DNA of 64,000 bases from Candidatus Pacearchaeota archaeon (lineage in GTDB: Archaea > Nanobdellota > Nanobdellia > Pacearchaeales > GW2011-AR1). The notes below the pieces were generated by a model. It did no database searches. It was not told where the DNA came from and saw only the letters and a program-made list of their open reading frames with translations. A program made the translations under genes and the position numbers. The stretch covers positions 191,269 through 255,268 of the forward strand of contig JBNLBP010000001.1 of NCBI GenBank assembly GCA_050302495.1, read 5' to 3'. This document shows, piece after piece, positions 1 through 64,000 of the stretch. The number at the start of each line of letters is the position of its first letter. Position 1 is the stretch's first letter.

Positions 1-3
1 TAT

Positions 4-708
4 TTGGTCGAGGACAGCAGGGAAGAATTTTCTATGGAAAATATAGAAAAGAAAGTTTTGATGTATAGAATGCAGGCAGGAAATCCAATAAATAATCCAA
101 AGTTTCCGATTAAAGAATCTCCTCAATTAACAAGGTTATTGTTTCATCTTTTAGGTGATGGCTATGCAGGAAAGAAAGGAGAGAATGCGGGATATAGAAA
201 CACTTGTAAAGAACTTTTGGAAGAATTTAAAGAAGATTTGAAGATATTTGGAGATGTGCCTCTTTATGAACAAGAATATTCAGTAAAGTTCCCAAGAATT
301 TTAGCTAAAATTATTGAAGATTTTTATTGTGTGGATTGTGGTTGTTATAATAGTAATATTTCAAGAAATATTCTTAGAATTTCAAAAGAAAATCTATGTT
401 TTGGCATAAGAGCTTTTACAGATGATGAAGGATGTGTTTATCCTTATATAATTAGAATTACTTCTGCTAATTTGAATCTTCTTAGTGGAATTAAGGACAT
501 TTTGGATTTTTTGAAAATAAAAAATAATGAAATAAAATTTCAATTCAATTCAAAATCAAAATATGGGAAAGTTTATTATTTGGATGTTAGAGATTTAGAA
601 ACTTATAGAAGATTAATTGGGTTTACATCTCCGAAGAAAAAAGAATTGCTGGATAATTATGTGAAAAGAATTAAAAGCATAAGAAGAAAGAAGCTACTCA
701 AGACCTAA
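4..708 (+). CDS. LAGLIDADG-type homing endonuclease-like protein (double motif), 5' end probably truncated by window edge
   Basis: Motifs LLFHLLGDGYAG and IRAFTDDEGCVY resemble two LAGLIDADG dodecapeptides in one chain. The first in-frame start-like codon at nt 4 is TTG right at the window edge, so the ORF likely continues upstream. The 3' end overlaps the 3' end of convergent ftsY by 15 nt. Confidence 0.55.
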   Translation: MVEDSREEFSMENIEKKVLMYRMQAGNPINNPKFPIKESPQLTRLLFHLLGDGYAGKKGENAGYRNTCKELLEEFKEDLKIFGDVPLYEQEYSVKFPRILAKIIEDFYCVDCGCYNSNISRNILRISKENLCFGIRAFTDDEGCVYPYIIRITSANLNLLSGIKDILDFLKIKNNEIKFQFNSKSKYGKVYYLDVRDLETYRRLIGFTSPKKKELLDNYVKRIKSIRRKKLLKT

Positions 709-1971
709 ACTATTTATGAAGTCGGTTCTATTGAATGGAATTAAATCATCTAATCTCTGTCCAGTGCCCAAATAAAGTATTGGTTTGCCTGTTGTTGCTC
801 CAACACTTAAGGCAGTTCCACCTTTTTCATCTATATCTGCTTTTGTAAGTATTATTCCATCAATTTTTACTGATTTGTCAAATTCTTTTACTTGTTCTAT
901 GATATCATTTCCAGTAATTGATTCTCCAACAAATATCTTTAAATCAGGTTTGCAAACTCTTGTAACTTTTTCTATCTGAGCCATAAGGTTCTTTTCAGTG
1001 TGCATTCTTCCAGCTGTATCTATTAGAACTACATCAATTTCATTTTTCTCTGCATATTTTATTGCATCAAAACCTACTGAAGCTGGGTCTGACCCGTATT
1101 CGTGAGCAATAACTTTTGTCCCTAAAACTTCTGAGTGTTTCTTTAATTGTTCAATTGATGCGGCTCGGAAAGTATCTCCTGCTGCTAAAACAGAGGTTAA
1201 ATTATTTCTTGATAGTAAGTCTGAGATTTTTGCTATCGTGGTGGTTTTTCCTGTTCCATTAATTCCACAGAAAAGTATTATGTATGGTTTCTTTTGTTCT
1301 TTTCCACGGTATAATTTTATGTTTTTTATTACGTTAAATGGTTCGACTAATAATTCATAGATTATATCTTTCAGAGTCTCATTTATTTGAAATTCCATTT
1401 CTTTCTTTAGGAATTCTTTGTCAACAATTCTTTCTTTTAGTTGTTCTATTATTTTTTCAGATACTTCAAATGCAACGTTATTCTCTAAAAGAATTATTTC
1501 AAGATCTTCTGCATATTTCCAAAAATCTTTTTCAGATATTTTTACTTTATTTATTTTGGAAGTGAATTTTCCTAATATTGACTTTTTTGGAGTTTCTTTC
1601 TTTTCTATTAATTCCTCTTCTATTTCTTTTATTTTTTCTGTATCTGGTTCATAGATCTGCCTCCCTTCATTATATTTTAAAGGGGTTTCTATTAATTCAG
1701 GTATTGTTTCTTTTTCTTCATATTCAGGAGGCTCTATTTCAGGTATTTCTGGGACTATTCCTTCTTTGACTTTTGTTTTGGCCTTTTTTGCTTGATTTTG
1801 GGCTTTCTCAGATTTCTTCTCTTTTTTTGCTTTCTTAGTTTCTTCTTGTTTTGGAGCTTTTTCCAATTCTGTTTCTTCTACTTCTTGAATTATCTCTTCT
1901 ACTGATTCTTCACTCTTTTTTGACAGCCCTTTTGTCCAGGATTTCAATCTATCTTTAAGTTTTCCAAACAT
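694..1971 (-). CDS. ftsY: Signal recognition particle receptor FtsY
   Basis: SRP GTPase NG domain motifs: GINGTGKTTT (G1), DTAGR (G3), TKADID (G4). K/E-rich low-complexity N-terminal extension. ATG at 1969-1971. Confidence 0.9.
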   Translation of the reverse strand: MFGKLKDRLKSWTKGLSKKSEESVEEIIQEVEETELEKAPKQEETKKAKKEKKSEKAQNQAKKAKTKVKEGIVPEIPEIEPPEYEEKETIPELIETPLKYNEGRQIYEPDTEKIKEIEEELIEKKETPKKSILGKFTSKINKVKISEKDFWKYAEDLEIILLENNVAFEVSEKIIEQLKERIVDKEFLKKEMEFQINETLKDIIYELLVEPFNVIKNIKLYRGKEQKKPYIILFCGINGTGKTTTIAKISDLLSRNNLTSVLAAGDTFRAASIEQLKKHSEVLGTKVIAHEYGSDPASVGFDAIKYAEKNEIDVVLIDTAGRMHTEKNLMAQIEKVTRVCKPDLKIFVGESITGNDIIEQVKEFDKSVKIDGIILTKADIDEKGGTALSVGATTGKPILYLGTGQRLDDLIPFNRTDFINSLGLE

Positions 1972-2069
1972 GTTTTTAAAAGAAATCTATTATTTATAAT
2001 ATTAACTCTGTTACCACTCTTATTTTGTCTAAATTTTTATAAATAATTTGGTTCTTGTATTTCTATAAA

Positions 2070-3323
2070 ATGAAGGGTATATTTGTTATAATGGATGGGC
2101 TGGGTGATTTGCCTCATCCCATGTTGAAGGATGAAACTCCTTTAGAGGCCGCTAGAACATTAAATATGGACTTTTTTGCTGCTAGAGGGGAGTTGGGCTA
2201 TGTTTATTCTGTTAAGCCTGGTTTTGTTCCAGAGTCAGACGAGGCAATTGTTTCTTTGTTTGGGAATGAGTTGATTTCTAGCTCAAGAGGGCAGCTTGAG
2301 GCTCGGGGTGCAGATATGAAGCTTACTAGAGGAGATCTTGCTTTGAGAATTAATTTTTCTGCAATTGATTCTTTAGATGAAGGGAAGAAGAATATCTTGG
2401 ATAGGCGGTCTGGAAGGACTCTTAGCACCAAAGAAGCGGAACAACTTTCTAAGGCAATAAATAAAATTAAGATGCCGGTCAAATTTGAATTTAAACCCAC
2501 AATTCAGCATAGGGCAGCTTTGGTTTTCAAAGGAGGGTTTTCTGACAATGTTTCAGGGAATGATATGGCTTATGAGGCTGGTAAGAATAAAATTTTTGAT
2601 AAAGTGGTTAAATGTAGACCTCTTGATGAAGAGGACAACACGCAATATACTGCGAATATATTAAATGAATTTTTGGAAAAGGTTTACGATGCTTTAAAGG
2701 ATCACCCTGTTAACGTTGAGAGGGTTAAGAAAGGTCTTATGCCTGCAAATTACCTTTTAGTGCGTGGAGCAGGTATTGAACCTCCAAAATTAAAACAATA
2801 TAAAAAATGGGTTTCTGCTAGCTATATGCCTTTGGAGATTGGTTTTTCAAAAGTATGTGGTATGAAAAATTTTTCTTTCGAATATCCAAAACTAAAATCT
2901 TTAGATGCTTATGAGAATCTTTGGAGAGGTTTAAGGAAAGCTTGTAAGAACGCTATTAAAGTTATAAGTAAAAACCATAAGAAATTTGATTATGCTTATA
3001 TACATTTAAAGGAGACAGATCTTCCAGGACATGATAACAAACCTGTTGAGAAGAAATTAATGTTGGAATATATAGATATGACTCTCTTTAAATTCTTGAG
3101 AAAGTTCTGTCCTTCTAAGCAAGTTAGACTTTTGGTTACAGGAGATCATTCTACTCCTTGTAAGCTTAAAGCTCATTCAGCCGATCCAGTTCCTTTGCTG
3201 TATTATCCTGCTGAAGAAGTTAAGCCTGAAGAGAGACATTTTAATGAAAAGGAAGCTAAAAAAGGTAGTTTAGGAAAGATTGTAGGTAAGGATTTGTTCA
3301 AGAAAGTTAAGTTTTTGAAATAG
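2070..3323 (+). CDS. apgM: 2,3-bisphosphoglycerate-independent phosphoglycerate mutase, archaeal type
   Basis: N-terminus IMDGLGD and VTGDHSTP motif typical of archaeal ApgM. ATG chosen at 2070 (MKGIF); the ORF-track start at 2055 is also possible. Confidence 0.85.
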   Translation: MKGIFVIMDGLGDLPHPMLKDETPLEAARTLNMDFFAARGELGYVYSVKPGFVPESDEAIVSLFGNELISSSRGQLEARGADMKLTRGDLALRINFSAIDSLDEGKKNILDRRSGRTLSTKEAEQLSKAINKIKMPVKFEFKPTIQHRAALVFKGGFSDNVSGNDMAYEAGKNKIFDKVVKCRPLDEEDNTQYTANILNEFLEKVYDALKDHPVNVERVKKGLMPANYLLVRGAGIEPPKLKQYKKWVSASYMPLEIGFSKVCGMKNFSFEYPKLKSLDAYENLWRGLRKACKNAIKVISKNHKKFDYAYIHLKETDLPGHDNKPVEKKLMLEYIDMTLFKFLRKFCPSKQVRLLVTGDHSTPCKLKAHSADPVPLLYYPAEEVKPEERHFNEKEAKKGSLGKIVGKDLFKKVKFLK

Positions 3324-3325
3324 TT

Positions 3326-4462
3326 TTGGATTATAATAATTGTTATAAATGGATTCTTTTTGGCTATTTTATGTCAGAAAGCTATAACTTCGATAAAAAT
3401 ATGTCTTTTGAAGAACTATATGATAGATATTATCTTCTGCAGATGGGAAAACGTGAGATTCCTATTGTAAGGAATTTCCTTGATCTTCAGCAGGGAACTA
3501 TGAAGATTCTCGGAGAAAAAGTCCTTAAGAAGCTTGGAAAGGGCAAGGATACTTTATTTTTGCCCGATAAGTCTCTTGAAGGCCTTGTTAAATTTGAGAA
3601 TTCTTTAGCTGAGGATAAAATAAGGGGTTATTCTTCAGAGATTGAAGGTGAAATTGATTTGCTTAAGAAAGTCATAAAGAATAAGGTTTTAGATTATGTT
3701 CATTCTGATAATTTTAAAGTTAATTTTGATTTATCTTATGGTGGTGCAAATTATGACAACCCTAATGAAAAGGCAATAAAAGAGAGCTTTTCTATGAAAT
3801 TAACTGGCCTTAATTCTGAAAGTGCTTTGGGCGTTTATTATGTTTTTAATGGAGATATTCCTCAGACTGAATTTTTTAGTGAGCAATATGGTTTTGCTTT
3901 AAAAATCTCAAAATTCCCTGAAGTTGAAGAAAAGATAAAGGAGATAAGAGAATTGCATGGCATTAAAAAGCCTCGAGATTTAAGTAGGACGATAGATGAA
4001 AAGGGAAGACATGAGGAAAATAATAAGAAACAAACTAGTTTGCTTTATGCGATTTCTGGTGAAAAAGAGATTTATGACTTTCTTAACGGGTATTTGAATT
4101 TGAATTTTGGTATTCCTGCAAAATCTGATCAGGGTTTTTTATTACCTGCTTTGGAAGAAAAGATGCTTCTTAAATTTGTTTTTGACTATGATAAAAGAAT
4201 AATTAAAAAGAAAAAATCTGACGAAGAATCAAATAAATGGGGTGTTGTTTGGACAGGGGATGTTAGTTTAAATCTTGTGGAGCTGTATAATTATCAAGGA
4301 GATTCTAAACCTAATAATTTTAAGAAAGATTCCTTTAGAGAACATAGCCATTTTGAGGAAGAAGGAGACCCTGAGAAAGTTTGTGCGGTAATTATAGAGA
4401 AATTTGTTGAAAAAGATTTGACTGATAAGCTTAAGATCGGATTGTCTAAGAAATACTATTAG
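3326..4462 (+). CDS. hypothetical protein
   Basis: Long ORF in the coding-dense region with K/E-rich composition like its neighbours. No recognisable motifs. Confidence 0.5.
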   Translation: MDYNNCYKWILFGYFMSESYNFDKNMSFEELYDRYYLLQMGKREIPIVRNFLDLQQGTMKILGEKVLKKLGKGKDTLFLPDKSLEGLVKFENSLAEDKIRGYSSEIEGEIDLLKKVIKNKVLDYVHSDNFKVNFDLSYGGANYDNPNEKAIKESFSMKLTGLNSESALGVYYVFNGDIPQTEFFSEQYGFALKISKFPEVEEKIKEIRELHGIKKPRDLSRTIDEKGRHEENNKKQTSLLYAISGEKEIYDFLNGYLNLNFGIPAKSDQGFLLPALEEKMLLKFVFDYDKRIIKKKKSDEESNKWGVVWTGDVSLNLVELYNYQGDSKPNNFKKDSFREHSHFEEEGDPEKVCAVIIEKFVEKDLTDKLKIGLSKKYY

Positions 4463-4530
4463 TTTTTTGTAACCATTTTTTAAATTACAACAATGATTAA
4501 AAAGAAGGAAAAGTTTTCTGAGGTATTACA

Positions 4531-5088
4531 ATGATAACTTATAATGATATTTATGAAGCGGCAAGAAAAGAAAGGTATTCGGAGCAATTGCAATCAATAC
4601 CTAAGAATTTTATAAAAGAGATTTCAGAGTATCTTAGGGAGAAGAAAGAGGCTGCTTCAAAGGGCAATAGTGACTTTTCTGATAGTGCCGTAAAAGTTAA
4701 GAAACAACTTGAAAATGCAGTTACACTTTTTAGGGAATTGATTATTCGTAGGAGGAAGAAGATTTTGGGCTTGGTCTTAATTGCTTCTGAAACAGGGATT
4801 TCTAAACAAGATTTTGAAAATATGCTTCAAATAGAGAAAGAATTGTTCGAGGAGATAATGAAGTGTGTTGAAGTGTCAGATAAAAAGCTTAGCGAGTTAG
4901 TTAGCGGTAGCGCTGAAGAAAAGACCTCTGATAATAATATGATTTTATTTTTGGATAATGTTGACTCATTTGTGGGTTTGACTGGAGAGAAGATGGGCCC
5001 TTATGAAAAAGGTCAGATTGCAAATATTTCAAAGGAAATTGCGGATATTTTGGTTCAGAGTGGTAAGGCAGAATTAATCGATAAGTAG
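4531..5088 (+). CDS. hypothetical protein (weak resemblance to GINS-family replication subunit)
   Basis: 185-aa alpha-helical ORF. The N-terminal Y-E-E-R-Y-S-L pattern is only loosely reminiscent of GINS A-domains and is not diagnostic. Confidence 0.45.
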   Translation: MITYNDIYEAARKERYSEQLQSIPKNFIKEISEYLREKKEAASKGNSDFSDSAVKVKKQLENAVTLFRELIIRRRKKILGLVLIASETGISKQDFENMLQIEKELFEEIMKCVEVSDKKLSELVSGSAEEKTSDNNMILFLDNVDSFVGLTGEKMGPYEKGQIANISKEIADILVQSGKAELIDK

Positions 5089-5164
5089 TGCGGTAATTCT
5101 GAAAGGGTTTTTGCAGTTCTTAAAAGAGTTTATAAAGTACGGTCATTTTTTAGCAGTAGTTAAA

Positions 5165-5482
5165 ATGGTAGAGCTTTTGACACGAGAAAATTTTGATGAG
5201 GAAGTTATGAATTCCAAAGTCCCTGTAGTTATTGACTTTTATGCGGATTGGTGTATGCCTTGTAGAATGATGGCTCCTGTTTTTGAATCTCTTAGTAAAG
5301 AGTTTGAAGGCAAGGTTAAATTCTTGAAGTTGGATACTCAAGCCCAAAATCAAATTGCTGGAGCTTTTAGAGTTCAAAGTATACCTACTTTGTCTTTTGT
5401 TAAGGATGGAAAAGAAGTGGATAGGTCTGTAGGTTTGTTAGATGAAGATTCTTTAAGGGATGTATTGAAGAAACTTTTGTAA
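5165..5482 (+). CDS. trxA: thioredoxin
   Basis: Active-site DWCMPC (CxxC) inside a typical thioredoxin fold sequence, VIDFYADWCMPCRMMAPV. ATG at 5165 gives about 105 aa. Confidence 0.85.
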   Translation: MVELLTRENFDEEVMNSKVPVVIDFYADWCMPCRMMAPVFESLSKEFEGKVKFLKLDTQAQNQIAGAFRVQSIPTLSFVKDGKEVDRSVGLLDEDSLRDVLKKLL

Positions 5483-5483
5483 A

Positions 5484-5831
5484 ATGATGGACTTTGGATG
5501 TGGTAATTTGGATTTGGATGAAGTAATAAAATGCACTTTTGGTCTTAGCAAAGCAGAATTTAGATTGTTTAATTTTTTTATTAAAAATTCTCAGGGGGAA
5601 TTTTCAAGTGATGATCTTTCTAAGAAAATTGGTTTGGATAAGTCAACAATTCAGAGAGGGTTGAAGAAGCTTCATGCTAAAGGTTTGCTTTTTAGAAAAC
5701 AAATTAATCAGGCTTCTGGAGGGTATATTTTCTTTTACAAAATTAAGAATAAGCAGGCAGTTAGAGAAAAGATCTTTGGGATAATTGAAAATTGGAGTAA
5801 GAGAGTGGATGAGGAGTTAAGTAAGTGGTAA
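5484..5831 (+). CDS. winged-helix DNA-binding protein (putative transcriptional regulator)
   Basis: Central LSKKIGLDKSTIQRGLKKLHAKGLL segment resembles a MarR/TrmB-like wHTH recognition helix. Confidence 0.5.
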   Translation: MMDFGCGNLDLDEVIKCTFGLSKAEFRLFNFFIKNSQGEFSSDDLSKKIGLDKSTIQRGLKKLHAKGLLFRKQINQASGGYIFFYKIKNKQAVREKIFGIIENWSKRVDEELSKW

Positions 5832-5861
5832 GGTTTATTAAATATTAAATCATGTTTTTTT

Positions 5862-6068
5862 ATGGTAAGTATAAGTAGGTTGATTGCAGGAATCTTTTTT
5901 ATCTTGTTGGGTATATTTTTTATCGGGTTATCTTTTGTTGAAACTTTGTTTATTTTGATTTATGGAATACCTTTGATTGTTGTTGGAATCGTTTTATTGT
6001 TAAATAAGAATGAGGATAAGATAGAAGAACGATTGGACGGAAAAGGTAAAACTTTAAATAAAAAATAA
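5862..6068 (+). CDS. small membrane protein
   Basis: 68 aa with two hydrophobic helices and a charged C-terminal tail. Confidence 0.4.
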   Translation: MVSISRLIAGIFFILLGIFFIGLSFVETLFILIYGIPLIVVGIVLLLNKNEDKIEERLDGKGKTLNKK

Positions 6069-6081
6069 TATTTGAATTAAT

Positions 6082-6408
6082 ATGAATAAACAAGTTATTG
6101 TAACAACAGCTTTTGAAGTTCCCAATAGAAAGATTGTTGAAGTTATGGGGATTGTTAGAGGGAATACTGTTAGAGCTAGAAATGTTGGAAGAGATATTGG
6201 TGCTGCTTTTAAGAATCTTGTAGGAGGAGAAATAAAGACTTATTCTGATATGACTGCTCAATCAAGAGACGAGGCTTTTAATAGGATGGTGAATGAAGCT
6301 GTACAAATGGGAGCAGATGCAATAATTGGTTTTAATTTTTCTACTTCAATGGTTATGCAAGGGGCTTCAGAAATGTTGGCTTATGGTACAGCTGTTAAGT
6401 TGAAATAA
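6082..6408 (+). CDS. YbjQ/UPF0145 family protein
   Basis: About 105 aa. Pattern VTTAFEVPNRKIVEVMGIVRGNTVRARNVGRDIGAAFKNLVGGEI matches the UPF0145 (YbjQ) family. Confidence 0.7.
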   Translation: MNKQVIVTTAFEVPNRKIVEVMGIVRGNTVRARNVGRDIGAAFKNLVGGEIKTYSDMTAQSRDEAFNRMVNEAVQMGADAIIGFNFSTSMVMQGASEMLAYGTAVKLK

Positions 6409-6447
6409 TTATCTTCTGTACATCACTGATTGAACAAAAAGTATTAG

Positions 6448-6663
6448 CTAAAATGTTCCCGTTAGAAATGCTATTATTGTTGAAAAATAAAGGTTTAATG
6501 TATAATAGACAAAACATACTACATACATTCCTATGAAAGTTATCAATGCTGTTTGTATTGTTATTGTTGTTCTTTTTGTTTTGAAACCCTTTATTACTTG
6601 GGGGATTAGGGCATAAGTTAGAAATATTGTTGCAGTTGTTAGAACTATATCTTGCCATATCAT
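6448..6663 (-). CDS. PQ-loop / SemiSWEET-like small membrane protein, possibly C-terminally truncated
   Basis: TM1 carries the PQ motif followed by a K-T-K-R-T-T-I stretch (ALIPQVIKGFKTKRTTITIQTALITF), as in SemiSWEET TM1. Only 71 aa. The alternative overlapping frame 6395-6658 is N-rich low-complexity and looks spurious. Confidence 0.45.
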   Translation of the reverse strand: MIWQDIVLTTATIFLTYALIPQVIKGFKTKRTTITIQTALITFIGMYVVCFVYYTLNLYFSTIIAFLTGTF

Positions 6664-6672
6664 TTTAAAAAA

Positions 6673-6762
6673 AGCCTGTGACCGGATTTGAACCGGCGAC
6701 CTACTGCTAACTTGTTAAATTTTAAGTACAAGGCAGCCGCTCTGCCACTGAGCTACACAGGC
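6673..6762 (-). tRNA. tRNA-Thr (anticodon TGT) with an 18-nt intron at canonical position 37/38
   Basis: Reverse complement folds as acceptor GCCTGTG/CACAGGC, D-arm GCTC-AGTGGCA-GAGC, anticodon stem GCTGC/GCAGT, loop CTTGTA..A, T-arm GCCGG-TTCAAAT-CCGGT. Intron about 6709-6726; its ACAAG segment pairs with loop CTTGT, giving a BHB-like helix. No encoded CCA. Confidence 0.8.
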
Positions 6763-6785
6763 GTAATTTACCGAAATCAAAATCG

Positions 6786-6793
6786 CTTTTAAA
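6786..6793 (-). promoter_or_regulatory. TATA-like box for tRNA-Thr
   Basis: TTTAAAAG on the minus strand, centred about 27 nt upstream of the tRNA 5' end. The same spacing recurs at the other tRNAs. Confidence 0.35.
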
Positions 6794-6868
6794 TTTTCCG
6801 CTATTTAATTTTAAATAGATGATTGCATTTGGCATAAAACTTATATACAAGTAAGTTCTATATTTGTA

Positions 6869-7315
6869 ATGAACTGGAGCTACTTTGCTGGATTTATGGA
6901 CGGAGAAGGTTCCATTATTCTTAAACCTCCTAGAGTTAGACTTTATGTGGCAAACACCAATAAGCAAGTTTTAGAAGAAATTAGTAATTTTCTTGGTTGT
7001 GGTAAAGTTTACGATATAAATATGAAAAACAAAAGTGATAAATGGAGTAAACAATATGGTTGGACGATTGCCAATCATAAAGATGTTCTTAGGATTTTGA
7101 AAGGTTTGAAAAACAGATTAATAATTAAAAAACAACTTTGTCAGGATGCAATTAAGTATATTGAAAATAAACGATGGCAGAGGAACTATTTATCCAAGGA
7201 AGAATTGCAAAAGTGGGTTTATTTAAAATCCAGTCGAAAAATTGCCAGAAAATTAGGTGTTAGTCAATCTGCAGTTTTAAATTATCTTAAGAAGTATGGA
7301 ATTTATTATCGGTAA
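6869..7315 (+). CDS. LAGLIDADG homing endonuclease-like protein (single motif, with C-terminal HTH)
   Basis: N-terminal YFAGFMDGEGSI is a near-canonical LAGLIDADG motif. C-terminal SRKIARKLGVSQSAVLNYLKKYG looks like an HTH. 148 aa. Starts 107 nt from the tRNA-Thr 5' end and abuts rps3ae tail-to-tail. Confidence 0.7.
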   Translation: MNWSYFAGFMDGEGSIILKPPRVRLYVANTNKQVLEEISNFLGCGKVYDINMKNKSDKWSKQYGWTIANHKDVLRILKGLKNRLIIKKQLCQDAIKYIENKRWQRNYLSKEELQKWVYLKSSRKIARKLGVSQSAVLNYLKKYGIYYR

Positions 7316-7921
7316 TTATTCTGTTTTTTCTTCAGTTTCTTCATCTTTCTTTTTTTCTGCTTTTGGTTCCTCTTTTGGAGCAGATTCTAGAACTTTCTTA
7401 ACTTGTAATGCTCTTATTTCAAAAGCTGAAAGAGGGTATATCTTCTTTGCTTTAAGACTTATTTCTTTTTGCAGTTTGTTTCTTAGTATGTCTGTGAATA
7501 ATTCTTCGTAAGTAAGGTTTTTTGCATATTCCTTTAATTCTTGATTTACTTTGTTTCTTAATGCTCTTCTTAGAGCTTTAGATACTTTTCTTCTTGTAAC
7601 TAAAATTGGTTTTATTATTAATACTGCATCTTTACAATCCAACTCAAAAGAGTCTTCTACATAATCTGTACCCTTTCTTATTATTCTCTTTACATAATAC
7701 GGAACTATTGATATTTTTCTAGGAGTTGAAGTTGCTTTGCCATCTTTTACTGATACTTCTGAATCTAATAGTATACTTTTTCCTTTGAGTATTCTTGTTA
7801 AGTCGTATTTTATGAATTTTCCTTCTAATTCTTCAACTTCAAATGCAATTAATTGGGTTTCTTTTCCAATTATAGGCATTTCCACTTCAAAAAATCTTTT
7901 TTTACGTTTTGCTATTGCCAT
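7316..7921 (-). CDS. rps3ae: 30S ribosomal protein S3Ae (eS1)
   Basis: MAIAKRKKRFFEVEMP N-terminus and overall profile match archaeal S3Ae. ATG at 7919-7921 chosen over the longer ORF-track start, which would overlap the upstream gene. Confidence 0.8.
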   Translation of the reverse strand: MAIAKRKKRFFEVEMPIIGKETQLIAFEVEELEGKFIKYDLTRILKGKSILLDSEVSVKDGKATSTPRKISIVPYYVKRIIRKGTDYVEDSFELDCKDAVLIIKPILVTRRKVSKALRRALRNKVNQELKEYAKNLTYEELFTDILRNKLQKEISLKAKKIYPLSAFEIRALQVKKVLESAPKEEPKAEKKKDEETEEKTE

Positions 7922-7922
7922 T

Positions 7923-8240
7923 TTATTCTTGTACCTGTTTTCCTGCTCGTTTATTTCTTGTTGAATCTCTGTATTTTGACTTGTTACATTCACTACAGGT
8001 GTACATTATGTTTGTCTTTTTAGTTGTTTTGGATTTTCTCTTAAATTTTGACACAGCTGGTTTAGATCCCCACTTTCCTTTATTTCCTATCCCAATCCCT
8101 AATCCTCTTTTTTTAGCTCTTGAAATTGAACCTCTTGTAAGAGTACCTCTTTTATTTCCAGTCGAGACTAGTTTTATCTTTTGTTCTGTTTTCTTTTTAC
8201 AATATGGACAAAATCTGTTTGTCTTTTTTGGAATCTTCAT
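7923..8240 (-). CDS. rpl44e: 50S ribosomal protein L44e (eL42)
   Basis: MKIPKKTNRFCPYCKKKT...TKKTNIMYTCSECNKSKYR matches the zinc-ribbon L44e/eL42 family. ATG at 8238-8240. Confidence 0.75.
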   Translation of the reverse strand: MKIPKKTNRFCPYCKKKTEQKIKLVSTGNKRGTLTRGSISRAKKRGLGIGIGNKGKWGSKPAVSKFKRKSKTTKKTNIMYTCSECNKSKYRDSTRNKRAGKQVQE

Positions 8241-8305
8241 AGAAATCTTTATTGGAGTTGGTTTATAAAGGTTTTTATAGTATGGTGTCACAGTTATATT
8301 TGTAA

Positions 8306-8581
8306 ATGGCTCGGGTAAAATTCAAAAAAGGAAATCAAAGAAAGTTTCTTCAGGAAGTTTTAATTCGGATTAATTGTCCTTCTTTAAGGGAACTTCGTAA
8401 AAGAGGTTTTGATGTTTCCTACTCTAGCTTGAAAAATTATTTTGTTGAGAGAAGATATTTACCTGAAGAATTGTTTAGGGATCTTTTGGAAATTTCGGAT
8501 ATTCAGGAGAAAGATTTGGACTTTGAGATTGTTGAAGACAATTATGGGCAGATTGTTGGGGGCAAGAGAAGTAGAAAATAA
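8306..8581 (+). CDS. hypothetical protein
   Basis: 91-aa ORF in intergenic context. No motifs recognised. Confidence 0.4.
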   Translation: MARVKFKKGNQRKFLQEVLIRINCPSLRELRKRGFDVSYSSLKNYFVERRYLPEELFRDLLEISDIQEKDLDFEIVEDNYGQIVGGKRSRK

Positions 8582-8618
8582 TTATTTTTTTAAATAGTCT
8601 TTATCTGAGATTTTTATC

Positions 8619-9128
8619 ATGAGCAATCAAAGAAAACCAAATTTAATTAGTAAGGTTTTTTATTTTAACGATAAGGTTTTGAAGGATCTTTATGGCATTC
8701 ACGAATTATTGAAAAGGGTCTCTAATGCTGATAATGTTACCAAAACCTATTCTATTGTTTTTCAATTTACAAGAAATTATTTAGAAGAATCTCTTAAATC
8801 GCCCTTTGAACAAGATTGGACTAACGATTTTAAGTCTATTTTGGATCCTTTGGAAGTTAAAGATTATTTGGATAAGTCCTCTTATAAGAAATGTATTTTT
8901 AATTTTAATAGGGGGACTCTTGATAATATTGAATGGGGGGTAAATTATTTGGGTAGTTATTACCCTCTTCTTACAAGAGAGGATAAGAATATTTTGTTTC
9001 TTGCTTCAGGAGTAAAGTTACTTGAAGATTTTATTGGAACAGAGAATTTTTATTCTGACTCTTCAAATTTTGATCTCGGAGACAAATCTAGAAACCCTTT
9101 TGGAGATTATGATTTTGAGTTAAATTAA
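8619..9128 (+). CDS. hypothetical protein
   Basis: 169-aa ORF ending 3 nt before tRNA-Val. No motifs recognised. Confidence 0.45.
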   Translation: MSNQRKPNLISKVFYFNDKVLKDLYGIHELLKRVSNADNVTKTYSIVFQFTRNYLEESLKSPFEQDWTNDFKSILDPLEVKDYLDKSSYKKCIFNFNRGTLDNIEWGVNYLGSYYPLLTREDKNILFLASGVKLLEDFIGTENFYSDSSNFDLGDKSRNPFGDYDFELN

Positions 9129-9130
9129 AA

Positions 9131-9202
9131 TGGTCCTGCGAGGAATTGAACCTCGATCTCATCCAAGTCAGGGATGCGTCTTAGCCACTGGACTACAGGA
9201 CC
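9131..9202 (-). tRNA. tRNA-Val (anticodon GAC)
   Basis: Reverse complement GGTCCTG-TA-GTCC-AGTGGCTA-AGAC-G-CATCC-CTGACTT-GGATG-AGATC-GAGGT-TCAATTC-CTCGC-AGGACC-A gives a clean cloverleaf. 72 nt, no intron. Confidence 0.85.
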
Positions 9203-9264
9203 CTGTTAATTTGAATTATATTTTTGTCTCCGGAAATATTTAAATATCTATTTATTCTATTTAC

Positions 9265-9465
9265 ATGATGAGGCGACTTAAGACTATACTTTTTGTAATT
9301 TATTTGTTATTGGCTATTTATCTTTTTAATAAGGCTTTTAGCTTTGTGCCTATATCAGAATTTTTGCTTAAAATAGAAAATTGGCTTTTCTTTTTTGCAG
9401 GTATTTTTTTGATTATCGGAGGAATAAATCTTTTGAAGAATAGGAGACGTTCTCATATAATCTAA
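9265..9465 (+). CDS. small membrane protein
   Basis: 66 aa with two hydrophobic segments. Immediately upstream of the 617-aa and giant-protein genes. Confidence 0.35.
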   Translation: MMRRLKTILFVIYLLLAIYLFNKAFSFVPISEFLLKIENWLFFFAGIFLIIGGINLLKNRRRSHII

Positions 9466-9499
9466 TAAAGTTTATATACGTATTTTTCATTATTTTGCT

Positions 9500-11353
9500 A
9501 TGCTATTAAGAGGTGTAAAGAAGGGGCAAGTTACTATTTTTATTATCATTGCAATAGTTATTGTTGCTGCCGTTGGAATTTTCTTTTTATTGAGGAGTCA
9601 GACTAGTATTTCTAGGATTCCTTCTGAGTTTGCACCAACTTACGAAAGCTTTACTTTTTGTCTAGATAGCAAGGTTGAATCAGGGGTTAAGGCTTTGGAA
9701 TCTCAAGGAGGCTACATTGATTTGCCTGAGTTTGTTTCTGGTTCAGAGTATATGCCTTTCTCTTCTCAACTTAATTTATTAGGTAATCCTATTCCTTATT
9801 GGTATTATGTGTCTGGAAATAACATTGAGAAGGAACAGGTTCCAAGTAGGCAAGATATGGAAAATGATTTGAGCGGTTTTATTGAATCCAAAGTTGTTGA
9901 TTGTATCCCTGAAGACTTGGATGAAGGTTTTGAGATTACTGTGGGAGATCCTTTGGTCCGGACTAGCATTAAACCAGGAGAAGTCCAGGTCAATGTTAGA
10001 ATGGATTTTACAATTAGTAAAGATGATGAGTCAGTGAGTATTAATAATCATCAATTGATCTTTGATTCAGAGTTAGGAAGGTTGTATTCTAATGCAATTA
10101 TTGCTTACGAGGCTGAACAAGATGAGTTGTTTTTAGAGAATTATGGTGTTGATGTTTTGAGATTATATGCTCCTGTTGATGGAGTTGATTTTACTTGTAG
10201 CCCTAAGGTTTGGAGTGCTGATGAAATATTTGAGGATCTATCTGTCGCAATACAAGAAAACACACTTTCTATTAAATCTCAGGGTAACTCTGAAGATTAT
10301 TTTGTGGTAGATTCTTTGAATTCAAGAATTTCTGATGGGTTTTATGTGAAATTCCTTAATTCAGAAAGTTGGTCAAGTAGTTTTGAAGTAAATCCTTCTG
10401 ATGGTCCTATTTTAATTGCAAATGCAATTGGAAATCAGCAAGGTTTGGGGGTTTTAGGATTCTGTTATGTTCCATATCATTTTGTGTACAATGTTAATTA
10501 CCCTGTTTTGGTTCAGGTTTATAGTGAAAATACAGATGAGTTCTTCCAGTTTCCTGTTGCTGTAGTCTTAAGGGGTAATAAAGCTAGGGAGGCTGTTGCT
10601 TCTTCTGGTGCTTCAACTTATGAGGGCCCCAATATATGTGAAAATAAAAATACTGGTCTGAGAGTAAGGACTATTGATTCTAACTCGAATCTTGTTAATT
10701 CAGAGATTTATTTTGAGTGCTTTGGGGATAGTTGTAAAATAGGAGATAGTGAAAATGGTATCTTAGAAGATGCTTTCCCTCAGTGCGTTAATGGATATAT
10801 AATTGCAAAGGCTGAAGGTTTTGAGGATACTAGTGTCCAGATAACTAACATTGGTCCTGGGAACTTTGATATTATCATGAATAAACTTTATGATACAGAA
10901 GTTCTTTTGAATTTGGATGCGATTGCTTATAATGGAGAAGCTACAATTACTTTTGAAAGAGAGGGTTTCTCTCAAACATTGGTTTATCCAACTCAAAAAG
11001 AGATTAGTTTGAGTGAAGGGTCTTACAATATCAGTGTTTATATTTATAGAAATGCTTCTTTGAGTTTAGGATCAAGTGTTCAACAGTATTGTATTGACGT
11101 TCCTAGGGCGATAGGAGGTTCTTTGGGTTTGACTAAAGAAGAATGTTTTGATGTAGAAGTTCCTGAACAAATTATTTCTAATGCTCTTTCCGGAGGAGGA
11201 GAAGTTAATTATTATGTTTCTGAAAATCAATTAAGTAGTGCAAGTCAGATTGTTGTGGGTGCAACTAGCCTTCCAGAGCCAAATTCACTTAATCAACTTC
11301 AGCAAAACTATGTTTTATTTGATAGTAAAAGTTTGGAGGTTTTACTTAGATGA
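9500..11353 (+). CDS. membrane-anchored extracellular protein, hypothetical
   Basis: N-terminal TM/signal anchor (TIFIIIAIVIVAAVGIFFLL) followed by about 580 aa of S/N/G-rich non-hydrophobic sequence. Its stop overlaps the giant-protein ATG (ATGA, 11350-11353), suggesting translational coupling. Confidence 0.6.
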   Translation: MLLRGVKKGQVTIFIIIAIVIVAAVGIFFLLRSQTSISRIPSEFAPTYESFTFCLDSKVESGVKALESQGGYIDLPEFVSGSEYMPFSSQLNLLGNPIPYWYYVSGNNIEKEQVPSRQDMENDLSGFIESKVVDCIPEDLDEGFEITVGDPLVRTSIKPGEVQVNVRMDFTISKDDESVSINNHQLIFDSELGRLYSNAIIAYEAEQDELFLENYGVDVLRLYAPVDGVDFTCSPKVWSADEIFEDLSVAIQENTLSIKSQGNSEDYFVVDSLNSRISDGFYVKFLNSESWSSSFEVNPSDGPILIANAIGNQQGLGVLGFCYVPYHFVYNVNYPVLVQVYSENTDEFFQFPVAVVLRGNKAREAVASSGASTYEGPNICENKNTGLRVRTIDSNSNLVNSEIYFECFGDSCKIGDSENGILEDAFPQCVNGYIIAKAEGFEDTSVQITNIGPGNFDIIMNKLYDTEVLLNLDAIAYNGEATITFEREGFSQTLVYPTQKEISLSEGSYNISVYIYRNASLSLGSSVQQYCIDVPRAIGGSLGLTKEECFDVEVPEQIISNALSGGGEVNYYVSENQLSSASQIVVGATSLPEPNSLNQLQQNYVLFDSKSLEVLLR

Positions 11354-14300
11354 TTAAGAATAAGTTTTTTGTTGTAGGTATTTTTGTTTTGATATTGGGG
11401 ACTCTTCTTTTGGGAGGGATAGAGGCTTATAGCGTTTCTACTCCTAGTTATTCTTTGTATAACAATGCTGGAGGTGTTGGGGGAAGTTTTGCAAGTTTTA
11501 CTCAGCAAGGTTTTGATAGCGAATTATGTTCTGCTGGAACAGATTTTCTTTTACAAATACAACCTTTTGAATGTGAGCCTGCAGTTGTGAGGAGTGATCT
11601 TCTTGAAGAACAAGATGTTACTGTTTTGTGTAAAATTGGAGCTACACAAATAAATCCTTTGATTGATGTTCAAGCTATAAACACTCTAAACATTGTTGGG
11701 GAGTATCCTAGAGAAATAAAGAGTATTGGTTATTTCCCTTCCCAGTCTGCTTTGGGTTATTATGATTTTGATGAAACTCTTACTGATCCTGCTTTGAATA
11801 ATTTGGGTTATGTTGCTATAACCCTTAGACAAAACCCTAATGAAAGTTCTATGCCTGATTTTGTTTCTGGAAATCTAACAGCCAAGATTAATTATGATGT
11901 TAAGAATGCATTTGGCGTTGGTCAGGCTGAATTTTATCTTCCTGTTTTGAATGATGAGGATTATTTTAACAATATAAATCAGTATAGTTTTTGGGAAGGT
12001 AGAGGGTACCTTAGGGCTGATAGTGTTGGCACGGATGATGCCAGTATATCTCTTTATTCTGATGTTTCTTCTGGATCTGCTAGTTTTGGAAACTCTGGAA
12101 AGCAAAGAGTTACTCAAGTTAGATTGAATGGAGGTGAAACTTCTGGTTCGATTTATATTCCTGGTTTTAGCCCTTGTTTGGCTTCAATGAAGTTGAAACT
12201 TAATGGTGTTGAAGATCCAGATACTAGAGCAGAGTTGTTGATTAATACAGATCATGTTGAAATTAATGATAATGGTGATTTCTTAGAAAGTAAGTGTACT
12301 GTAACAGATTTGGACAAGAATGGTTTGAATCAGAAAGTTAGTATTAGGTGTAAGGAAGATGATGGCAGTTCTAGTTTTAATTTATTTTTGTCCCCTAGAG
12401 TGAGAATCTCTATTGATGGAATTGCTAAAGATTATTCTGTTGGAGATTATCTTTATTCTAACAATGGAAGAGGTGTTTATTTGGGTTATATTAGTTCTAA
12501 GGGTGGATCAACAGATGTTGAAAATTTATATGCCGTTTTGGTTTCTTTACCTGAAGAGAAAACTAAGTTAACAGAGGATGAAATTTCAAGTATTGCAATA
12601 CAAATGAATCTGTTGTTTTCGGATACTGAAGGTTCAGGAGCAGCGGTTTTTGATATTGGGGCCGAAATTCTAAAGAAATTCTCAGGGGCTTCAGTTACTC
12701 TTGCCAAATGGACTGTTAGCGGACAAAATATACAAAAAGTTGATTTTAAGACAAATGTTGTTTCCCCTCAATATGATTTTGAAGGAGAAAAAGTTTCCTT
12801 AAGTGGTTTTTCTGAAGGAGAAGATAATGGGGTTGTTGAGGTTGTTCCGGAATCTTATGATTTACAGAAAGCTAATTTAGATGTTGGAGGGATTTTGCCT
12901 AAACAAGTTTACAAAGTTTACAAGGATGGAGAAGATACAGGTTATTATTTTACTGCTAGTGAGAGTGGATCTCCTAAATTTATTTTGAGAAAGAACACTG
13001 TGACGGAGATTTTAGGTGTGGGAGAATTTTATGGAAAGGATTGTTCTTTACATCAGTCTTGTTCTGAGTATATTTTATCAAAGGTAGATAACAGCGTTTC
13101 AGGAGACTTTTTTGAAGGAGTTGTTTCAGGAAGTGTTTTAGTTAATGAGAATAAACTTGTTTTAAACAAACTTGTATTTAATTCAAATTCAAACGAGTTG
13201 TATAAACAATATTATGATAAAGCTATAACTGATTTTGAAACTGTTTTGAATAGTTTTGGAGGGTTAAGTATTGATGGGGCAGATGATACTTATGGTGAGA
13301 GAGCTTTGTATCAGGCTATTAATCTTTCTAAAAGGATCAATCAAAATAAGGCTTTGAAACAACTTTGTCAAGAATTTATTGAGAGCTATCCTGATTCAAT
13401 TAAACCTTTAGATATGTGTGAAGATGACTATTCTTTATCTAACTCGGGTATTTCTAATAGAGATGTTTTAGTTAACGGAGAGATAAAAACAATTTCCTTT
13501 GAAGGTATAAAAGAGCCTACTTACCAAGAATACGGTGCAGAAGTTTTGATAAGAAGTTCGGACGGTAAGATCCAGACTTATCAATTAAGAAAGGATAAAG
13601 TTGTATATTTGAATTTAAAAGATAATGCTTCTGGTTCAGAATATATTAAACTAGATTCGGTGGATGAAGATTCTGCAAGGGTTACGGTTTATGTTTCTGG
13701 AGAAAATCTTGCAAATCAATTATTTTCTTTGAATAGCTATACTTTTGATATTGATGAAACAAGAGGTATTGGAGGAGGGTATAGTTTAACCCTTACTGAT
13801 ACTAACATAGAAAAGGTTGCAAGGGTTTCAGTGGTTCCAAGTTTTAATTATCAGAATTCTGAATCTGAATTTGGATTTAATATTGGCATAGAGAAACGTT
13901 CAATACAACTTTCTGACGAACAGATTGAGAATAGGGTTGATAGTTTAAGTAATGCAATTTCTGATCTTGAAAAGGCTTCAAATGCTCTCAATACGTTTAA
14001 TGAAGCTAGTGCTAAGGTTTGTTTAGCAACAGGAGCTGTTTTAACTGCTAAGAATTTCTTGGCTAACTCGGATGGTAAATCTATAGCGAGACAGAAGGTC
14101 ATGCGTAGTTCTGGAGGGTGGAATGATTTTTGTGCTAGTGAAGTAAGTAAAGGGAATTATATTTCTCTAGATGATTGTTTCCTTGAGAATTCTGATGAGA
14201 TAGATTCTCAAGTTGATGAAGTTTTCAATACAATACAAACTCAGAATGAAAGAATAAAACAACTTGAAGCTGATTCTTTGCAAACAGGAACTTTAACAAA

Positions 14301-17300
14301 TAAGGTTGTTGATCAACAGGAATTTATGAAGGATTATTCTCAGATTGGATCTGATTCTTTAGTGGGCTTGGGTAATACTTTCGTCGATCCTACTGGTAAA
14401 AATGAACCTCTTGAGATTGATGAAATTAAGAATTTGTTAAGTTACCAGGGTTGGGAAAGTGGTATCTATAGCATAGATGATCTTAAAGATATAGAGCTTT
14501 ATGCAACTTTAGTTAAGAGTACAAATGATGCTGAGAGCAAGAAGTCTTACAGCCAAACACTTTACTCTTTGCTTTATGACGTTCAAAATAACGCAGGGAA
14601 TTTTGTAGAAAGAACTTCTTTCTTTGACAAGTATTCTCTAGAGGGTCACCAGGGAGGATTTATTTCTTCAGATGATAAGATAAAGAGAATTCAGGTTTCT
14701 GATTTAAAGACTTGGGCAGATGTTGAAAGTTCATATCCTGGAGGGATGAGTGTTGTTTTACTTCCAAATTCGATTATCTTCCCTGGAAACCCTGCAGATT
14801 ATCTTATTGCGGATAATGAATTGGTTTATCCGGTTGTTGATATAGCTACTAATAGGGAATATCTTTTGGTTTTGAATGATGATTATATTGTTACTAGAAC
14901 ATTCCAGTTAAATCCTTTGAATGGTCAGTTGGTTATGGTTAATGATAAAGTAAACCCTCTGAGTTTAGCTTTTGATAAATATGATGAAGGTTCATATGAG
15001 AATAGTTATAAGAATCCAGAAGTAAGGTATTATGAGGAAGACCCTTACAAAGGTTATCCTGCGATTGTTCCTTTAGATACAAATGATGGTTGGTATGCTG
15101 CAACTAAACCTAAGCTTCCTGTTGGAAGTCAGATTACTGCTTATGATGCTTCAGGTAGATTGAATAGTTTCTGGTTATGTAACGTTGGATCTAATGGTTT
15201 GGAAGAATTTTCTAGTTCTGGTTTAGGAGATGATATTTGCCAACAAATTAATGTGGGGGTTCCTGGAACTGTTTATAATCAATTTGCTGGATTGAGTGAA
15301 AGTAAAACTACAAGGCTTGTAACTGATGCTGTTGATTCGATTGAGAAGGCTCAGAGAGCTTATAAGAATGGAGTTAATTCTGTTAGAATCAACGGTCAGA
15401 ATTACAAAGTTGGAGAACCTGCGGTAGAAACTCCCGCAGTTCAGTGTCAAGATTTCATGTCTCCTAAAGAATGTAATTTATTGTTTAATGTTTGTGATCC
15501 TGTTGTTTGTCCTAGCTCAAGATGTGATTTTGGAGGGGCTTACCCTGTTAAGGATGTTGTTCAGACAGGAATAGTTGGAAGTATTGCTCTCTGTGCACCA
15601 AATTATAAAGAGGGGATAAAGGTTCCGGTTTGTACAACAGGTGTTCAAGCTGGTTTGGATTCATGGATAAGTGTCCAGGAATCATATAGGGATTGTTTGC
15701 AGGAAAATTTGGAGAGTGGAGAAACTATTGGTGTTTGTGACGAGATACATAGTGTTTATGCTTGTGAATTCTTTTGGAGACAATCAATACCTTTGGCTAA
15801 AGTAGCTGTTCCAAAATTAATTGGATTAATTTCAGGAGAGAACACCCGTGGTGGAGGAGAATATCTGGGATTACAGAGTGCATGGGATAATGCAAAAGAT
15901 TCTTTAGACTACTTTAAACAATATTATGCTTCTGAATCTTATAATGCTTTCAAAGTTAGAAGTGTTGATGAAGCTGGAACTGCGGTTTGTAAAAGTTATG
16001 TATCTACGGTTTACCCTTCTAGTGCTGAATTATTAGATAGTTTAACTACTCCACGTTCGCCTCCGCAATTTACAGGAAGCTTTGATGAGATTCCATTTAC
16101 TACCGCAACAAATCCTCCCACCTCACAGTATAAGGTTTATTACCACATTTATTCTGGACAAGATTCTGGAGCTTATTACAGAGTTTATCTTAAGGGTGGA
16201 AGTGGGAGTTTCTATCAAGATAGCGCGCTTAATAGAGTAGTTGATTCCGGTTACGTTTCAGTAGGAGATTATGCTTCAGATACAGTTGACTTTACTGCAC
16301 CTTCAGGATATACCCAATTATGTATTGTTGTAAATAATCAGGAAGAGTGTGGTTTCGGAAAAGTGTCAACTTCTTTTGCAGTTAATTATGTTAATGATTT
16401 GTATTTGCAGGAACAAACTACTTCGGGGGTTACAACAGAAGAAGAATGTGTTTCTGGAAGTGCTAGTTTGTATAGCTTATTGAATCCTAACCTTCAAGAT
16501 GTGGCTGAAGGTTTAATCAACCCTGAGCTGTACCAAAAAGGTATTACAAGAGTTTGTGCTACAAACAGCCCTGGTATTGGAACGGATGCTAAGGATGGGA
16601 CTGAAAATGCAAGATGGAGAAAAGTGGGTTACTGTACAGATACAAACGTTGGTTGTTGGCTAGATACTGATTCCGTTAAAGATGCTATTAAATCCTTAGA
16701 TGTTGAGAATTCTGTTTTAAATGACACCGCTCAGAGTTATCTTGATGATTTGGTAAATTCTGGAGATTATGTTAACAATCAGAATTATAGTCAGACTTTA
16801 AGAGACGTTAAGAAAGAATCTGATTCTTCTAAGAAGATAGAAATAATAAATAATATTTTGGATAAGGTATTCTTTAGTAATCAAAAAGCTGAACTTTATT
16901 TCTTGAGAGGTTTGGCTTATGGAGATCTTTCTGGTTTGGAATTTGGTAAGATTGAACAAATAAAAACAAATAGTGTGGACCTTGGAACAATTGTTGATGA
17001 CCAAGGAAACGTTTGCATCTTGCCTCAAGTTCCTAGTGATATTTCTTCAATTGATGATGCTCGGCAAAGAGTATTGAAAGCTGCAGAAAAATTAGATGGG
17101 GGTTTGGCTTTCTCTGGAGATTATGCGTGCTATAGTGCTGCTGTTTATGTATACCAATATGCAGGGGTTTCTGCTGTTCCTTCTTATGCAGATAAATCTG
17201 GGGCCACCTATACCTTAAAGGATTCAAATTCAAAAGTTACAATTGGCGTAGATAAAACTTCTCAAGGAAGTGTTATTTTCCAAGTTGGAACAGGTTATAA

Positions 17301-19425
17301 TAAGATCGGAGAAGATAACTATGATACTAAACTAGCATCTCTTCAACCTGGAGACCAGTTGGATATTGTTTGGGCCTCTAAATTGCCTCACTCGGTTATA
17401 TTTATTTCTTGGATTAATCCTGCCACAAATGAAGAAACTACTTCTGTTACTGGATATGCTAGAATCTTTGATTGGAATGGTGCAGATTTGAAGATCGATG
17501 AGAAAGATGAAAATGGGCTTGTTTGTGGAGAAGATAATAAGTATGTTAGAACTCTTAATAAGGGTAAAGTTAATGAGGAACAATATTGTAATACTTACAG
17601 ATACACGAATTTGTATTTAACTTCTGATGTTCATCCTGTTTATCTATATAGATCTCCTCAATTAAGTGGCACAACTATTTCTACGGGTACTGGTGGTACG
17701 GGAGTTAGTAGTGTTTTAGCCAAGTTTTCTTCAGGATATTCTTCTCCTGATATTGAATTCCAAGATGGAACTAGTTATAGAAATGTTCACTATAAGTTCC
17801 AAGAGGGAGGTTGGTATTGGTTTAATCCCAAAGATAATTTTTGGTATTCTGTTAGCGATAGTATTGAAGGTAAGGCAGTTTCATTGGAGGTGAATAGACA
17901 AATAATTACTTCTCTTCAAGAACGTAATGGCAACTACATAGAGGGTCTTGGAGTTATTATAAATAATGTTCTTAGTTTCAGTGGGGGTGTTTTGTTTGGT
18001 AGAATTAATTTCATTAGTTCTAGTCCGGATTTGAAAACAGAGAATGTTAATTTGAATAGTGAAGGTATCTTTAAGGTAGATCTTTCTTTTAATGAACAGC
18101 CTTATTACTTTAGATTTAAAGAAGGTGTATGGGAATTTAATCCTACTAGGGGTATTGATCCACGTTATTGGTTTGATGTTTCGGACGTTTCATTTAATAA
18201 AGCTGCTAGTCAGGTTTTGGTTTCAGGTGAAGCTAAGGTTGTAGGTTCAATTCCTTCAGATCCAATACAATCTGTTACCGTGAGCCTTGTTGATAAGACT
18301 TATTTTGAGGGGGCTGCCCTGCTTTATGATTTGTCGGATAATTCAATAATTGAGTCTACACAGGATGTTGATTCTCAAAAATTGGATTCTTGGGAGAGTG
18401 AGAATTTAGGAAGCACCGATTTGGGCAGGTTTACTTCAAAACAAATTTCAATACTTTATGATGCTCCTAGTTGCGTTTATTGTGAGAGTTATCCTGATGA
18501 TTGTGATAGTAATTTATGTGCAGTTATTGGTAAAAAATTAGGCGCTTCTTGTCAGTATTATGCAAAGGGTGCAGATATAAGTGATACTCCTATATACAAT
18601 TGTCGTGCAGGAGAAGGGTACACAGATAGAGAATTAAGATCAATATATGAAGCAACTCAGTGTAATGATTGTGGGTCTGGTTTGGGTAACTTCTGTGGTG
18701 AGACTGAATGCTTAGATATTGGGGAAAGAATTGGTAAGACTTGTGAATATGGGTTCTTGAGTTGTAAAGAAGCACAACCTGCTCAAGACGACACTTCTGA
18801 TATTCCGAATTGGAATACTCTTTCTGCTGAACAAAGGGACGTTTATTCTAGTGCAACACAGTGTAGTGATTGTATAACAAGTATAAGTTCTACAAGTGGC
18901 ACTTCTAATTATTGCGATGCTAATCTTTGCGCATCAATTGGTTACAAATTAGGCAAGAATTGTGTTCAGGAACCAGGCTTGACTAAAACTTGTATTGAGG
19001 GAATTGGTTTAGATAATCTTGATCAACAGTTAGTTGATGCTCTTTATAGAGGTCTGGATGACAATAATAGGGCTGAGATAATGTCCTTGATTGAACAAGG
19101 AGCTGATATCAATGTTAAAGATGATGATGGATGGACTCCTTTGATTTATGCATCTCGTCTTGGACATCTTGACCTTGTAAAATATCTTGTTGAAAATGGT
19201 GCAGATGTTAGTGTTAAAGATGGTATAGAAGGTTGGACCGCTCTTATACATGCCTCTATTAAGGGAGATGTTGACATTGTAAAATATCTTGTTGAAAATG
19301 GTGCAGAGGTTAATACCCAAAGTGATTCTGGAGAAACAGCGTTAGATCGAGCTGTTCAACTTAATAATGTTGATGTTGTTAGTTATTTGCAATCTAAAGG
19401 TGCTAAATCTGGGAGTGAACTTTAG
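11350..19425 (+). CDS. giant (2691 aa) secreted/surface protein with C-terminal Cys-rich modules and ankyrin repeats
   Basis: Uninterrupted 8.1-kb ORF. N-terminal hydrophobic signal/anchor (FVVGIFVLILGTLLLGG). Several Cys-rich blocks, e.g. around 15450-15800 and 18468-19010. The last about 125 aa are 3-4 ankyrin repeats (DGWTPLIYASRLGHLDLVKYLVENGADV; GWTALIHASIKGDVDIVKYLVENGAEV; GETALDRAVQLNNVDVVSYL). Confidence 0.8.
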   Translation: MIKNKFFVVGIFVLILGTLLLGGIEAYSVSTPSYSLYNNAGGVGGSFASFTQQGFDSELCSAGTDFLLQIQPFECEPAVVRSDLLEEQDVTVLCKIGATQINPLIDVQAINTLNIVGEYPREIKSIGYFPSQSALGYYDFDETLTDPALNNLGYVAITLRQNPNESSMPDFVSGNLTAKINYDVKNAFGVGQAEFYLPVLNDEDYFNNINQYSFWEGRGYLRADSVGTDDASISLYSDVSSGSASFGNSGKQRVTQVRLNGGETSGSIYIPGFSPCLASMKLKLNGVEDPDTRAELLINTDHVEINDNGDFLESKCTVTDLDKNGLNQKVSIRCKEDDGSSSFNLFLSPRVRISIDGIAKDYSVGDYLYSNNGRGVYLGYISSKGGSTDVENLYAVLVSLPEEKTKLTEDEISSIAIQMNLLFSDTEGSGAAVFDIGAEILKKFSGASVTLAKWTVSGQNIQKVDFKTNVVSPQYDFEGEKVSLSGFSEGEDNGVVEVVPESYDLQKANLDVGGILPKQVYKVYKDGEDTGYYFTASESGSPKFILRKNTVTEILGVGEFYGKDCSLHQSCSEYILSKVDNSVSGDFFEGVVSGSVLVNENKLVLNKLVFNSNSNELYKQYYDKAITDFETVLNSFGGLSIDGADDTYGERALYQAINLSKRINQNKALKQLCQEFIESYPDSIKPLDMCEDDYSLSNSGISNRDVLVNGEIKTISFEGIKEPTYQEYGAEVLIRSSDGKIQTYQLRKDKVVYLNLKDNASGSEYIKLDSVDEDSARVTVYVSGENLANQLFSLNSYTFDIDETRGIGGGYSLTLTDTNIEKVARVSVVPSFNYQNSESEFGFNIGIEKRSIQLSDEQIENRVDSLSNAISDLEKASNALNTFNEASAKVCLATGAVLTAKNFLANSDGKSIARQKVMRSSGGWNDFCASEVSKGNYISLDDCFLENSDEIDSQVDEVFNTIQTQNERIKQLEADSLQTGTLTNKVVDQQEFMKDYSQIGSDSLVGLGNTFVDPTGKNEPLEIDEIKNLLSYQGWESGIYSIDDLKDIELYATLVKSTNDAESKKSYSQTLYSLLYDVQNNAGNFVERTSFFDKYSLEGHQGGFISSDDKIKRIQVSDLKTWADVESSYPGGMSVVLLPNSIIFPGNPADYLIADNELVYPVVDIATNREYLLVLNDDYIVTRTFQLNPLNGQLVMVNDKVNPLSLAFDKYDEGSYENSYKNPEVRYYEEDPYKGYPAIVPLDTNDGWYAATKPKLPVGSQITAYDASGRLNSFWLCNVGSNGLEEFSSSGLGDDICQQINVGVPGTVYNQFAGLSESKTTRLVTDAVDSIEKAQRAYKNGVNSVRINGQNYKVGEPAVETPAVQCQDFMSPKECNLLFNVCDPVVCPSSRCDFGGAYPVKDVVQTGIVGSIALCAPNYKEGIKVPVCTTGVQAGLDSWISVQESYRDCLQENLESGETIGVCDEIHSVYACEFFWRQSIPLAKVAVPKLIGLISGENTRGGGEYLGLQSAWDNAKDSLDYFKQYYASESYNAFKVRSVDEAGTAVCKSYVSTVYPSSAELLDSLTTPRSPPQFTGSFDEIPFTTATNPPTSQYKVYYHIYSGQDSGAYYRVYLKGGSGSFYQDSALNRVVDSGYVSVGDYASDTVDFTAPSGYTQLCIVVNNQEECGFGKVSTSFAVNYVNDLYLQEQTTSGVTTEEECVSGSASLYSLLNPNLQDVAEGLINPELYQKGITRVCATNSPGIGTDAKDGTENARWRKVGYCTDTNVGCWLDTDSVKDAIKSLDVENSVLNDTAQSYLDDLVNSGDYVNNQNYSQTLRDVKKESDSSKKIEIINNILDKVFFSNQKAELYFLRGLAYGDLSGLEFGKIEQIKTNSVDLGTIVDDQGNVCILPQVPSDISSIDDARQRVLKAAEKLDGGLAFSGDYACYSAAVYVYQYAGVSAVPSYADKSGATYTLKDSNSKVTIGVDKTSQGSVIFQVGTGYNKIGEDNYDTKLASLQPGDQLDIVWASKLPHSVIFISWINPATNEETTSVTGYARIFDWNGADLKIDEKDENGLVCGEDNKYVRTLNKGKVNEEQYCNTYRYTNLYLTSDVHPVYLYRSPQLSGTTISTGTGGTGVSSVLAKFSSGYSSPDIEFQDGTSYRNVHYKFQEGGWYWFNPKDNFWYSVSDSIEGKAVSLEVNRQIITSLQERNGNYIEGLGVIINNVLSFSGGVLFGRINFISSSPDLKTENVNLNSEGIFKVDLSFNEQPYYFRFKEGVWEFNPTRGIDPRYWFDVSDVSFNKAASQVLVSGEAKVVGSIPSDPIQSVTVSLVDKTYFEGAALLYDLSDNSIIESTQDVDSQKLDSWESENLGSTDLGRFTSKQISILYDAPSCVYCESYPDDCDSNLCAVIGKKLGASCQYYAKGADISDTPIYNCRAGEGYTDRELRSIYEATQCNDCGSGLGNFCGETECLDIGERIGKTCEYGFLSCKEAQPAQDDTSDIPNWNTLSAEQRDVYSSATQCSDCITSISSTSGTSNYCDANLCASIGYKLGKNCVQEPGLTKTCIEGIGLDNLDQQLVDALYRGLDDNNRAEIMSLIEQGADINVKDDDGWTPLIYASRLGHLDLVKYLVENGADVSVKDGIEGWTALIHASIKGDVDIVKYLVENGAEVNTQSDSGETALDRAVQLNNVDVVSYLQSKGAKSGSEL
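18468..19010 (+). repeat. three tandem Cys-rich modules within the giant protein (coding repeat)
   Basis: Modules SCVYCESYPDDCDSNLCAVIGKKLGASC / ATQCNDCGSGLGNFCGETECLDIGERIGKTC / ATQCSDCIT...NYCDANLCASIGYKLGKNC share the pattern ATQC-DC...C..LC..IG..LGK.C. Confidence 0.5.
19030..19422 (+). other. ankyrin-repeat region (C-terminus of giant protein)
   Basis: Repeated 33-aa units with the consensus G-TPL--A---GH-D-VK-L---GA-VN. Confidence 0.7.
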
Positions 19426-20132
19426 AAGAAATCTCTTAAATCTATAACCGATTTTCTTATATTTTCAAAGGGAGTTGCTATTTTTGGATTGATCCCTCTG
19501 TATATTTCTCCAGGAGTTTTTATTAGTGCACTTTCGTTTTCTTCAGAGATTTCTATGTTGTTGTTAGCAGGGATTACATAAAAGGGTGTTTTTCCTTCTG
19601 CTTTTTCATCGCTGGTTGTTACTAAAGGATATATGTAATCTGTTTTTAATAGGCTGAACGGTTTTAAGGCCCTTTGGATATTGTCTATGGTGTAAACCCT
19701 TATTGTTGAATCTGATTGGAGGCTAGGATTTTTTGAACGATATCCCAGTATTTCTAGTTCTTGAATAAGGTTGTTTTTGGAAGGTGTTTCTGCCCTTGCT
19801 TTTAAGAAAATGTATTCGTTGTCTGGATTAATGTTTTGTTTGACTAGTTTTTTGTTTTCCTTGTTGAAATCATATATTATGAAAGGGAGCATTTCTTCAT
19901 TATTTGCAGTATCACTTATTTCTATCTTTTGTATAAAATATTTGTTAAAACCTTGAATTTTTAGTTCGCCTATCTCTCCAATCTTTTCATATTTTGGTAT
20001 TGAGATGTTTGCAAGTCCGTTTTCTTGATAAGTTGCTCTTGGTTTTGGATTTTCTTGTATTTTATTTTCTATCGAACAACTTGTTAGAGCTAAGATTGTT
20101 GCTAATCCTCCTAAAATTGTAGCTTTGTTCAT
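19422..20132 (-). CDS. putative secreted lipoprotein
   Basis: N-terminal MNKATILGGLATILALTSCS has a hydrophobic signal plus a lipobox-like L-T-S-C. Convergent with the giant gene; its stop overlaps 19422-19425. Confidence 0.55.
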   Translation of the reverse strand: MNKATILGGLATILALTSCSIENKIQENPKPRATYQENGLANISIPKYEKIGEIGELKIQGFNKYFIQKIEISDTANNEEMLPFIIYDFNKENKKLVKQNINPDNEYIFLKARAETPSKNNLIQELEILGYRSKNPSLQSDSTIRVYTIDNIQRALKPFSLLKTDYIYPLVTTSDEKAEGKTPFYVIPANNNIEISEENESALIKTPGEIYRGINPKIATPFENIRKSVIDLRDFF

Positions 20133-20180
20133 GTATTTTTTTTGGGATAAGTATTTTATAAAGATTTATAGAATTTTGAA

Positions 20181-20253
20181 AGCGGAGGGTGGGACTCGAA
20201 CCCACGAAAAGCCGGGTTGCAGCCGACCGCAGTAGCCGCTGTGCCACCTCCGC
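20181..20253 (-). tRNA. tRNA-Cys (anticodon GCA)
   Basis: Reverse complement GCGGAGG-TG-GCAC-AGCGGCTA-CTGC-G-GTCGG-CTGCAAC-CCGGC-TTTTC-GTGGG-TTCGAGT-CCCAC-CCTCCGC-T. 73 nt, discriminator U. Confidence 0.85.
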
Positions 20254-20276
20254 ATAATTATTGGACTAGTTTTAAG

Positions 20277-20284
20277 TTTTTAAA
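20277..20284 (-). promoter_or_regulatory. TATA-like box for tRNA-Cys
   Basis: TTTAAAAA on the minus strand, centred about 28 nt upstream of the tRNA 5' end. Confidence 0.35.
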
Positions 20285-20332
20285 ATCTATGATTTAGAAA
20301 AGTATTTAAAATGAATTTCATTTCATTCTTTT

Positions 20333-20743
20333 ATGTTAGGTGATTTAAACTATTTGTCTGTTGTTGTAGCTCTTGTAGCTAGCTTTGTATTTGGGTGGCT
20401 TTGGTATGGAGTTATCTTTAGCAAGACTTGGATGAGGCTAAATGGTATGAATATGAAGGGGAAGAAGCCTAAGAAAGGTGTTATGGCTAAGGCTATGATA
20501 TTGAATATTCTTGGGACCTTTATTATGGTTTGTGTATTTGGTTTATTGATTTTAGCTACAGGGATGATTACGGTTAGTGGAGTTTTAACACTTGCACTTT
20601 GGATATGGTTAGGATTCTTTGTTAGTACAACTCTTTTAGGAAGTGTATTGTGGGATATGAAGCCTTGGGCGTTATTTTGTTTTAATGCTGTTTATTGGTT
20701 AATCAACTTAGTTATAGTTGGATTGATTCTTGTTTCTATATAG
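20333..20743 (+). CDS. integral membrane protein, hypothetical
   Basis: 136 aa with four predicted TM helices. Confidence 0.55.
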   Translation: MLGDLNYLSVVVALVASFVFGWLWYGVIFSKTWMRLNGMNMKGKKPKKGVMAKAMILNILGTFIMVCVFGLLILATGMITVSGVLTLALWIWLGFFVSTTLLGSVLWDMKPWALFCFNAVYWLINLVIVGLILVSI

Positions 20744-20813
20744 TTTTCTTGGTTGTTACTTTGGGGTTTAGCTAAATTTTTATTTATTTTTCTGTTTATT
20801 TATTTCTTAGGAA

Positions 20814-21551
20814 ATGGAGATTACAGAAGGTCTTTCGGAAATATTTGGAATGTTTGCAGCAGATGGGAATTTGCAGGAGAATCATATTAGTATGTGGGGC
20901 AATATTCATGAAGATAAGGAATACTATGATAGGGTTGTTTGCCCTTTGTTTTCTAAAGTATTTGGAATAAATGTAAATGCACATGAGAAAGAAAGCAATT
21001 CTGTTTATGGGTTTTACATCTGTAGGAAGGAGATAATTAAGATTTTCAAGGATTTTGGTTTTACTCGTAGAAAGACCTATTCGGTAAAAATTCCACATGA
21101 AATTTTATTTTCTAAAGACAAGAACATAATTTCGGCTTTTATAAGGGGTTTTGCTGATTGTGATGGTTGTTTAAATTTTATGAAACGTTATGAAAAAGGA
21201 TATTCTTCTTTTAAGAGAAAATATCATACTTATCCGAGGATTTTTATTGGTGTTGTTTCTAAGCAAATTATTTTTGATTTGAGTTTTTTGTTGGATTTCT
21301 TGAACATTGGCCATTCTGTTCACTTTTCTTCAAAGAAGAAGGTTAATGAGGCAGATGTTTATCGGATTGCTGTTAGGGGTCCAGAAAGAATAAATAAATG
21401 GATGGATTCTATAGGTTTCAATAATTACTCTAAATTTACGAAATATCTTGTCTGGAAAAAACATGGTTTTTGTCCAACCCCTTCTTCTCTTAAACAAAGA
21501 GAATTGATCTTGCAAAATGAATTAATTCCAGAAAGTCTTTATGAAATGTAA
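20814..21551 (+). CDS. LAGLIDADG homing endonuclease-like protein (double motif)
   Basis: Two dodecapeptide-like motifs, IFGMFAADGNL and FIRGFADCDGCL, about 100 aa apart. ATG at 20814. Stop lies 35 nt upstream of the intron-containing tRNA-Leu. Confidence 0.7.
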   Translation: MEITEGLSEIFGMFAADGNLQENHISMWGNIHEDKEYYDRVVCPLFSKVFGINVNAHEKESNSVYGFYICRKEIIKIFKDFGFTRRKTYSVKIPHEILFSKDKNIISAFIRGFADCDGCLNFMKRYEKGYSSFKRKYHTYPRIFIGVVSKQIIFDLSFLLDFLNIGHSVHFSSKKKVNEADVYRIAVRGPERINKWMDSIGFNNYSKFTKYLVWKKHGFCPTPSSLKQRELILQNELIPESLYEM

Positions 21552-21553
21552 AA

Positions 21554-21561
21554 CTTTTAAA
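21554..21561 (+). promoter_or_regulatory. TATA-like box for the intron-containing tRNA
   Basis: CTTTTAAA centred about 28 nt upstream of the tRNA 5' end. Confidence 0.35.
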
Positions 21562-21585
21562 CCCTATTTTATATGATTATAATAT

Positions 21586-21711
21586 GCTCCGGTAACTCAG
21601 CCTGGATAGAGTGCCAGATAAATTGAATAAAATGAGATTTAGGCAAACCTTCTATCCAGTTAAGTCTGGAAAGTAAGCTGGAAGTCGCAGGTTCGAATCC
21701 TGTCCGGGGCA
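21586..21711 (+). tRNA. class-II tRNA, probably tRNA-Leu (anticodon TAA), with an about 41-nt intron at a non-canonical position
   Basis: Acceptor GCTCCGG/CCGGGGC + A, D-arm ACTC-AGCCTGGATA-GAGT (Leu-like AGCCTGG loop), T-arm GCAGG-TTCGAAT-CCTGT. Total 126 nt; a class-II tRNA of about 85 nt would leave an intron of about 41 nt. The only canonical loop reading is U33-UAA-G37 (TTAAG at 21660-21664). This forces the intron (about 21619-21659) to lie after position 32 rather than 37. A 9-bp helix CTGGATAGA (21603-21611) / TCTATCCAG (21651-21659) spans it. Exact junctions unresolved. Confidence 0.6.
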
Positions 21712-21718
21712 TTTATCT

Positions 21719-22627
21719 TTATATCTCAATTGTGTCAAAATCATTTACTATAGAAGAATTCTTGAAATGTTTCTTTGCATTTTTTAATAATTCATCAAGT
21801 CTTGTTTCGTAACGTTGTGAAATATGAGTTAGAATAAGTTTTTGGACATTGGCACGTTTTGCAATTTGTCCTGCTTGTCCTGAAGTCATGTGTTTGTGTT
21901 CCTTTGCAGTTTCTGATTCAGTGTCATCGAAGCTACTTTCGCAAATTAATAGATCAGAGTCTTCTACAAATTTTTCAATTTTCTTGTTGAAAACCGTATC
22001 AATTATGAATGAGATTTTCTTTCCCTTTTCTAAATAGGTGAAATCTTTTGCCTTGTAAGTTTTTCCCTTGACTTTTATGTTCTTTCCATTCTTTAATTCG
22101 GATAAATGCTTTCCGTGAGGAATTTTTGCTTTCTTTAGTTTGTTTTTGTCAATTCTAAGTTTATCTTTTATTACAAAATTATATGCGTTTGTGGGAATTC
22201 CATGTTCCATTATTTCAGATTCTAAGTATAGCTCAGAGTCCTCAAAGAATTTTTGTTTTTTTGTTACTTCTTCTATTTTTGCTTTAAATCTAAAAACGGG
22301 AACGAATATTCTTATGAAGTTTTTTAGATATTCTTTTGTATTCTTTGGACCAAATATTCTTAGTTCTTTATTATATTCGCTTAGAGCTAGGGTTTGGAAT
22401 AATCCGGGGAGACCTAGGACATGATCTCCATGCCAGTGAGTTATTAGAATTTTTGTTAATTTTCCAGGGTTTAGTTTAGCTTTACGGAATTGTCTCTGAG
22501 TTCCTTCTCCACAATCTATTAGAATATTCTCTTTTTTGTATTGAAGAAGTATTGCGGTGTGATTTCGCTTCAAAGTAGGAATGCTTGCAGATGTTCCTAG
22601 AAATGTTATTTTTATTTTCTCTGTCAT
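21719..22627 (-). CDS. rnz: ribonuclease Z (tRNA 3' endonuclease), metallo-beta-lactamase fold
   Basis: ITHWHGDHVLGLPGL (HxHxDH motif) and overall RNase Z profile. Stop lies 8 nt from the tRNA 3' end on the opposite strand. Confidence 0.85.
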   Translation of the reverse strand: MTEKIKITFLGTSASIPTLKRNHTAILLQYKKENILIDCGEGTQRQFRKAKLNPGKLTKILITHWHGDHVLGLPGLFQTLALSEYNKELRIFGPKNTKEYLKNFIRIFVPVFRFKAKIEEVTKKQKFFEDSELYLESEIMEHGIPTNAYNFVIKDKLRIDKNKLKKAKIPHGKHLSELKNGKNIKVKGKTYKAKDFTYLEKGKKISFIIDTVFNKKIEKFVEDSDLLICESSFDDTESETAKEHKHMTSGQAGQIAKRANVQKLILTHISQRYETRLDELLKNAKKHFKNSSIVNDFDTIEI

Positions 22628-22665
22628 GGAATATACAAAGAAAAAGGATTTTTATAATTAGTGAT

Positions 22666-22887
22666 TCATAACCATTTAATGTGTTTCCATTTCTCTCTCA
22701 ATTGACCTATAAAAATCAATATATAAGAAACTATTGAGAATACAAAACCCATTGAAAAACTAACTTTCCATAAATTTGTCCCAAATTCAAAAAAGGTTAA
22801 AATAAATAGGCATATCGCAAAGAAAGCCATAGCCCACCCAGTTTCATATTGCCAATTTTTGTCTGTTTGAATTTTTTCTTTTGTCAT
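22666..22887 (-). CDS. small membrane protein
   Basis: 73 aa with two TM helices. Confidence 0.35.
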   Translation of the reverse strand: MTKEKIQTDKNWQYETGWAMAFFAICLFILTFFEFGTNLWKVSFSMGFVFSIVSYILIFIGQLREKWKHIKWL

Positions 22888-22991
22888 TGTTTTTTTTAGT
22901 AAATGATACTTAATAAAATTTCCTAAAGCTCACACTATCAATAATAAGCCAGAAATCGGCCTCGCGAAAATTAATTAGGCATAATCGCAAT

Positions 22992-23243
22992 TTACTCTTT
23001 CTTTAGTGCTGTTGAAGCTGGAGAAATGTATATGATTGTATCTCCTCGAAGGAAAGTCAATCCTAAACTTTTCTTTAATTCTCCGTTTTGCATTTCTTTG
23101 ACGTTATCCAACACAAGATTTATGTGGATGTCAAAAGCTAGCAAAGTTCCTACGAACTGTTTGTCGCCTTTCAAATGCACTAAAACTTCCTTTCCCTTTG
23201 AGTTGTTCAAAAGGTCAAGAGGTCTTTCGTATCCGTTAACCAT
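22992..23243 (-). CDS. Sm-like archaeal protein (SmAP/LSm)
   Basis: Sm1/Sm2 motifs: VLVHLKGDKQFVGTLLAFDIHINLVLDNVKE ... RGDTIIYIS. Start set at internal ATG (MVNGYERPLDLL) for a typical about 84-aa Sm protein. The ORF-track start at 23330 would add 29 aa. Confidence 0.7.
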   Translation of the reverse strand: MVNGYERPLDLLNNSKGKEVLVHLKGDKQFVGTLLAFDIHINLVLDNVKEMQNGELKKSLGLTFLRGDTIIYISPASTALKKE

Positions 23244-23340
23244 AATGGGATTATTGAGAAATTTGTTTTTAAACATTTCTCTTTGTTTGAATCTGGGTCG
23301 CTTTAGTAAGGTTTTTAAATCAAATTTCAATCAGATTAAC

Positions 23341-23709
23341 ATGACAACGAAGAAAGGTAAAAAGATTTCCGGTGGGAAGTACATTAAACAGAGAAAGAAG
23401 AAGAAAAATGAAAGAACTGGTCAGAAGAAGCTGGTCAAGCTTTCTGAGTCTGATAAGAGAAAATCTTCTAAAGTTTTAGGGGGAAATAAGAAGACTATTT
23501 TGCTTAGGGCTAAGTCAGTTAATATTCAAGATAAAGGAAAGACTATCAAAGCAGAGATAAGTAATGTTCTTGAAACTCCTTCAAATAGATTCCTTGCAAG
23601 ACAGAATGTTATTACAAAGGGGACAATTGTTGAGACCTCTAAAGGAAAGGTTAGAATTACTAGTAGACCTACCCAAGAAGGAACTTTGAACGGAATTCTT
23701 GTAGAATAA
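23341..23709 (+). CDS. rps8e: 30S ribosomal protein S8e
   Basis: MTTKKGKKISGGKYIKQRKKKK...GNKKTILLRAKSVNIQDKGKTIKAEI...TKGTIVET matches the archaeal S8e pattern. The upstream part of the ORF-track frame (23026-23340) is antisense to the Sm gene and rejected. Confidence 0.8.
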   Translation: MTTKKGKKISGGKYIKQRKKKKNERTGQKKLVKLSESDKRKSSKVLGGNKKTILLRAKSVNIQDKGKTIKAEISNVLETPSNRFLARQNVITKGTIVETSKGKVRITSRPTQEGTLNGILVE

Positions 23710-23805
23710 CTTTTACTATTTTTTACGACGACATCTACCGAAAGCTTTATAAATGGAAAAGGTTTATAAACCTTACTTAAACTTTTGAATAGTAAAATTC
23801 TAAAA

Positions 23806-24738
23806 ATGGCGAATATAAGAAGATGTCCTGAGTGTGGAAGTGTTAATTTAACGTATGACTCTCATTTGGGGGAAGTTATCTGTAATGATTGTGGTCTTGT
23901 TGTTGAGGATAAGATGGTTGATACTGGAGTAGACTTATCTGGTAAGTTTGATAAATCTGAGAAAAAGGGTAGGGGTGGAGCTCCTATTTCTATGCAGAAA
24001 TTTGATAAGGGTTTAACTACAAATGTTGGAGAAATTTCAGATATCTATAGATTGGATCCAAAACATACTAGGAAATTCTTAAGATTAAAAAAATGGCAAG
24101 AAAGAGTTAGTACAAGTATTGAAAGAAATTTGAGATTGGCTATGGCTGAATTGAGGGTTATTGCTTCTTATTTGAATTTACCTAATGTGGTAAGAGATGA
24201 AGCTTCAAGAATCTATAATTATGTTTTACAGAGGGGTTTGGTAAGAGGTAGGAGCATGGAGTCAGTTATTGCTGCTTGTTTGTATGCTGCTTGTAGAAGT
24301 TATAATATCCCAAGAACCTTGGATGAGATGGCTACTGCTTCAGATGTTGAAAGAAAAGAAATTGGTAGAACATATAGATTTATTATAAGAAAATTGGGAA
24401 TTAAGGTTGCTCAGAGCTCACCCAAAGATTATATTTCAAGATTCTCTTCGGTGTTGAAGCTTAGCCCTAAGACTCAGAATGATGCTTTGAAGGTTTTGAA
24501 GCAGGCAGAAAGTGTTGAGTTGACTTCAGGAAGAGGTCCAGCGGGTATTGCTGCTGCAGCTTTATATGTTGCTGCACTAATGAATGATGAGAAGAAAACT
24601 CAAAGAGAGGTTGCAGATATTGCAGGTATTACTGAAGTTACAATTAGAAATAGATATAAGGAATTAATAGAGAAATTAGATTTAGAGGAAAAGATAAAGC
24701 AGAAAGAAGCTGAGTCTAAGAAAAAGAAATCTGAGTAA
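23806..24738 (+). CDS. tfb: transcription initiation factor IIB (TFB)
   Basis: N-terminal zinc ribbon CPECGS...CNDCG followed by two cyclin-fold repeats. ATG at 23806; the ORF-track start at 23785 is TTG. Confidence 0.9.
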   Translation: MANIRRCPECGSVNLTYDSHLGEVICNDCGLVVEDKMVDTGVDLSGKFDKSEKKGRGGAPISMQKFDKGLTTNVGEISDIYRLDPKHTRKFLRLKKWQERVSTSIERNLRLAMAELRVIASYLNLPNVVRDEASRIYNYVLQRGLVRGRSMESVIAACLYAACRSYNIPRTLDEMATASDVERKEIGRTYRFIIRKLGIKVAQSSPKDYISRFSSVLKLSPKTQNDALKVLKQAESVELTSGRGPAGIAAAALYVAALMNDEKKTQREVADIAGITEVTIRNRYKELIEKLDLEEKIKQKEAESKKKKSE

Positions 24739-24740
24739 TT

Positions 24741-24989
24741 TTAAGGAATTTCTTTTGATAAAGTGTATTTTGATTTGTACCAGTCAATTTTTTTAAGAAC
24801 TTTGTTTTCATGTTCTTTCTTTAGTTTTATATCCTTTGAAATGAACACGAGCATAAATATGAATACTCCTAATACAAGTAGTGATCCGTATGCTTTGAAG
24901 TACATAAATATAAAGAGTTGCACAACACAAAATAACAGGATCCAGAATATCTTTTTTGATAATTCAAAGGGCATTGCTTCATCGTCCAT
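24741..24989 (-). CDS. small membrane protein
   Basis: 82 aa with two TM helices. Confidence 0.35.
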   Translation of the reverse strand: MDDEAMPFELSKKIFWILLFCVVQLFIFMYFKAYGSLLVLGVFIFMLVFISKDIKLKKEHENKVLKKIDWYKSKYTLSKEIP

Positions 24990-25063
24990 TTTGTTTTTGT
25001 GTTGAATGTCTATTTAAAGGTGATTTACCCAGATTTTGGATAACAATTTTGGATAACCTAAGG

Positions 25064-25071
25064 TTTTTATA
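25064..25071 (+). promoter_or_regulatory. TATA-like box for tRNA-Leu(TAG)
   Basis: TTTTTATA centred 27 nt upstream of the tRNA 5' end. Confidence 0.4.
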
Positions 25072-25094
25072 CTGGTTTTATGATAAATTATTAA

Positions 25095-25178
25095 GCGGAT
25101 ATGCCGGAGTGGTCAAACGGGCGACGTTTAGGGCGTTGTAGCTTAGTGCTTACTTAGGTTCGAATCCTAATATCCGCA
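25095..25178 (+). tRNA. tRNA-Leu (anticodon TAG), class II
   Basis: GCGGATA-TG-CCG-GAGTGGTCAAA-CGG-G-CGACG-TTTAGGG-CGTTG-TAGCTTAGTGCTTAC (variable arm)-TTAGG-TTCGAAT-CCTAA-TATCCGC-A. 84 nt, no intron. Confidence 0.85.
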
Positions 25179-25185
25179 TTTTAAG

Positions 25186-25752
25186 ATGAAAAGAGTTTAT
25201 TTTGTTCATGGTTGGGGTGGAAGTAGTGCTAGTGAAGCTTGGTCTGGTTGGTTAAAAAGTGAATTGGATAAGAAGGGCGTAGAGTTAATTTCTTTTGATA
25301 TGCCAAATACCGAAGAGCCTAAAATTGAAGAATGGATTGGTTTTCTTAAGGAAAATGTTGTTGGTTTAGATGAAGAAACTTATTTTATTGGACACAGCAT
25401 TGGATGTCAGGCAGTTTTGAGATATTTGGAAACTCTTGATAAAGATGTTAAAATTGCGGGTGCGGTTTTTATTGCTCCTTGGATGGAATTAGATCAAAAT
25501 ACTATTGAAGAAGAAGGTCCAGAAAGTGTTGAAATTGCTAAACCTTGGATGGAAACCCCAATAGATTTTGAGAAAGTTAGAGACCATACAGATAATTTCT
25601 TATGTATTCTTTCAGATGATGACCCTTATGTTCCCTTGAGTAATGAAGAATTTTTTAAAGAAAAACTTGGAGCTAAGACTTTGATTAAACATAACGAAGA
25701 GCATTTCAATGAAACTAAGGAAATTCCTGAGATGCTTGAGATATTAAAATGA
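25186..25752 (+). CDS. alpha/beta hydrolase, RBBP9/YdeN-like serine hydrolase
   Basis: VYFVHGWGGS ... GHSIGC nucleophile elbow and about 190-aa size fit the YdeN/RBBP9 family. Confidence 0.65.
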   Translation: MKRVYFVHGWGGSSASEAWSGWLKSELDKKGVELISFDMPNTEEPKIEEWIGFLKENVVGLDEETYFIGHSIGCQAVLRYLETLDKDVKIAGAVFIAPWMELDQNTIEEEGPESVEIAKPWMETPIDFEKVRDHTDNFLCILSDDDPYVPLSNEEFFKEKLGAKTLIKHNEEHFNETKEIPEMLEILK

Positions 25753-26600
25753 ATAAAAAAGAAATTCGGGATATCTTCCAGAATCGTCTTGGGGCATCGA
25801 TTATTAGCATAACAGATTCTTCGAAAGGTGTTGATCAAAAAGTTGATATTGTTGAGACTTCTAAAGGCAAATTTGTTCTAAAAATTCCTCTTAGAGAAGA
25901 AAATAAGATTTCTAAGCAAGAACTGGGTATTAATAAAAGTTCTAGCAAAAAGATACCTGTTCCTAAGATCATCCTTTTGGATAAGAAATTTCTTGTTGAA
26001 AGTTATTTGGAAGGAGAAGATTTAGATGATGTTGTCTTTGATAGAAAGGATTTTGAACAAATATACTTTGAACTAGGTGAAATTCTTAGAAAGATACATA
26101 CAATAAAAGGGGAGAATTTTGGAGACGTGGTTTCCAATAAATTAATTGGGAATTTTTCTACTCAGAAGAAAGCTATTGAGTCTTGGTTTAAGAATGATTT
26201 GCAGAAGTTAGTAAAATTGGATTATTTTTCTAAAGAAGAATTGTCTAGAATATTTGAAAAATATGAGAATAATAAACACTATTTGAATACAAAGAAATCA
26301 GTGATGCTTCATTCGGATTTTGCCGATTATAATATTCGAATTAATAATAGAAAGATTGAGGGGATAATGGATTTTGCCGATTTATCTGTTGGTCCTCCTA
26401 TGCAAGATTTTGCAAGGATGTATATTGATCACAGCGAAGATTATAAGTTTGAAAAGCTTCTAGAAGGCTATCGGAATTATGACTTAGAAGAAATTAAATT
26501 TTATGCTTTTTGTTGGTCAGTTTGGAAGATTTATTCAATGATTGAAAATAGAAAATTTACCAAAAAGTTTTATAGACTGAAGAAAATACTATTAGATTAA
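25749..26600 (+). CDS. phosphotransferase (APH/choline-kinase-like kinase fold)
   Basis: Catalytic loop [10 protein letters not shown] and IMDFAD, the Brenner H-x-D-x4-N and D-F-x motifs of the APH/ChoK family. 4-nt overlap with the upstream gene. Confidence 0.6.
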
Positions 26601-26601
26601 A

Positions 26602-27015
26602 ATGCACACTTATACAAAAAAGATTTTGATTAACACGGAAGAAAAAATAGAATTTGTTAATATTACTGATAAAGTTTTGCAAGTTGTTAAGGAATCTGGA
26701 ATTCAAGATGGTTTGGTTTTAGTTAATCCAATGCATATTACCGCCTCGGTTTTTATCAATGATAATGAAGGAGGTTTGTTAAGAGATTTTAAGATATGGT
26801 TGGAGAAACTCGCACCTCAGAAGTTTGATTATAATCATCATCAGACAGGAGAAGATAATGGTTTTGCTCATTTGTGGAGAACAATCATGGGGAGAGAAGT
26901 CGTTATTTCCCTCACGGATTATAAATTAGATTTTGGTCCTTGGGAAGAAATTTTCTATGGAGAGTTTGATGGTCAGAGAGATAAAAAAATTTTAGTTAAA
27001 ATTATTGGTGAATAA
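26602..27015 (+). CDS. YjbQ/UPF0047 family protein
   Basis: [19 protein letters not shown] ... [20 protein letters not shown] ... [13 protein letters not shown] matches UPF0047. Starts 2 nt after the kinase stop. Confidence 0.7.
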
Positions 27016-27045
27016 CTTTTTATACACTACTTGTTTATTTTTAGT

Positions 27046-28698
27046 ATGTACATAGCAAAACAGAAAATTAATGGAAAAGATTATTTTTATCTTAGGAAAG
27101 CTGTTCGTGAAAATGGAAAAGTTGTAAGTAAACACATGGCTTATTTGGGGAAAACTCGTGATGAGGCTGAAAAAAAGATGACAGAAATTCTTAAAAATAG
27201 AAATGATGCTAATCAAGATATGGAAACGATTCAAGAAGAAAATCAAGATGTTTTGAAGAGAAAAGATGTTTCTGTTGAAGAACTTGCTAAGTTTTGTAAG
27301 GAGAAGGGTTTTGTTTATAGATCAAGCGATATTTATGGAGGTTTTGCTGGTTTTTGGGACTATGGTCCTTTAGGTGTTGAGTTGTTTAATAATATAAAGA
27401 AGGAATGGTGGAATTTCTTTGTTCATGATAAAGACAACATGGTGGGTATGGAGGGGTCTATAATTTCCCACCCTAGAACTTGGAAGGCTTCGGGTCATTT
27501 AGACAATTTTGCTGATGTTTTTGTTAAATGTAAGAAATGCGGAAAGACTGGAAAGTTAGATGAAAATGAAGTTGGTAAAGTTAATTGTCCTGATTGCGGA
27601 GGAGAGTATGAATCTCAAGGTAAATTTAATTTAATGTTTGGAACTGATGTGGGTGTTGGAGAAAGCACACAGAAAGCTTATCTTAGAGGAGAAACTGCTC
27701 AAGGAATGTTTTTGGATTTTAAATTGATCTCTCAAACTACTAGGCAACAATTGCCTTTTGGTGTTGCACAGATTGGAAGATGTTTTAGGAATGAGATTGC
27801 TCCGAGAGACTTTTTGTTTAGAAGTAGGGAATTTCATATAGGAGAATTTGAATTTTTTATTAACCCTGAAGATGAGAAGTGTGATTTACTTGATGAAGAA
27901 CATTTGAATGTTAAATTTAGTTTCTTATCTGAAGAGAATCAAAAGAATGATTCTAACTCTCTTGAGAAGGCAACAATAAAAGAATTAATTGAGAAAAAAA
28001 AGTTGGGTGAATGGCACGCTTATTGGCTTGCTGAACAAATAATTTGGTTTAGAAGATTAAATTTAGACGAAATTAAAATTAGAGAGCATACAAAAGATGA
28101 ATTGAGTCATTATAGCTCTGCAACTTTTGATATTGACTACGAATATCCTTTTGGTTCAAAAGAAGTTGCAGGAAATGCTAACCGTGGCCAGTATGATTTA
28201 ACACAACATCAAAAAGAAAGTAAGGAAAAAATGGAAATTTTCGACGAGAGAACTGGCAAAAAGGTTATTCCGAGAGTTATAGAGCCTACCTTTGGTATTG
28301 AAAGAATATTTTTGGCTGTTTTGACCAAATCTTATTGCGTTGATGATAAAGATAATACTGTTTTGAAACTTCCGTTTAGGCTTTCGCCTATAAAAGCTGC
28401 AGTTTTTCCTTTGATTAAAAGAGAAGACTTTGATGTTTTATCGAAAGATATTGTTAGAAATTTGAAAAAAGAATTTAATGTTGTTTATGACAAGTCGGGA
28501 AGTATTGGAAGAAGATATGCAAGAAATGATGAAGTGGGTACACCTTTTTGTATAACTATCGACGAGGATTCACTAAAAAATAAAGATGTAACTTTAAGAT
28601 TTAGAGATACAAAAGAACAAAAAAGAATTTTGATCAAGGATTTAAGAAATATTTTAAGAGATTTGCTTGATGGAGAGAAAAATTTCTCAGATTTGTAA
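27046..28698 (+). CDS. glyS: glycyl-tRNA synthetase (archaeal/eukaryal dimeric type)
   Basis: FVYRSSDIYGGFAGFWDYGPLGVELFNNIKKEWW and class-II motifs throughout. ATG at 27046; the ORF-track start at 27031 is TTG. Confidence 0.9.
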   Translation: MYIAKQKINGKDYFYLRKAVRENGKVVSKHMAYLGKTRDEAEKKMTEILKNRNDANQDMETIQEENQDVLKRKDVSVEELAKFCKEKGFVYRSSDIYGGFAGFWDYGPLGVELFNNIKKEWWNFFVHDKDNMVGMEGSIISHPRTWKASGHLDNFADVFVKCKKCGKTGKLDENEVGKVNCPDCGGEYESQGKFNLMFGTDVGVGESTQKAYLRGETAQGMFLDFKLISQTTRQQLPFGVAQIGRCFRNEIAPRDFLFRSREFHIGEFEFFINPEDEKCDLLDEEHLNVKFSFLSEENQKNDSNSLEKATIKELIEKKKLGEWHAYWLAEQIIWFRRLNLDEIKIREHTKDELSHYSSATFDIDYEYPFGSKEVAGNANRGQYDLTQHQKESKEKMEIFDERTGKKVIPRVIEPTFGIERIFLAVLTKSYCVDDKDNTVLKLPFRLSPIKAAVFPLIKREDFDVLSKDIVRNLKKEFNVVYDKSGSIGRRYARNDEVGTPFCITIDEDSLKNKDVTLRFRDTKEQKRILIKDLRNILRDLLDGEKNFSDL

Positions 28699-28822
28699 TT
28701 ATTTTATCTCCGACGGTAAAAACTAATTTTTTTATTATAAATTTTTTTACAAAAAATAATTTTACAAAAAGTTTTTAAAGAATTAATACTTGATTCTAGT
28801 AATTAAAAAAGAGGTGGTCGTC

Positions 28823-28984
28823 ATGGCTATGAAAAAGAAAGCAGTGAAGAAAAAGATGCCTAAGAAAAAAATGGCTAAGAAGAAGATGGTGAAAAAGAAA
28901 GCCGTTAAGAAAAAAGCTGTTAAGAAAAAGGCTGTAAAAAAGAAAGCTGCAAAGAAAAAGACTGTTAAAAAGAAAAAGAGATAA
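28823..28984 (+). CDS. small lysine-rich basic protein with KKKAVKKK repeats (histone H1 tail-like)
   Basis: MAMKKKAVKKKMPKKKMAKKKMVKKKAVKKKAVKKKAVKKKAAKKKTVKKKKR. ATG at 28823 follows an SD-like AAGAGGTGG by 7 nt. The ORF-track start at 28790 is further upstream. Confidence 0.55.
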   Translation: MAMKKKAVKKKMPKKKMAKKKMVKKKAVKKKAVKKKAVKKKAAKKKTVKKKKR

Positions 28985-29052
28985 TTTGTTTTATTTTTTA
29001 TTTTATTAGTTTAATATGCAAATGAGCGATTTGGTTGCAATGATTTTGGTTT

Positions 29053-29667
29053 TTAGTCACCCTGTTTCAGGGTTGATTTTATTGTTTTTATTATAGTATT
29101 GTTTTTTGATTCTTTTTTTATTAATTTGTAATCGCTAGGTATTATCTTTGATTTGTTCTTGTTTATTTCTGTTAATTTTATATTATTTTTTGTTGTAGCT
29201 GTTATAAGAATTAATATGAAGGAATTAATTATTTTTTTGTTTTTTACTAAGTGTTCTAGTGATATTGAATTTATTTTTTTAAGTGATATGTCAACATTGT
29301 GTTTTTCTTTCATTATCCTTTTTGCTGCTGTTTCAATTTCCTCTCCTTGTAATAATCTTCCTCCAGGAAGACTTAGTAGATTTTTGTATGGTCTTTTTTC
29401 TCTTTTTTGGAGGAATGCTTCGTTTTTGTTCCCAATTAATATAAGTATTACAGGTAAGGTTGAATTCTTTTCAGATAGATAAGGTATTATATTTTCAGAC
29501 CCTTCGCTTAACTGGTAAAATTCTTTTTGTTTAGTGATTATTCCTTTTTTTAAGAGTTTTTTTAGGTGATAGTCTAGCTTGTTTGATCTTACTTTTAGAT
29601 ATTTTTCGATTTCGCTGAATTTTAATTTATTCTCTGTAAGAAAGAGTTTTAGTATTTCTTTTTCCAT
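29053..29667 (-). CDS. winged-HTH / Nudix-domain fusion protein (putative Nudix-related regulator)
   Basis: The N-terminal about 55 aa look like a wHTH (KFSEIEKYLKVRSNKLDYHLKKLLKKGII). A degenerate Nudix box follows (GGRLLQGEEIETAAKRIMKEKHNV; Gx5E ok, REx2EE degraded to RIx2EK). Confidence 0.55.
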   Translation of the reverse strand: MEKEILKLFLTENKLKFSEIEKYLKVRSNKLDYHLKKLLKKGIITKQKEFYQLSEGSENIIPYLSEKNSTLPVILILIGNKNEAFLQKREKRPYKNLLSLPGGRLLQGEEIETAAKRIMKEKHNVDISLKKINSISLEHLVKNKKIINSFILILITATTKNNIKLTEINKNKSKIIPSDYKLIKKESKNNTIIKTIKSTLKQGD

Positions 29668-29726
29668 TATCCTTAAGTCAATTTTTTTGAGGAATTATTT
29701 AAATATTATTGTGATAAAATTTTTCT

Positions 29727-30224
29727 ATGTCCAATAAAAATCTTACTCATTTTGTTGTTGTTACAGGAATAATTGTTAATCAAGAAGGTAAATTTTTGGT
29801 TGTTAAACGTGCTGATTGGGAAAAAGCTTTCCCTGGGAGGTGGACTGTTCCAGGAGGTAAGTTAGAAGTTTTAGATTATGTTCTTAGAAATAAAGATACT
29901 CCTCACCATTGGTATAATGTTTTGGAAGATTTGTTAAAAAAGGAAGTTAAGGAAGAGGTTGGACTTGAGATTCAAAACATAGATTATGTTACTAGCATGG
30001 TTTATATTCGTCCAGACAAGGTTCCTTGTTTGATTGTTAGTTTATTTGCTGAACTCCTTAAAGAAACAAATGTTAATCTGTGTAATGCTTTAATTGAATA
30101 TGCTTGGGTGAGCTTGGAAGAGGCTAAAAATTACGATTTAATTGAAGGAATTTATGATGAATTGGTCATTCTTGATAGAAAAATTAATGGTGAGAAAACT
30201 GTTTGGAAAGGTAACAATATATAA
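29727..30224 (+). CDS. Nudix hydrolase
   Basis: Nudix box GGKLEV...EDLLKKEVKEEVGLEI (E-x2-EE-x-G-u). Divergent from the wHTH-Nudix gene. Confidence 0.7.
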   Translation: MSNKNLTHFVVVTGIIVNQEGKFLVVKRADWEKAFPGRWTVPGGKLEVLDYVLRNKDTPHHWYNVLEDLLKKEVKEEVGLEIQNIDYVTSMVYIRPDKVPCLIVSLFAELLKETNVNLCNALIEYAWVSLEEAKNYDLIEGIYDELVILDRKINGEKTVWKGNNI

Positions 30225-30254
30225 TTTTTTAAACTTGTTTTGTTTTTTGGTTTT

Positions 30255-30602
30255 ATGGAAGATTGCATTTTTTGTAAGATAGCTTCTGGTGAAGTTACCT
30301 CAGATAAAATCTATGAAAATGATAGCTTTTTTTCTATGCCAGATAAAAATCAACAGATAGAAGGGCATAGTTTGGTTATATCAAAAAGACACTTTAAGAC
30401 TACTTTAGATATGCCTTCGACTGTTGGTACGGAGTTGTTGGATTGTGTTAAACAAACTGCTTTGAAAGTTTTAGACTCTGAGAAGGCCGATGGATTTAAT
30501 CTTGTTCAGAATAACTTTGAATCTGCAGGACAGGTGGTCAACCATGTTCATTTTCATATACTCCCTAGAAAGAAAGGTGGAAAAGTTCCAAGAGTTTACT
30601 GA
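30255..30602 (+). CDS. HIT family (histidine triad) nucleotide hydrolase/transferase
   Basis: CIFCKI N-terminus and HVHFHILPR histidine triad. Confidence 0.85.
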   Translation: MEDCIFCKIASGEVTSDKIYENDSFFSMPDKNQQIEGHSLVISKRHFKTTLDMPSTVGTELLDCVKQTALKVLDSEKADGFNLVQNNFESAGQVVNHVHFHILPRKKGGKVPRVY

Positions 30603-30667
30603 TTTTTGTGTTTAATTATAGAATAGTTCTAAAATATTATATTATTTTTTGTTTTGTATTTGTTGTG

Positions 30668-31447
30668 ATGTTTGATATCAATAAGTTGTCTCATGATGAA
30701 AGATTTGCTCTACTTTATGGAATAATGTTGGGAGATGGATGTTTGTCAAAATATGTTACAAAACAAAAAAGAACGATATTTGGCATATCAATCGTTTGTA
30801 ATTACTACGATGATATTCCTTTTATTAAAGAATTTGTAGCTCCAATAATAAATTCTTTGCGATCTGGGATGAAACCTTTGAGAATTATTAGAAGGCCTGA
30901 AAAAGGAACTGTTGAATTGTTCTTCTCTGATAAAAGTCTTTTTTGCAAAATTAATTCTTTAGGATTTCCTATTGGTAAGAAAGGAACAAAGATAATTATT
31001 CCTGGAGAATTCCATAGGAGAGATCTTGTCAAATATGTTATTCAAGGAATTTTTGCTACGGATGGTAGTTTGGTTTTAACAAAAAATCCTAACAAATTTT
31101 ATCCAAGATTGGAGGTCCATATGATTGCTCATGATTTGATAAGACAAATTCATGAATTCTTGATCGAGAATGGTTTTAATGGTAACATGTATGAATGCAA
31201 AAGGAATAAGGATGAGAGGGGATTTATTAAAATCTTCAAAAAGTTTCGTGTGCAGTTTAATGGGAAAAAGAATTTGATATTGTTTTATAAAAATATCGGA
31301 TTTGTTAATCCTAAACAACTGAAAAAATTCCAGGCATTTATGAGATATGATCGGAAATATCTTTCTTCTAAAAAGGAACTGTTTAATCGGGTAATTTTGA
31401 AAGATATGGCTGCACTGAGATTCGAACTCAGGACCTCAAGCTCATGA
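30668..31447 (+). CDS. LAGLIDADG homing endonuclease-like protein (double motif)
   Basis: LLYGIMLGDGCL and VIQGIFATDGSL motifs. First ATG at 30668; the ORF-track start at 30608 is GTG. The 3' end overlaps tRNA-Met on the opposite strand by 41 nt. Confidence 0.65.
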   Translation: MFDINKLSHDERFALLYGIMLGDGCLSKYVTKQKRTIFGISIVCNYYDDIPFIKEFVAPIINSLRSGMKPLRIIRRPEKGTVELFFSDKSLFCKINSLGFPIGKKGTKIIIPGEFHRRDLVKYVIQGIFATDGSLVLTKNPNKFYPRLEVHMIAHDLIRQIHEFLIENGFNGNMYECKRNKDERGFIKIFKKFRVQFNGKKNLILFYKNIGFVNPKQLKKFQAFMRYDRKYLSSKKELFNRVILKDMAALRFELRTSSS

Positions 31448-31479
31448 GACTTGCGCTCTACCAACTGAGCTATGCAGCC
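31407..31479 (-). tRNA. tRNA-Met (anticodon CAT; elongator, or Ile2-type)
   Basis: Reverse complement GGCTGCA-TA-GCTC-AGTTGGTA-GAGC-G-CAAGT-CTCATGA-GCTTG-AGGTC-CTGAG-TTCGAAT-CTCAG-TGCAGCC-A. G1-C72 argues against an initiator. Confidence 0.85.
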
Positions 31480-31503
31480 TTAATTTATAGAGATCTACCT
31501 ACC

Positions 31504-31511
31504 TTTAAAAG
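31504..31511 (-). promoter_or_regulatory. TATA-like box for tRNA-Met
   Basis: TTTTAAAG on the minus strand, centred about 28 nt upstream. Confidence 0.35.
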
Positions 31512-31526
31512 TTTAAGGTTTTAGAA

Positions 31527-31733
31527 TTATTTAACTTCAAGCTCTGCCTTTTTTATGGCTTCTTGCCTTTTCATTCTAGAAATTAATCCTGCTGTTTTGT
31601 TTCTAAGCTTCTTACTTGGCATTGTATCTCCAAGTATCTTTTTGTTAGTTTCAAAATCTTCTGTAAATGGTAGTCCTTCTTTTATTAGAGTCTCTGAAGT
31701 ACTTCTCATCATCTTTGATTTTATCTTTCCCAT
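31527..31733 (-). CDS. rps17e: 30S ribosomal protein S17e
   Basis: MGKIKSKMMRSTSETLIKEGLPFTEDFETNKK matches the conserved S17e N-terminus (DFETNKK). Confidence 0.8.
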   Translation of the reverse strand: MGKIKSKMMRSTSETLIKEGLPFTEDFETNKKILGDTMPSKKLRNKTAGLISRMKRQEAIKKAELEVK

Positions 31734-31771
31734 GATTAATTCTAAACTATTTCGTTTTTAAAGCTTTCTTA

Positions 31772-32674
31772 TCAAATTTTTTGTATATCTGACATGTTTT
31801 TTAGTGCCTCAATTAGGTTTATTGTCTTTTTTAGAGGTTCTGCAGTGCTTAGTATTGCGTACTTTAGGTTTAAGTCCTGTGCTTTTTTGTTTGCTGCAAT
31901 TATCTCTTTTTCTCCTGCTTTCTTTTTGTAGGCCACGAGTAATTGTTCTTCTTGGTTTTTTCTTACTTTAAATGTTAATTCAGATTTCCCTATTGAAACT
32001 AGGTCTATAATTTCTATGTTATTTTGCGAAAGGTATTCTTTTACCATATTAAAGAATTTATCATCTTGTTTGCTTGCGGTTTTCTTTTTAGAGGTTTTTT
32101 TTGGTTTATCCTTTTTTTCTTTGGGTTCTTCTTTCTCAAATATGTCTAATTCCTCTTTTTTGCTTTCTTGAGAGGGATTTTCTTTTATTTTTGGTTCTTG
32201 AGTTTCTTTAGGTTTTTGGATTTCTTCTCTTTTTTCTTCGGGATTCTTATCTGGGATCCTTACTTCTTCTTCCGATGCTATAAAATACTTCCAATACAAT
32301 TCATTATTCTTCTCTTGAGGTATTGCAAAATCTCTTATTTCTCGCAACGCAACACGTATTGCTGGTTCTTGTTCAGTATCCTTTAGAATTTTATTTTCTT
32401 GGAGTTTTATGAAAGCTTCTTTTTCTTTGCTTTTTAGGTATTTTATTGCAAAACTTTCTAATTGAGACTCTTGTCCTGGAATGTAGTATATGGGAGAACT
32501 TCCTACTTTCATATTAGTTATTTTAATTTGCTTTTCTGAGAGTAGTTCTGAGAGGAATGCGGAAGTGAATAGAATGCTTGTTTGTATTTCGCTGGCTATG
32601 GGCGATGGAAAACCTGGGCCTTTTGCGTTCAGAATTGAAATTATCCTCTCTTTTATTTTGTTTGTATCAAGCAT
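31772..32674 (-). CDS. hypothetical winged-helix protein with long charged K/E linker
   Basis: N-terminal wH-like segment (ISILNAKGPGF...KVGSSPIYYIPGQ), central KEKKDKPKK low-complexity region, and a conserved-looking C-terminal domain. Confidence 0.5.
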   Translation of the reverse strand: MLDTNKIKERIISILNAKGPGFPSPIASEIQTSILFTSAFLSELLSEKQIKITNMKVGSSPIYYIPGQESQLESFAIKYLKSKEKEAFIKLQENKILKDTEQEPAIRVALREIRDFAIPQEKNNELYWKYFIASEEEVRIPDKNPEEKREEIQKPKETQEPKIKENPSQESKKEELDIFEKEEPKEKKDKPKKTSKKKTASKQDDKFFNMVKEYLSQNNIEIIDLVSIGKSELTFKVRKNQEEQLLVAYKKKAGEKEIIAANKKAQDLNLKYAILSTAEPLKKTINLIEALKNMSDIQKI

Positions 32675-32744
32675 AATCTAGAAAAATTATTCTGTGTTAT
32701 AAATATTTGGTTAATTTTATAAATAGTTCTTATTTCTGGATTTT

Positions 32745-33140
32745 ATGGATGTAAAAGATGAAGATTATTACGGGGATTTGATCTTGGATTTAAATCGAAG
32801 TATGGAGGAAAGAATTCAGGGCGCTTTTCAGCTTGAAAATGCTAAAAAAGAAGAGAATCTTATGAAATTGGTTAAAGGTTTATTTACTGATCCTTCTCCT
32901 ATTGTTCGGCATGAATTTGCCTTTTCTTTGGGTGAAACGGGTAGAGGAGATCTTATTGGGAAATATTTGATGAAATCTGTTGAAGAAGATTATAATTTGT
33001 TTGTGAGGCATGAGGCAATATTGGCCTTATCTACTTTAGGAGATAAAGATTTCATTCCGTTTGTTAAGAAATTTTTAGATGCTCCAGAGAAGGAGATGTC
33101 AGAGAGTGCGGAGATTGCTTTGCAGAGACTTGAGAGCTAG
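32745..33140 (+). CDS. HEAT-repeat protein (PBS-lyase-like repeats)
   Basis: Repeated VRHEFAFSLGETG / VRHEAILALSTLGD units typical of PBS-lyase HEAT repeats. 4-nt overlap with convergent endA. Confidence 0.55.
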   Translation: MDVKDEDYYGDLILDLNRSMEERIQGAFQLENAKKEENLMKLVKGLFTDPSPIVRHEFAFSLGETGRGDLIGKYLMKSVEEDYNLFVRHEAILALSTLGDKDFIPFVKKFLDAPEKEMSESAEIALQRLES

Positions 33141-33661
33141 GTTCTAATCCACCTAATTTCGTAATAAGAAATATCGGATTCTTCATCAACTATTGCAATT
33201 AGTAAGTTCTTTTTTGTGCTATGCGCTACACGGTTTTTTGCAGAGAATTCATGCCATGAAAATTTCTTTGATTCGTGTTCGCAGAAAACAATCCACTTTG
33301 AATGTTGGTTTTTTTGTCCTACTTTCACGCCTTTTGGATACACTCTGAAATCTGCTCCAAATTTTAATGCTGTTTTTACTACATATCCTTTTTCTCTTAA
33401 ATCCTTGAATACAGGATATTTTAGTTGAATTCTTGAATCTATTCTTTTTATTTTGTTGAACAATTCGTTGTGACTTAGCACTTTATTTTTTTGTAACACC
33501 TCAATTTTATTTTTTTCTAAAAGATATAATGCTTCTGATAAAGTATATTGTATTTTTTGTCCAGATTGTTCTCCGAATTGAGATTTCTTTTGTAACGTGA
33601 ATGCTTCTGATTCGTTTGTGGAGATTGTTTCTCCAATTAAGTGTGCTTGAATCTTTTTCAT
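33137..33661 (-). CDS. endA: tRNA-splicing endonuclease (EndA)
   Basis: C-terminal catalytic domain ALKFGADFRVYPKG...HSKWIV (conserved Y-H-K arrangement of archaeal EndA). 174 aa. Confidence 0.8.
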   Translation of the reverse strand: MKKIQAHLIGETISTNESEAFTLQKKSQFGEQSGQKIQYTLSEALYLLEKNKIEVLQKNKVLSHNELFNKIKRIDSRIQLKYPVFKDLREKGYVVKTALKFGADFRVYPKGVKVGQKNQHSKWIVFCEHESKKFSWHEFSAKNRVAHSTKKNLLIAIVDEESDISYYEIRWIRT

Positions 33662-33734
33662 ATATAGTATATATTAGGAGAATATTTAAAAGTTGTGAAG
33701 TGAAGTTATTACTTCTTTTAGGAAGTTTTTTAAA

Positions 33735-34052
33735 TTGGAGGTTTGTGGAAAAATTATGAAACTTTATAATATTGTGTGTGAAGATGAAGATGTTAAGAAG
33801 GCTTTAGAAGTATTGCCAGATTCTACTATTGGCGAATTTGTTGCAGGTAATGCAAGATATTCTAAAGATTTATCAGAAGTTGTTGTTTTTATGAATGAGG
33901 CTTTTGATAGCATGAAGTTTCCGAAACTTTCTACTAAGAATAGGTTTTATCGTAAAAATTCTCCGGAAGGTAAATATAATGAATTTCGGTTCACTTATCT
34001 TGACACAAATTATATCTTTTTGGATAGAACAGAGATAAGTAAAGCAAAATAA
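33735..34052 (+). CDS. hypothetical protein
   Basis: 105-aa ORF divergent from endA. No recognisable motifs. Confidence 0.4.
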   Translation: MEVCGKIMKLYNIVCEDEDVKKALEVLPDSTIGEFVAGNARYSKDLSEVVVFMNEAFDSMKFPKLSTKNRFYRKNSPEGKYNEFRFTYLDTNYIFLDRTEISKAK

Positions 34053-34097
34053 TCTCTGAACAATAATTTATTAAATCATTAATTCTATCCTATATAC

Positions 34098-36599
34098 ATG
34101 CCAGAGTCTAATAAAATTAATTTTGCAAAAATAGAACAAAAGTGGCAGAAACGTTGGGCTGATAAGAAAGCTTTTGAAGTTAAAGAGCCTCGAACGCCGG
34201 CGGGCACGAAGAAACCTAAATTTTATGTTCTTGAAATGTTTCCTTATCCTTCAGGTAGTGGTTTGCATATGGGACATGCCTGGAATTATTCAATTGGAGA
34301 TGTTTTTGCAAGATTTAAATTAATGCAAGGGTTTAATGTTCTCCATCCTATGGGTTATGATGCTTTAGGGCTTCCTGCAGAGAATGCTGCTATTAAAGAT
34401 GGGACTCATCCTGAAGATTATACTAAGAAATCTATGAAACATTTTATGAAGCAACAGAAGATGCTTGGATTGAGTTATGATTGGTCTAGAATAATTAATA
34501 CTTCAAGTCCGGATTATTATAAGTGGGATCAATGGATTTTCCTTAAGATGTTAGAAAAGGGTTTGGCTTATCAAAAAGAAGCTTCTGTTAATTGGTGCCC
34601 TTCTTGTAAGACTGTTTTGGCAAATGAACAGGCCCAAACTGGTAATTGTGAAAGATGCGGGACAAAAGTGGAATTGAAGACTTTGAGACAGTGGTTTTTT
34701 AAGATTACAGATTACGCTGAAGAACTTTTAGATAAGATTGATGATTTGGATTGGCCTTCGAGAACCAAAGCAATGCAGAAAAATTGGATAGGAAAGAGCT
34801 ATGGTGCTGAGATTGATTTTGAGATAGAGAGTTTTGGAAAGTTTCCAGTATTTACAACAAGACCAGATACTATTTATGGAGTTACATTTATGGTAATTTC
34901 TGCACAGCATCCTAAATTGATGGATATTGTTGCAAACTCTGAGAAAAAGAAAGTTGAAGCGTTTTTGAAGAGAGTTAAAGGTGTTTCAGAGAAGCAGATG
35001 GAGGATATGGAGAAAGAAGGAATTTTTACTGGAAGTTATGCAATTAATCCTGTAACTAATGAGAAAGTTCCAGTTTATGCAGGAAATTTTGTTGTGGCTG
35101 ATTACGGTTCTGGGATGGTGATGGCTGTTCCCGCGCATGATCAAAGGGATTTCGAATTTGCTAAGAAATATGAAATTCCTATAAAAGTTGTAATTGATCC
35201 TGTTGGTCAGGAAATTGAAAAGCCTGAGAAAATGACTCATGCTTATACTGAAAAAGGCAACCTAATTAATTCTGGGGAATTTAGTGGTTTGGAGAATTCT
35301 GATGCAAAGAAAAAGATTGTTGCATTTTTAGAAAGGAAGAAAATTGGGAGAAACAAAGTTCAGTTTAAGTTAAGAGATTGGTTAATTTCTAGGCAGAGAT
35401 ATTGGGGAACTCCGATACCCGTTGTGTATTGCAATGATTGTGGTGTTGTTGCGGTTAAGGAGAAAGATCTTCCAGTTAAGCTTCCTAAAGAGGTTAAATT
35501 TGGGGAAGGAAATCCTTTGTTGACTAATGATAAATGGGTTAAAACAAAATGCCCTAATTGTGGAAATAAAGATTCTAAAAGAGAAACTGATACTATGGAT
35601 ACTTTTGTTAATTCCTCGTGGTATTTTTTGAGATATGCAGATAGCAAAAATGATAAGAAAATTTTTGATCCTAAAAAGGTAGATTATTGGTGTCCGATCG
35701 ATCAATATATTGGGGGGGCTGAACATGCTTGTATGCATCTGATTTATTTCCGATTTTATACTAAATTCTTGAGAGATTTAGGTTTGTTGAAATTTGATGA
35801 ACCTGCAATTAAATTATTTCATCAGGGTATGTTGCACGGCGAGGATGGAGATAAAATGAGTAAATCTAAAGGAAATGTTGTTTTGCCTGAAACTGTTTCT
35901 GAGAAGTATGGAATTGATACAGCAAGAATGTTTTTGATTTCTGTAGCGTCTCCAGATAAAGATATTGATTGGAGTGAGAAAGGTATTGACGGAAGTTTGA
36001 AATTTATAAATAAATTATTTGATTTTTTTTCAAGAGTTGAGTTAACTAAGAAATCAAGCCCTAAGATTGAAAGTAAGTTGAATAAAATAATAAAAGAAGT
36101 TACAAATCAGATTGAGAGTTTCAAATACAATCTTGCAATCATAAAAGTAAGGGAACTGTTTAATACTTTGTTTGATGGAGGGGAAGTTTCAAAAGATGTT
36201 CTTGAGAAGAGTTTGAAATTATTGAGTCCTTTCTGCCCACATGTTTCAGAAGAGCTTTGGGAAAAGATTAAGGGCAAAGGTTTCATTAGTCTCAGTGAGT
36301 GGCCTAAGCCAGAAGATAACAAAATAGATGAACGTTTTGAGAAGCAGGATGAAGCTGTTGAGAAACTAGTTGGAGATATAATTAACATAAATAAAATTGT
36401 TGAAAGTAAGGGAGAATCTAAAGAAAATGTTTATGTCTATGTTCTTCCAAATGAATTAGATTTCTTTTCAGATGAGGAGATTAGTAAGAGGATTGGAAAA
36501 CCAGTTAAGGTTTATGCTGTTAACGATAAAGATAAATATGATCCAAATAATATTTCTAAGAAGGCTAAACCTCATAAGCCAGGTATTTATTTTGAATAA
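34098..36599 (+). CDS. leuS: leucyl-tRNA synthetase (archaeal type)
   Basis: HIGH motif (PYPSGSGLHMGHAWNY), KMSKS motif (KMSKSKGN), CP1 editing-domain signatures, and an archaeal-type C-terminus. Confidence 0.9.
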   Translation: MPESNKINFAKIEQKWQKRWADKKAFEVKEPRTPAGTKKPKFYVLEMFPYPSGSGLHMGHAWNYSIGDVFARFKLMQGFNVLHPMGYDALGLPAENAAIKDGTHPEDYTKKSMKHFMKQQKMLGLSYDWSRIINTSSPDYYKWDQWIFLKMLEKGLAYQKEASVNWCPSCKTVLANEQAQTGNCERCGTKVELKTLRQWFFKITDYAEELLDKIDDLDWPSRTKAMQKNWIGKSYGAEIDFEIESFGKFPVFTTRPDTIYGVTFMVISAQHPKLMDIVANSEKKKVEAFLKRVKGVSEKQMEDMEKEGIFTGSYAINPVTNEKVPVYAGNFVVADYGSGMVMAVPAHDQRDFEFAKKYEIPIKVVIDPVGQEIEKPEKMTHAYTEKGNLINSGEFSGLENSDAKKKIVAFLERKKIGRNKVQFKLRDWLISRQRYWGTPIPVVYCNDCGVVAVKEKDLPVKLPKEVKFGEGNPLLTNDKWVKTKCPNCGNKDSKRETDTMDTFVNSSWYFLRYADSKNDKKIFDPKKVDYWCPIDQYIGGAEHACMHLIYFRFYTKFLRDLGLLKFDEPAIKLFHQGMLHGEDGDKMSKSKGNVVLPETVSEKYGIDTARMFLISVASPDKDIDWSEKGIDGSLKFINKLFDFFSRVELTKKSSPKIESKLNKIIKEVTNQIESFKYNLAIIKVRELFNTLFDGGEVSKDVLEKSLKLLSPFCPHVSEELWEKIKGKGFISLSEWPKPEDNKIDERFEKQDEAVEKLVGDIININKIVESKGESKENVYVYVLPNELDFFSDEEISKRIGKPVKVYAVNDKDKYDPNNISKKAKPHKPGIYFE

Positions 36600-36663
36600 A
36601 GGTTATCTCTTTTTTATTTTGATTTCTAAAAGGTAAGTTGTAGGAAAATTTATAAATCCTTCT

Positions 36664-37290
36664 TTGACACTACTTATTATGGGAATGGATAAAGCCTGGT
36701 CGCTTGTGAAAGAAAATGATTCTTTTAGTTATAGAGAATTTAATTTTACTTCTTTTGTAGATTATAATGATTCTCTAATTGCAAAAATCGAACGTGAAAA
36801 CTTTAGTGAAATTAATGGTTTGTATAAAGTTGTTCTTGATAAATTTAAGGAGCATTCAGAAAAGATTGAATCTAGAATTCAATCGATGCCTAAAAGATTT
36901 TTAGATGATATTTCCCTTAATGATTCTTTTGTTTCTAAAAAACAAAACAAGGAATATTTTTTCAAAAATATTAAATTGGAATCCAGTGCAACTACAGATA
37001 ATTTGGTTTCAGAATTTAGCAAATTAGGTTATGTTCCTGTAGATTTGCACCAAATGTTAGAAGCTAGTAAAGTTTTTCCCCATATAAAAAAAGACACTGG
37101 GGGTTTGTGGAGTTTGTTGCCTGCTTTTAATTATAAGCATGATTTGTGGTTGCCCTTTTTAGCAAATGTTTCTATGTATGATCAAGACAATTCTTCTTTA
37201 GGTGTTGCATGTAGAACCCCGAAAGAAATTGAGGAAAGAAGTTGGGTTCCTGGGAGAGGTTCTGAGAAATTTGTTTTTGTCAAAAAGTAG
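36664..37290 (+). CDS. hypothetical protein
   Basis: 208-aa ORF. No recognisable motifs. Confidence 0.45.
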   Translation: MTLLIMGMDKAWSLVKENDSFSYREFNFTSFVDYNDSLIAKIERENFSEINGLYKVVLDKFKEHSEKIESRIQSMPKRFLDDISLNDSFVSKKQNKEYFFKNIKLESSATTDNLVSEFSKLGYVPVDLHQMLEASKVFPHIKKDTGGLWSLLPAFNYKHDLWLPFLANVSMYDQDNSSLGVACRTPKEIEERSWVPGRGSEKFVFVKK

Positions 37291-37354
37291 ATTTCTTGAA
37301 TTGAATTTATTTTGAATAATTAACTTTTTATAATCCATTTATGTTTCTTAGATT

Positions 37355-38458
37355 ATGTCTGAAGAGGTTGGTTATGGGGAGGGGAGATTTTGGAGTTTTT
37401 CTTTAAGGAAAAATTTAGTTTATTCTTTTATAGTTCTTATAGTATTACTATTTGTATTAATTTTTGTTTCCTACCTTGTGAATGTCAGTCGGATAAATAC
37501 AATGAGCTCTGTTGAAACTTGTGGGGATGGGGGTTTTGTTGGAACTTGTTCTATAAATAAACCTTATTATTGTAGTTCGGATGGACAATTGGTAAGGAAC
37601 TCAAATTTTTGTGGTTGCCCCTTTAATTCTTCTAAAGTAAATGGAGATTGTTATAGTTCTTATTCTGTTGCGGCTAAAGAAATTAACCTTAGATATCTTT
37701 TAGATGGGAAAGAAAACTCTTTTTCTTTTAGTGTTTATGGGGGATTGGATAATTATCTTTCTTCTCTTGACCAGTCGATAAAGTACCAGGCTTCGGAGAT
37801 TTCTTCTAGGGCAGATTTCAAATTAGATAAAATTAATGAAGATGTTCAGAGAGAATTTTTGATGCCATTAGTGGTGGAAATACAGAATAGAGCTCCTGAC
37901 AATAAAGATGATCAAGCTAGAATTGCGATTAGTCTTGTTCAGAATATTCCTTATGGACAGTCAGATAAGACTTATTCTTTTGCAGGACAGGAGGTTCCTT
38001 ATTCGAGATACCCTTACCAGGTTTTATATGATAATGAAGGAATATGTGGTGAGAAAACAGAATTGCTTTCCTTTTTATTGAGAGAAATTGGTTATGGCGT
38101 TTCATTCTTTTATTATTTGGATGAGAATCATGAGGCTTTAGGTATTAAATGCCCTGTTTATGAAAGTTTTTCAAATACAGGATATTGTTTTATTGAAACA
38201 ACTGCCCCTTCTATAATTGGTGATAGCGGTATTAATTATGTTGATTTAGGAAATCTTTATTCAGACCCTGAATTGTTTTTTATCTCGGAAGGTTTGACTT
38301 TTGGAGAGGATAATTTTTATGAGGTTCGGGATGCAAAGAGGCTAAATAGAATAAGGAGTTTTATTGATAATTATGGTTGGATCGGTCCTTTGAGAAGGAA
38401 TCTTTACGATAGACTTAAAATTAAGTATAAGTTGGTTGACGAATATTATGGAGAATAA
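37355..38458 (+). CDS. membrane-anchored Cys-rich protein with possible transglutaminase-like core
   Basis: N-terminal TM (FIVLIVLLFVLIFVSYLV), a Cys-rich stretch, and GICGEKTELLSFLLREIGY plus a downstream His/Asp resembling a transglutaminase-like Cys-His-Asp core. Weak. Confidence 0.45.
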   Translation: MSEEVGYGEGRFWSFSLRKNLVYSFIVLIVLLFVLIFVSYLVNVSRINTMSSVETCGDGGFVGTCSINKPYYCSSDGQLVRNSNFCGCPFNSSKVNGDCYSSYSVAAKEINLRYLLDGKENSFSFSVYGGLDNYLSSLDQSIKYQASEISSRADFKLDKINEDVQREFLMPLVVEIQNRAPDNKDDQARIAISLVQNIPYGQSDKTYSFAGQEVPYSRYPYQVLYDNEGICGEKTELLSFLLREIGYGVSFFYYLDENHEALGIKCPVYESFSNTGYCFIETTAPSIIGDSGINYVDLGNLYSDPELFFISEGLTFGEDNFYEVRDAKRLNRIRSFIDNYGWIGPLRRNLYDRLKIKYKLVDEYYGE

Positions 38459-38460
38459 TT

Positions 38461-40194
38461 TTATTCTAAAATAGCTTTTATTCTTCTTATTCCTGCACTT
38501 GAAGATTCTTCTTTTTTTATTTTGAATTTTCCTAGTTCTTTAGTGTTGTTTACGTGGGGCCCTGTGCAAATCTCTTTTGAATACCAGTCTTTTGAATTAT
38601 TTGGTTTGTGTATTGTGTATACAGATACCATTTCAGGATATTTTGTTCCAAATTCGGATTGTGCTCCAGATTTAACTGCCTCTTCCAAAGGGATTTCTTC
38701 TCTTGTTATTTCTAATCCTGATTGGATTATTTCGTTCATCTTTTCTTCAATTTCAGTTATTTCTTCGGGGGTTATTTTTCGGGGAAAGGTGAAGTCAAAT
38801 CTTAATCTTTCGGGAGTTATGTTTGATCCACGTTGTTTTATGTTTTTATCTTTGAGTACGAACCTTAGGGTTTCATTAAGTAAATGTGTTGCTGTATGGA
38901 GCTTTCTTGTTTGTTCTGAATTATCTGCTAGGCCTGATTTAAACTTCCCTTCTGATGCTGTCCTTGATAAATCCTGGTGTTTTTTGAATTCAATATTGTA
39001 TTCTTCTAAGTCTATTTTTATTCCTTTTTCATTTGTTAGTTCTTCGGTCATTTCAATTGGGAATCCGTAAGACTGGAATAGTAAAAATGCTTCTTTTCCT
39101 GATATTAAATTATCTTTAGACATCTGTTCGAATTTTTTAAGACCTTTTTCGAGTGTTTGTAAAAATTTTTCCTCTTCTTGATCTAATTCTTTTATTATCC
39201 TTTTATGGTTTCTTTTTAATTCTTGGTGATCTGTGTATTCTCTTATTATTATTTTTGCTATTTTTGAGAGGAAGTTCTTTTCTCGGATGTTTAATTTTTT
39301 CCCATACCTTATTGCTCTACGTATTAATCTTCTTAATACGTATCCTTGATCTGCGTTTGAAGGCACTATTTGTTTATCATCTCCCAAAATAAATGTGGCT
39401 GTTCTTATATGATCTGCAATAATCCTCATATACCTTTTTTCTTCTTGGTTTGATTTGGAGTAGTCTTTTTTGGATATCTTTTCTATTTCGCTTATTATTG
39501 GTTTGAACATATCTGTAAGGTAGTTATCATTTAGATTATTTAAAATTGCTAATGTTCTTTCTACCCCCATTCCAGTGTCAACATTTTTTTGTTGTAATTG
39601 TGTGAATTTTCCCTGGGAATTCTTATTGTATTCCATGAATACATTATTCCATATTTCTACCTTGTTTACAAAAATCTCTGTGTCTGGCCCACATGGTCCT
39701 GTTTGCCCTGCAGGGCCCCACCAGTTATCTTTTTTTCCTAAGAACTTGATATTCTTTATCCCGAGTGATTTCCATGTTTTTTCTGATAGAGTGTCCTTTG
39801 GAGCGTCTTTGTCTCCTTTAAAACACGTTACATAAATTTCTTTGGGAGATATGTTTAGTTCTTCTGTAAGGAATTCAAATGAATATTTTATTGACTCCTC
39901 TTTAAAGTAATCTCCTAAAGACCAATTTCCAAGCATCTCAAAGAAAGTATGGTGCGTTGTGTCTCCTACTTCCTCTATGTCTCCTGTACGGATGCATTTC
40001 TGTACAGAAACTAATCTCTTACCTAGAGGGTGTTTTTGGCCTAAAAGAAATGGTACTAAAGGGTGCATTCCTGCTGTAGTAAATAGCACAGTGGGATCAT
40101 TTTCGGGTATTAGGCTTGCGCTAGGAATATGTTGATGTTTTTTCTTTTTGAAGAATTCTATATACTTTTTTATTAATTCTGATCGTGTAACCAT
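38461..40194 (-). CDS. alaS: alanyl-tRNA synthetase, compact bacterial/eukaryal-type
   Basis: N-terminus IPSASLIPENDPTVLFTTAGMHPLVPF and HHTFFEMLGNWSLGDYFK closely follow bacterial/eukaryal AlaRS, not the archaeal-type N-terminus. Editing-domain HTATHLL and CTGPHV (HxxxH/CxxxH) present. Only 577 aa, with no C-Ala domain. Confidence 0.8.
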   Translation of the reverse strand: MVTRSELIKKYIEFFKKKKHQHIPSASLIPENDPTVLFTTAGMHPLVPFLLGQKHPLGKRLVSVQKCIRTGDIEEVGDTTHHTFFEMLGNWSLGDYFKEESIKYSFEFLTEELNISPKEIYVTCFKGDKDAPKDTLSEKTWKSLGIKNIKFLGKKDNWWGPAGQTGPCGPDTEIFVNKVEIWNNVFMEYNKNSQGKFTQLQQKNVDTGMGVERTLAILNNLNDNYLTDMFKPIISEIEKISKKDYSKSNQEEKRYMRIIADHIRTATFILGDDKQIVPSNADQGYVLRRLIRRAIRYGKKLNIREKNFLSKIAKIIIREYTDHQELKRNHKRIIKELDQEEEKFLQTLEKGLKKFEQMSKDNLISGKEAFLLFQSYGFPIEMTEELTNEKGIKIDLEEYNIEFKKHQDLSRTASEGKFKSGLADNSEQTRKLHTATHLLNETLRFVLKDKNIKQRGSNITPERLRFDFTFPRKITPEEITEIEEKMNEIIQSGLEITREEIPLEEAVKSGAQSEFGTKYPEMVSVYTIHKPNNSKDWYSKEICTGPHVNNTKELGKFKIKKEESSSAGIRRIKAILE

Positions 40195-40218
40195 GATTAT
40201 TCAAGAGCTAGAGAGTTT

Positions 40219-40434
40219 TTAAAAATTGTTTTCTTGAGAGTTTGGGATCTTCCTTAGCAAAGCATCAAGATGGGATTTTGCATTCTTTGTCGCATTTTCT
40301 ATACATTCTTTGAAATTTGTTTCTTCTTGATTTGGATCATATATTTTATACTTTAGAACTTTTTTTATTGCTGGATTTTCAATCACGTCTTTATGTTTTT
40401 CTCTTAAATATTCTAGACTATATTCATTGCTCAT
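40219..40434 (-). CDS. hypothetical small protein
   Basis: 71-aa alpha-helical ORF. Confidence 0.35.
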   Translation of the reverse strand: MSNEYSLEYLREKHKDVIENPAIKKVLKYKIYDPNQEETNFKECIENATKNAKSHLDALLRKIPNSQENNF

Positions 40435-40477
40435 GATTATCTATAATTTTCATGTATAAAAAGATTTGTGTAAAGAA

Positions 40478-40867
40478 CTATTCAAGCTGTTTTAGCTTTA
40501 TCTGTAATTCCATAAGTTCTTTTTCAATATCGCTTTGAGTCATATCTTGTCCAAAGATATCCTCTTTCTTTTCCTTCTTTTTATGTAGTTCTTCAACGTT
40601 TTCTTTAATTATGTCTGGTATCTTTATTTTTGGAAGAGTCTTGTTCAGTTTAGATATATTTGTTTTTGTTTCTTTTATTCTTTTTAGAAGCATTAATTTA
40701 AATTTTAGTTCCTCTATTCTTATTAAATGGAATCTTTTAACTGTTCTTAGAAGCTGAATCAAATTTCTCTGTGTTTCAAGAATATCTTTCTTAGATTTAA
40801 TTGCTTCCTGATAATTTAATTTTATATGTATTATCTCGTCGTTTGCCGGTTTTTTTTCTTTTTTCAT
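40478..40867 (-). CDS. coiled-coil protein, hypothetical
   Basis: 129 aa with heptad-like K/E/L periodicity. Confidence 0.4.
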   Translation of the reverse strand: MKKEKKPANDEIIHIKLNYQEAIKSKKDILETQRNLIQLLRTVKRFHLIRIEELKFKLMLLKRIKETKTNISKLNKTLPKIKIPDIIKENVEELHKKKEKKEDIFGQDMTQSDIEKELMELQIKLKQLE

Positions 40868-40869
40868 TA

Positions 40870-41475
40870 TTATATTTTTGAGAAAATATCCTGGTCTACT
40901 TTGTCTATTTGATTTTTAATTTCCTGGATTTGGTTTTCCCAATCATTTAATTCAGACTCTTCTTTTTGTTTTAATTCTTTTATGTCGTTAAGAAGGTCTT
41001 GTATTTCTGATATTTGTTCTTTTGCTTCTTTAAATATTTCAAGGCTGTCTTCAAATTTATCTAGTCTTATGAAAACGGGACCTTGTGTTTTGTTTTGAGT
41101 GTACTGTGATCTTACTTGAATAGGGTTATTTATCCTTGAAGGCATCTCTCTTTTTGAAGGAGCCCGCATTTCTGGTTCTTCTTGCAGAGTATTTGGCATC
41201 ATTTGATCTTCTTCCATATTCATGGAGTCATCTGCGTATTCCTCTGTCACCTCTTTTTCCCCAGCAACGGCTTCCTTGATCGTGTTCTGAGAAAATTTGT
41301 CCCCTGTAGAACTATTTGGGAAACTGGGTAACTTTGGAAGTTCCATGTTTTCATCTAACTCTTCTCCCATCTCGGGAAGAGAAGGTAATTTTGGCAACTC
41401 TGGTAACCTTGGAGCAGAATCTTGTCTGGCATTCGCCGACGGTTTTTTGTCCTCTTTTTTCTTAAACAATCCCAT
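40870..41475 (-). CDS. acidic protein with LPKLPS repeats and C-terminal coiled coil, hypothetical
   Basis: PRLPELPKLPSLPEMGEELDENMELPKLPSFP repeat region, then a coiled-coil C-terminus. Starts 3 nt after the previous gene. Confidence 0.45.
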   Translation of the reverse strand: MGLFKKKEDKKPSANARQDSAPRLPELPKLPSLPEMGEELDENMELPKLPSFPNSSTGDKFSQNTIKEAVAGEKEVTEEYADDSMNMEEDQMMPNTLQEEPEMRAPSKREMPSRINNPIQVRSQYTQNKTQGPVFIRLDKFEDSLEIFKEAKEQISEIQDLLNDIKELKQKEESELNDWENQIQEIKNQIDKVDQDIFSKI

Positions 41476-41591
41476 TTGACCTCTTTTAAATATTCTTTTT
41501 AATGTATATATGAAAGAATATAGGTTTAAAAACTTTATTTATTTTTCTTTTGGACCGAAAAGTATTTATTTCGGTTAAAATTGGATTTAAA

Positions 41592-42326
41592 ATGCTTAAA
41601 GATTTTCTAAGAGAAGTCGTTGTTATCACCGCCGGAAAACCCGCTGAACCTATTGTAGATTTACTTCATAGTTCTAAGCATGTTAATGAGTTTGTTATAG
41701 CAAAGAAACTTGACTTGACCATCAATCAAACTAGAAACATTTTGTATAAGATTTCTGATTTTGGATTTGTTAGTTCTATTAGGAAGAAAGATAAGAAGAA
41801 AGGATGGTATACTTATTTTTGGAAAATTGAAGTTTTGAAAGCTTTGGAGTTTTTGAAATCTTATACTCAAAAGAGACTGGACCAATTTGAGAACCAGGTT
41901 AATAGTAGGGAGACAAAAACATTCTACATTTGTGAGAGGTGTAATTTAGAGTTTAACGAGGATAATGCAATGAATATAGAATTTACCTGCCCAGAATGTG
42001 GGGATATTCTCTCTCTTAAAGATAACTCTAAGTTGGTTAAGGATTTCAGGAGAAATATGGACAAACTTAATGAAAAGATGGATTTAATTGATGCTGAAAT
42101 TGAAATTGAAAATCAGAAAATCGGAAAAGAGAGAGAAAGGCAGAGGAAAAAAGTTGAGAAGGAGTTGGCTAAGAAGAAAGCTGTTAAGAAGGCAATTAGA
42201 GATGCGGCAAAAAAAACAGTTAAGAAAAAGACTGTAAAAAAGAAATCTACTAAGAAGAAAACTCCTAAAAAAACCGTTAAGAAAAAGGCAGTTAAGAAAA
42301 AGACTATAAAGAAGAAGTCTAAGTAA
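41592..42326 (+). CDS. tfe: transcription factor E (TFE alpha) with lysine-rich C-terminal tail
   Basis: wH domain with KKDKKKGWYTYFWKI (TFE signature), zinc ribbon CERCN...CPECG, then about 55 aa of KKAVKKA/KKTVKKK repeats. ATG at 41592; the ORF-track start at 41550 is TTG. Confidence 0.75.
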   Translation: MLKDFLREVVVITAGKPAEPIVDLLHSSKHVNEFVIAKKLDLTINQTRNILYKISDFGFVSSIRKKDKKKGWYTYFWKIEVLKALEFLKSYTQKRLDQFENQVNSRETKTFYICERCNLEFNEDNAMNIEFTCPECGDILSLKDNSKLVKDFRRNMDKLNEKMDLIDAEIEIENQKIGKERERQRKKVEKELAKKKAVKKAIRDAAKKTVKKKTVKKKSTKKKTPKKTVKKKAVKKKTIKKKSK

Positions 42327-42358
42327 ACTTTATAACAATTGTTTGTTTTTAATTGATT

Positions 42359-43027
42359 ATGGCTTATGTATATACGATTAATGCTCCTGAGAGGAAAAAG
42401 AAATTTAATTTTAGTTTAAACACTTGGATTATTTTTATCAATGTTTTAGCATTTATTATTTTTACTTCTCTTCTTTCTTTAAAAGTTTTATCGATTGATT
42501 CGATAGCAATTAAGCCTTCAAATATTCTTACTGGAAAATATCTTTGGACTTTTATTACTAGTATGTTTATGCATGGTGGTTTTTTCCATTTGTTTGTTAA
42601 TATGCTTTCTTTATTCTTTGTCGGATCCCTTGTAGAGAAGCTTATAGGAAAAAAGAGATACCTTTGGTTTTATTTTATTTCGGGTATTTTTGCAGGTTTG
42701 TTGTTTGTTTTGACTGCTTTGTTCTTTGGTATTGATTTGAATACTTATGCAGTTGGGGCTTCAGGGGCGTTATTTGGTCTGGTTGGTTTGTTAGTTTTGC
42801 TTACGCCTAACCTCCCTGTTTATGTTATGTTTGTACCAATACCTATTAAGTTGAAATATGCTGCCCCTGGTTTGTTGGCTTTGCTTTGGATTATTTCTAT
42901 CTTGGGTAATGTTCCTATTGGAAATGTTGCTCATCTTGGAGGACTTATTGCGGGACTAGTTTATGGATTATACTTAAGAAATAAATTCAAGAGGAAAACT
43001 TCTTATATTAGGAAGCACTTTGTTTGA
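42359..43027 (+). CDS. rhomboid family intramembrane serine protease
   Basis: GASGALFGLVG (GxSG catalytic Ser) and AHLGGLIAGL (catalytic His) in a six-TM protein. Confidence 0.75.
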   Translation: MAYVYTINAPERKKKFNFSLNTWIIFINVLAFIIFTSLLSLKVLSIDSIAIKPSNILTGKYLWTFITSMFMHGGFFHLFVNMLSLFFVGSLVEKLIGKKRYLWFYFISGIFAGLLFVLTALFFGIDLNTYAVGASGALFGLVGLLVLLTPNLPVYVMFVPIPIKLKYAAPGLLALLWIISILGNVPIGNVAHLGGLIAGLVYGLYLRNKFKRKTSYIRKHFV

Positions 43028-43029
43028 TA

Positions 43030-43638
43030 ATGGTTAAAACAAAGGTAGACAAAAAAAGAGGGGAATTCTCTTTTAAGGATCAATACATTAAGAGTTGGAA
43101 TTATTTGAAGGAATCTAAGAATTTTGTTTATGCTATTCTTGTAATCTTTTTTGTTTTTGCTTTTATTGGATTTTTTGTTAAGACGCCTGATGAAATTTCA
43201 GATAAAATATTAAATTATTTTAAAGACTTAATAGAGATGACTTCTGGTTACGGTTTTTTACGTATGTCTAATTTTATTTTCTGGAATAATCTTAGGAGCA
43301 GTTTCTTTTCCTTGTTTTTTGGATTTTTATTTGGGATTTTTCCTTTTTTTGTAGCTCTCCTTAATGGTTATGTTTTAGGTTTTGTGGCTTCCCTAGCTGT
43401 TGATCAATCTGGGATTTCTTCTTTATTGAGTCTTGTCCCACATGGAATTTTTGAACTTCCAGCAGTTTTTATTTCGATGGGATTGGGTCTGAGGTTGGGT
43501 AGTTTTGTTCTTCAGAAGAATAAATCAGAATCTTTTAGGAGATATCTTTGGGAAGGTTTGAGAGTTTTTGTCTTTATTGTTTTGCCGCTTTTAATAATAG
43601 CTGCGTTAATAGAAGGATTTTTTATTTCTTTAAAATAA
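43030..43638 (+). CDS. SpoIIM/DUF95-like membrane protein
   Basis: LNGYVLGFVAS ... PHGIFELPAVFISMGLGLRLG pattern resembles the SpoIIM/DUF95 family. Confidence 0.5.
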   Translation: MVKTKVDKKRGEFSFKDQYIKSWNYLKESKNFVYAILVIFFVFAFIGFFVKTPDEISDKILNYFKDLIEMTSGYGFLRMSNFIFWNNLRSSFFSLFFGFLFGIFPFFVALLNGYVLGFVASLAVDQSGISSLLSLVPHGIFELPAVFISMGLGLRLGSFVLQKNKSESFRRYLWEGLRVFVFIVLPLLIIAALIEGFFISLK

Positions 43639-43641
43639 TTT

Positions 43642-43827
43642 TTACTCTCTAAGTCCACTTATTCCTACAACAACTAGAACTAATCCGATCAATAGAACTA
43701 TCCACATTATTCCTCCCTTAAGGAAATTTAATGCGGCTTCTCCGAAACTAAAGAAATTCAGTCCCCAGACGTAAATTCCTCCTAGAAGGAGAATTAGTCC
43801 GATTAATATTTGTAGTAGTTTATTCAT
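43642..43827 (-). CDS. small membrane protein
   Basis: 61 aa with two TM helices. Confidence 0.35.
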   Translation of the reverse strand: MNKLLQILIGLILLLGGIYVWGLNFFSFGEAALNFLKGGIMWIVLLIGLVLVVVGISGLRE

Positions 43828-43917
43828 ACTAATCTTTTGGTTTCTTCATTTTAAAAGATTTTTGTTTTGGAACATATATTTAGAAAACCTTATATACGTA
43901 CCTTATGTCGGGAAAAT

Positions 43918-44895
43918 ATGGCTACAGATGATATTGCTAGAGATAGTATACTTAAGGAAAGTGATAAGATAGGAGGAGCAATTATAGAAGGTTATGACTT
44001 TAACGAAGGTGTTGATTATGATAAGTTAATTGATAACTTTTCAAATATGGGTTTCCAGGCATCTCACCTATCTAAGGCTATAGAGATTGTTAAAGAAATG
44101 GTGGAATCAAAATCAAATATTTACTTGGGATATACATCAAATATGGTTAGTTCTGGTTTGAGAGAGGTTATTCGTTATCTTGTACAGAATAAGAAAATTA
44201 ATGTTTGTGTTACAAGTGGGGGAGGATTTGAGGAAGATATAATAAAATGCTTGGGAGATACTGTTTTGGGTGATTTTAGGCTTCCGGGTAAGGAATTGAG
44301 AGAAAAGGCAATAAATAGGATTGGAAATCTTCTTGTTCCAAATAACAATTACATTAAATTTGAGGAATTTACTATGCCTGTTCTTGAAGAAATTTATGCT
44401 GAACAAAAAGAAACTGGAAAAGTCTACACACCTTATGAAATAATCTGGAAATTTGGGGAGAAAATAAACGACGAGAAAAGTATTTCATACTGGGCTTGGA
44501 AGAATAAACTTCCTATTTATTGTCCGGCTATTCTTGATGGAAGTTTTGGAGATATGGTTTATTTCTTTAAATATAAACATCCGGACTTCAAGATTGATAT
44601 TGCGGAAGAGACAAAGATGCTTAATGAATCTACTTCTGGTTTAAAAAAATCAGGGGTTTTAATTTTGGGAGCAGGAATAATTAAACATGCTATACTTAAT
44701 GCACATTTATATAGAAATGGTGCAGATTATGCTGTTTATATAAATAATGCTCAGGAGTTTGACGGTAGTGATGCAGGTGCTGTTCCTGAAGAGGCTGTTT
44801 CTTGGGGTAAATTAACTCCTGAATCTAAGAGAGTAAAGGTTTATGGGGATGCGACGATTTTGTTTCCTTTGTTGGTTGCAAAGTGTTTTTGTTGA
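43918..44895 (+). CDS. dys: deoxyhypusine synthase
   Basis: VLILGAGIIKHAILNAHLYRNGADYAVYINNAQEFDGSDAGAVPEEAVSWGK is the characteristic DHS C-terminal region. ATG at 43918; the ORF-track start is TTG. Confidence 0.9.
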   Translation: MATDDIARDSILKESDKIGGAIIEGYDFNEGVDYDKLIDNFSNMGFQASHLSKAIEIVKEMVESKSNIYLGYTSNMVSSGLREVIRYLVQNKKINVCVTSGGGFEEDIIKCLGDTVLGDFRLPGKELREKAINRIGNLLVPNNNYIKFEEFTMPVLEEIYAEQKETGKVYTPYEIIWKFGEKINDEKSISYWAWKNKLPIYCPAILDGSFGDMVYFFKYKHPDFKIDIAEETKMLNESTSGLKKSGVLILGAGIIKHAILNAHLYRNGADYAVYINNAQEFDGSDAGAVPEEAVSWGKLTPESKRVKVYGDATILFPLLVAKCFC

Positions 44896-44949
44896 GTAAT
44901 TGTTATATTTCTCATAAAAGCTTAAATATTTCTTCTTTATGGATTGTGC

Positions 44950-46056
44950 ATGGCCGAACCTGAAGAGAAAAAAGAGAATGTTGAGGATCTTTTTGTTCCT
45001 AATAAGGATTCAATTAAAATAGATTTTGATCAGAAGGATTTTTTTGATGTTTTGAAGATGGTTGCTCCGGGCACATCTATTCGAGCGGCATTAGATGATT
45101 TACTTAATGCAGAGATGGGAGCTTTGATTGTTATTGATAATGGAAGGGTTTCTTCTGTGGTTGAAAAGGGTTTCAAGATTTATTCTAAGTTTTCCCCTCA
45201 GAAACTTGTTGAGCTTGCTAAAATGGATGGTGCAATTGTTTTATCTGGAGATGTTAAAAAGATCCTTTACGCAAACACTCTTCTTGCTCCTGATCCTCAA
45301 ATTCCAACTCGTGAGACTGGAACTAGGCATAAGGCTGCTGAAAGAACTTCAAAACAAACAGGTTCAATAATTGTTGCAATATCCGAAAGGAAGAGAAAGA
45401 TTACACTTTATTATGGAGATAAAAGGCATGAACTTAGAAAATCTTCAGAGGTTTTAAGAAGAGCTTCAGAAAATATGCAAATACTTGAGAAACAGAGAGA
45501 AAGTCTTAACGAATCTGTTTTAGATCTTAACGTTTTAGAATTGCAGAAGATGGTTACTGTTAACGATGTTTCTAAGGTGATTCAAAATTTTGAAATTCTT
45601 AAGAGAATCTCTTCTGTGATAAAGAAGTATCTTATTGAACTTGGTAAAGAGGGAGTTATTGTTAGTTCTAGATTAAGAAATCTTACTCAGGGATTAGATC
45701 GTGAAGAAGACCTTGTTTTAAGAGATTATTTTGCTTCAAATCATTCTAAAATAGAGCAACTTTTGGGGGAAATGGATCTTGATTCTCTTTTAGAAACTCA
45801 GGATATTTCGGATATACTTTTTGATGAAGTTTACGATATGAAAATTTTTCCTAGGGGATTAAGAATACTTAAGAAGACCAATATCCCTGAACGTTATATT
45901 GATTCTCTTGTTGCTCATTTTGGAACTCTTGGTAAAATTTTATCTGCTCGTTATGAAGATTTGCTTAGAATTTTCCAGAGTGAGGGCATGGTTGACTTCT
46001 TTAAAGAAGAACTTTATAATTTAAGAGAGAAAATTAGTTTTGGAAGAAAACTTTGA
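44950..46056 (+). CDS. DisA-like diadenylate cyclase (DAC domain protein)
   Basis: N-terminal DAC-domain signatures DGAIVL...GTRHKAAERTSKQTGSIIVAISE, followed by an about 200-aa helical C-terminal region. Confidence 0.7.
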   Translation: MAEPEEKKENVEDLFVPNKDSIKIDFDQKDFFDVLKMVAPGTSIRAALDDLLNAEMGALIVIDNGRVSSVVEKGFKIYSKFSPQKLVELAKMDGAIVLSGDVKKILYANTLLAPDPQIPTRETGTRHKAAERTSKQTGSIIVAISERKRKITLYYGDKRHELRKSSEVLRRASENMQILEKQRESLNESVLDLNVLELQKMVTVNDVSKVIQNFEILKRISSVIKKYLIELGKEGVIVSSRLRNLTQGLDREEDLVLRDYFASNHSKIEQLLGEMDLDSLLETQDISDILFDEVYDMKIFPRGLRILKKTNIPERYIDSLVAHFGTLGKILSARYEDLLRIFQSEGMVDFFKEELYNLREKISFGRKL

Positions 46057-46385
46057 TTTTTAGAAATATTTATAAGGTTGAGGCTCTTAGATTTTATATG
46101 AATTTCGGACATTGTAAGGCATGGAATCCTATGAATTACTTAGTCTGCACTTCATTTATTAAACTAAGACTCTCAATGTAATTCGGCTTTAAGGCTTGAG
46201 TTGAATGAGAGTATCGGTTTCTTCTTAAGCTTGAAAAGTAATTCATTGTTGGTTTTGGGTTATCAATTAAAATGGCCTCGAAACAAAGAATGGAAAAAGA
46301 ATATGTAGAAGGTGAGTTGAGCAAATTGCTAGAATCAACTCTTCGGTTGGAAGATGAGCTTAACGCGCTTATTCTTAGGTAGTTT

Positions 46386-47834
46386 TTAGTATGTTTTACC
46401 TACGTAGACCCAATAAGAAGGTTTGCTGTCACAGAACATACATTTGGAATTCTTTAAGGGCTCGTTTTTTGGATCCAAGAATAATGTTTTTGCACCATTG
46501 GTTTCTTCTTTTAATTTTGATTCACATTTTTCTGAATCACACATTGGTATTTTTACCATCTTTTTATTTTTTATGAGTTTTATGAGTTCTTTTTTATTTT
46601 CTGTTTTCTCAATTGAATTTTTTAAGATTTCTTCTGCTTTGGAATAAAGTTCCCTTTGCATTTCTTCTAGTATTTCTGGTATTTTTTTTGATAGGTTGGA
46701 TATTTTTATTTGGTTTTTTTCAAGAGTGTTTCTTTTTACAAGTGTTACTGAATTCTTTTCTAGGTCTTTTGGTCCAATTTCAATTCTTATGGGCACCCCT
46801 TTTAACTCCCATTCTGAGAACTTTCTTCCTGGAGAATATTCTTCTCTTGAGTCTAAGATTGGGTTGAATTTCTTTAAGACCTTATTTATTTCTTCAGATT
46901 TCTTTATGACTTGTTTTTCTTTTCCTTTGATAATTATTGGAACTATTACGATTTTATTTTCTGCAATTCTTGGGGGGATGACTAACCCTTTATCATCAGA
47001 ATGCATTGCTAACATTGTTCCAAGCATTCTTGTTGTAATTGCATGGGTATTTTGGTGTACTAATTGATCTTTTTCATTTTTGTCTTTGAATTTTATGTCA
47101 TAGGCTTTTGCAAAATTTTGTCCGTCATAGTGGAAACAAGTTCCTTCAATTATTCTCCCGTTTTCAAGATAGTGGTGGACCTTTTCTGTGAATACTGCTC
47201 CGGCAAATTTCTCATTATCTGTTTTCCTTCCTTGGATTCCGGGCAGAGCCATTAGATCTTGAGTTATTTTGTTGTATGCTTTCATTACTTTATTTCCATG
47301 TTCTATAGCTTCTTTTTCAGTTGCAAATGCAGTATGTATTTCGTTCCATAAAAATTCCCTTGTTCTAAAGAAAGGTACGGGGTTGTTAAATTCCCAACGA
47401 ACTACATTACACCATTGGTTTAGTAATAAAGGTAGATCTCTCCAGCTTCTTATCCATTTGGAATACGATTCGTACATGATTGATTCTGATGTTGGACGGA
47501 TTGCAAGTTTTTCACTTAATTTTGTGTTTCCTGCTTGGGTAACCCAAGCTACTTCTGGAGCGAAACCTTCTACATGTTCTGCTTCTTTCTCGAAAGATTT
47601 TTCTGGTATAAATAGTGGGAAGTAACAATTTTTTAATCCTATTTTTTTGAATTCTTCGTCACAAGAGGCTTTTATTTTTTCCCATAGTTGGTAGGATAGA
47701 GGTCTAAATATAATACATCCCGAAACAGAGGAATAATCTGCCAATTCAGATTTAATCATTAATTGAGTGAACCATTCTGTGAAACTTTCTTCTTTTTTTA
47801 TTGTTAATCCTTCTTGGGACTTTTTGCCTGCCAT
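46386..47834 (-). CDS. proS: prolyl-tRNA synthetase (archaeal/eukaryal type)
   Basis: Class-II motifs and a C-terminal zinc-binding tail (CMFCDSKPSYWVYVGKTY) typical of archaeal ProRS. ATG at 47832-47834; the ORF-track start is TTG. Confidence 0.85.
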   Translation of the reverse strand: MAGKKSQEGLTIKKEESFTEWFTQLMIKSELADYSSVSGCIIFRPLSYQLWEKIKASCDEEFKKIGLKNCYFPLFIPEKSFEKEAEHVEGFAPEVAWVTQAGNTKLSEKLAIRPTSESIMYESYSKWIRSWRDLPLLLNQWCNVVRWEFNNPVPFFRTREFLWNEIHTAFATEKEAIEHGNKVMKAYNKITQDLMALPGIQGRKTDNEKFAGAVFTEKVHHYLENGRIIEGTCFHYDGQNFAKAYDIKFKDKNEKDQLVHQNTHAITTRMLGTMLAMHSDDKGLVIPPRIAENKIVIVPIIIKGKEKQVIKKSEEINKVLKKFNPILDSREEYSPGRKFSEWELKGVPIRIEIGPKDLEKNSVTLVKRNTLEKNQIKISNLSKKIPEILEEMQRELYSKAEEILKNSIEKTENKKELIKLIKNKKMVKIPMCDSEKCESKLKEETNGAKTLFLDPKNEPLKNSKCMFCDSKPSYWVYVGKTY

Positions 47835-47880
47835 TAGGAAATAAGGCAAGAAGGTTATTTAAAATATTTGATTGATAATT

Positions 47881-47888
47881 TTTTAAAT
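47881..47888 (+). promoter_or_regulatory. TATA-like box for tRNA-Arg
   Basis: TTTTAAAT centred 27 nt upstream of the tRNA 5' end. Confidence 0.4.
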
Positions 47889-47911
47889 GGTGTAATTGTA
47901 GTATTTTTGTA

Positions 47912-47983
47912 GGGCGCATAGTTCAACGGATAGAACGCTAGGTTTCGGCCCTGGCGATGGAGGTTCGATTCCTCCTGCGCTCA
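47912..47983 (+). tRNA. tRNA-Arg (anticodon TCG)
   Basis: GGGCGCA-TA-GTTC-AACGGATA-GAAC-G-CTAGG-TTTCGGC-CCTGG-CGAT-GGAGG-TTCGATT-CCTCC-TGCGCTC-A. 72 nt. Confidence 0.85.
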
Positions 47984-48026
47984 TTTATTCAAAACTTTTT
48001 TATATGTTTATTTGCTTTTTCATTGT

Positions 48027-49151
48027 ATGAGGGGTAAGAATTCAATAACTGCAATTTCTGTTTTGGTTGGGGCATGTATTGGTGCAGGGGTTTTAGGTAT
48101 ACCTTATGTTGCATCGAAATCTGGTTTTCTTATCGCATTGATTTATATTGTTGTCTTGGGAGCGGTTATGCTTTTTACCAATCTTTGTATTGGCGAGGTT
48201 TCTTTGAGGACAAGAGATGACCATCAGCTTGTAGGATATGCTGAAAAGTATCTGGGCATGAGAGGTAGGAGGTGGATGGAATTTGCAACAATCTTTGGTA
48301 TTTATGCTGCAATAATTGCTTATTTAGTGGGAGTTGGAGATAGTTTGAGTTTCCTTATATTTGGGAATATGGATTATTCTGTTCTTTTGGGGGTTTTATT
48401 TGGGGGTTTGATGTCTCTTATTATTTGGAATGGTCTTGGTTCCCTTAAGCAGTTTGAGAGAGCAGGAGTTTTCTTTATTCTTATTTTGATGTTGATAATA
48501 TTCTTTATTTTTATTGGAGATGTAAATCTTGCAAACCTTGCTTACTTAGATAAGTTTAATTTTCTTCTGCCTTTTGGGGTTGTCTTATTTGCTTTGATGA
48601 GTTTCCATGCTATCCCGGAGGTTTCTTTGGTTTTGGGTAATGGAAAGGCTAAACTTAAGAAAGTTTTATTCTGGGGAACGATAATCTCTATAATTTTCTA
48701 CATCTTGTTTACTTTAGTTGTTGTTGGGTTTAAAGGATTTGATACTCCTCAAATTGCAACTCTTGCTTTGGGAAGTATTTTTGTTGTTTTGGGTATATTG
48801 ACAATGTTTACCTCTTATCTTGCTTTAGGTAATGCACTTCAGGAAGATTTTATTTTTGATGATCATTTCTTGAGGAGGAAATCTTGGGTTCTTTCGGCAG
48901 TTGTTCCAATCTTTTTGTATCTTGTTGTTAGTTTCTTTGATTTCTTTTCTTTTACCAAGATATTGTCTATAGGAGGGGTTGTCTCGGGAGGGATAATTGC
49001 TGTTTTAAGTTTGCTTATGACAAAAAAAGCTAAGATTCAGGGAGATAGAAAACCAGAATATAGTGTGCCTTTGAGCTGGGTTGTTATAATCTTGTTTGTG
49101 TTGATTTTTGCATTTGGAGTTGTAAGGGAAGTATTTCTTGCTTTGAGGTAA
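48027..49151 (+). CDS. amino-acid permease-like transporter (about 11 TM)
   Basis: GAGVLGIPYV near the N-terminus and a multi-TM topology resemble amino-acid/aromatic permeases. Confidence 0.55.
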   Translation: MRGKNSITAISVLVGACIGAGVLGIPYVASKSGFLIALIYIVVLGAVMLFTNLCIGEVSLRTRDDHQLVGYAEKYLGMRGRRWMEFATIFGIYAAIIAYLVGVGDSLSFLIFGNMDYSVLLGVLFGGLMSLIIWNGLGSLKQFERAGVFFILILMLIIFFIFIGDVNLANLAYLDKFNFLLPFGVVLFALMSFHAIPEVSLVLGNGKAKLKKVLFWGTIISIIFYILFTLVVVGFKGFDTPQIATLALGSIFVVLGILTMFTSYLALGNALQEDFIFDDHFLRRKSWVLSAVVPIFLYLVVSFFDFFSFTKILSIGGVVSGGIIAVLSLLMTKKAKIQGDRKPEYSVPLSWVVIILFVLIFAFGVVREVFLALR

Positions 49152-49188
49152 CCAACAGATTTTTAATTAGTTGGTTCTTTTTCTAGTC

Positions 49189-50487
49189 ATGGTAAAAATT
49201 AATGCTTATCCTGGAGATAGAGTAGAACTGCATTTTATGAAGACTATTTATGAAGGTACTTTGATTGAAAGTCCCGAGTCGGATAAAGGGGTTGTTTTGT
49301 TAAAGTTAGATAATGGGTATAATATTGGTTTTAATAAGAAAGACGTTATGAAGACAAAAGTTCTTAAGAAATCTAAATCTGTTGAAGAAAAAATTGAAAT
49401 TAAGAAAAATCCTTCTAAACCAAATATTGGGATGATAATTACTGGAGGTACAATTGCAGCTAGACTTAATCCTAAGAAAGGAGGGGTTGATTGGTTGGAT
49501 ACTCCAGAGAGTTTATTTAGATTTTATCCGGAAATTTTTGAGAAAGTTAACGTTTCAAAAGTTGAAATTCCTTTTATGAAAGCTTCAGAAGATATGGATT
49601 ATAGGGATTGGCAGAAGATAGCTAGATCTTGTGAGAAATTACTCAATGATTCAAATGTACAGGGTGTTGTAATTACTCATGGGACTGATTTTTTGCATTA
49701 TACTGCTAGTGCTTTAAGTTTTTTCTTTTCTGATAAATTAACTAAACCAATTGTTTTAACATATTCCCAGAGGAGTATTGATCGTGCTTCGAGTGATGCA
49801 AATTTGAATCTGGTTTGTTCTGCAGAGATTGCGGGTTTGAGTGAGATTGCTGAGGTTGTTTTGGTAGGACATAGTAGTTCCAATGATGATTATTGTTATG
49901 TTATGCCTGGTACCAAAGTTAAGAAGATGCATACTTCAAGAAGAGATGCTTTTCATGTTATTAATGATACTCCTATTGCAAAAGTGTTTTCTGATGGGAA
50001 CTTGGAAGTTTTGGATAATTACAATAAAAGAAAAAAAGGGAAGGTTAAATCTGATTTGAAGTTTGAAGATAAAATTGCTCTGGTTAAGATTTATCCTGGG
50101 CAGGATCCGGGAATACTTGACTGGTATGTTAAGAACAAGTATAAAGGAATTATTTTAGAGGTCTCTGGTTTGGCCCATGTTCCAACAATGAGGTCTAGAA
50201 CAGGATGGACTAAAAAATTGAAAGAAATAATTTCTAAGGGGATTGTTGTTTGTGCAACTGCTCAGACAATCAACGGAAGGTTAGACCCTTATGTTTATTC
50301 TAATGGAAGGGAAGTGTTAGATGCGGGAGTTATATTCTTGAAAGATATGTTGTCTGAGACGGCTTTGACTAAATTGGGATGGGTTTTAGGACATGAAGCT
50401 TGGGCTAAAGATAAGAAACTTGTGAAGGAAAAAATGTTAGAAAATATTTCCAGGGAATTTAATGATCGTTTGGAATTTGAGAATTAA
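49189..50487 (+). CDS. gatD: Glu-tRNA(Gln) amidotransferase subunit D
   Basis: Asparaginase-like domain motifs ITGGTIAA and HGTDFLHYTA (threonine-containing HGTDT-like). An N-terminal GatD-specific domain is present. Confidence 0.8.
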   Translation: MVKINAYPGDRVELHFMKTIYEGTLIESPESDKGVVLLKLDNGYNIGFNKKDVMKTKVLKKSKSVEEKIEIKKNPSKPNIGMIITGGTIAARLNPKKGGVDWLDTPESLFRFYPEIFEKVNVSKVEIPFMKASEDMDYRDWQKIARSCEKLLNDSNVQGVVITHGTDFLHYTASALSFFFSDKLTKPIVLTYSQRSIDRASSDANLNLVCSAEIAGLSEIAEVVLVGHSSSNDDYCYVMPGTKVKKMHTSRRDAFHVINDTPIAKVFSDGNLEVLDNYNKRKKGKVKSDLKFEDKIALVKIYPGQDPGILDWYVKNKYKGIILEVSGLAHVPTMRSRTGWTKKLKEIISKGIVVCATAQTINGRLDPYVYSNGREVLDAGVIFLKDMLSETALTKLGWVLGHEAWAKDKKLVKEKMLENISREFNDRLEFEN

Positions 50488-50488
50488 T

Positions 50489-50920
50489 TTATTTTTTTCC
50501 GCCTATTTTTCTATCTATTCTATCTAGAACTTTCTTTAGATCTTGTATTTCTCTTTCAGCTTTTCTATTAACTGCGTAATCGTATTCGGCTCTTTGCCTG
50601 TCTTTTTGAGCTTCCCTATTTTGACTCATAAGTATTATCGGAGCTTGTATTGCCGCTAAGCAAGATAATGCAAGGTTTAGTAATATGAATGGATAGGGGT
50701 CCCATGTTTTTCCGAAAAGTATCCATGAACTATTTACTATTATCCATAGAACTAAAACTACTAGAAATCCGATTATAAATCCCCAACTACCCGCAACTTT
50801 TGTTAACGCATCTGCAGATTTCTCTCCGAATGTTCTTGGGAGTATGTTTGGGTGAGTTATCATTTCTATAACTCCTTTTTTATTTTTCTTTAGAGATATT
50901 CTATCCTCTTTTTCTGCCAT
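50489..50920 (-). CDS. DUF1003 family membrane protein
   Basis: DPYPFILLNLALSCLAAIQAPIILMSQNREAQKDRQRAEYDYAVNRKAEREI matches the DUF1003 consensus. Confidence 0.65.
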   Translation of the reverse strand: MAEKEDRISLKKNKKGVIEMITHPNILPRTFGEKSADALTKVAGSWGFIIGFLVVLVLWIIVNSSWILFGKTWDPYPFILLNLALSCLAAIQAPIILMSQNREAQKDRQRAEYDYAVNRKAEREIQDLKKVLDRIDRKIGGKK

Positions 50921-50999
50921 ATTATTTCTTGTGTAAAATTGGTTATAAATTTATTGTTTTTTTGGGAAGCTTTAAATAATTCTTAAAATTGTTGTTTTT

Positions 51000-52460
51000 A
51001 TGTCAGAATTAATTGATTATGCTAAATTAAAATTTAAGTCTGGTTTAGAGATTCATCAGCAGTTAGATGCTAATGGAAAGAAATTATTTTGTGATTGTCC
51101 TGCTGTTCTTAGGAGTGATGAGCCTGATTCTTCTGTCAAGAGAAGACTTCATGCTGTTGCAGGAGAGAGTGGGGAAGTTGATGTTGCTGCAAAATATCAG
51201 GCTTCTTTAAACAAAACATTTGTTTACAAAGGTCATAAAGAGAACTCTTGTTTAATTGATTTTGATGAAGAACCTCCGCATGAAATTAATCCAGAGGCTT
51301 TGAAAATTGGAGTTCAGATTGCTTTGCTTTTGAATTGTAATATTATTCCTGTTGCTCAAATAATGAGGAAGACTGTTGTTGACGGGTCAAATACTTCTGG
51401 ATTTCAGAGAACCGTTTTAATTGCAAGGGACGGTTATGTTGAAACGTCTTCTGGAAAAGTAGGAATTGACACCGTATGTATCGAAGAAGATTCTGCTAGA
51501 AAAATTAAATCTGAGAAAGAGGAGGTTCATTATACTTTGGACAGATTGGGAATACCTTTAATTGAAATTGCTACATCTCCCGATATTAAAACTCCTGAAC
51601 AGGCTAAGGAAGTTGCTTTGTATATTGGAGAGGTATTAAGAAGTTGCAAAGTTAAGAGAGGTCTTGGAACTATAAGACAGGATGTCAATATTTCTATACG
51701 TGGAGAGAATCGGGTTGAGTTGAAAGGTATGCAGGATATGAAGACTTTTTTGAATACAATTGATAATGAAGTTCTTAGACAGAAAGAATTATCTGATAAA
51801 AAAAATCCTACTCCTGCAGAAGTAAGAAATGCATTGAATGACAAGGATTTTGGGACAGAATTTCTTAGGCCTATGCCTGGAGCAGATAGAATGTATCCTG
51901 AGACTGATTTGCCTTTATTGAAAATTTCTAGAGATTTCATAAACGAATGTAAGAAAGATCTTCCTAAGCTAAGAAGTGATATTGCAGGAGAATTGAAAGA
52001 AAAAGGTTTGAGTGAAGAAATGATTAAACTCTTATTGAAGATGGATAGAATTAATGAATTTAAGGATTTGCTTAATGTTTATGACAAGGTTAATTTTGTT
52101 GCAAAAATGATGTTACTTTTCCCTAAAGAAATTTCTTCAAAAGAAAATAAGAGTTTAGAAGAAGTTGAAGAAATCTTGAGTGATTATTATGTGGAGATTC
52201 TTAAGAAAATAAGAGATAAAGAGCTTCTAGAAAGTGATGTGAAGGACATATTGATCAAATTAACTAAGGGCGAAGAATTTGATAAGGCTGTAAAAGTAGA
52301 AAAGAAAGATACTTCTGAAGTGGAGGAGAAGATATTGAAATTGATAAAAGAAAAACCTGGATTGAATGCTAATGCATATATGGGATTAGTTATGAAAGAG
52401 TTTAAAGGACAGATTAATGGGAAGGAAGTTATGGAGATAGTAAATAAACTTTTAAAGTAG
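51000..52460 (+). CDS. gatE: Glu-tRNA(Gln) amidotransferase subunit E (GatB/GatE family; short form)
   Basis: N-terminal KSGLEIHQQLD..KLFCDC core and C-terminal GatB/YqeY-like helical domain. Called GatE because gatD lies 500 nt upstream. 486 aa, shorter than the typical about 620-aa GatE. Confidence 0.7.
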   Translation: MSELIDYAKLKFKSGLEIHQQLDANGKKLFCDCPAVLRSDEPDSSVKRRLHAVAGESGEVDVAAKYQASLNKTFVYKGHKENSCLIDFDEEPPHEINPEALKIGVQIALLLNCNIIPVAQIMRKTVVDGSNTSGFQRTVLIARDGYVETSSGKVGIDTVCIEEDSARKIKSEKEEVHYTLDRLGIPLIEIATSPDIKTPEQAKEVALYIGEVLRSCKVKRGLGTIRQDVNISIRGENRVELKGMQDMKTFLNTIDNEVLRQKELSDKKNPTPAEVRNALNDKDFGTEFLRPMPGADRMYPETDLPLLKISRDFINECKKDLPKLRSDIAGELKEKGLSEEMIKLLLKMDRINEFKDLLNVYDKVNFVAKMMLLFPKEISSKENKSLEEVEEILSDYYVEILKKIRDKELLESDVKDILIKLTKGEEFDKAVKVEKKDTSEVEEKILKLIKEKPGLNANAYMGLVMKEFKGQINGKEVMEIVNKLLK

Positions 52461-52477
52461 ATTTTGATGGTTTTATT

Positions 52478-53296
52478 ATGAAAATTCTAGTAGTTGGAGA
52501 TCCTCATGGAGATATGAAGAAACTTTCGAAAGTTCCGAATAAAGATATTGATTTAGTTTTATGTACTGGTGATGTTGGCAAAGCAGATTTCGCGAGAAAA
52601 TTTTTCTTTGAAAACATAAAAAGAAAACAACAAGGGCTAGAAGAACTTGAATATGACGGAGAGGCTTTAAAAAAATCTTACAAAGAAATTTGTGATTCTT
52701 CCTTAGATGTTTGGAAATATCTTTCAAAGATTGCACCAACATACTCCATCTTAGGGAATGTTGGAATGAGCATGATTTATGATTCAGAAGTTAAAAAAGA
52801 TGAAAAGAAATACAACATAAAACTACCTTCATTAAGACAAGGAATGAATAAAATTGATAATTTTTATTTCATAAGAAATGTTGTCAGAAATATCAATGGG
52901 CTAAGAATTGGTTTTTTAGAATATTTTAATGATGTCTGTTGGAATAAAGAATTTGGAACAAAAGATAAAAAGAAAATCTCAAAGGCGAAAAATGAAACTG
53001 CAAAAGCAAAAAGGTTTTTGAATAATTTTGGTGGTTTGGATATCCTTGTTTGCCACCAGCCTCCGTTTGGATACCTTGATAAGGTTTCTGGGAAATGGGG
53101 AGCTCCGAAAAATTATGTGGGAAAACATGCTGGAAGTAAAGTTATTTTAAATTATATAAAAAAATACAATCCAAAATATGTTTTTTGTGGACACATTCAT
53201 GAAGGAGAAGGAAAAGCAAAGATTGGGAAATCTGAGATCTACAATTTGGGTGTTGCATCTTATAAAGTTATTGAAATGACAAAATCAAAATCTTAA
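52478..53296 (+). CDS. metallophosphoesterase (calcineurin-like)
   Basis: VVGDPHGD, LCTGDVG, VCHQPPFG, FCGHIHEGEG are the standard MPE metal-binding motifs. Confidence 0.75.
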   Translation: MKILVVGDPHGDMKKLSKVPNKDIDLVLCTGDVGKADFARKFFFENIKRKQQGLEELEYDGEALKKSYKEICDSSLDVWKYLSKIAPTYSILGNVGMSMIYDSEVKKDEKKYNIKLPSLRQGMNKIDNFYFIRNVVRNINGLRIGFLEYFNDVCWNKEFGTKDKKKISKAKNETAKAKRFLNNFGGLDILVCHQPPFGYLDKVSGKWGAPKNYVGKHAGSKVILNYIKKYNPKYVFCGHIHEGEGKAKIGKSEIYNLGVASYKVIEMTKSKS

Positions 53297-53301
53297 TAAA
53301 T
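53283..53301. repeat. 19-nt direct repeat copy 1 (AATCAAAATCTTAATAAAT) at the 3' end of the MPE gene
   Basis: Identical 19-mer recurs at 53663-53681, at the 3' end of the next gene. Both genes therefore end ...KSKS-stop. Confidence 0.6.
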
Positions 53302-53322
53302 GGTTTTTTCTTCTATACACTT

Positions 53323-53676
53323 ATGGACCCAGAGAAAAGAGGAGTGTGGAGAGCGGTTTTGCTTGTGACTTTGCTTTTTTCCTTAATTTTTGTTTCTGCG
53401 AAAGTTTTTCAGAAATTTGAAGGGTGGAGTTTTATTGATGCAATTTATTTTACTGTTATCACCTTTACAACTATTGGCTACGGGGATTTAACCCCTCAGA
53501 CTTCAGTAGGGAAGATTTTTACTATAGCGTTTTCTTTTTTGGGAATAGTTATTGTATTTTATGTTGTTTCTTTAGTGGGGAGTCATGTTTTCAAAAAGAA
53601 GATTGATCAAAAAGTGAACCAAATAAAACAAGCAACCAAAGAACAGGAATCTGTTAAAAAGGAATCAAAATCTTAA
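53323..53676 (+). CDS. minimal two-TM potassium channel
   Basis: Selectivity filter TTIGYGD between two TM helices. 117 aa. Confidence 0.75.
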   Translation: MDPEKRGVWRAVLLVTLLFSLIFVSAKVFQKFEGWSFIDAIYFTVITFTTIGYGDLTPQTSVGKIFTIAFSFLGIVIVFYVVSLVGSHVFKKKIDQKVNQIKQATKEQESVKKESKS

Positions 53677-53681
53677 TAAAT
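53663..53681. repeat. 19-nt direct repeat copy 2
   Basis: Same 19-mer as 53283-53301, covering the last codons and stop of the K-channel gene. Confidence 0.6.
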
Positions 53682-53703
53682 ACTTCTTGATTGGTTAAGA
53701 TGC

Positions 53704-54984
53704 ATGGAACAGACTTATGTTAAAGATTTGAGGACTTCTTCTAAGGAAGTTTTGTTGAAAGGTTGGGTTTATGAGATAAGAAATCTAGCTAAGCTTGGAT
53801 TTGTTCTTTTGCGAGATAGAACTGGAATTGTTCAATGTGTTGCTAAATCTGAAGATATTATGGCTAAGATTTCGGGGTTGTCTTTAGAGAGTGCAGTTGA
53901 AATTACTGGGAAAGTTAAAAGTGCTAAGGTTAAGGCGGAATTTACTAGAGATGATGTTGAAATTGAAGTTACGGGATTAGAAGTTATCTCTATTGCGGGT
54001 AAATTACCTATACATGTTAATGAAAAAAATGAAAAACCTGCTTCATTCCAGAATAGACTTGACTATAGGTTTTTGGATATTAGAAAACCAAAGGTTCAGG
54101 CAGTTTTTGAGATACAATCAACAATAATGAGTGCGTATAGAGAGTTTATGATCAAAGAGGAAGGGGCTTTAGAAGCGGTATTTCCTTCAATAATTGCAGC
54201 TAGTTCTGAAGGCGGTACTGAATTATACAAATTGAAATATTTTGAAAAAGATGCTTATTTATCTCAGAGCTGCCAATTGTATAAACAAATGATTGCTTGT
54301 TCTTTAGAGAAGGTTTTTACAATCTTTACTGTTTGGAGAGCAGAAAAGCATAATACTCCTAGACATTTAAATGAATCAAGGCAGCTGGATTATGAGCAGA
54401 GTTTTGCCGATGAGTTTAAGGTTATGGATGTTTTGGCTAGGTGCGTTCAGTTTGTTATACAGAAAGTTATAGACACTAATAAAAGAGAACTAGATATTTT
54501 GGGTCTGAGTTTGAAGATTCCTAAGACTAAATATCTTACTTTTGAAGAAACAAATCAGTTATTGAGAAAAAACAAGATACATACAGAGAAATTAGATTTG
54601 ACTGGAGATGGAGAGAAGAAATTAGGGGAATTATTTCCAGATACAATTGTTTTTGTTCATGATTGGCCTATAGAGGGAAAACCCTTTTACATAATGCCTA
54701 AGGGAGATGGTTTAAGCGGAGGATTTGATGCTATTTATCAAGGCATGGAAATTTCTTCGGGTGGGCAGAGAGTACATATTCCAGAATTGCTTGAAAAGAG
54801 GTTGAAAGTTAAAGGTTTGAATCCTAAGGACTTTAAGGGTTATATTGATAGCTTTAGATATGGTGCTCCGCCTCATGCTGGATGGGGTCTTGGTTTGGAA
54901 AGATTAACTATGCTAATTTTAGGGCTAGAAAATATAAGAGAGGCAGTTTTGTTCCCTAGAGATAGGACAAGATTAACTCCTTAA
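53704..54984 (+). CDS. aspS: aspartyl-tRNA synthetase (archaeal type)
   Basis: Class-IIb synthetase. Motif-2 region WRAEKHNTPRHLNESRQLDYEQSF (RHLNE...D.E pattern of AspRS) and C-terminal GAPPHAGWGLGLERL...FPRDRTRLTP. Confidence 0.8.
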   Translation: MEQTYVKDLRTSSKEVLLKGWVYEIRNLAKLGFVLLRDRTGIVQCVAKSEDIMAKISGLSLESAVEITGKVKSAKVKAEFTRDDVEIEVTGLEVISIAGKLPIHVNEKNEKPASFQNRLDYRFLDIRKPKVQAVFEIQSTIMSAYREFMIKEEGALEAVFPSIIAASSEGGTELYKLKYFEKDAYLSQSCQLYKQMIACSLEKVFTIFTVWRAEKHNTPRHLNESRQLDYEQSFADEFKVMDVLARCVQFVIQKVIDTNKRELDILGLSLKIPKTKYLTFEETNQLLRKNKIHTEKLDLTGDGEKKLGELFPDTIVFVHDWPIEGKPFYIMPKGDGLSGGFDAIYQGMEISSGGQRVHIPELLEKRLKVKGLNPKDFKGYIDSFRYGAPPHAGWGLGLERLTMLILGLENIREAVLFPRDRTRLTP

Positions 54985-55035
54985 AGATTTTTATTTCCTA
55001 ATAAGATATATAAAAGAAAATGTCTTTTTCAGATA

Positions 55036-56079
55036 ATGTTAACTAAGAAACAAGTTTCTGAAATTAAGGATCACTTGGATAAGGCGCAAAATCCTCTTTT
55101 TCTTTTTGACAACGATCAGGATGGTTTGTGTAGCTATCTTTTGTTGAGAAGATTCTGTGGAAAAGGAAAAGGTTTCCCAATAAAAGGAAATGATTTGTCA
55201 ATAGACTATTTTAGGAAGATTCATGAGCTGGAAGCTGATTATATTTTTGTTTTAGATAAGCCACGAATTTCTCCAGAATTCTTTGAAGAGCTTAAGAAAT
55301 TCAACATTCCTTTGGTTTGGATAGATCACCATGAAAATGATAGGAAAACAATCCCGAAGTTTATTTTTTATTATAATCCTTTATACAATAGAAAGAAGAG
55401 TAACGAGCCTGTTACTGCCTTATGTTATCAGATTTCAGGTAAGAAGGAAGATTTGTGGTTGGGGATGGTAGGTTGTATATCTGACAGGTTTATTCCTGAT
55501 TTTTATAAGAATTTTAAGAAAGAATATCCTGAATTGTGTTTAGATGATAAGAAGCCAAAGGCTTTTGATTTGCTTTACAAGTCTGAGATTGGGAAAGTAG
55601 CTAGAATATTTGGCTTTGGAATAAAAGATAAAACTACTAATGTAATTGGGATGATGAATTTCTTAGTTAAGTCTAGTGGTCCTTACGATGTTCTACAAGA
55701 GAATAATTTTAATAAGGTCTTTTATAAGAGATTTTTAGATATTGAGAAAAAATATTCTTCAATAATGAGTAAGGCTAGGAGTAAAGTTGATGAATCTAAA
55801 GTTTTGTTTTTTGAATATTCAGGAGAGATAAGTATGAGTTCTGAGATATCCAATGGTTTGAGTTATCTGTTTTCAGATAAGGTTATTGTTGTGGTTTATG
55901 CTAAGGGCCCTAGAGTAAACATTTCTGTTAGAGGTTTGAAAGTTAGAGATAAAATTGTCAAGATTATATCCAAGTTAGATAGTGCAACCGGAGGAGGGCA
56001 TGAAAATGCGGTTGGGGGCCAGATAAGGAAAGAGGATTTGGAAAAATTTGAAGAAATGGTTAGAAAGGCCTTTAGCTAA
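55036..56079 (+). CDS. DHH/DHHA1 family phosphoesterase (RecJ-like / nanoRNase-like)
   Basis: Motifs LFDNDQDGLCS (DHH motif I/II-like), WIDHHEN (DHH), and C-terminal TGGGHENAVG (DHHA1 GGGH). Confidence 0.7.
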   Translation: MLTKKQVSEIKDHLDKAQNPLFLFDNDQDGLCSYLLLRRFCGKGKGFPIKGNDLSIDYFRKIHELEADYIFVLDKPRISPEFFEELKKFNIPLVWIDHHENDRKTIPKFIFYYNPLYNRKKSNEPVTALCYQISGKKEDLWLGMVGCISDRFIPDFYKNFKKEYPELCLDDKKPKAFDLLYKSEIGKVARIFGFGIKDKTTNVIGMMNFLVKSSGPYDVLQENNFNKVFYKRFLDIEKKYSSIMSKARSKVDESKVLFFEYSGEISMSSEISNGLSYLFSDKVIVVVYAKGPRVNISVRGLKVRDKIVKIISKLDSATGGGHENAVGGQIRKEDLEKFEEMVRKAFS

Positions 56080-56111
56080 ATTTTTATAAATAGCTTATTG
56101 TTTTTACTCTT

Positions 56112-57413
56112 ATGGTGGATAAGTTTGTTTCAATTCAGGATGCAATGAAGAAAGGTAAAGGAGATCTTTCTATTCGAGGATGGGTTTATAGAGAGCGTGG
56201 AAGTAATAAGATGAAATTTCTTGTTGTAAGGGATTCTAGTAATATAATTCAATGTGTTCTGAAGAAAGAGGATTTTGATAAGCAATGGGATGATATTGAT
56301 AAGTTGAAAGTTGAGAGCTCTGTAGAAATTACTGGAATTATAAAGAAAGATGATCGAGCTCCTACTGGATATGAAGTTTCTGTTAAAAAAATAAATATTG
56401 TTCAAATTGCAGAAGATTTTCCAATAAAGAAAGATCTTAATGAAGAACTTTTGGGAGATAGAAGACATCTTTGGTTGAGAAGTATGAAGATGACTGCTAT
56501 ATTGAAAATTAGAAGTACTGTCTTTGGAGCAATACATGAATATTTTAGAGATAATGGATTTTATGAGTATCAGAGTCCAATTTTCCAGGCAGTTCAGGCA
56601 GAAGGTGGAAGTACTTTGTTTAATGTAGATTATTTTGGAAAGAAAGGAGTATTTTTGGCACAGACTTGGCAGTTATATGCTGAGCCGGCCATTTTTGCTT
56701 TAGAAAAGATTTACACTATTGCTCCTTGTTTTAGGGCAGAAGAAAGCAAGACGTCTAGACATTTGACTGAATTTTGGATGAATGAAATGGAAATGGCTTG
56801 GGCTTCATTTAAGGATATACAGGACCATGGAGAAGGTTTGTTGAAACATATTGTTAAGAAAGTTCTTGAAAAGAATAAACCTGAATTGAAAATATTGGAG
56901 AGGGACGTTAAGAAATTAGAACCTACGGTTAAGAAGAAATTTCCAAGAATGACCTATGATGAAGCTTTGAAGATACTTAAGGATAAATGTAAAATGAAGG
57001 TTCCTTGGGGTAAAGATCTTAGAACTATTGAAGAGGATAAAATAAGCAAGTTATATGACACTCCAATAATTATTACAGAGTATCCCAAGGCTGTTAAGGC
57101 CTTTTACATGAAAGAGACTGAAGGCAACCCCAAAGTTGTTAATGGATGCGATTTTATTGCTCCTGATGGCTATGGTGAGATAATTGGAGGTAGTGAGAGG
57201 GAAGCTGACCCTGAGAAAATAAAGGAAAAATTGTCAGAAATGGGGGAGAATCCTGAACAGTATAGTTTTTATTTGGATACTAGAAGATATGGCAGTGTAC
57301 CTCATGGAGGTTTTGGTATGGGTGTTGAGAGAGTTATATCTTGGATATGTGGTTTAACGACGATAAAAGATGCTATCCCTTTCCCTCGAACTATGACTAG
57401 AGTTAGTCCTTAG
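56112..57413 (+). CDS. asnS: asparaginyl-tRNA synthetase
   Basis: Class-IIb synthetase with FRAEESKTSRHLTEFWMNEMEMAW (the EFWM pattern typical of AsnRS rather than AspRS) and C-terminal GGFGMGVERV...FPRTMTRVSP. Confidence 0.8.
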   Translation: MVDKFVSIQDAMKKGKGDLSIRGWVYRERGSNKMKFLVVRDSSNIIQCVLKKEDFDKQWDDIDKLKVESSVEITGIIKKDDRAPTGYEVSVKKINIVQIAEDFPIKKDLNEELLGDRRHLWLRSMKMTAILKIRSTVFGAIHEYFRDNGFYEYQSPIFQAVQAEGGSTLFNVDYFGKKGVFLAQTWQLYAEPAIFALEKIYTIAPCFRAEESKTSRHLTEFWMNEMEMAWASFKDIQDHGEGLLKHIVKKVLEKNKPELKILERDVKKLEPTVKKKFPRMTYDEALKILKDKCKMKVPWGKDLRTIEEDKISKLYDTPIIITEYPKAVKAFYMKETEGNPKVVNGCDFIAPDGYGEIIGGSEREADPEKIKEKLSEMGENPEQYSFYLDTRRYGSVPHGGFGMGVERVISWICGLTTIKDAIPFPRTMTRVSP

Positions 57414-57534
57414 GTTTGCTATTTTGTATTTTTGGTTTTTAAATATTTCTTATTTTTTTATCTATTTTTGAGTGTACCGCAATCTTTAAAAGCAATTAAG
57501 GAAATTGGGTTTTAACTAAAATGGAGGTCTTATA

Positions 57535-57615
57535 ATGGCTGAAGACGAATACGAAGAAGACGATATGGACATGGAAGAAGATGATGACATGTCTGATGAT
57601 GAAGACGACGAATAA
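57535..57615 (+). CDS. hyper-acidic 26-aa peptide (MAEDEYEEDDMDMEEDDDMSDDEDDE), hypothetical
   Basis: ATG preceded by GGAGGT at 7-nt spacing and followed by a T-rich tract. Not in the ORF track because it is under 60 aa. 21 of 26 residues are D/E. Confidence 0.35.
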   Translation: MAEDEYEEDDMDMEEDDDMSDDEDDE

Positions 57616-57694
57616 TTTTTATTATTTTTTTCTATTTTCTTTTTTGGGATTTTTTTATAAAAATCCTTAAAAACCTTTGTTGTTTTTTTGTTAT

Positions 57695-58360
57695 ATGAAT
57701 TTTGGAAATATTGAAATAAAGTGGCTTGGTCACTCGGGATTTTTGATTAAAAATTCAAAGGTAATTTATATTGATCCTTATAACATAAAGGAAGGTTTGG
57801 ATAAGGCAGACATAATTTTGATAACCCATAGCCATTATGACCATTGTAGTTTTGCGGACTTGGAGAAGATTGTTAAGGAAGGCACTAAAATTATTATCAC
57901 TGCGGATTGTCAGAGTAAAATTGTTAGGTTTAAAGTTCCAATAAAAATCGAAATTATTGAGCCTATGCAGGAAATGGACCTTGGAGGAATTTCTATCTCA
58001 ACTATTCCCTCTTATAATACTGATAAACATTTTCACCCTAAAGATGAAGGTTGGGTAGGTTATGTTATTAAGATGAATAATGTTATTATTTATCATTCTG
58101 GAGATAGTGATCTTGTACCTGAGATGCAAAGACTTACTGGCCATAAACAACCTGGAAAGGAGTTTATTGCTTTACTTCCTATTGGAGGAAGGTTTACTAT
58201 GAACGTAGAGGAGGCCGCTGAGGCCGCTAAATTGATTAAGCCTAGTGTTGCTATTCCTATGCATTGGGGGAGCATCATTGGCTCTGAGGATGATGCTAAA
58301 GAGTTTAAGGAACTTTGTGAAGAGAATAATATAAAGTGTGAGATTTTGAGGAAAGAATGA
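57695..58360 (+). CDS. metallo-beta-lactamase fold hydrolase
   Basis: ILITHSHYDHC (HxHxDH) and downstream His/Asp ligands. ATG at 57695; the ORF-track start is TTG. Confidence 0.75.
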   Translation: MNFGNIEIKWLGHSGFLIKNSKVIYIDPYNIKEGLDKADIILITHSHYDHCSFADLEKIVKEGTKIIITADCQSKIVRFKVPIKIEIIEPMQEMDLGGISISTIPSYNTDKHFHPKDEGWVGYVIKMNNVIIYHSGDSDLVPEMQRLTGHKQPGKEFIALLPIGGRFTMNVEEAAEAAKLIKPSVAIPMHWGSIIGSEDDAKEFKELCEENNIKCEILRKE

Positions 58361-59388
58361 AATATCTCTTAGGCTCTCCTGACGACTTTCATAATTTTGT
58401 TAATTCCATTAAAGAAGGAGATAAAGTTGGGGTTGTTACCCACACAGATGTTGATGGTTTGGTTTCAGGATTGTTTTTACAAAAGATTTTGGAATCCCGA
58501 AATATTGAAATTAATTTTATTGAATTTTTGAATTATGGCGCCGGTGTCTTGGAAGAATTTTATTTTAGAAGAGATTATGATAAATTATTCTTTACTGATT
58601 GGAAGGTTGATGAGGATTTAGATATATTGAATCTTTTGAGGGAAAAGGGAGAAGTCTTGGTCTTTGATCATCACCCTTTGAATGAAGAACTGAAAGATAG
58701 AAAATTGATTATAAAAACTGAAGGACAGTATTGTTCTGCTCATGCCCTTTTTGATTTAGCTAAGGATTATTTTGATATTGAAGAATTGTCTTGGTTGGTC
58801 TGTTCGGCAGTTATTACGGATTATACCTATAATAACGAGGAGGTGTGGAGTTTTTTGAAGAGTTTTTATCCGGAGGTAAATAAAGATGACATTTATGAGT
58901 CTATTCCTGGAAGGAATGGATTGACAATTGATAATGCTCTAATTTATTACAAGCCGGATTTTAAGAAAGTTTATGACTTGGTTCTTAAAAAGGACTTAAT
59001 TTCTTTAGAATCCGTTAGTGGAGAGGTTGAAGAAGCTGCACTTGATGCAGAAGTTACTTACCTTTCGGAGGCAGAATATTTCCCTGAAAAGAACCTTTAT
59101 TTTGGTTATATTAACCCTAAGTTTGGTATGCTGTCTAAAGTAATCTCTAAGATTTCTCATGAACACCCCGATGAGGTTTTTATTATGGCTGCAGATTCAT
59201 CTAGGGAGGGATTTGTGAAGCTTTCTGGGAGGGTTCAGTCTGTGAATGTCGATTTGGGTGTTTTGTTAAAGAAATGTGTTGAAGGTTTTGAAGATGCATC
59301 TGCGGGGGGGCATCCAAAAGCCTCTGCAGCTAGTTTTCCCAAGAAATATTTGGAAGAGTTTAAGGAGAGATTTCTTAAAGAATTGTAA
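58357..59388 (+). CDS. DHH/DHHA1 family phosphoesterase (second copy)
   Basis: VVTHTDVDGLVSG (motif I/II), VFDHHPL (DHH), and C-terminal SAGGHPKASAAS (DHHA1). ATGA overlap with the upstream MBL gene. Confidence 0.7.
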   Translation: MKYLLGSPDDFHNFVNSIKEGDKVGVVTHTDVDGLVSGLFLQKILESRNIEINFIEFLNYGAGVLEEFYFRRDYDKLFFTDWKVDEDLDILNLLREKGEVLVFDHHPLNEELKDRKLIIKTEGQYCSAHALFDLAKDYFDIEELSWLVCSAVITDYTYNNEEVWSFLKSFYPEVNKDDIYESIPGRNGLTIDNALIYYKPDFKKVYDLVLKKDLISLESVSGEVEEAALDAEVTYLSEAEYFPEKNLYFGYINPKFGMLSKVISKISHEHPDEVFIMAADSSREGFVKLSGRVQSVNVDLGVLLKKCVEGFEDASAGGHPKASAASFPKKYLEEFKERFLKEL

Positions 59389-59497
59389 AAATCCCTATTT
59401 TCTAACGACATAATTCTTATAAATAAGGATGGGCTGTTTTTTCTATGAGAATTTGCTTAGCAAATAAAAAATATAATTTGAAAGGAGGTAAAAAGAG

Positions 59498-60577
59498 ATG
59501 GTATTAGATTTTGCAAAAGAGGCAATACAGAACGCTGAATCCCATAGTATTAACTTTGATGAGTTGAAAGCTGGAAAAGCTAACATTAAAGTTGTAGGAT
59601 GTGGTGGATGTGGAGCTAATATGATAACTTGGCTTTTCAATAAAGGTATAAATGGTGCTACTGTTTATGCTGCAAATACAGACGCTCTTCATTTGAGTGT
59701 TACTAAAGCTGATGAGAAGATTCTTATTGGTAAGGAACATACAAGAGGTCTTGGTGCTGGTGGAAAACCTAATGTTGGAAGGGAAGCCGCAAAAGAAGCA
59801 TTGACTGATGTTAAAAAAGCTGTTGGTGGTGCTGATATGGTTTTCGTTCTTGCAGGTATGGGTGGTGGAACTGGTACAGGTGCTGCTCCTGTTGTTGCAC
59901 AAGTTGCTAAAGAATCAGGAGCTGTTGTAATCGGAGTTGTTACAATGCCTTTTGAATCCGAAAAAGCAAGAATAGACAAAGCTGAGTTTGGTTTGCAAGA
60001 ACTTAGAGAAGTAACTGATACTTGTATTGTTTTAGATAACAACAAGTTGGTTGACATTGCAGGACAATTACCTATCGAACAAGCCTTTGCTGTTGCTAAC
60101 GAATTAGTTTCAACTATGATAAAAGGTATTGTTGAAACTATTACTTTGCCTAGTTTAATTAATTTGGACTATGCAGACGTTTCTGCTATTATGAAGAATG
60201 GCGGAGTTTCAGTTATAGGTATTGGAGAGGCAGATACACAAAATAAAGTTGTAGAAGCTGTACAACAAGCACTTACCAATCCTCTACTTGATGTGGATTA
60301 TAAAGGAGCTAGCGGTGCACTTATACATATTACTTGTGGACCTGACTTAAAATTAGAAGAGTTTGATGTTATAAGTAGAACTGTTTCAGAAAACTTAAGT
60401 CCTGAAGCTAATGTTATAATTGGTGCTAGAATTAGTAAAGACTTTGCCGGAAAGGTTAGAGTTATTACAATTATGACAGGTGTTAAATCTCCATATGTTC
60501 TTGGAAGAGAAGTTGAAGAATATTCAAAACCAGTTGGAAAGGAAATGTCCGACTTAGGTATTGAAGTTTGGAGATAA
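59498..60577 (+). CDS. ftsZ: cell division GTPase FtsZ
   Basis: GCGGCGANM and tubulin signature GMGGGTGTGAAP. SD-like AGGAGGT 9 nt upstream of the ATG. Confidence 0.9.
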   Translation: MVLDFAKEAIQNAESHSINFDELKAGKANIKVVGCGGCGANMITWLFNKGINGATVYAANTDALHLSVTKADEKILIGKEHTRGLGAGGKPNVGREAAKEALTDVKKAVGGADMVFVLAGMGGGTGTGAAPVVAQVAKESGAVVIGVVTMPFESEKARIDKAEFGLQELREVTDTCIVLDNNKLVDIAGQLPIEQAFAVANELVSTMIKGIVETITLPSLINLDYADVSAIMKNGGVSVIGIGEADTQNKVVEAVQQALTNPLLDVDYKGASGALIHITCGPDLKLEEFDVISRTVSENLSPEANVIIGARISKDFAGKVRVITIMTGVKSPYVLGREVEEYSKPVGKEMSDLGIEVWR

Positions 60578-60609
60578 AAAGACACCTAACGGTTTCTTTT
60601 TTAAGCTTC

Positions 60610-60689
60610 CCTTAAGTTACGCTTAAGGCTAATGCTTCAAAGAATTTTTTATTTTTTTATTTTGATTCCCCTTGAGAAATTGAGGGGAA
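60610..60689. terminator. two hairpins flanking a T-rich tract between convergent ftsZ and the nitroreductase gene
   Basis: Hairpin 1: CCTTAAG-ttacg-CTTAAGG (60610-60628). Hairpin 2: TTCCCCT-tgagaaattg-AGGGGAA (60666-60689). An oligo-T run (60634-60662) lies between them, the usual archaeal termination signal. Confidence 0.4.
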
Positions 60690-60692
60690 TTT

Positions 60693-61244
60693 TTATGCAC
60701 TTAATTTATCTGGAGACTGCATTTTTGTGTTTCCATATTTGTTGAAGAAAATGTTTGAGTCTAAATCTGGAATTGATTTCTTTTTTGGTTTTTCATTCGC
60801 ATAGCCAATTGGGAAAATTGCTTCTAATTCTGTGTCTTCAGGGATTTTAAGGAGTCTTTTTATTTTGTCGTCATAGAAGTGCCCGACCCAACAAGTAGAT
60901 AATTTTGAGTTTTCAAGGCTTAATAAGAAATTTTGTATTGCTGCTCCTGCTTGTTGTCTTAGGTATTTTTCTGCTCTATCTCCAAAAGATATTTTTGTTC
61001 TTCCTTCTTTTGAACAGACCGCGACAACATATTGAGCATTTTTTATGAATTGTTGTTCTGAATGTTTTGCAATTTCTTCTATTATTTCTGGATCGTCAAT
61101 TAAAATGGTTTTTATGGAATAATTTCCACCGGCCATTGGAGCATGCCTCATGGAATCAATACATTCAATTATTACCCTCCAATCAGGAGTTTTTGATTTG
61201 TATTTTTTTATGGACCTTCTTGATTTGATTAGTTTGTCTAGCAT
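60693..61244 (-). CDS. nitroreductase family protein
   Basis: RRSIKKYK N-terminal FMN-binding motif and a size of about 180 aa. Confidence 0.75.
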   Translation of the reverse strand: MLDKLIKSRRSIKKYKSKTPDWRVIIECIDSMRHAPMAGGNYSIKTILIDDPEIIEEIAKHSEQQFIKNAQYVVAVCSKEGRTKISFGDRAEKYLRQQAGAAIQNFLLSLENSKLSTCWVGHFYDDKIKRLLKIPEDTELEAIFPIGYANEKPKKKSIPDLDSNIFFNKYGNTKMQSPDKLSA

Positions 61245-61278
61245 GTTTGTTTTAAGAAAAGCACTTATTTAAATTTAA

Positions 61279-62403
61279 TCAAAAGGAGATTTCTCCTCCA
61301 CCAATACATTTCTCTCCTTGGTATAAAACAACAGCTTGTCCTTCAGATACCCCTGTTATTGATTCTTTAAGTGTGATCTTCCATTTTTTATTTTTGTATT
61401 CCAATATGCTTGGAAGTAATTCTCCAACATGCCTTATTCTAGATAAGACTTTTGTTTTTTTCTTCTCAAAAGTTGTTTTCTTATCGGATATTAAATAGAA
61501 ATTCTTTACAATTATATTTTTACGGAAATTTAAAAGATGGTCTTTTGGTGCTGCAATGATTGTATTTTTCTTTATGTCCTTCCTTGCTACGTACCATCTT
61601 TCAATTTTTTCATGAGAATTCTTTTGTCTTTCTACTTCAAATCCGTATCTTGGGCCAAGTCTTTCACCTATTGTGTAATAAAATATTCCATCATGTTTTC
61701 CTATAATGTTTCCTTCAGGATCTAATATTTTTCCTGGTTTAGGGGGGATCTTTTTTCTAAGGAAATCTTTGAAATTTATTTTCCCTATGAAACAAATTCC
61801 TACTGTTCCTTTTTTATTGTAATTTGGAAAATGATTCTTTTCTGCTATTTCTCGGATTTGTTTTTTTGTATAGTTGCCTATTGGAAATAATGTGTGCCTT
61901 AATTCAGATTCTTTGGTTCTATATAGGAAATACGATTGATCTTTTGATTCATCCAAACCTCTATATAATTCGTATTTCTTCGTCTTAGGATTTTGTTTGA
62001 CTCGGGCATAATGCCCTGTAGCAATAATATCTATTTTACGTTTCTTTGCTTCTTTTAGTAATAAAGGGAATTTTATTTTTTGGTTACAATCTATATCTGG
62101 ATTTGGTGTAATTCCTTTTTTGTATTTTTCAAACATTTTTTCAATAACGTCTTTTCTGTAGATTTTTTCAAAATCAAGGGTTATTAGGGGAATGTTTAAT
62201 TTAGAAGCGATTTTTATTGCCATTTTTCTCTCTCCACGCCAGGCACATATCCCAGTTAGAGGGTCTTTTGTATCTGACCAATTCTTCATGAATGCACCTA
62301 TAACTTCATACCCTTGTTTTTTTAGTATTAGCGCAGCTATTGAGGAATCTACTCCTCCAGACATTGCTAGAAGAACTTTTTGTTTTTTTGTTTGAGATTT
62401 CAT
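61279..62403 (-). CDS. mnmA: tRNA-specific 2-thiouridylase MnmA (bacterial-type)
   Basis: PP-loop LLAMSGGVDSS, GAFMKNW, TPNPDIDCNQKIKF, ATGHYAR are all MnmA hallmarks. Confidence 0.85.
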   Translation of the reverse strand: MKSQTKKQKVLLAMSGGVDSSIAALILKKQGYEVIGAFMKNWSDTKDPLTGICAWRGERKMAIKIASKLNIPLITLDFEKIYRKDVIEKMFEKYKKGITPNPDIDCNQKIKFPLLLKEAKKRKIDIIATGHYARVKQNPKTKKYELYRGLDESKDQSYFLYRTKESELRHTLFPIGNYTKKQIREIAEKNHFPNYNKKGTVGICFIGKINFKDFLRKKIPPKPGKILDPEGNIIGKHDGIFYYTIGERLGPRYGFEVERQKNSHEKIERWYVARKDIKKNTIIAAPKDHLLNFRKNIIVKNFYLISDKKTTFEKKKTKVLSRIRHVGELLPSILEYKNKKWKITLKESITGVSEGQAVVLYQGEKCIGGGEISF

Positions 62404-62447
62404 AGAATTGTTAGTAAAATTTGAGTTAAAAAGTTTGGGGGAAAACC

Positions 62448-62455
62448 TTTAAATA
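62448..62455 (+). promoter_or_regulatory. TATA-like box for tRNA-Asn
   Basis: TTTAAATA centred 27-28 nt upstream of the tRNA 5' end. Confidence 0.4.
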
Positions 62456-62478
62456 AGAAAATTATCTTCAGATTTAAT

Positions 62479-62566
62479 GCCCTGGTAGCTCAGTTGGTTA
62501 GAGCGAACGGCTGTTATTTCCCAAACAGATACCGTTAGGTCGCAGGTTCAAGTCCTGCCTGGGGCG
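62479..62566 (+). tRNA. tRNA-Asn (anticodon GTT) with a 14-nt intron at canonical position 37/38
   Basis: GCCCTGG-TA-GCTC-AGTTGGTTA-GAGC-G-AACGG-CTGTTA[TTTCCCAAACAGAT]A-CCGTT-AGGTC-GCAGG-TTCAAGT-CCTGC-CTGGGGC-G. Intron at 62517-62530; its AACAG pairs with loop CTGTT, giving a BHB-like helix. Confidence 0.8.
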
Positions 62567-63609
62567 TATTTCCTTCTTTTATTACATATTTCTAGTAGGT
62601 CTTGATGACCTATTTTTCCTTTAATTAATGCTATTCGTTCTGTTGTTTTTGAATTTGGGAAAGTATTTCTAAATTTTATGTAACATTCATATTTTGAAAG
62701 GTGTTTTATATTGTTTAATTTCCATTTATTTATTATTTCTATTGCTCCTTTTTTGTTGATGTAGAATCTTCCGTATCCTTTATATTTTGTTAGTTTAAAC
62801 TTGATTTTGTTTTTTGTGAATATTTCTGCTAGTTGGTCAAGAATAGTAAAACTTGCTAATTTTCCTGTGATTGCTATCGAACTTGTTATACTAAAATCGG
62901 TATCAATAATCCCTGCAGCACATCTTTTTGATAACTCTTTGTTTTTCATTATTTCTCCAGGAATTTTTATTTTTTTCTTGTTTCCAGAATCTAATTTTAG
63001 AATATTCTTTTTAAATTCTGTCACGGCTCTGGACTTAATTCTTGTTTCAATGGAATTTTTTGATGGTCTTTCTATAATTGTTGGTTTTATTCCATAAATC
63101 TTATGTAATAATTCTTTGAGATGCTTTTTGTGATATATTTCTTCATCTTTTAAATCTCCAGTAATTGTGTAAACATAATATTTTATTCCATCTTTTCTTG
63201 GTGCATTTTGCAGATTTCCGTCTCCTATATGTATTCCTACCTCTTCCGCTAGATCTCCTGTTATTTCTTTTGGTATTCTTACTCTTCTCTTTATGTCTGG
63301 CCAAGAAAGATGTACTTCTGAATGATGTTCAATATCTTTAAAGAAGATTTTGTAAAGATTTTTTGTAGATCCAAATTTTTGTCTTATTACTACATCACTC
63401 CCGTATCCTGCAATCCAAGTTGTTATGTAAGAATTTATTTGTCTAAACTTTTCATATTGTATTCTTGCAGCTTCAATTAATCTTGTTTTTGGGTCTTTTA
63501 TTTTCCTAATGTTTTCTATTTTTGATGAAGATATTTTGAATTCTTTTTCAGGAATATTTAATCTTTCTTCTTTCGGCAACTCTCTCCATTTTTTCTTTAT
63601 AGAAATCAT
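62548..63609 (-). CDS. LAGLIDADG homing endonuclease-like protein (double motif, N-terminal extension)
   Basis: LAEEVGIHIGDGNL and RCAAGIIDTDFSIT motifs after an about 110-aa N-terminal region. ATG at 63607-63609. Last 19 nt overlap the 3' end of tRNA-Asn on the opposite strand. Confidence 0.7.
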   Translation of the reverse strand: MISIKKKWRELPKEERLNIPEKEFKISSSKIENIRKIKDPKTRLIEAARIQYEKFRQINSYITTWIAGYGSDVVIRQKFGSTKNLYKIFFKDIEHHSEVHLSWPDIKRRVRIPKEITGDLAEEVGIHIGDGNLQNAPRKDGIKYYVYTITGDLKDEEIYHKKHLKELLHKIYGIKPTIIERPSKNSIETRIKSRAVTEFKKNILKLDSGNKKKIKIPGEIMKNKELSKRCAAGIIDTDFSITSSIAITGKLASFTILDQLAEIFTKNKIKFKLTKYKGYGRFYINKKGAIEIINKWKLNNIKHLSKYECYIKFRNTFPNSKTTERIALIKGKIGHQDLLEICNKRRKYAPGRT

Positions 63610-63655
63610 TTATTTTTAATATCTATAAAGTATTTATAAGTTTCTATGTCCACTC

Positions 63656-63961
63656 TTAGGCGTTCTTTTCTTTTTTCTTTAATCCGAGGTCTCCTAGGGG
63701 CTTTGGTTGATGCTTTTCGAGGTGGGCATATACATTTCCTATTTTAGAACCCTTTACTATTGAGATTATTGCTTCTTGAGCGTTCTTTATGAATTCTGGC
63801 TCTCCTATTATTCCTATGTTGTTATCTTTTATTTCTAGATAGCAATTAGATAAATCTGAGATTGTTTTTAGGACTTTTCCCCCCTTTCCAATGATTCTAC
63901 CTCTTACTCTTTGGAGGTTCTTTTGATTGCTATATTCTTTTATGTTAAGTGTTTCGAACAC
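63656..63961 (-). CDS. KH-domain RNA-binding protein
   Basis: GRIIGKGGKVLKTISDLSNCYLEI contains the KH GxxG loop. Start codon is GTG (63959-63961) with an in-frame TAG just upstream, so the ORF is complete at 101 aa. Confidence 0.55.
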   Translation of the reverse strand: MFETLNIKEYSNQKNLQRVRGRIIGKGGKVLKTISDLSNCYLEIKDNNIGIIGEPEFIKNAQEAIISIVKGSKIGNVYAHLEKHQPKPLGDLGLKKKEKNA

Positions 63962-64000
63962 TAAATCTTCTGTTTTTAGTTCTGATACTGTGGAATAGGG

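Follow-up and report, generated by a model that had tools for sequence, protein, structure and literature searches.

A bacterial-type small alanyl-tRNA synthetase without beta-barrel and C-Ala encoded in a Pacearchaeota genome

Alanyl-tRNA synthetase (AlaRS) is commonly described as having a single prototype architecture in all forms of life, in which C-Ala unites aminoacylation and editing on one tRNA. In canonical prokaryotic AlaRS, C-Ala and its coiled coil also mediate dimerisation. A compact architecture named "small-AlaRS" was described in CPR bacteria and in Thermoplasmatota, DPANN and Asgard archaea by Valencia-Sanchez et al. (2023; bioRxiv 10.1101/2023.05.29.542759), who proposed a transfer from bacteria to archaea and reported bacteria-specific insertions in these enzymes. 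The mini-AlaRS of Tupanvirus charges tRNA-Ala and an acceptor-stem microhelix without C-Ala, which shows that a C-Ala-less enzyme can work, and it keeps its G3:U70 specificity without the conserved Asn and Asp (PMC10036535).

The window analysed here, a stretch of 64,000 nucleotides of a Pacearchaeota contig, carries an intact alaS gene on the minus strand (38461..40194). Both the ORF list and inspection of the sequence gave a reading frame of 577 aa from an ATG start to a TAA stop (38461-38463), and the compact AlaRS of the original prediction was confirmed at this position. Its product is a member of the small-AlaRS family (NCBIfam NF002436/PRK01584), which is already catalogued in many bacteria and archaea. 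An NCBIfam profile search returned 781.2 bits for NF002436, the alanine--tRNA ligase equivalog (cutoff 529), and the alignment ran end to end, with protein residues 4-577 matching profile positions 3-593 of 595. An identical protein has already been deposited in NCBI (P0001). Our preferred reading, to which we assign a probability of roughly 0.85, is that alaS encodes a bacterial-type, three-module small-AlaRS which was anciently acquired, has been inherited vertically and has a housekeeping role.

Pfam, alignment, the AlphaFold model and fold comparison together revealed three domains (catalytic, tRNA-recognition and editing) without cradle-loop barrel or C-Ala. Pfam matched tRNA-synt_2c over residues 7-437 and tRNA_SAD over residues 523-572 and showed no C-terminal C-Ala/DHHA1 match, as had been predicted. 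The class II catalytic (aminoacylation) domain covers approximately residues 1-245 (39460..40194; this and all following features of the gene are on the minus strand). In pairwise alignment it matches E. coli AlaRS from residue 6 onward with 37% identity, and Foldseek comparison of the AlphaFold model with bacterial and human AlaRS catalytic fragments gave TM scores of 0.80-0.85. The helical tRNA-recognition (ATL) domain follows at about residues 246-408 (38971..39459), as delimited by alignment to E. coli residues up to 440, and the model places helices over residues 250-414. This domain contains N280 (39355-39357), equivalent to E. coli N303, and Q374 (39073-39075), equivalent to E. coli D400.

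According to pLDDT and alignment, a flexible linker of residues 409-426 (38917..38970) stands in place of the beta-barrel (cradle-loop barrel); pLDDT is below 50 at residues 409-423, with a model mean of 82. Residues 441-555 of E. coli AlaRS, the beta-barrel of about 115 residues, and residues 699-876 found no counterpart in the pairwise alignment. The loss of the barrel, which lies between the tRNA-recognition and editing domains, had been overlooked in the original prediction. The editing core (residues 427-577; 38464..38916) was recognised by the Pfam tRNA_SAD match and by 32% identity to E. coli residues 561-698. It keeps both predicted motifs, HxxxH as HTATH at residues 433-437 (38884-38898) and CxxxH as CTGPH at residues 543-547 (38554-38568), which form the zinc motifs, together with Q454 (38833-38835) and R570 (38485-38487), the equivalent of E. 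coli R693. In Foldseek this module superposes on the entire AlaX-S (TM 0.81) and on half of AlaX-M only (0.53). Its sequence resembles the editing core of E. coli AlaRS (100 bits, 32% identity) more than it does AlaX-S (26 bits), and the module therefore looks like a trimmed AlaRS editing domain and not a captured AlaX. The AlaXM profile NF040865 was matched with 71.9 bits against a cutoff of 300 and the module is fused, which places the protein outside the AlaX family; AlaX-S shares the fold only.

The stop is found at the same C-terminal position in all 80 species-level relatives, across both domains (bacteria and archaea), and short forms made up most of the best 150 representatives in a library of 1.84 billion proteins. 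The reduction is therefore older than the copy of this lineage, and the suggestion of a reduced lineage-specific form was not borne out. Compared with the family consensus (about 595 aa), the 577-aa protein lacks about 18 residues of a variable loop in the catalytic domain. Fusions of the short form to other enzymes also occur, as in a 781-aa protein (P0127) named RdgB/HAM1 family protein.

The catalytic N-terminus proved to be of bacterial/eukaryal type, as the original prediction had stated, with ENDPTVLFTTAGMHPLVPF at residues 31-49 and HHTFFEMLGNWSLGDYFK at residues 81-98. The archaeal profile TIGR03683 was matched with 228.7 bits, far below its cutoff of 744.7, and the protein is not an archaeal-type AlaRS. 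TIGR00344 (alaS) gave 561 bits, above its cutoff of 457, with a best stretch limited to profile positions 3-432 of 847; a canonical bacterial AlaRS, with beta-barrel, editing domain and C-Ala at full length, is not encoded here. Sequence matches in the PDB were strongest for A. aeolicus (314 bits), human (291 bits) and E. coli (280 bits) AlaRS, against 110-121 bits for archaeal AlaRS. Over the catalytic core, identity was 55-61% to bacterial short forms and 39-52% to canonical bacterial/eukaryal AlaRS; identity to archaeal-type AlaRS (A. fulgidus, P. horikoshii) was 27-29% over the core. In a neighbour-joining tree, the split between archaeal-type AlaRS and all others received 100/100 bootstrap support, with the alaS product on the bacterial/eukaryal side, where it grouped with bacterial and archaeal short forms. 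Support inside the bacterial-type clade was poor (46/100 for short-form monophyly, 29/100 for a Pace/Woesearchaeota clade and 16/100 for nesting of short forms among canonical bacterial sequences). The proposed horizontal acquisition of a bacterial-type enzyme is supported by this clustering with short AlaRS of CPR, Clostridia and Spirochaetota, far from the archaeal type.

Column counts in 80 family members showed that R69, W159, V185, D206 and G208 are invariant. The six editing residues (the HTATH, Q454, CTGPH and R570 sites) are also invariant in the 80 relatives, with one X at R570, and the functional residues are likewise invariant among 48 close homologues. The N280 column holds Asn in 74 of the 80 members. 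In E. coli AlaRS, the universally discussed contact to G3 in the minor groove is made by the Asp D400, whose column holds Asp in 53/80 and Gln in 18/80 family members; Q374 is invariant across the 48 close DPANN homologues. Where E. coli reads G3:U70 with this Asp, the DPANN clade carries Gln, a small new detail which could mean altered tRNA-Ala recognition. G3:U70 is present in tRNA-Ala genes that adjoin (locus L063) or lie about 4 kb from (L067) small-AlaRS genes of Thermoplasmatota; scans of the 64-kb window and of 11 DPANN loci yielded no tRNA-Ala gene. Alanine activation, tRNA-Ala charging and editing of Ser- and Gly-tRNA-Ala are predicted from the conservation of R69, W159, V185, D206, G208, N280, H433, H437, Q454, C543, H547 and R570. 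Literature searches returned no biochemical study of any small-AlaRS.

The window carries archaeal host markers, including GatD/GatE, deoxyhypusine synthase and TFE-alpha. The neighbouring synthetases had been described as archaeal-type, which is correct for ProRS (family-I) and AspRS (archaeal-type, non-discriminating) but not for LeuRS (34098-36599), which is bacterial-type with 934 bits for TIGR00396 leuS_bact versus 249 bits for leuS_arch. A bacterial-type MnmA and a DisA are also encoded. With LeuRS and MnmA of bacterial type, the view of an otherwise archaeal translation apparatus had to be abandoned, and the adjacent bacterial-type LeuRS makes it harder to frame AlaRS as a lone bacterial element. 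The translation apparatus of this genome is a bacterial/archaeal mosaic (AlaRS, LeuRS, MnmA) rather than archaeal with one exception. Co-transfer of AlaRS and LeuRS as a block was considered and found no support, since their adjacency is confined to DPANN loci and is absent from the three CPR loci examined. A trans-acting C-Ala was also considered for the two DHH/DHHA1 proteins at 55036-56079 and 58357-59388, as C-Ala falls within the Pfam family DHHA1. The idea was dropped: each of the two is a complete DHH-family protein, and the protein at 55036-56079 had no significant similarity to E. coli AlaS (best E = 2.2).

Full-length relatives with 50-77% identity were found in Pace-, Woese- and Aenigmatarchaeota, Methanomassiliicoccaceae, Patescibacteria, Clostridia and Spirochaetota, and more than 100 Pace/Nanoarchaeota homologues with 65-84% identity are annotated as alanine--tRNA ligase. 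Within phyla, the family is distributed patchily. When a spirochaete short form was used as the seed of a homologue search, the form proved pervasive in Spirochaetota MAGs, and neither this search nor a literature search returned a named cultured species carrying it. The AlaRS of Borrelia and Treponema is probably about 594 aa long; if so, cultured organisms would have the short form as their only AlaRS. Synteny around alaS is kept in eight Pace/Woese/Nanoarchaeota loci (L001-L006, L015 and L070), and the GC content of the gene (0.330) is close to that of the window (0.327). Both observations point to an acquisition that is old and lineage-wide, not specific to this genome. The compact form may have arisen on the bacterial side of the AlaRS tree and then moved between bacteria and archaea; its acquisition by an ancestor of the Pace/Woesearchaeota lineage would date far back, with vertical inheritance in a conserved neighbourhood since. 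Replacement of the native synthetase is plausible, and small-AlaRS is most probably the housekeeping AlaRS of the lineage. A six-frame search of the 64-kb window for a second AlaRS or an AlaX, using as queries the alaS product, its editing domain, E. coli AlaRS and two archaeal-type AlaRS N-terminal regions, hit alaS itself only.

For the enzyme, the following mechanism can be proposed. The catalytic domain would perform ATP-dependent activation of alanine and then its transfer to tRNA-Ala. With no C-Ala available to grip the elbow of the tRNA, selection of tRNA-Ala would depend solely on the acceptor stem, where N280 and Q374 would read the G3:U70 region. The protein is probably monomeric, given that dimerisation in canonical prokaryotic AlaRS runs through C-Ala and the coiled coil. 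The editing core, an AlaX-S-sized fold tethered by the 18-residue flexible linker that replaces the beta-barrel, would hydrolyse Ser- and Gly-tRNA-Ala in cis at the H433/H437/C543/H547 zinc site with Q454, and R570 would re-read G3:U70. Much more tentatively, small-AlaRS could be the sole AlaRS of Pace-, Woese- and Aenigmatarchaeota, with a modified reading of tRNA-Ala (Gln for Asp) and neither a C-Ala contact to the elbow nor a beta-barrel. It would act as a monomer that binds the acceptor stem only and carries an AlaX-S-like editor on a loose tether. If true, the enzyme would be a natural minimal model of AlaRS identity and proofreading without the domains thought to couple them.

Three other explanations were weighed against this reading. 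The inspected DNA, 64 kb, is part of a contig that measures at least 268 kb, so a canonical archaeal-type AlaRS might be encoded elsewhere and the short copy be specialised, for instance for conditional charging, mainly as an editing factor or for a non-tRNA substrate; the fusion protein P0127 hints at some functional diversification of the short form. We regard such an accessory paralogue as unlikely. All catalytic and editing residues are invariant, NCBI curates the family as an alanine--tRNA ligase equivalog, and small-AlaRS occurs in nearly all Pace/Woese/Nanoarchaeota assemblies (65-84% identity). In genomes as strongly reduced as those of DPANN archaea, a redundant synthetase gene of 1.7 kb would be unlikely. 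An artefact had also to be weighed, since the bacterial-type protein falls about 300 aa short of canonical AlaRS. The gene could be a canonical alaS that was truncated or frameshifted, or the contig could be a bacterial contaminant in an archaeal bin. No point in its favour was found. The conserved stop in 80/80 relatives, the lack of AlaRS-like sequence after the stop in any frame, the archaeal flanking genes on the same contig (TFE-alpha, deoxyhypusine synthase, GatD/E), the neighbourhood syntenic in eight DPANN loci and the native GC content in practice rule out truncation, pseudogene and contamination, and the probability left to this explanation is negligible.

The small form could also be the ancestral AlaRS, vertically retained, with barrel and C-Ala gained later and no need for horizontal transfer. 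It agrees with this that catalytic and tRNA-recognition domains form a functional core (Tupanvirus mini-AlaRS, PMC10036535; bioRxiv 10.1101/2023.05.29.542759) and that neighbour-joining support was weak both for short-form monophyly and for nesting among canonical bacterial sequences. However, the short forms fall on the bacterial/eukaryal side of the 100/100 split, and archaeal and bacterial short forms, at 55-61% identity, are far too close for vertical descent since the divergence of archaea and bacteria; the level for canonical bacterial/archaeal-type AlaRS, taken against the archaeal comparators of this protein, is about 28%. With the patchy distribution within phyla and the bacteria-specific insertions in small-AlaRS (bioRxiv 10.1101/2023.05.29.542759), vertical retention of an ancestral form is very improbable, and an ancient acquisition of a bacterial-type enzyme remains our preferred reading.

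The observation of a bacterial-type compact AlaRS is correct but largely ordinary, as small-AlaRS was already known. It carries little weight as a discovery because the protein is in NCBI, a curated equivalog model names it correctly and the earlier description of the class came to an identical evolutionary interpretation. Its interest lies in a large cross-domain family that dispenses with C-Ala and barrel and apparently provides AlaRS in many DPANN, CPR, Clostridia, Spirochaetota and Thermoplasmatota genomes, and small-AlaRS is a pointer to how essential C-Ala and barrel really are in AlaRS.

Compared with the small-AlaRS class of the preprint (bioRxiv 10.1101/2023.05.29.542759), the same three modules, DPANN setting and inferred bacterial origin are found and nothing essential differs; minor points are the loop deletion of about 18 residues in the window protein and the Gln at the D400 position in its DPANN clade, and Clostridia and Spirochaetota, which carry small-AlaRS here, are absent from the list given there. 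Canonical bacterial AlaRS (E. coli AlaS, 876 aa; A. aeolicus) shares the editing core (32% identity for E. coli) with the same zinc and Gln/Arg residues, but possesses the beta-barrel (E. coli 441-555), coiled coil and C-Ala (699-876), and E. coli has Asp where the window protein has Gln. Lacking barrel, coiled coil and C-Ala, the window protein is left without a module for elbow binding or dimerisation. Archaeal-type AlaRS (A. fulgidus 3WQY, P. horikoshii 2ZZE) belongs to the same family, catalyses the same reaction and has homologous tRNA-recognition helices (110-121 bits), but its N-terminal extension with the Cys-rich CPKCG motif is absent from the window protein, as are its barrel and C-Ala. 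The AlaRS of Nanoarchaeum equitans is also a non-canonical AlaRS of a DPANN archaeon, but is archaeal-type and split into alpha and beta (PMC11392972), whereas the window protein is a bacterial-type single chain. AlaX-S (P. horikoshii PH0574; PDB 1v4p, 1v7o, 1wnu) has the same minimal editing fold and HxxxH/CxxxH motifs but is free-standing, while the editing module of the window protein is fused in cis to the synthetase. The Tupanvirus mini-AlaRS (PMC10036535) is likewise naturally C-Ala-less and of bacterial/eukaryal type; it also lacks the editing domain and is related to the AlaRS of the amoebal host, whereas the window protein belongs to a prokaryotic clade and, with its editing core intact at residues 427-577, falls outside the viral mini-AlaRS.

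The alaS ORF runs from ATG to TAA at 38461..40194 on the minus strand in the ORF list and encodes a protein of 577 aa, exactly where the original prediction had located it. The catalytic motifs quoted there were recovered as residues 31-49 (ENDPTVLFTTAGMHPLVPF) and 81-98 (HHTFFEMLGNWSLGDYFK), and the editing motifs HTATH and CTGPH as residues 433-437 and 543-547, respectively. A Pfam search assigned residues 7-437 to tRNA-synt_2c (the class II AlaRS core) and residues 523-572 to the Thr/Ala-RS second additional domain, and nothing in it matched C-Ala, in line with the predicted absence of this domain. The curated NCBIfam equivalog NF002436 (PRK01584, "alanine--tRNA ligase"; 595-position profile, cutoff 529 bits) matched the protein end to end with 781 bits. 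This result is decisive for what the protein is. The canonical bacterial profile TIGR00344 reached 561 bits, but over profile positions 3-432 of 847 only, and the archaeal AlaRS profile TIGR03683, which has a cutoff of 745 bits, gave 229. The top PDB sequence matches were AlaRS catalytic fragments, with 314 bits for A. aeolicus, 291 for the human cytoplasmic enzyme and 280 for E. coli; archaeal AlaRS chains reached only 110-121 bits. The suspected short bacterial-type enzyme in an archaeal genome is thus real, and it is a member of a family already catalogued and described.

Pairwise alignment with E. coli AlaS as reference was used for the domain map. Residues 5-414 align with E. coli 6-440 (37% identity) and residues ~431-575 with E. 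coli 561-698 (32% identity), while the beta-barrel or cradle-loop barrel (E. coli 441-555) and the coiled coil plus C-Ala (E. coli 699-876) have no counterpart. In an AlphaFold2 model built with 48 homologues as input (mean pLDDT 82.4), helices extend as far as residue 414, residues 409-423 form a disordered linker and residues 427-577 fold into a compact alpha/beta editing core. In Foldseek comparisons with the PDB, the N-terminal part matched bacterial and human AlaRS catalytic fragments with TM 0.80-0.85. The C-terminal module matched the whole free-standing editing protein AlaX-S with TM 0.81, and only half of AlaX-M (TM 0.53). By sequence, this module scores 100 bits with the editing core of E. 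coli AlaRS and only 26 bits with AlaX-S; it therefore looks like an AlaRS editing domain that was trimmed down, not like an AlaX that was captured. Around residues ~176-179 (~39655-39670), most family members have a variable loop in the catalytic domain, of which ~18 residues are missing here and in the two nearest relatives, P0002 and P0003; this accounts for 577 aa against ~595 aa.

The exact protein is already present in NCBI, together with more than 100 proteins of 570-605 aa and 65-84% identity from Pacearchaeota or Nanoarchaeota annotated as alanine--tRNA ligase. When GTDB was scanned with each species represented by one genome, more than 570 relatives were obtained, the best 80 of which match over their full length with 50-77% identity. 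Among these 80, the archaea comprise Woese/Pacearchaeota, Aenigmatarchaeota, Methanomassiliicoccaceae and Thermoplasmatales, and the bacteria include Patescibacteria (Uhrbacteria, Magasanikbacteria), many Clostridia (with complete Christensenellaceae chromosomes), Spirochaetota and Anaerolineae, among others. In all 80 the C-terminus coincides with that of the query to within a few residues; the short architecture is a family trait. When 1.84 billion representatives were searched exhaustively, the list was headed, down to ~41% identity, by short forms of 565-660 aa, and canonical AlaRS of 850-900 aa first turned up at ~480 bits. Two longer relatives were also observed: P0121 (776 aa), with ~200 extra residues, and P0127 (781 aa), whose JGI cluster name, "non-canonical purine NTP pyrophosphatase (RdgB/HAM1 family)", suggests a natural fusion to a HAM1-type enzyme.

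A neighbour-joining tree of the catalytic and tRNA-recognition region was constructed from short forms of known taxonomy, 28 canonical-length representatives and E. coli, A. aeolicus and human AlaRS, with the archaeal-type AlaRS of A. fulgidus and P. horikoshii as outgroups. PDB entries served to check the sequences of the outgroups and of the human enzyme, and the A. aeolicus sequence was transcribed from a PDB alignment. A placement within archaeal AlaRS was not obtained: all short forms fell on the bacterial/eukaryal side, and the archaeal-type sequences split off with 100/100 support. Core identities of the protein were 55-61% to short forms of CPR, Clostridia and Thermoplasmatota, 39-52% to canonical bacterial/eukaryal AlaRS and 27-29% to archaeal-type AlaRS. 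Horizontal acquisition, as originally proposed, is a reasonable reading. Internal resolution was weak (short-form monophyly 46/100, Pace/Woese clade 29/100), and therefore no donor lineage is claimed. The GC content of the gene (0.330) equals that of the window (0.327) closely, and its neighbourhood (in order DisA, deoxyhypusine synthase, a SpoIIM-like protein, rhomboid, TFE-alpha, two small proteins, AlaRS, a 367-aa protein and LeuRS) shows conserved synteny across loci of Pace-, Woese- and Nanoarchaeota (L001-L006, L015, L070). The convergent AlaRS/LeuRS arrangement is kept in eight loci of these lineages and is absent from the three CPR loci checked. From GC and synteny, the gene is a long-standing resident of this lineage.

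The close AlaRS homologues are labelled Candidatus Pacearchaeota, Nanoarchaeota or Woesearchaeota, and the low-GC source is therefore a DPANN archaeon of this group. The window encodes GatD, GatE, family-I ProRS, an archaeal-type non-discriminating AspRS, alpha2-type GlyRS, a true AsnRS, deoxyhypusine synthase and TFE-alpha. Of the archaeal-type synthetases with which AlaRS had been contrasted, AspRS was upheld, but LeuRS (34098-36599, plus strand) proved bacterial-type, scoring 934 bits with TIGR00396 leuS_bact versus 249 with leuS_arch. Bacterial-type tRNA 2-thiouridine synthase MnmA (61279-62403, minus strand, 387 bits) and the diadenylate cyclase DisA (44944-46056, plus strand, 335 bits) are further signs of such mixing in an archaeal genome. 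Given this LeuRS together with MnmA and DisA, the translation apparatus is a bacterial/archaeal mosaic, not an archaeal one with a single exception. No second AlaRS or AlaX was found within the window, and the gene is likely the sole copy in the genome, considering the reduced genomes and the near-ubiquity of the short form in the lineage.

GatD, GatE, AspRS and AsnRS are clustered within 49171-57413, and two DHH/DHHA1 proteins lie beside them, at 55036-56079 and at 58357-59388. A comparison of the former with E. coli AlaS gave no significant similarity. Elsewhere, a giant ORF of 2691 aa (11350-19425, plus strand) has C-terminal ankyrin repeats (residues ~2580-2686) as its only recognisable feature, and the 617-aa ORF just before it (9500-11353) gave no family matches. 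With its length of 90 nt, the tRNA-Thr(UGU) call (62478-62567, plus strand) may include an intron; it also overlaps ORF 62548-63609 at its start. Likewise, tRNA-Met (31407-31479, minus strand) overlaps ORF 30608-31447 at its end. Both ORFs probably have over-called boundaries.

In the alignment with 80 species-level relatives, the catalytic residues R69, W159, V185, D206 and G208 are invariant, as are, save one X at the R570 position, the editing residues H433, H437, Q454, C543, H547 and R570 (E. coli H564, H568, Q584, C666, H670 and R693, respectively). In E. coli, N303 and D400 are the two residues reading G3:U70. The equivalent of N303, N280, is kept in 74 of the 80 relatives; D400, which reads G3, is replaced by Gln (Q374, codon at 39073-39075), invariant in 48 close homologues. 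This Gln follows the DPANN clade, i.e. Woese-, Pace- and Aenigmatarchaeota (L001-L006, L022, L064, L070 and others), and also occurs in several MAGs with a Gammaproteobacteria label, whose sequences cluster with the short forms of DPANN and CPR. Asp is retained in Clostridia, Spirochaetota and most other members, and Uhrbacteria carry Ser. Six loci from MAGs labelled "uncultured Gammaproteobacteria" contain the gene (L007, L009, L014, L024, L058, L076), five with the DPANN-type Gln and L014 with Ser; L007, L009 and L014 were included in the tree, where they cluster with sequences of DPANN and CPR. These labels are probably wrong. Lys takes the N303 position in four Methanomassiliicoccaceae, and in one of them (L067) a tRNA-Ala ~4 kb from the synthetase gene carries G3:U70, as does the tRNA-Ala adjoining the gene in the Thermoplasmatales locus L063, which has Arg at this position. 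Both of these loci belong to Thermoplasmatota. No tRNA-Ala genes were found in the window or in 11 DPANN loci scanned.

Identity, architecture, residue conservation, phylogenetic side, distribution and synteny are established; the mechanism is inferred from the conserved residues and from what is known of AlaRS in general. The catalytic domain would form Ala-AMP and then transfer alanine to tRNA-Ala, which the helical domain (N280, Q374) may select via the acceptor stem. Because there is no C-Ala, the contact with the tRNA elbow would be absent. The enzyme is probably monomeric, since PMC4649089 attributes oligomerisation of canonical prokaryotic AlaRS to the C-terminal coiled coil and C-Ala. 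The editing core, on its 18-residue flexible tether, is predicted to clear Ser- and Gly-tRNA-Ala via a zinc site.

The protein is exactly of the class described and named small-AlaRS in a 2023 preprint (bioRxiv 10.1101/2023.05.29.542759), with catalytic, ATL and editing domains and no cradle-loop barrel or C-Ala, distributed over CPR, Thermoplasmatota, DPANN and Asgard. According to this preprint, insertions specific to bacteria are present in small-AlaRS, and horizontal transfer to archaea is supported by the tree; in the supplement, archaeal small-AlaRS cluster with bacterial ones. A literature search found the term in no other paper, and no biochemical characterisation of any small-AlaRS. 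The remaining value lies in a family without biochemical study and in the DPANN-clade Gln at the G3-reading position. Among enzymes studied experimentally, the Tupanvirus mini-AlaRS comes closest (PMC10036535). Although it has neither an editing domain nor C-Ala, it charges tRNA-Ala as well as a microhelix and complements yeast, and it remains specific for G3:U70 even though the conserved Asn and Asp are missing.

What the first reader, a model, noticed from the sequence alone, without database searches (positions are those of the whole stretch)
62479..63609. tRNA-Asn with canonical 14-nt BHB intron; its 3' end is overlapped by a convergent LAGLIDADG gene
tRNA-Asn(GTT) has a textbook 14-nt intron at 37/38 (62517-62530). 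The last codons and stop of LAGLIDADG copy 5 lie inside the T-arm and acceptor 3' strand of the tRNA, opposite strand, 62548-62566. A tRNA 3' end doubling as the 3' coding end of a putative mobile endonuclease gene implies either very recent insertion using the tRNA end as target, or co-evolution constraining both. The same geometry recurs at tRNA-Met with copy 4.
Basis: seen in the sequence. Interest (0 to 1): 0.55.

Follow-up and report, generated by a model that had tools for sequence, protein, structure and literature searches.

The report
Homing endonuclease gene abutting tRNA-Asn
A gene for a DNA-cutting "selfish" enzyme (LAGLIDADG type) sits tail-to-tail against the asparagine tRNA gene of a tiny DPANN archaeon and runs a few codons into it. 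The overlap itself is incidental read-through, but the pairing of this enzyme family with particular tRNA genes is strict, widespread and, as far as I could find, undescribed.

Summary
tRNA-Asn(GTT) lies at 62479-62566 (+) with a 14-nt intron at 37/38. A 353-aa ORF at 62548-63609 (-) ends inside the tRNA's T-loop, giving a 19-nt overlap.

Sequence profiles miss the protein, but its predicted fold is a monomeric double-LAGLIDADG endonuclease of the I-DmoI type, and both catalytic Asp residues are invariant.

The tRNA-encoded tail (APGRT) is unconserved, disordered read-through. Across 12 intact copies (the window plus 11 orthologs), the ORF runs 1-53 nt into the tRNA in seven, stops 2-45 nt short in four, and one was not placed.

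What is conserved is the pairing. All 17 loci examined have a convergent tRNA-Asn right after the gene, in two opposite arrangements of the same flanking genes. All 54 related metagenome loci that span those flanks lack the gene. Two orthologs are pseudogenes.

Copy 4 is tied to tRNA-Met in the same way. Distant relatives sit inside tRNA introns or against other tRNAs.

Best reading: a free-standing homing-endonuclease lineage dedicated to the 3' edge of tRNA-Asn. It is old, not recent. Cleavage activity and target site are inferred, not shown.

The parts
62479..62566 (+). tRNA-Asn(GTT) gene. Exon 1 is 62479-62516, exon 2 is 62531-62566. CCA is not encoded.
   Evidence: Rfam RF00005, 59.2 bits. 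ARAGORN -i calls Asn(gtt). Manual parse.
62517..62530 (+). 14-nt intron at the canonical 37/38 position. It forms a relaxed bulge-helix-loop rather than a strict BHB.
   Evidence: EndA is present in the window at 33137-33661.
62548..63609 (-). 353-aa free-standing double-motif LAGLIDADG endonuclease gene ('copy 5').
62548..62566 (.). 19-nt overlap: stop codon plus codons APGRT, antisense to the T-loop, the T-stem 3' strand and the acceptor 3' strand.
   Evidence: Sequence. The tail is unconserved and low-confidence in the model.
62551..62574 (-). Variable C-terminal tail (residues 346-353) after the last invariant residue, R345 (codon 62575-62577).
   Evidence: Alignment A1. Ortholog table.
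63217..63258 (-). LAGLIDADG helix 1 (residues 118-131, ..AEEVGIHIGDG). The putative catalytic D130 is at 63220-63222.
   Evidence: Invariant columns in A1. Helix H118-130 followed by a strand in the model.
62893..62940 (-). LAGLIDADG helix 2 (residues 224-239, ..CAAGIIDTDF). The putative catalytic D238 is at 62896-62898.
   Evidence: Invariant columns in A1. Helix H224-238 in the model.
63280..63609 (-). N-terminal helical domain of about 110 aa, specific to this subfamily. Function unknown, possibly DNA binding.
62563..62567 (.). GGCGT, the tRNA's last four bases plus the next base. It is repeated at 63659-63663 next to the KH stop codon. This may mark the two edges of a 1096-bp insert.
   Evidence: Comparison with empty sites L090 and L097. 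A 5-bp repeat could be chance.
63659..63663 (.). Second copy of GGCGT, at the KH-proximal edge of the putative insert.
63656..63961 (-). Flanking KH-domain (PNO1/KRR1-like) gene. In HEG-less relatives it ends 2-4 nt (L090, L097) or a few tens of nt from tRNA-Asn.
   Evidence: Pfam. Synteny.
61279..62403 (-). Flanking MnmA-type tRNA 2-thiouridylase gene, used as the anchor to fetch orthologous loci.
   Evidence: Pfam. Loci.
30608..31447 (+). LAGLIDADG 'copy 4'. Its last 41 nt are antisense to tRNA-Met (31407-31479, -). Same geometry as copy 5.

Best explanation
The ORF is a free-standing LAGLIDADG homing-endonuclease gene (HEG). It belongs to a small DPANN (Woesearchaeota / GTDB Nanoarchaeota) lineage whose genomic home is the 3' edge of the tRNA-Asn gene.

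Proposed mechanism (inferred). The enzyme recognises a DNA site that is largely inside the conserved tRNA-Asn gene. It cuts alleles that lack the HEG. Repair from an HEG-bearing allele then copies the roughly 1.1-kb gene in, immediately outside the mature tRNA sequence, always tail-to-tail with it. Parking at the edge of a tRNA gives a target conserved across species without damaging an essential gene, so no intron or intein is needed.

Because the structured protein ends 8-67 nt from the tRNA end, the reading frame often runs into the antisense tRNA until a stop codon appears. Here the stop is created by the T-loop variant TTCAAGT. The 19-nt overlap is therefore a by-product, not a functional dual coding.

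The lineage persists by cycles of gain, decay and loss rather than by one recent insertion.

Shown: the fold, the conserved catalytic residues, the strict tRNA-Asn linkage, the presence/absence polymorphism, the pseudogenes, and the read-through tails. Inferred: nuclease activity, the location of the target, and homing by double-strand-break repair.

For: (2) All 17 HEG-bearing loci examined (window, L001-L013, L154, L155, L157) have tRNA-Asn(GTT) convergent and immediately downstream. This includes loci whose other neighbours differ.

(3) The pairing survives two opposite arrangements of the same flanks. One is KH>HEG><tRNA MnmA> (window, L001, L154). The other is KH>tRNA><HEG MnmA> (L002-5, L007). 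Empty versions of both arrangements exist.

(4) 0 of 80 MnmA-anchored relatives carry the gene. That includes all 54 that span KH to MnmA, and in 30 of those the gap is under 600 nt. On an MnmA tree, HEG-bearing loci fall at three separate places among about 70 HEG-less loci.

(5) L006 and L013 carry disrupted copies.

(6) The tail is unconserved. The ORF overlaps the tRNA by 1-53 nt in 7 loci and stops 2-45 nt short in 4.

(7) The pattern generalises. Among the 120 best of 374 copy-4 homologs, 39 end in an 'MAALGVEPRTSSS'-type tail, which is antisense tRNA-Met. L159 and L160 confirm the junction at the tRNA 3' end. Of 59 distant relatives, 42 have a tRNA within 400 nt, and ARAGORN places 4 of them inside tRNA introns.

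(8) Other endonuclease-like ORFs occupy the same tRNA-Asn locus in HEG-less relatives: an HNH-like ORF inside a group I intron in L136 and a free-standing one in L112.
Against: No cleavage assay exists and no target site has been identified.

Among HEG-bearing genomes the HEG is as diverged as the neighbouring MnmA and KH genes. There is therefore no direct sign of horizontal movement. The patchiness could come from losses alone.

An intact ORF with invariant catalytic residues over such divergence could also mean a host-beneficial role.

There is no repeat of the tRNA end longer than 5 bp at the far edge of the insert.

tRNA-Asn sequences of HEG-bearing loci do not cluster together, so no co-conversion signal is visible (inspection).

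How the HEG-bearing allele would be immune is unexplained when the tRNA is unchanged and has no intron (L007, L157).

Most data come from MAGs and metagenome contigs, where frameshifts may be assembly errors.
Confidence: 0.6

Rival explanations
1. Domesticated LAGLIDADG protein. Under this reading the gene is no longer selfish and serves the host at the tRNA-Asn locus. It could be a DNA-binding regulator of tRNA transcription (as WhiA is a LAGLIDADG-derived regulator), a helper for folding or splicing of the intron-rich pre-tRNA-Asn (maturase-like), or a guard that cuts invaded alleles. The linkage would then reflect function, and the overlap genome compaction.
Against: Absent from all 54 closely related loci that span the site, including the nearest relatives (MnmA 72-81% identical). 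Disrupted copies sit beside intact tRNA-Asn in L006 and L013. Both catalytic Asp residues are retained, unlike in WhiA (the WhiA point is from general knowledge). Two HEG-bearing loci have intron-less tRNA-Asn (L007, L157), so a splicing role is not general.
Confidence: 0.2
2. Same kind of element but a different target ('collaborative homing'). The enzyme would cut intron-less tRNA-Asn inside the gene, for example at the anticodon loop. The introns in the neighbouring tRNA (14-nt BHB type here, group I in L003 and L004, others elsewhere) would make the HEG-bearing allele immune and be carried along with the HEG. This is the arrangement described for free-standing phage endonucleases next to intron-containing genes.
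For: Intron enrichment next to the HEG: 15 of 17 versus 25 of 50. ORF-less group I introns at 35/36 in tRNA-Asn right beside the HEG in L003 and L004. L074 has a complete tRNA-Asn nested between a 5' fragment and a 3' fragment of an older copy, as expected after a break in the middle of the gene and sloppy repair. The HEG entered two different flanking contexts that share only the tRNA.
Against: The introns of HEG-bearing alleles lie at positions too far apart (D-loop, 35/36, 37/38, T-loop) to interrupt one roughly 20-bp site. L007 and L157 have intact HEGs beside intron-less tRNA-Asn. Half of the HEG-less tRNA-Asn genes also have introns. tRNA-Met next to copy 4 has no intron.
Confidence: 0.15
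3. Remnant of an integrase-type integrated element. Archaeal and bacterial islands commonly integrate into tRNA 3' ends, so the LAGLIDADG gene would merely be cargo.
For: The position at a tRNA 3' end is the classic integration site (general knowledge). tRNA fragments are present in L074.
Against: The insert is a single gene of about 1.1 kb between KH and the tRNA, with no integrase. No direct repeat of 12 nt or more of the tRNA end was found in any of 9 HEG-bearing loci. No relative was found in the viral contig collection.
Confidence: 0.03
4. Coincidence of gene packing. In a very compact genome, neighbouring genes often overlap by a few codons, so neither the adjacency nor the overlap would have meaning.
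For: The genome is dense, and the tail is plain read-through.
Against: 17 of 17 orthologous loci pair with the same tRNA, across rearranged flanks. Family-specific pairing holds for copy 4 with tRNA-Met. 42 of 59 distant relatives are tRNA-linked.
Confidence: 0.03

Closest known systems
I-DmoI / I-Tsp061I (archaeal monomeric double-motif LAGLIDADG homing endonucleases encoded in rRNA BHB introns)
   Different: This gene is not inside an intron; it is free-standing and convergent to the RNA gene. It has an extra N-terminal domain of about 110 aa. Sequence similarity is below profile thresholds. Associated with a tRNA rather than rRNA.
Phage free-standing homing endonucleases acting on neighbouring genes: T4 SegB in the tRNA gene cluster, and F-CphI next to the intron-containing psbA gene ('collaborative homing'). 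Recalled from the literature; SegB is mentioned in PMC13096335.
   Same: A free-standing HEG next to the conserved gene it presumably cuts. Possible interplay with ORF-less introns in that gene. Presence/absence polymorphism between relatives.
   Different: Those enzymes are GIY-YIG or HNH types in phage genomes and have been shown to cut. Here the enzyme is LAGLIDADG type, in a cellular archaeal chromosome, with a fixed tail-to-tail junction at the tRNA 3' end, and its activity is untested.
Group I introns at 35/36 of tRNA-Asn(GUU) in Patescibacteria, some encoding HNH endonucleases (PMC13011429)
   Same: The same tRNA and the same insertion site occur at this archaeal locus in relatives. L003 and L004 have ORF-less group I introns. 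L136 has a group I intron holding an HNH-like ORF.
   Different: The window's intron is a 14-nt BHB-type intron at 37/38, not a ribozyme. The LAGLIDADG gene lies outside the tRNA.
Integrase-mediated integration into tRNA 3' ends (for example pNOB8- or SSV-type elements; tRNA disruption model in PMC3293823)
   Same: Uses the 3' part of a tRNA gene as a conserved landing site. Can leave tRNA fragments (L074).
   Different: No integrase and no att duplication. The insert is a single gene.
WhiA (bacterial LAGLIDADG-derived transcription factor)
   Different: WhiA has lost the catalytic acidic residues and is universally conserved in its clade (general knowledge). This protein keeps both Asp residues and is patchily distributed.

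Membership tests
LAGLIDADG homing endonucleases | Two LAGLIDADG helices packed at the domain interface, each ending in a conserved acidic residue | tested here: met
   GIHIGDG (D130) and GIIDTDF (D238) are invariant in 26 sequences. They sit at the C-terminal ends of helices 118-130 and 224-238 in the model.
LAGLIDADG homing endonucleases | Alpha-beta-beta-alpha-beta-beta-alpha core fold, duplicated within a monomer | tested here: met
LAGLIDADG homing endonucleases | Match to a curated family profile (Pfam LAGLIDADG_1/2/3, NCBIfam) | tested here: not met
   No hit at E<=1 in Pfam and none in NCBIfam for copy 5. A PDB profile search gives only E 0.05-0.15. Copies 1-4 in the window do pass LAGLIDADG_3, and copy 5 matches copy 3 at E 3e-5.
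LAGLIDADG homing endonucleases | Site-specific double-strand cleavage of a long (about 20 bp) DNA target | not testable with these tools
   Needs protein expression and a cleavage assay.
LAGLIDADG homing endonucleases | Behaves as a mobile or selfish gene: present or absent at one defined site, with decayed copies | tested here: met
   0 of 54 spanning relatives carry it. It falls at three separate positions on the MnmA tree. L006 and L013 are disrupted. Caveat: no evidence of recent transfer.
Archaeal BHB (splicing-endonuclease) tRNA intron | Canonical position between nucleotides 37 and 38 | tested here: met
   Manual parse. ARAGORN -i.
Archaeal BHB (splicing-endonuclease) tRNA intron | 3-nt bulge, 4-bp helix, 3-nt bulge at the splice sites | tested here: inconclusive
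   The 3' bulge and the central helix are predicted. The 5' site lies in a loop (relaxed bulge-helix-loop form). The strict form is 5 kcal/mol less stable.
Archaeal BHB (splicing-endonuclease) tRNA intron | A splicing endonuclease is encoded by the genome | tested here: met
   Window 33137-33661 (-) matches tRNA_int_endo at E 5e-28.
Integrase-type tRNA-integrating element | Integrase gene plus a direct repeat of the tRNA 3' part at the far end | tested here: not met
   The insert holds one ORF only. No repeat of 12 nt or more in 9 loci.
Free-standing HEG with intron-protected target (collaborative homing) | The HEG cuts the intron-less allele at the intron insertion site, and the intron confers immunity | not testable with these tools
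   Only indirect evidence: introns in 15 of 17 versus 25 of 50. Counter-examples are L007 and L157.
WhiA-like domesticated LAGLIDADG regulators | Loss of catalytic acidic residues and uniform presence in the clade | tested here: not met
   D130 and D238 are invariant. Distribution is patchy.

The most novel reading that the evidence does not exclude
DPANN and other archaea may harbour a radiation of LAGLIDADG endonucleases in which each subfamily is dedicated to one tRNA gene (Asn, Met, Arg-GCG, His and others). They would live either inside tRNA introns or free-standing at the tRNA's edge. Their repeated cutting and repair would then be a main driver of the odd tRNA gene biology of these lineages: gain and turnover of introns (BHB-type and group I at nearly the same site), flipping of the tRNA gene between fixed neighbours, nested and fragmented tRNA copies, and perhaps split tRNAs. 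That would tie the long-debated origin of archaeal tRNA introns and tRNA gene disruption to an identifiable, testable enzyme family.
Probability: 0.25. Interest if true: 0.8.

Novelty: new variant of a known kind. Interest (0 to 1): 0.58.

Why it matters
Homing endonucleases are normally thought to need an intron or intein to sit harmlessly inside a conserved gene. Free-standing ones are best known from phages.

Here a cellular archaeal lineage appears to use the very edge of a tRNA gene as a conserved, harmless landing site. The same logic recurs for other tRNAs and for relatives inside tRNA introns.

If these enzymes cut tRNA genes, they offer a concrete cause for intron gain, tRNA gene inversion and tRNA fragmentation in DPANN archaea. 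They would also be a source of new compact meganucleases with tRNA-gene targets.

There is a practical point too. The overlap and the introns make both the tRNA and the protein easy to mis-annotate. Default ARAGORN miscalled two tRNAs in this window, and Pfam misses the protein.

Tried and rejected
(1) Sequence profiles for copy 5 gave nothing usable: Pfam, NCBIfam and a PDB profile search. The fold search was needed.

(2) The viral contig scan with the family alignment found no relatives, so there is no support for a viral origin.

(3) A search for att-like repeats of the tRNA 3' end in HEG-bearing loci found none of 12 nt or more. The integrase model was dropped.

(4) Co-conversion test: tRNA-Asn sequences of HEG-bearing loci do not resemble each other more than those of HEG-less neighbours. 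For example, the window's acceptor stem GCCCTGG matches HEG-less L090, not HEG-bearing L154 or L157. No signal.

(5) 'Recent insertion': pairwise identities of HEG versus MnmA and KH show no pair in which the HEG is markedly more similar than the host genes.

(6) Intron-as-immunity: the enrichment is real but modest and not phylogenetically corrected. Intron positions are too scattered, and two counter-examples exist. It is kept only as a rival.

(7) Group I search in the four LAGLIDADG-containing tRNA introns (L025, L039, L055, L066) found no ribozyme. Their exact splice junctions and anticodons were not resolved.

(8) Looking up the source record of the window's own protein failed; it is not on record.

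(10) Pfam on the HNH-like and single-motif LAGLIDADG-like ORFs at relatives' tRNA-Asn loci: L112 hits HNH weakly (E 0.007), while L136 and L125 have no hit. Those calls rest on motifs read by eye.
Full report
WHAT IS THERE

The window is AT-rich (32.7% GC) and archaeal in content: a KH/PNO1-like gene, FtsZ, the splicing endonuclease EndA, and intron-bearing tRNAs. All close homologs come from Woesearchaeota / 'Nanoarchaeota' (DPANN) MAGs.

At 62479-62566 (+) the Rfam tRNA model scores 59.2 bits. Read by hand, it is tRNA-Asn(GTT) with a 14-nt intron at 62517-62530 between positions 37 and 38. ARAGORN with introns enabled agrees. Default ARAGORN miscalls it as Thr.

The intron folds as anticodon stem, 3-nt 3' bulge, and a 4-5 bp helix, with the 5' splice site in a terminal loop. 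This is a relaxed bulge-helix-loop. The strict 3-4-3 BHB is about 5 kcal/mol less stable. EndA is encoded at 33137-33661.

On the opposite strand, ORF 62548..63609 encodes 353 aa. Its stop codon is antisense to T-loop bases 62548-62550. The last five codons (APGRT) lie in the T-arm and acceptor 3' strand.

IS IT A LAGLIDADG ENDONUCLEASE?

Profile libraries say nothing: Pfam, NCBIfam, and a PDB profile search with E 0.05-0.15. Three lines of evidence say yes.
- The protein has the motifs GIHIGDG and GIIDTDF.
- It matches window copy 3, a Pfam LAGLIDADG_3 protein, at E 3e-5.

D130 and D238, at the ends of the two LAGLIDADG helices, are invariant.

Residues 1-110 form an extra helical domain. It is absent from most of the roughly 270-aa relatives and has only weak TetR-like matches.

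THE OVERLAP IS READ-THROUGH

In alignment A1, conservation ends at R345. The tails that follow differ in length and sequence. In the model, confidence falls over the last residues (block means: pLDDT 86 for 341-350, 51 for 351-353).

Across the window and 11 orthologs, the R345-equivalent codon lies 8-67 nt from the tRNA 3' end. The frame runs 1-53 nt into the tRNA in seven loci and stops 2-45 nt before it in four. Tails such as GFEPWTL, ARTRTSDP and CEDSNLGPHD are simply antisense T-arm sequence read in different frames.

In the window, the T-loop variant TTCAAGT happens to give TGA on the other strand.

THE PAIRING WITH tRNA-Asn IS THE REAL SIGNAL

All 13 GTDB loci with an ortholog (39-54% identity) have tRNA-Asn(GTT) convergent and immediately after the gene. 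So do three further loci fetched by exact protein look-up: L154, L155 and L157. In several cases this is visible only by eye, because extra introns hide the tRNA from the tools.

The flanks vary. L001-L007 and L154-L157 share the KH, MnmA, nitroreductase and FtsZ neighbours. L008-L013 do not.

Within the shared neighbourhood there are two arrangements:
- KH> HEG> <tRNA MnmA> in the window, L001 and L154.
- KH> tRNA> <HEG MnmA> in L002-L005 and L007.

So the [tRNA><HEG] module keeps its internal geometry while its orientation between the same neighbours differs.

PRESENCE/ABSENCE

Using MnmA as an anchor, I fetched 80 metagenome loci (MnmA 53-81% identical). None contains the gene (tblastn at 1e-4). 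Of these, 54 span KH to MnmA, and 30 of those have a KH-MnmA gap under 600 nt. The gap in the window is 1253 nt.

Most have KH> tRNA-Asn> MnmA>. Seven have the tRNA inverted as in the window (L076, L090, L097, L109, L116, L123, L144).

In L090 and L097 the KH stop is 2-4 nt from the tRNA 3' end. Deleting window 62563-63658 (1096 bp, bounded by a GGCGT repeat) would recreate such a site. A 5-bp repeat is weak evidence on its own.

On an MnmA neighbour-joining tree, the window nests among HEG-less loci (L074, L075, L076, L081). L154 sits elsewhere, and L002-L007 form an outer clade. The inverted tRNA orientation also appears at five or more separate places.

L006 and L013 carry copies with an in-frame stop and/or a frameshift, next to an intact but intron-rich tRNA-Asn.

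AGE

The nearest homolog is 60% identical. Among HEG-bearing genomes, HEG identity tracks MnmA and KH identity. Window versus L154 is 60 versus 68 and 55. L002 versus L005 is 64 versus 75 and 94. The rest are about 45-60 versus 50-60.

I therefore see no recent transfer. The data fit an old association with repeated loss, and possibly regain from unsampled donors. This is the classical homing-endonuclease cycle (general knowledge: Goddard and Burt model). 'Very recent insertion' is not supported.

GENERALITY

Copy 4 (30608..31447) overlaps tRNA-Met by 41 nt.
- It has 374 homologs. Of the 120 best, 39 end with an MAALGVEPRTSSS-type tail. That is antisense tRNA-Met read up to the anticodon, where TCA gives the stop. 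Another 10 carry other antisense-tRNA tails.
- In L159 the overlap is 42 nt. In L160 the ORF's own stop abuts the tRNA-Met 3' end.
- The neighbourhood aaRS-HIT-HEG-tRNAMet-S17e-x-EndA recurs.

Among 59 distant relatives of copy 5 (Aenigmatarchaeota, Iainarchaeia, Bathyarchaeia, Woese-/Pacearchaeota), 42 have a tRNA within 400 nt:
- 26 have a tRNA directly downstream on the same strand, mostly Arg-GCG, also His.
- 9 are convergent.
- 4 are placed by ARAGORN inside tRNA introns of 661-1419 nt. Those ORFs carry the same AEETGIHIGDG signature, and no group I ribozyme was detected there.
- The remaining 3 have the tRNA upstream of the ORF.

In the window itself, four of five LAGLIDADG ORFs are within about 110 nt of a tRNA.

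THE tRNA-Asn LOCUS IS A HOTSPOT

- Next to the HEG, the tRNA carries BHB-type introns of 13-24 nt at 37/38 (window, L002, L005, L010, L012, L154).
- It carries D-loop or T-loop introns in L001, L006, L008, L009, L011, L013 and L155.
- L003 and L004 have ORF-less group I introns inserted between T35 and T36 (Rfam 81.3 bits).
- In HEG-less L136 a group I intron (92.6 bits) at the same site holds an HNH-like ORF. L112 has a similar ORF free-standing after the tRNA.
- L074 has a complete tRNA-Asn nested between a 5' fragment with its promoter and a 3' fragment of an older copy.
- Introns are commoner beside the HEG: 15 of 17 versus 25 of 50, p=0.009, not corrected for phylogeny.

MECHANISM

The best-supported reading is a free-standing homing endonuclease whose home is the 3' edge of tRNA-Asn. 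A target largely inside the tRNA would explain entry into two flanking contexts that share only the tRNA.

Activity, target and immunity are inferred. The rivals are domestication, an intron-site target with intron immunity, an integrase island, and chance. They are weighed in their own sections.

LITERATURE

Searches found no report of LAGLIDADG-tRNA linkage in DPANN.
- Nawrocki et al. found all 39 archaeal group I introns in rRNA genes (PMC6125680).
- A 2020 preprint dismissed one Pacearchaeota tRNA group I intron as mis-binning (10.1101/2020.01.27.920355).
- Group I introns at 35/36 of tRNA-Asn, some with HNH genes, are described for Patescibacteria (PMC13011429).

The library is limited to open-access papers, so absence of a report is not proof of novelty.

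VERDICT

The overlap is ordinary read-through. The underlying tRNA-dedicated endonuclease lineage is a new variant of a known kind and is worth experimental follow-up.

Noticed in passing
L003:5124-5315(-), L004:5093-5291(-), L136:4379-4589(+): Group I catalytic introns (Rfam RF00028, 81-93 bits) inserted between T35 and T36 of tRNA-Asn(GTT), in contigs with clearly archaeal DPANN synteny (KH/PNO1, aIF-1A, FtsZ). L136's intron also holds an HNH-like ORF (4100-4444). Published archaeal group I introns were all in rRNA (PMC6125680). The same tRNA, site and HEG type are known in Patescibacteria (PMC13011429), which hints at cross-domain exchange.
   Followed up: partly
L074:481-531, 593-680, about 838-853: This is the closest HEG-less relative (MnmA 81%). 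It has a complete tRNA-Asn with a 14-nt intron, nested between a 5' fragment (16 nt plus a promoter region homologous to window 62444-62494) and a 3' fragment (AGTCCTGCCTGGGTCG) of an older tRNA-Asn. This looks like a scar of break repair or gene replacement.
   Followed up: partly
L076, L090, L097, L109, L116, L123, L144 versus the other MnmA loci: tRNA-Asn flips orientation between the same two neighbours (KH and MnmA) at five or more separate places on the MnmA tree. Contigs L076 and L109 end exactly at the tRNA 3' end, which may reflect strain heterogeneity at that junction.
   Followed up: partly
L025:3975-4723, L039:2379-3171, L055:3963-4717, L066:3310-4828: LAGLIDADG ORFs of 220-238 aa sharing the AEETGIHIGDG signature lie between the two halves of tRNA genes (ARAGORN introns of 661-1419 nt). 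No group I ribozyme was detected. They are possibly HEG-bearing BHB introns in archaeal tRNAs. Splice junctions and anticodons were not resolved.
   Followed up: partly
L020, L028, L034, L035, L043, L051, L054, L056, L057, L060, L061, L064, L065, L069 (tRNA at about 4620-4900): A large subfamily of relatives has tRNA-Arg(GCG) directly downstream on the same strand. The open frame often runs 15-96 nt into or through the tRNA. Another set is linked to tRNA-His in the same way.
   Followed up: no
L006:4001-5036, L013:4001-5046: Copy-5 orthologs with an in-frame stop (the W103 codon is TAG in L006) and frameshifts, next to intact, multi-intron tRNA-Asn genes. They are either decaying copies or MAG assembly errors.
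   Followed up: partly
window 6673-6762 (-): Default ARAGORN calls this tRNA-Leu(taa). With introns allowed, and by hand, it is tRNA-Thr(TGT) with an 18-nt intron at 37/38. A single-motif LAGLIDADG plus HTH_50 ORF (6869-7315) lies 106 nt from its 5' end, divergent.
   Followed up: partly
window 21585-21712 (+): An intron-containing tRNA (Rfam 42.5 bits; ARAGORN -i calls Arg(tct) with an intron) that default ARAGORN misses. It lies 34 nt downstream of LAGLIDADG copy 3 (20814-21551), on the same strand.
   Followed up: no
window 27031-33661: Copy 4 sits in a recurrent neighbourhood: class II aaRS, NUDIX, HIT, LAGLIDADG, tRNA-Met, a 300-aa ORF with no Pfam hit, and EndA. The aaRS-HIT-HEG-tRNAMet-S17e-x-EndA order recurs in L159, L160 and two JGI contigs. 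The endonuclease gene is therefore a long-term resident near the tRNA splicing endonuclease gene.
   Followed up: partly
L112:2572-2880, L125:3996-4391(-), L150:104-571(-), L127:1086-1856: Other small nuclease-like ORFs lie at the tRNA-Asn locus of HEG-less relatives. One is a free-standing HNH-like ORF (Pfam HNH E 0.007). Two have an 'LYWGEGDK' LAGLIDADG-like motif with no Pfam hit. One is an HTH-containing ORF that reads into the tRNA.
   Followed up: partly
window 11350-19425 (+): A very large ORF of 2691 aa. Not examined.
   Followed up: no
window 61279-62403 (-): A bacterial-type MnmA tRNA 2-thiouridylase (PF03054, E 2e-71) is conserved next to tRNA-Asn across this DPANN group.
   Followed up: no
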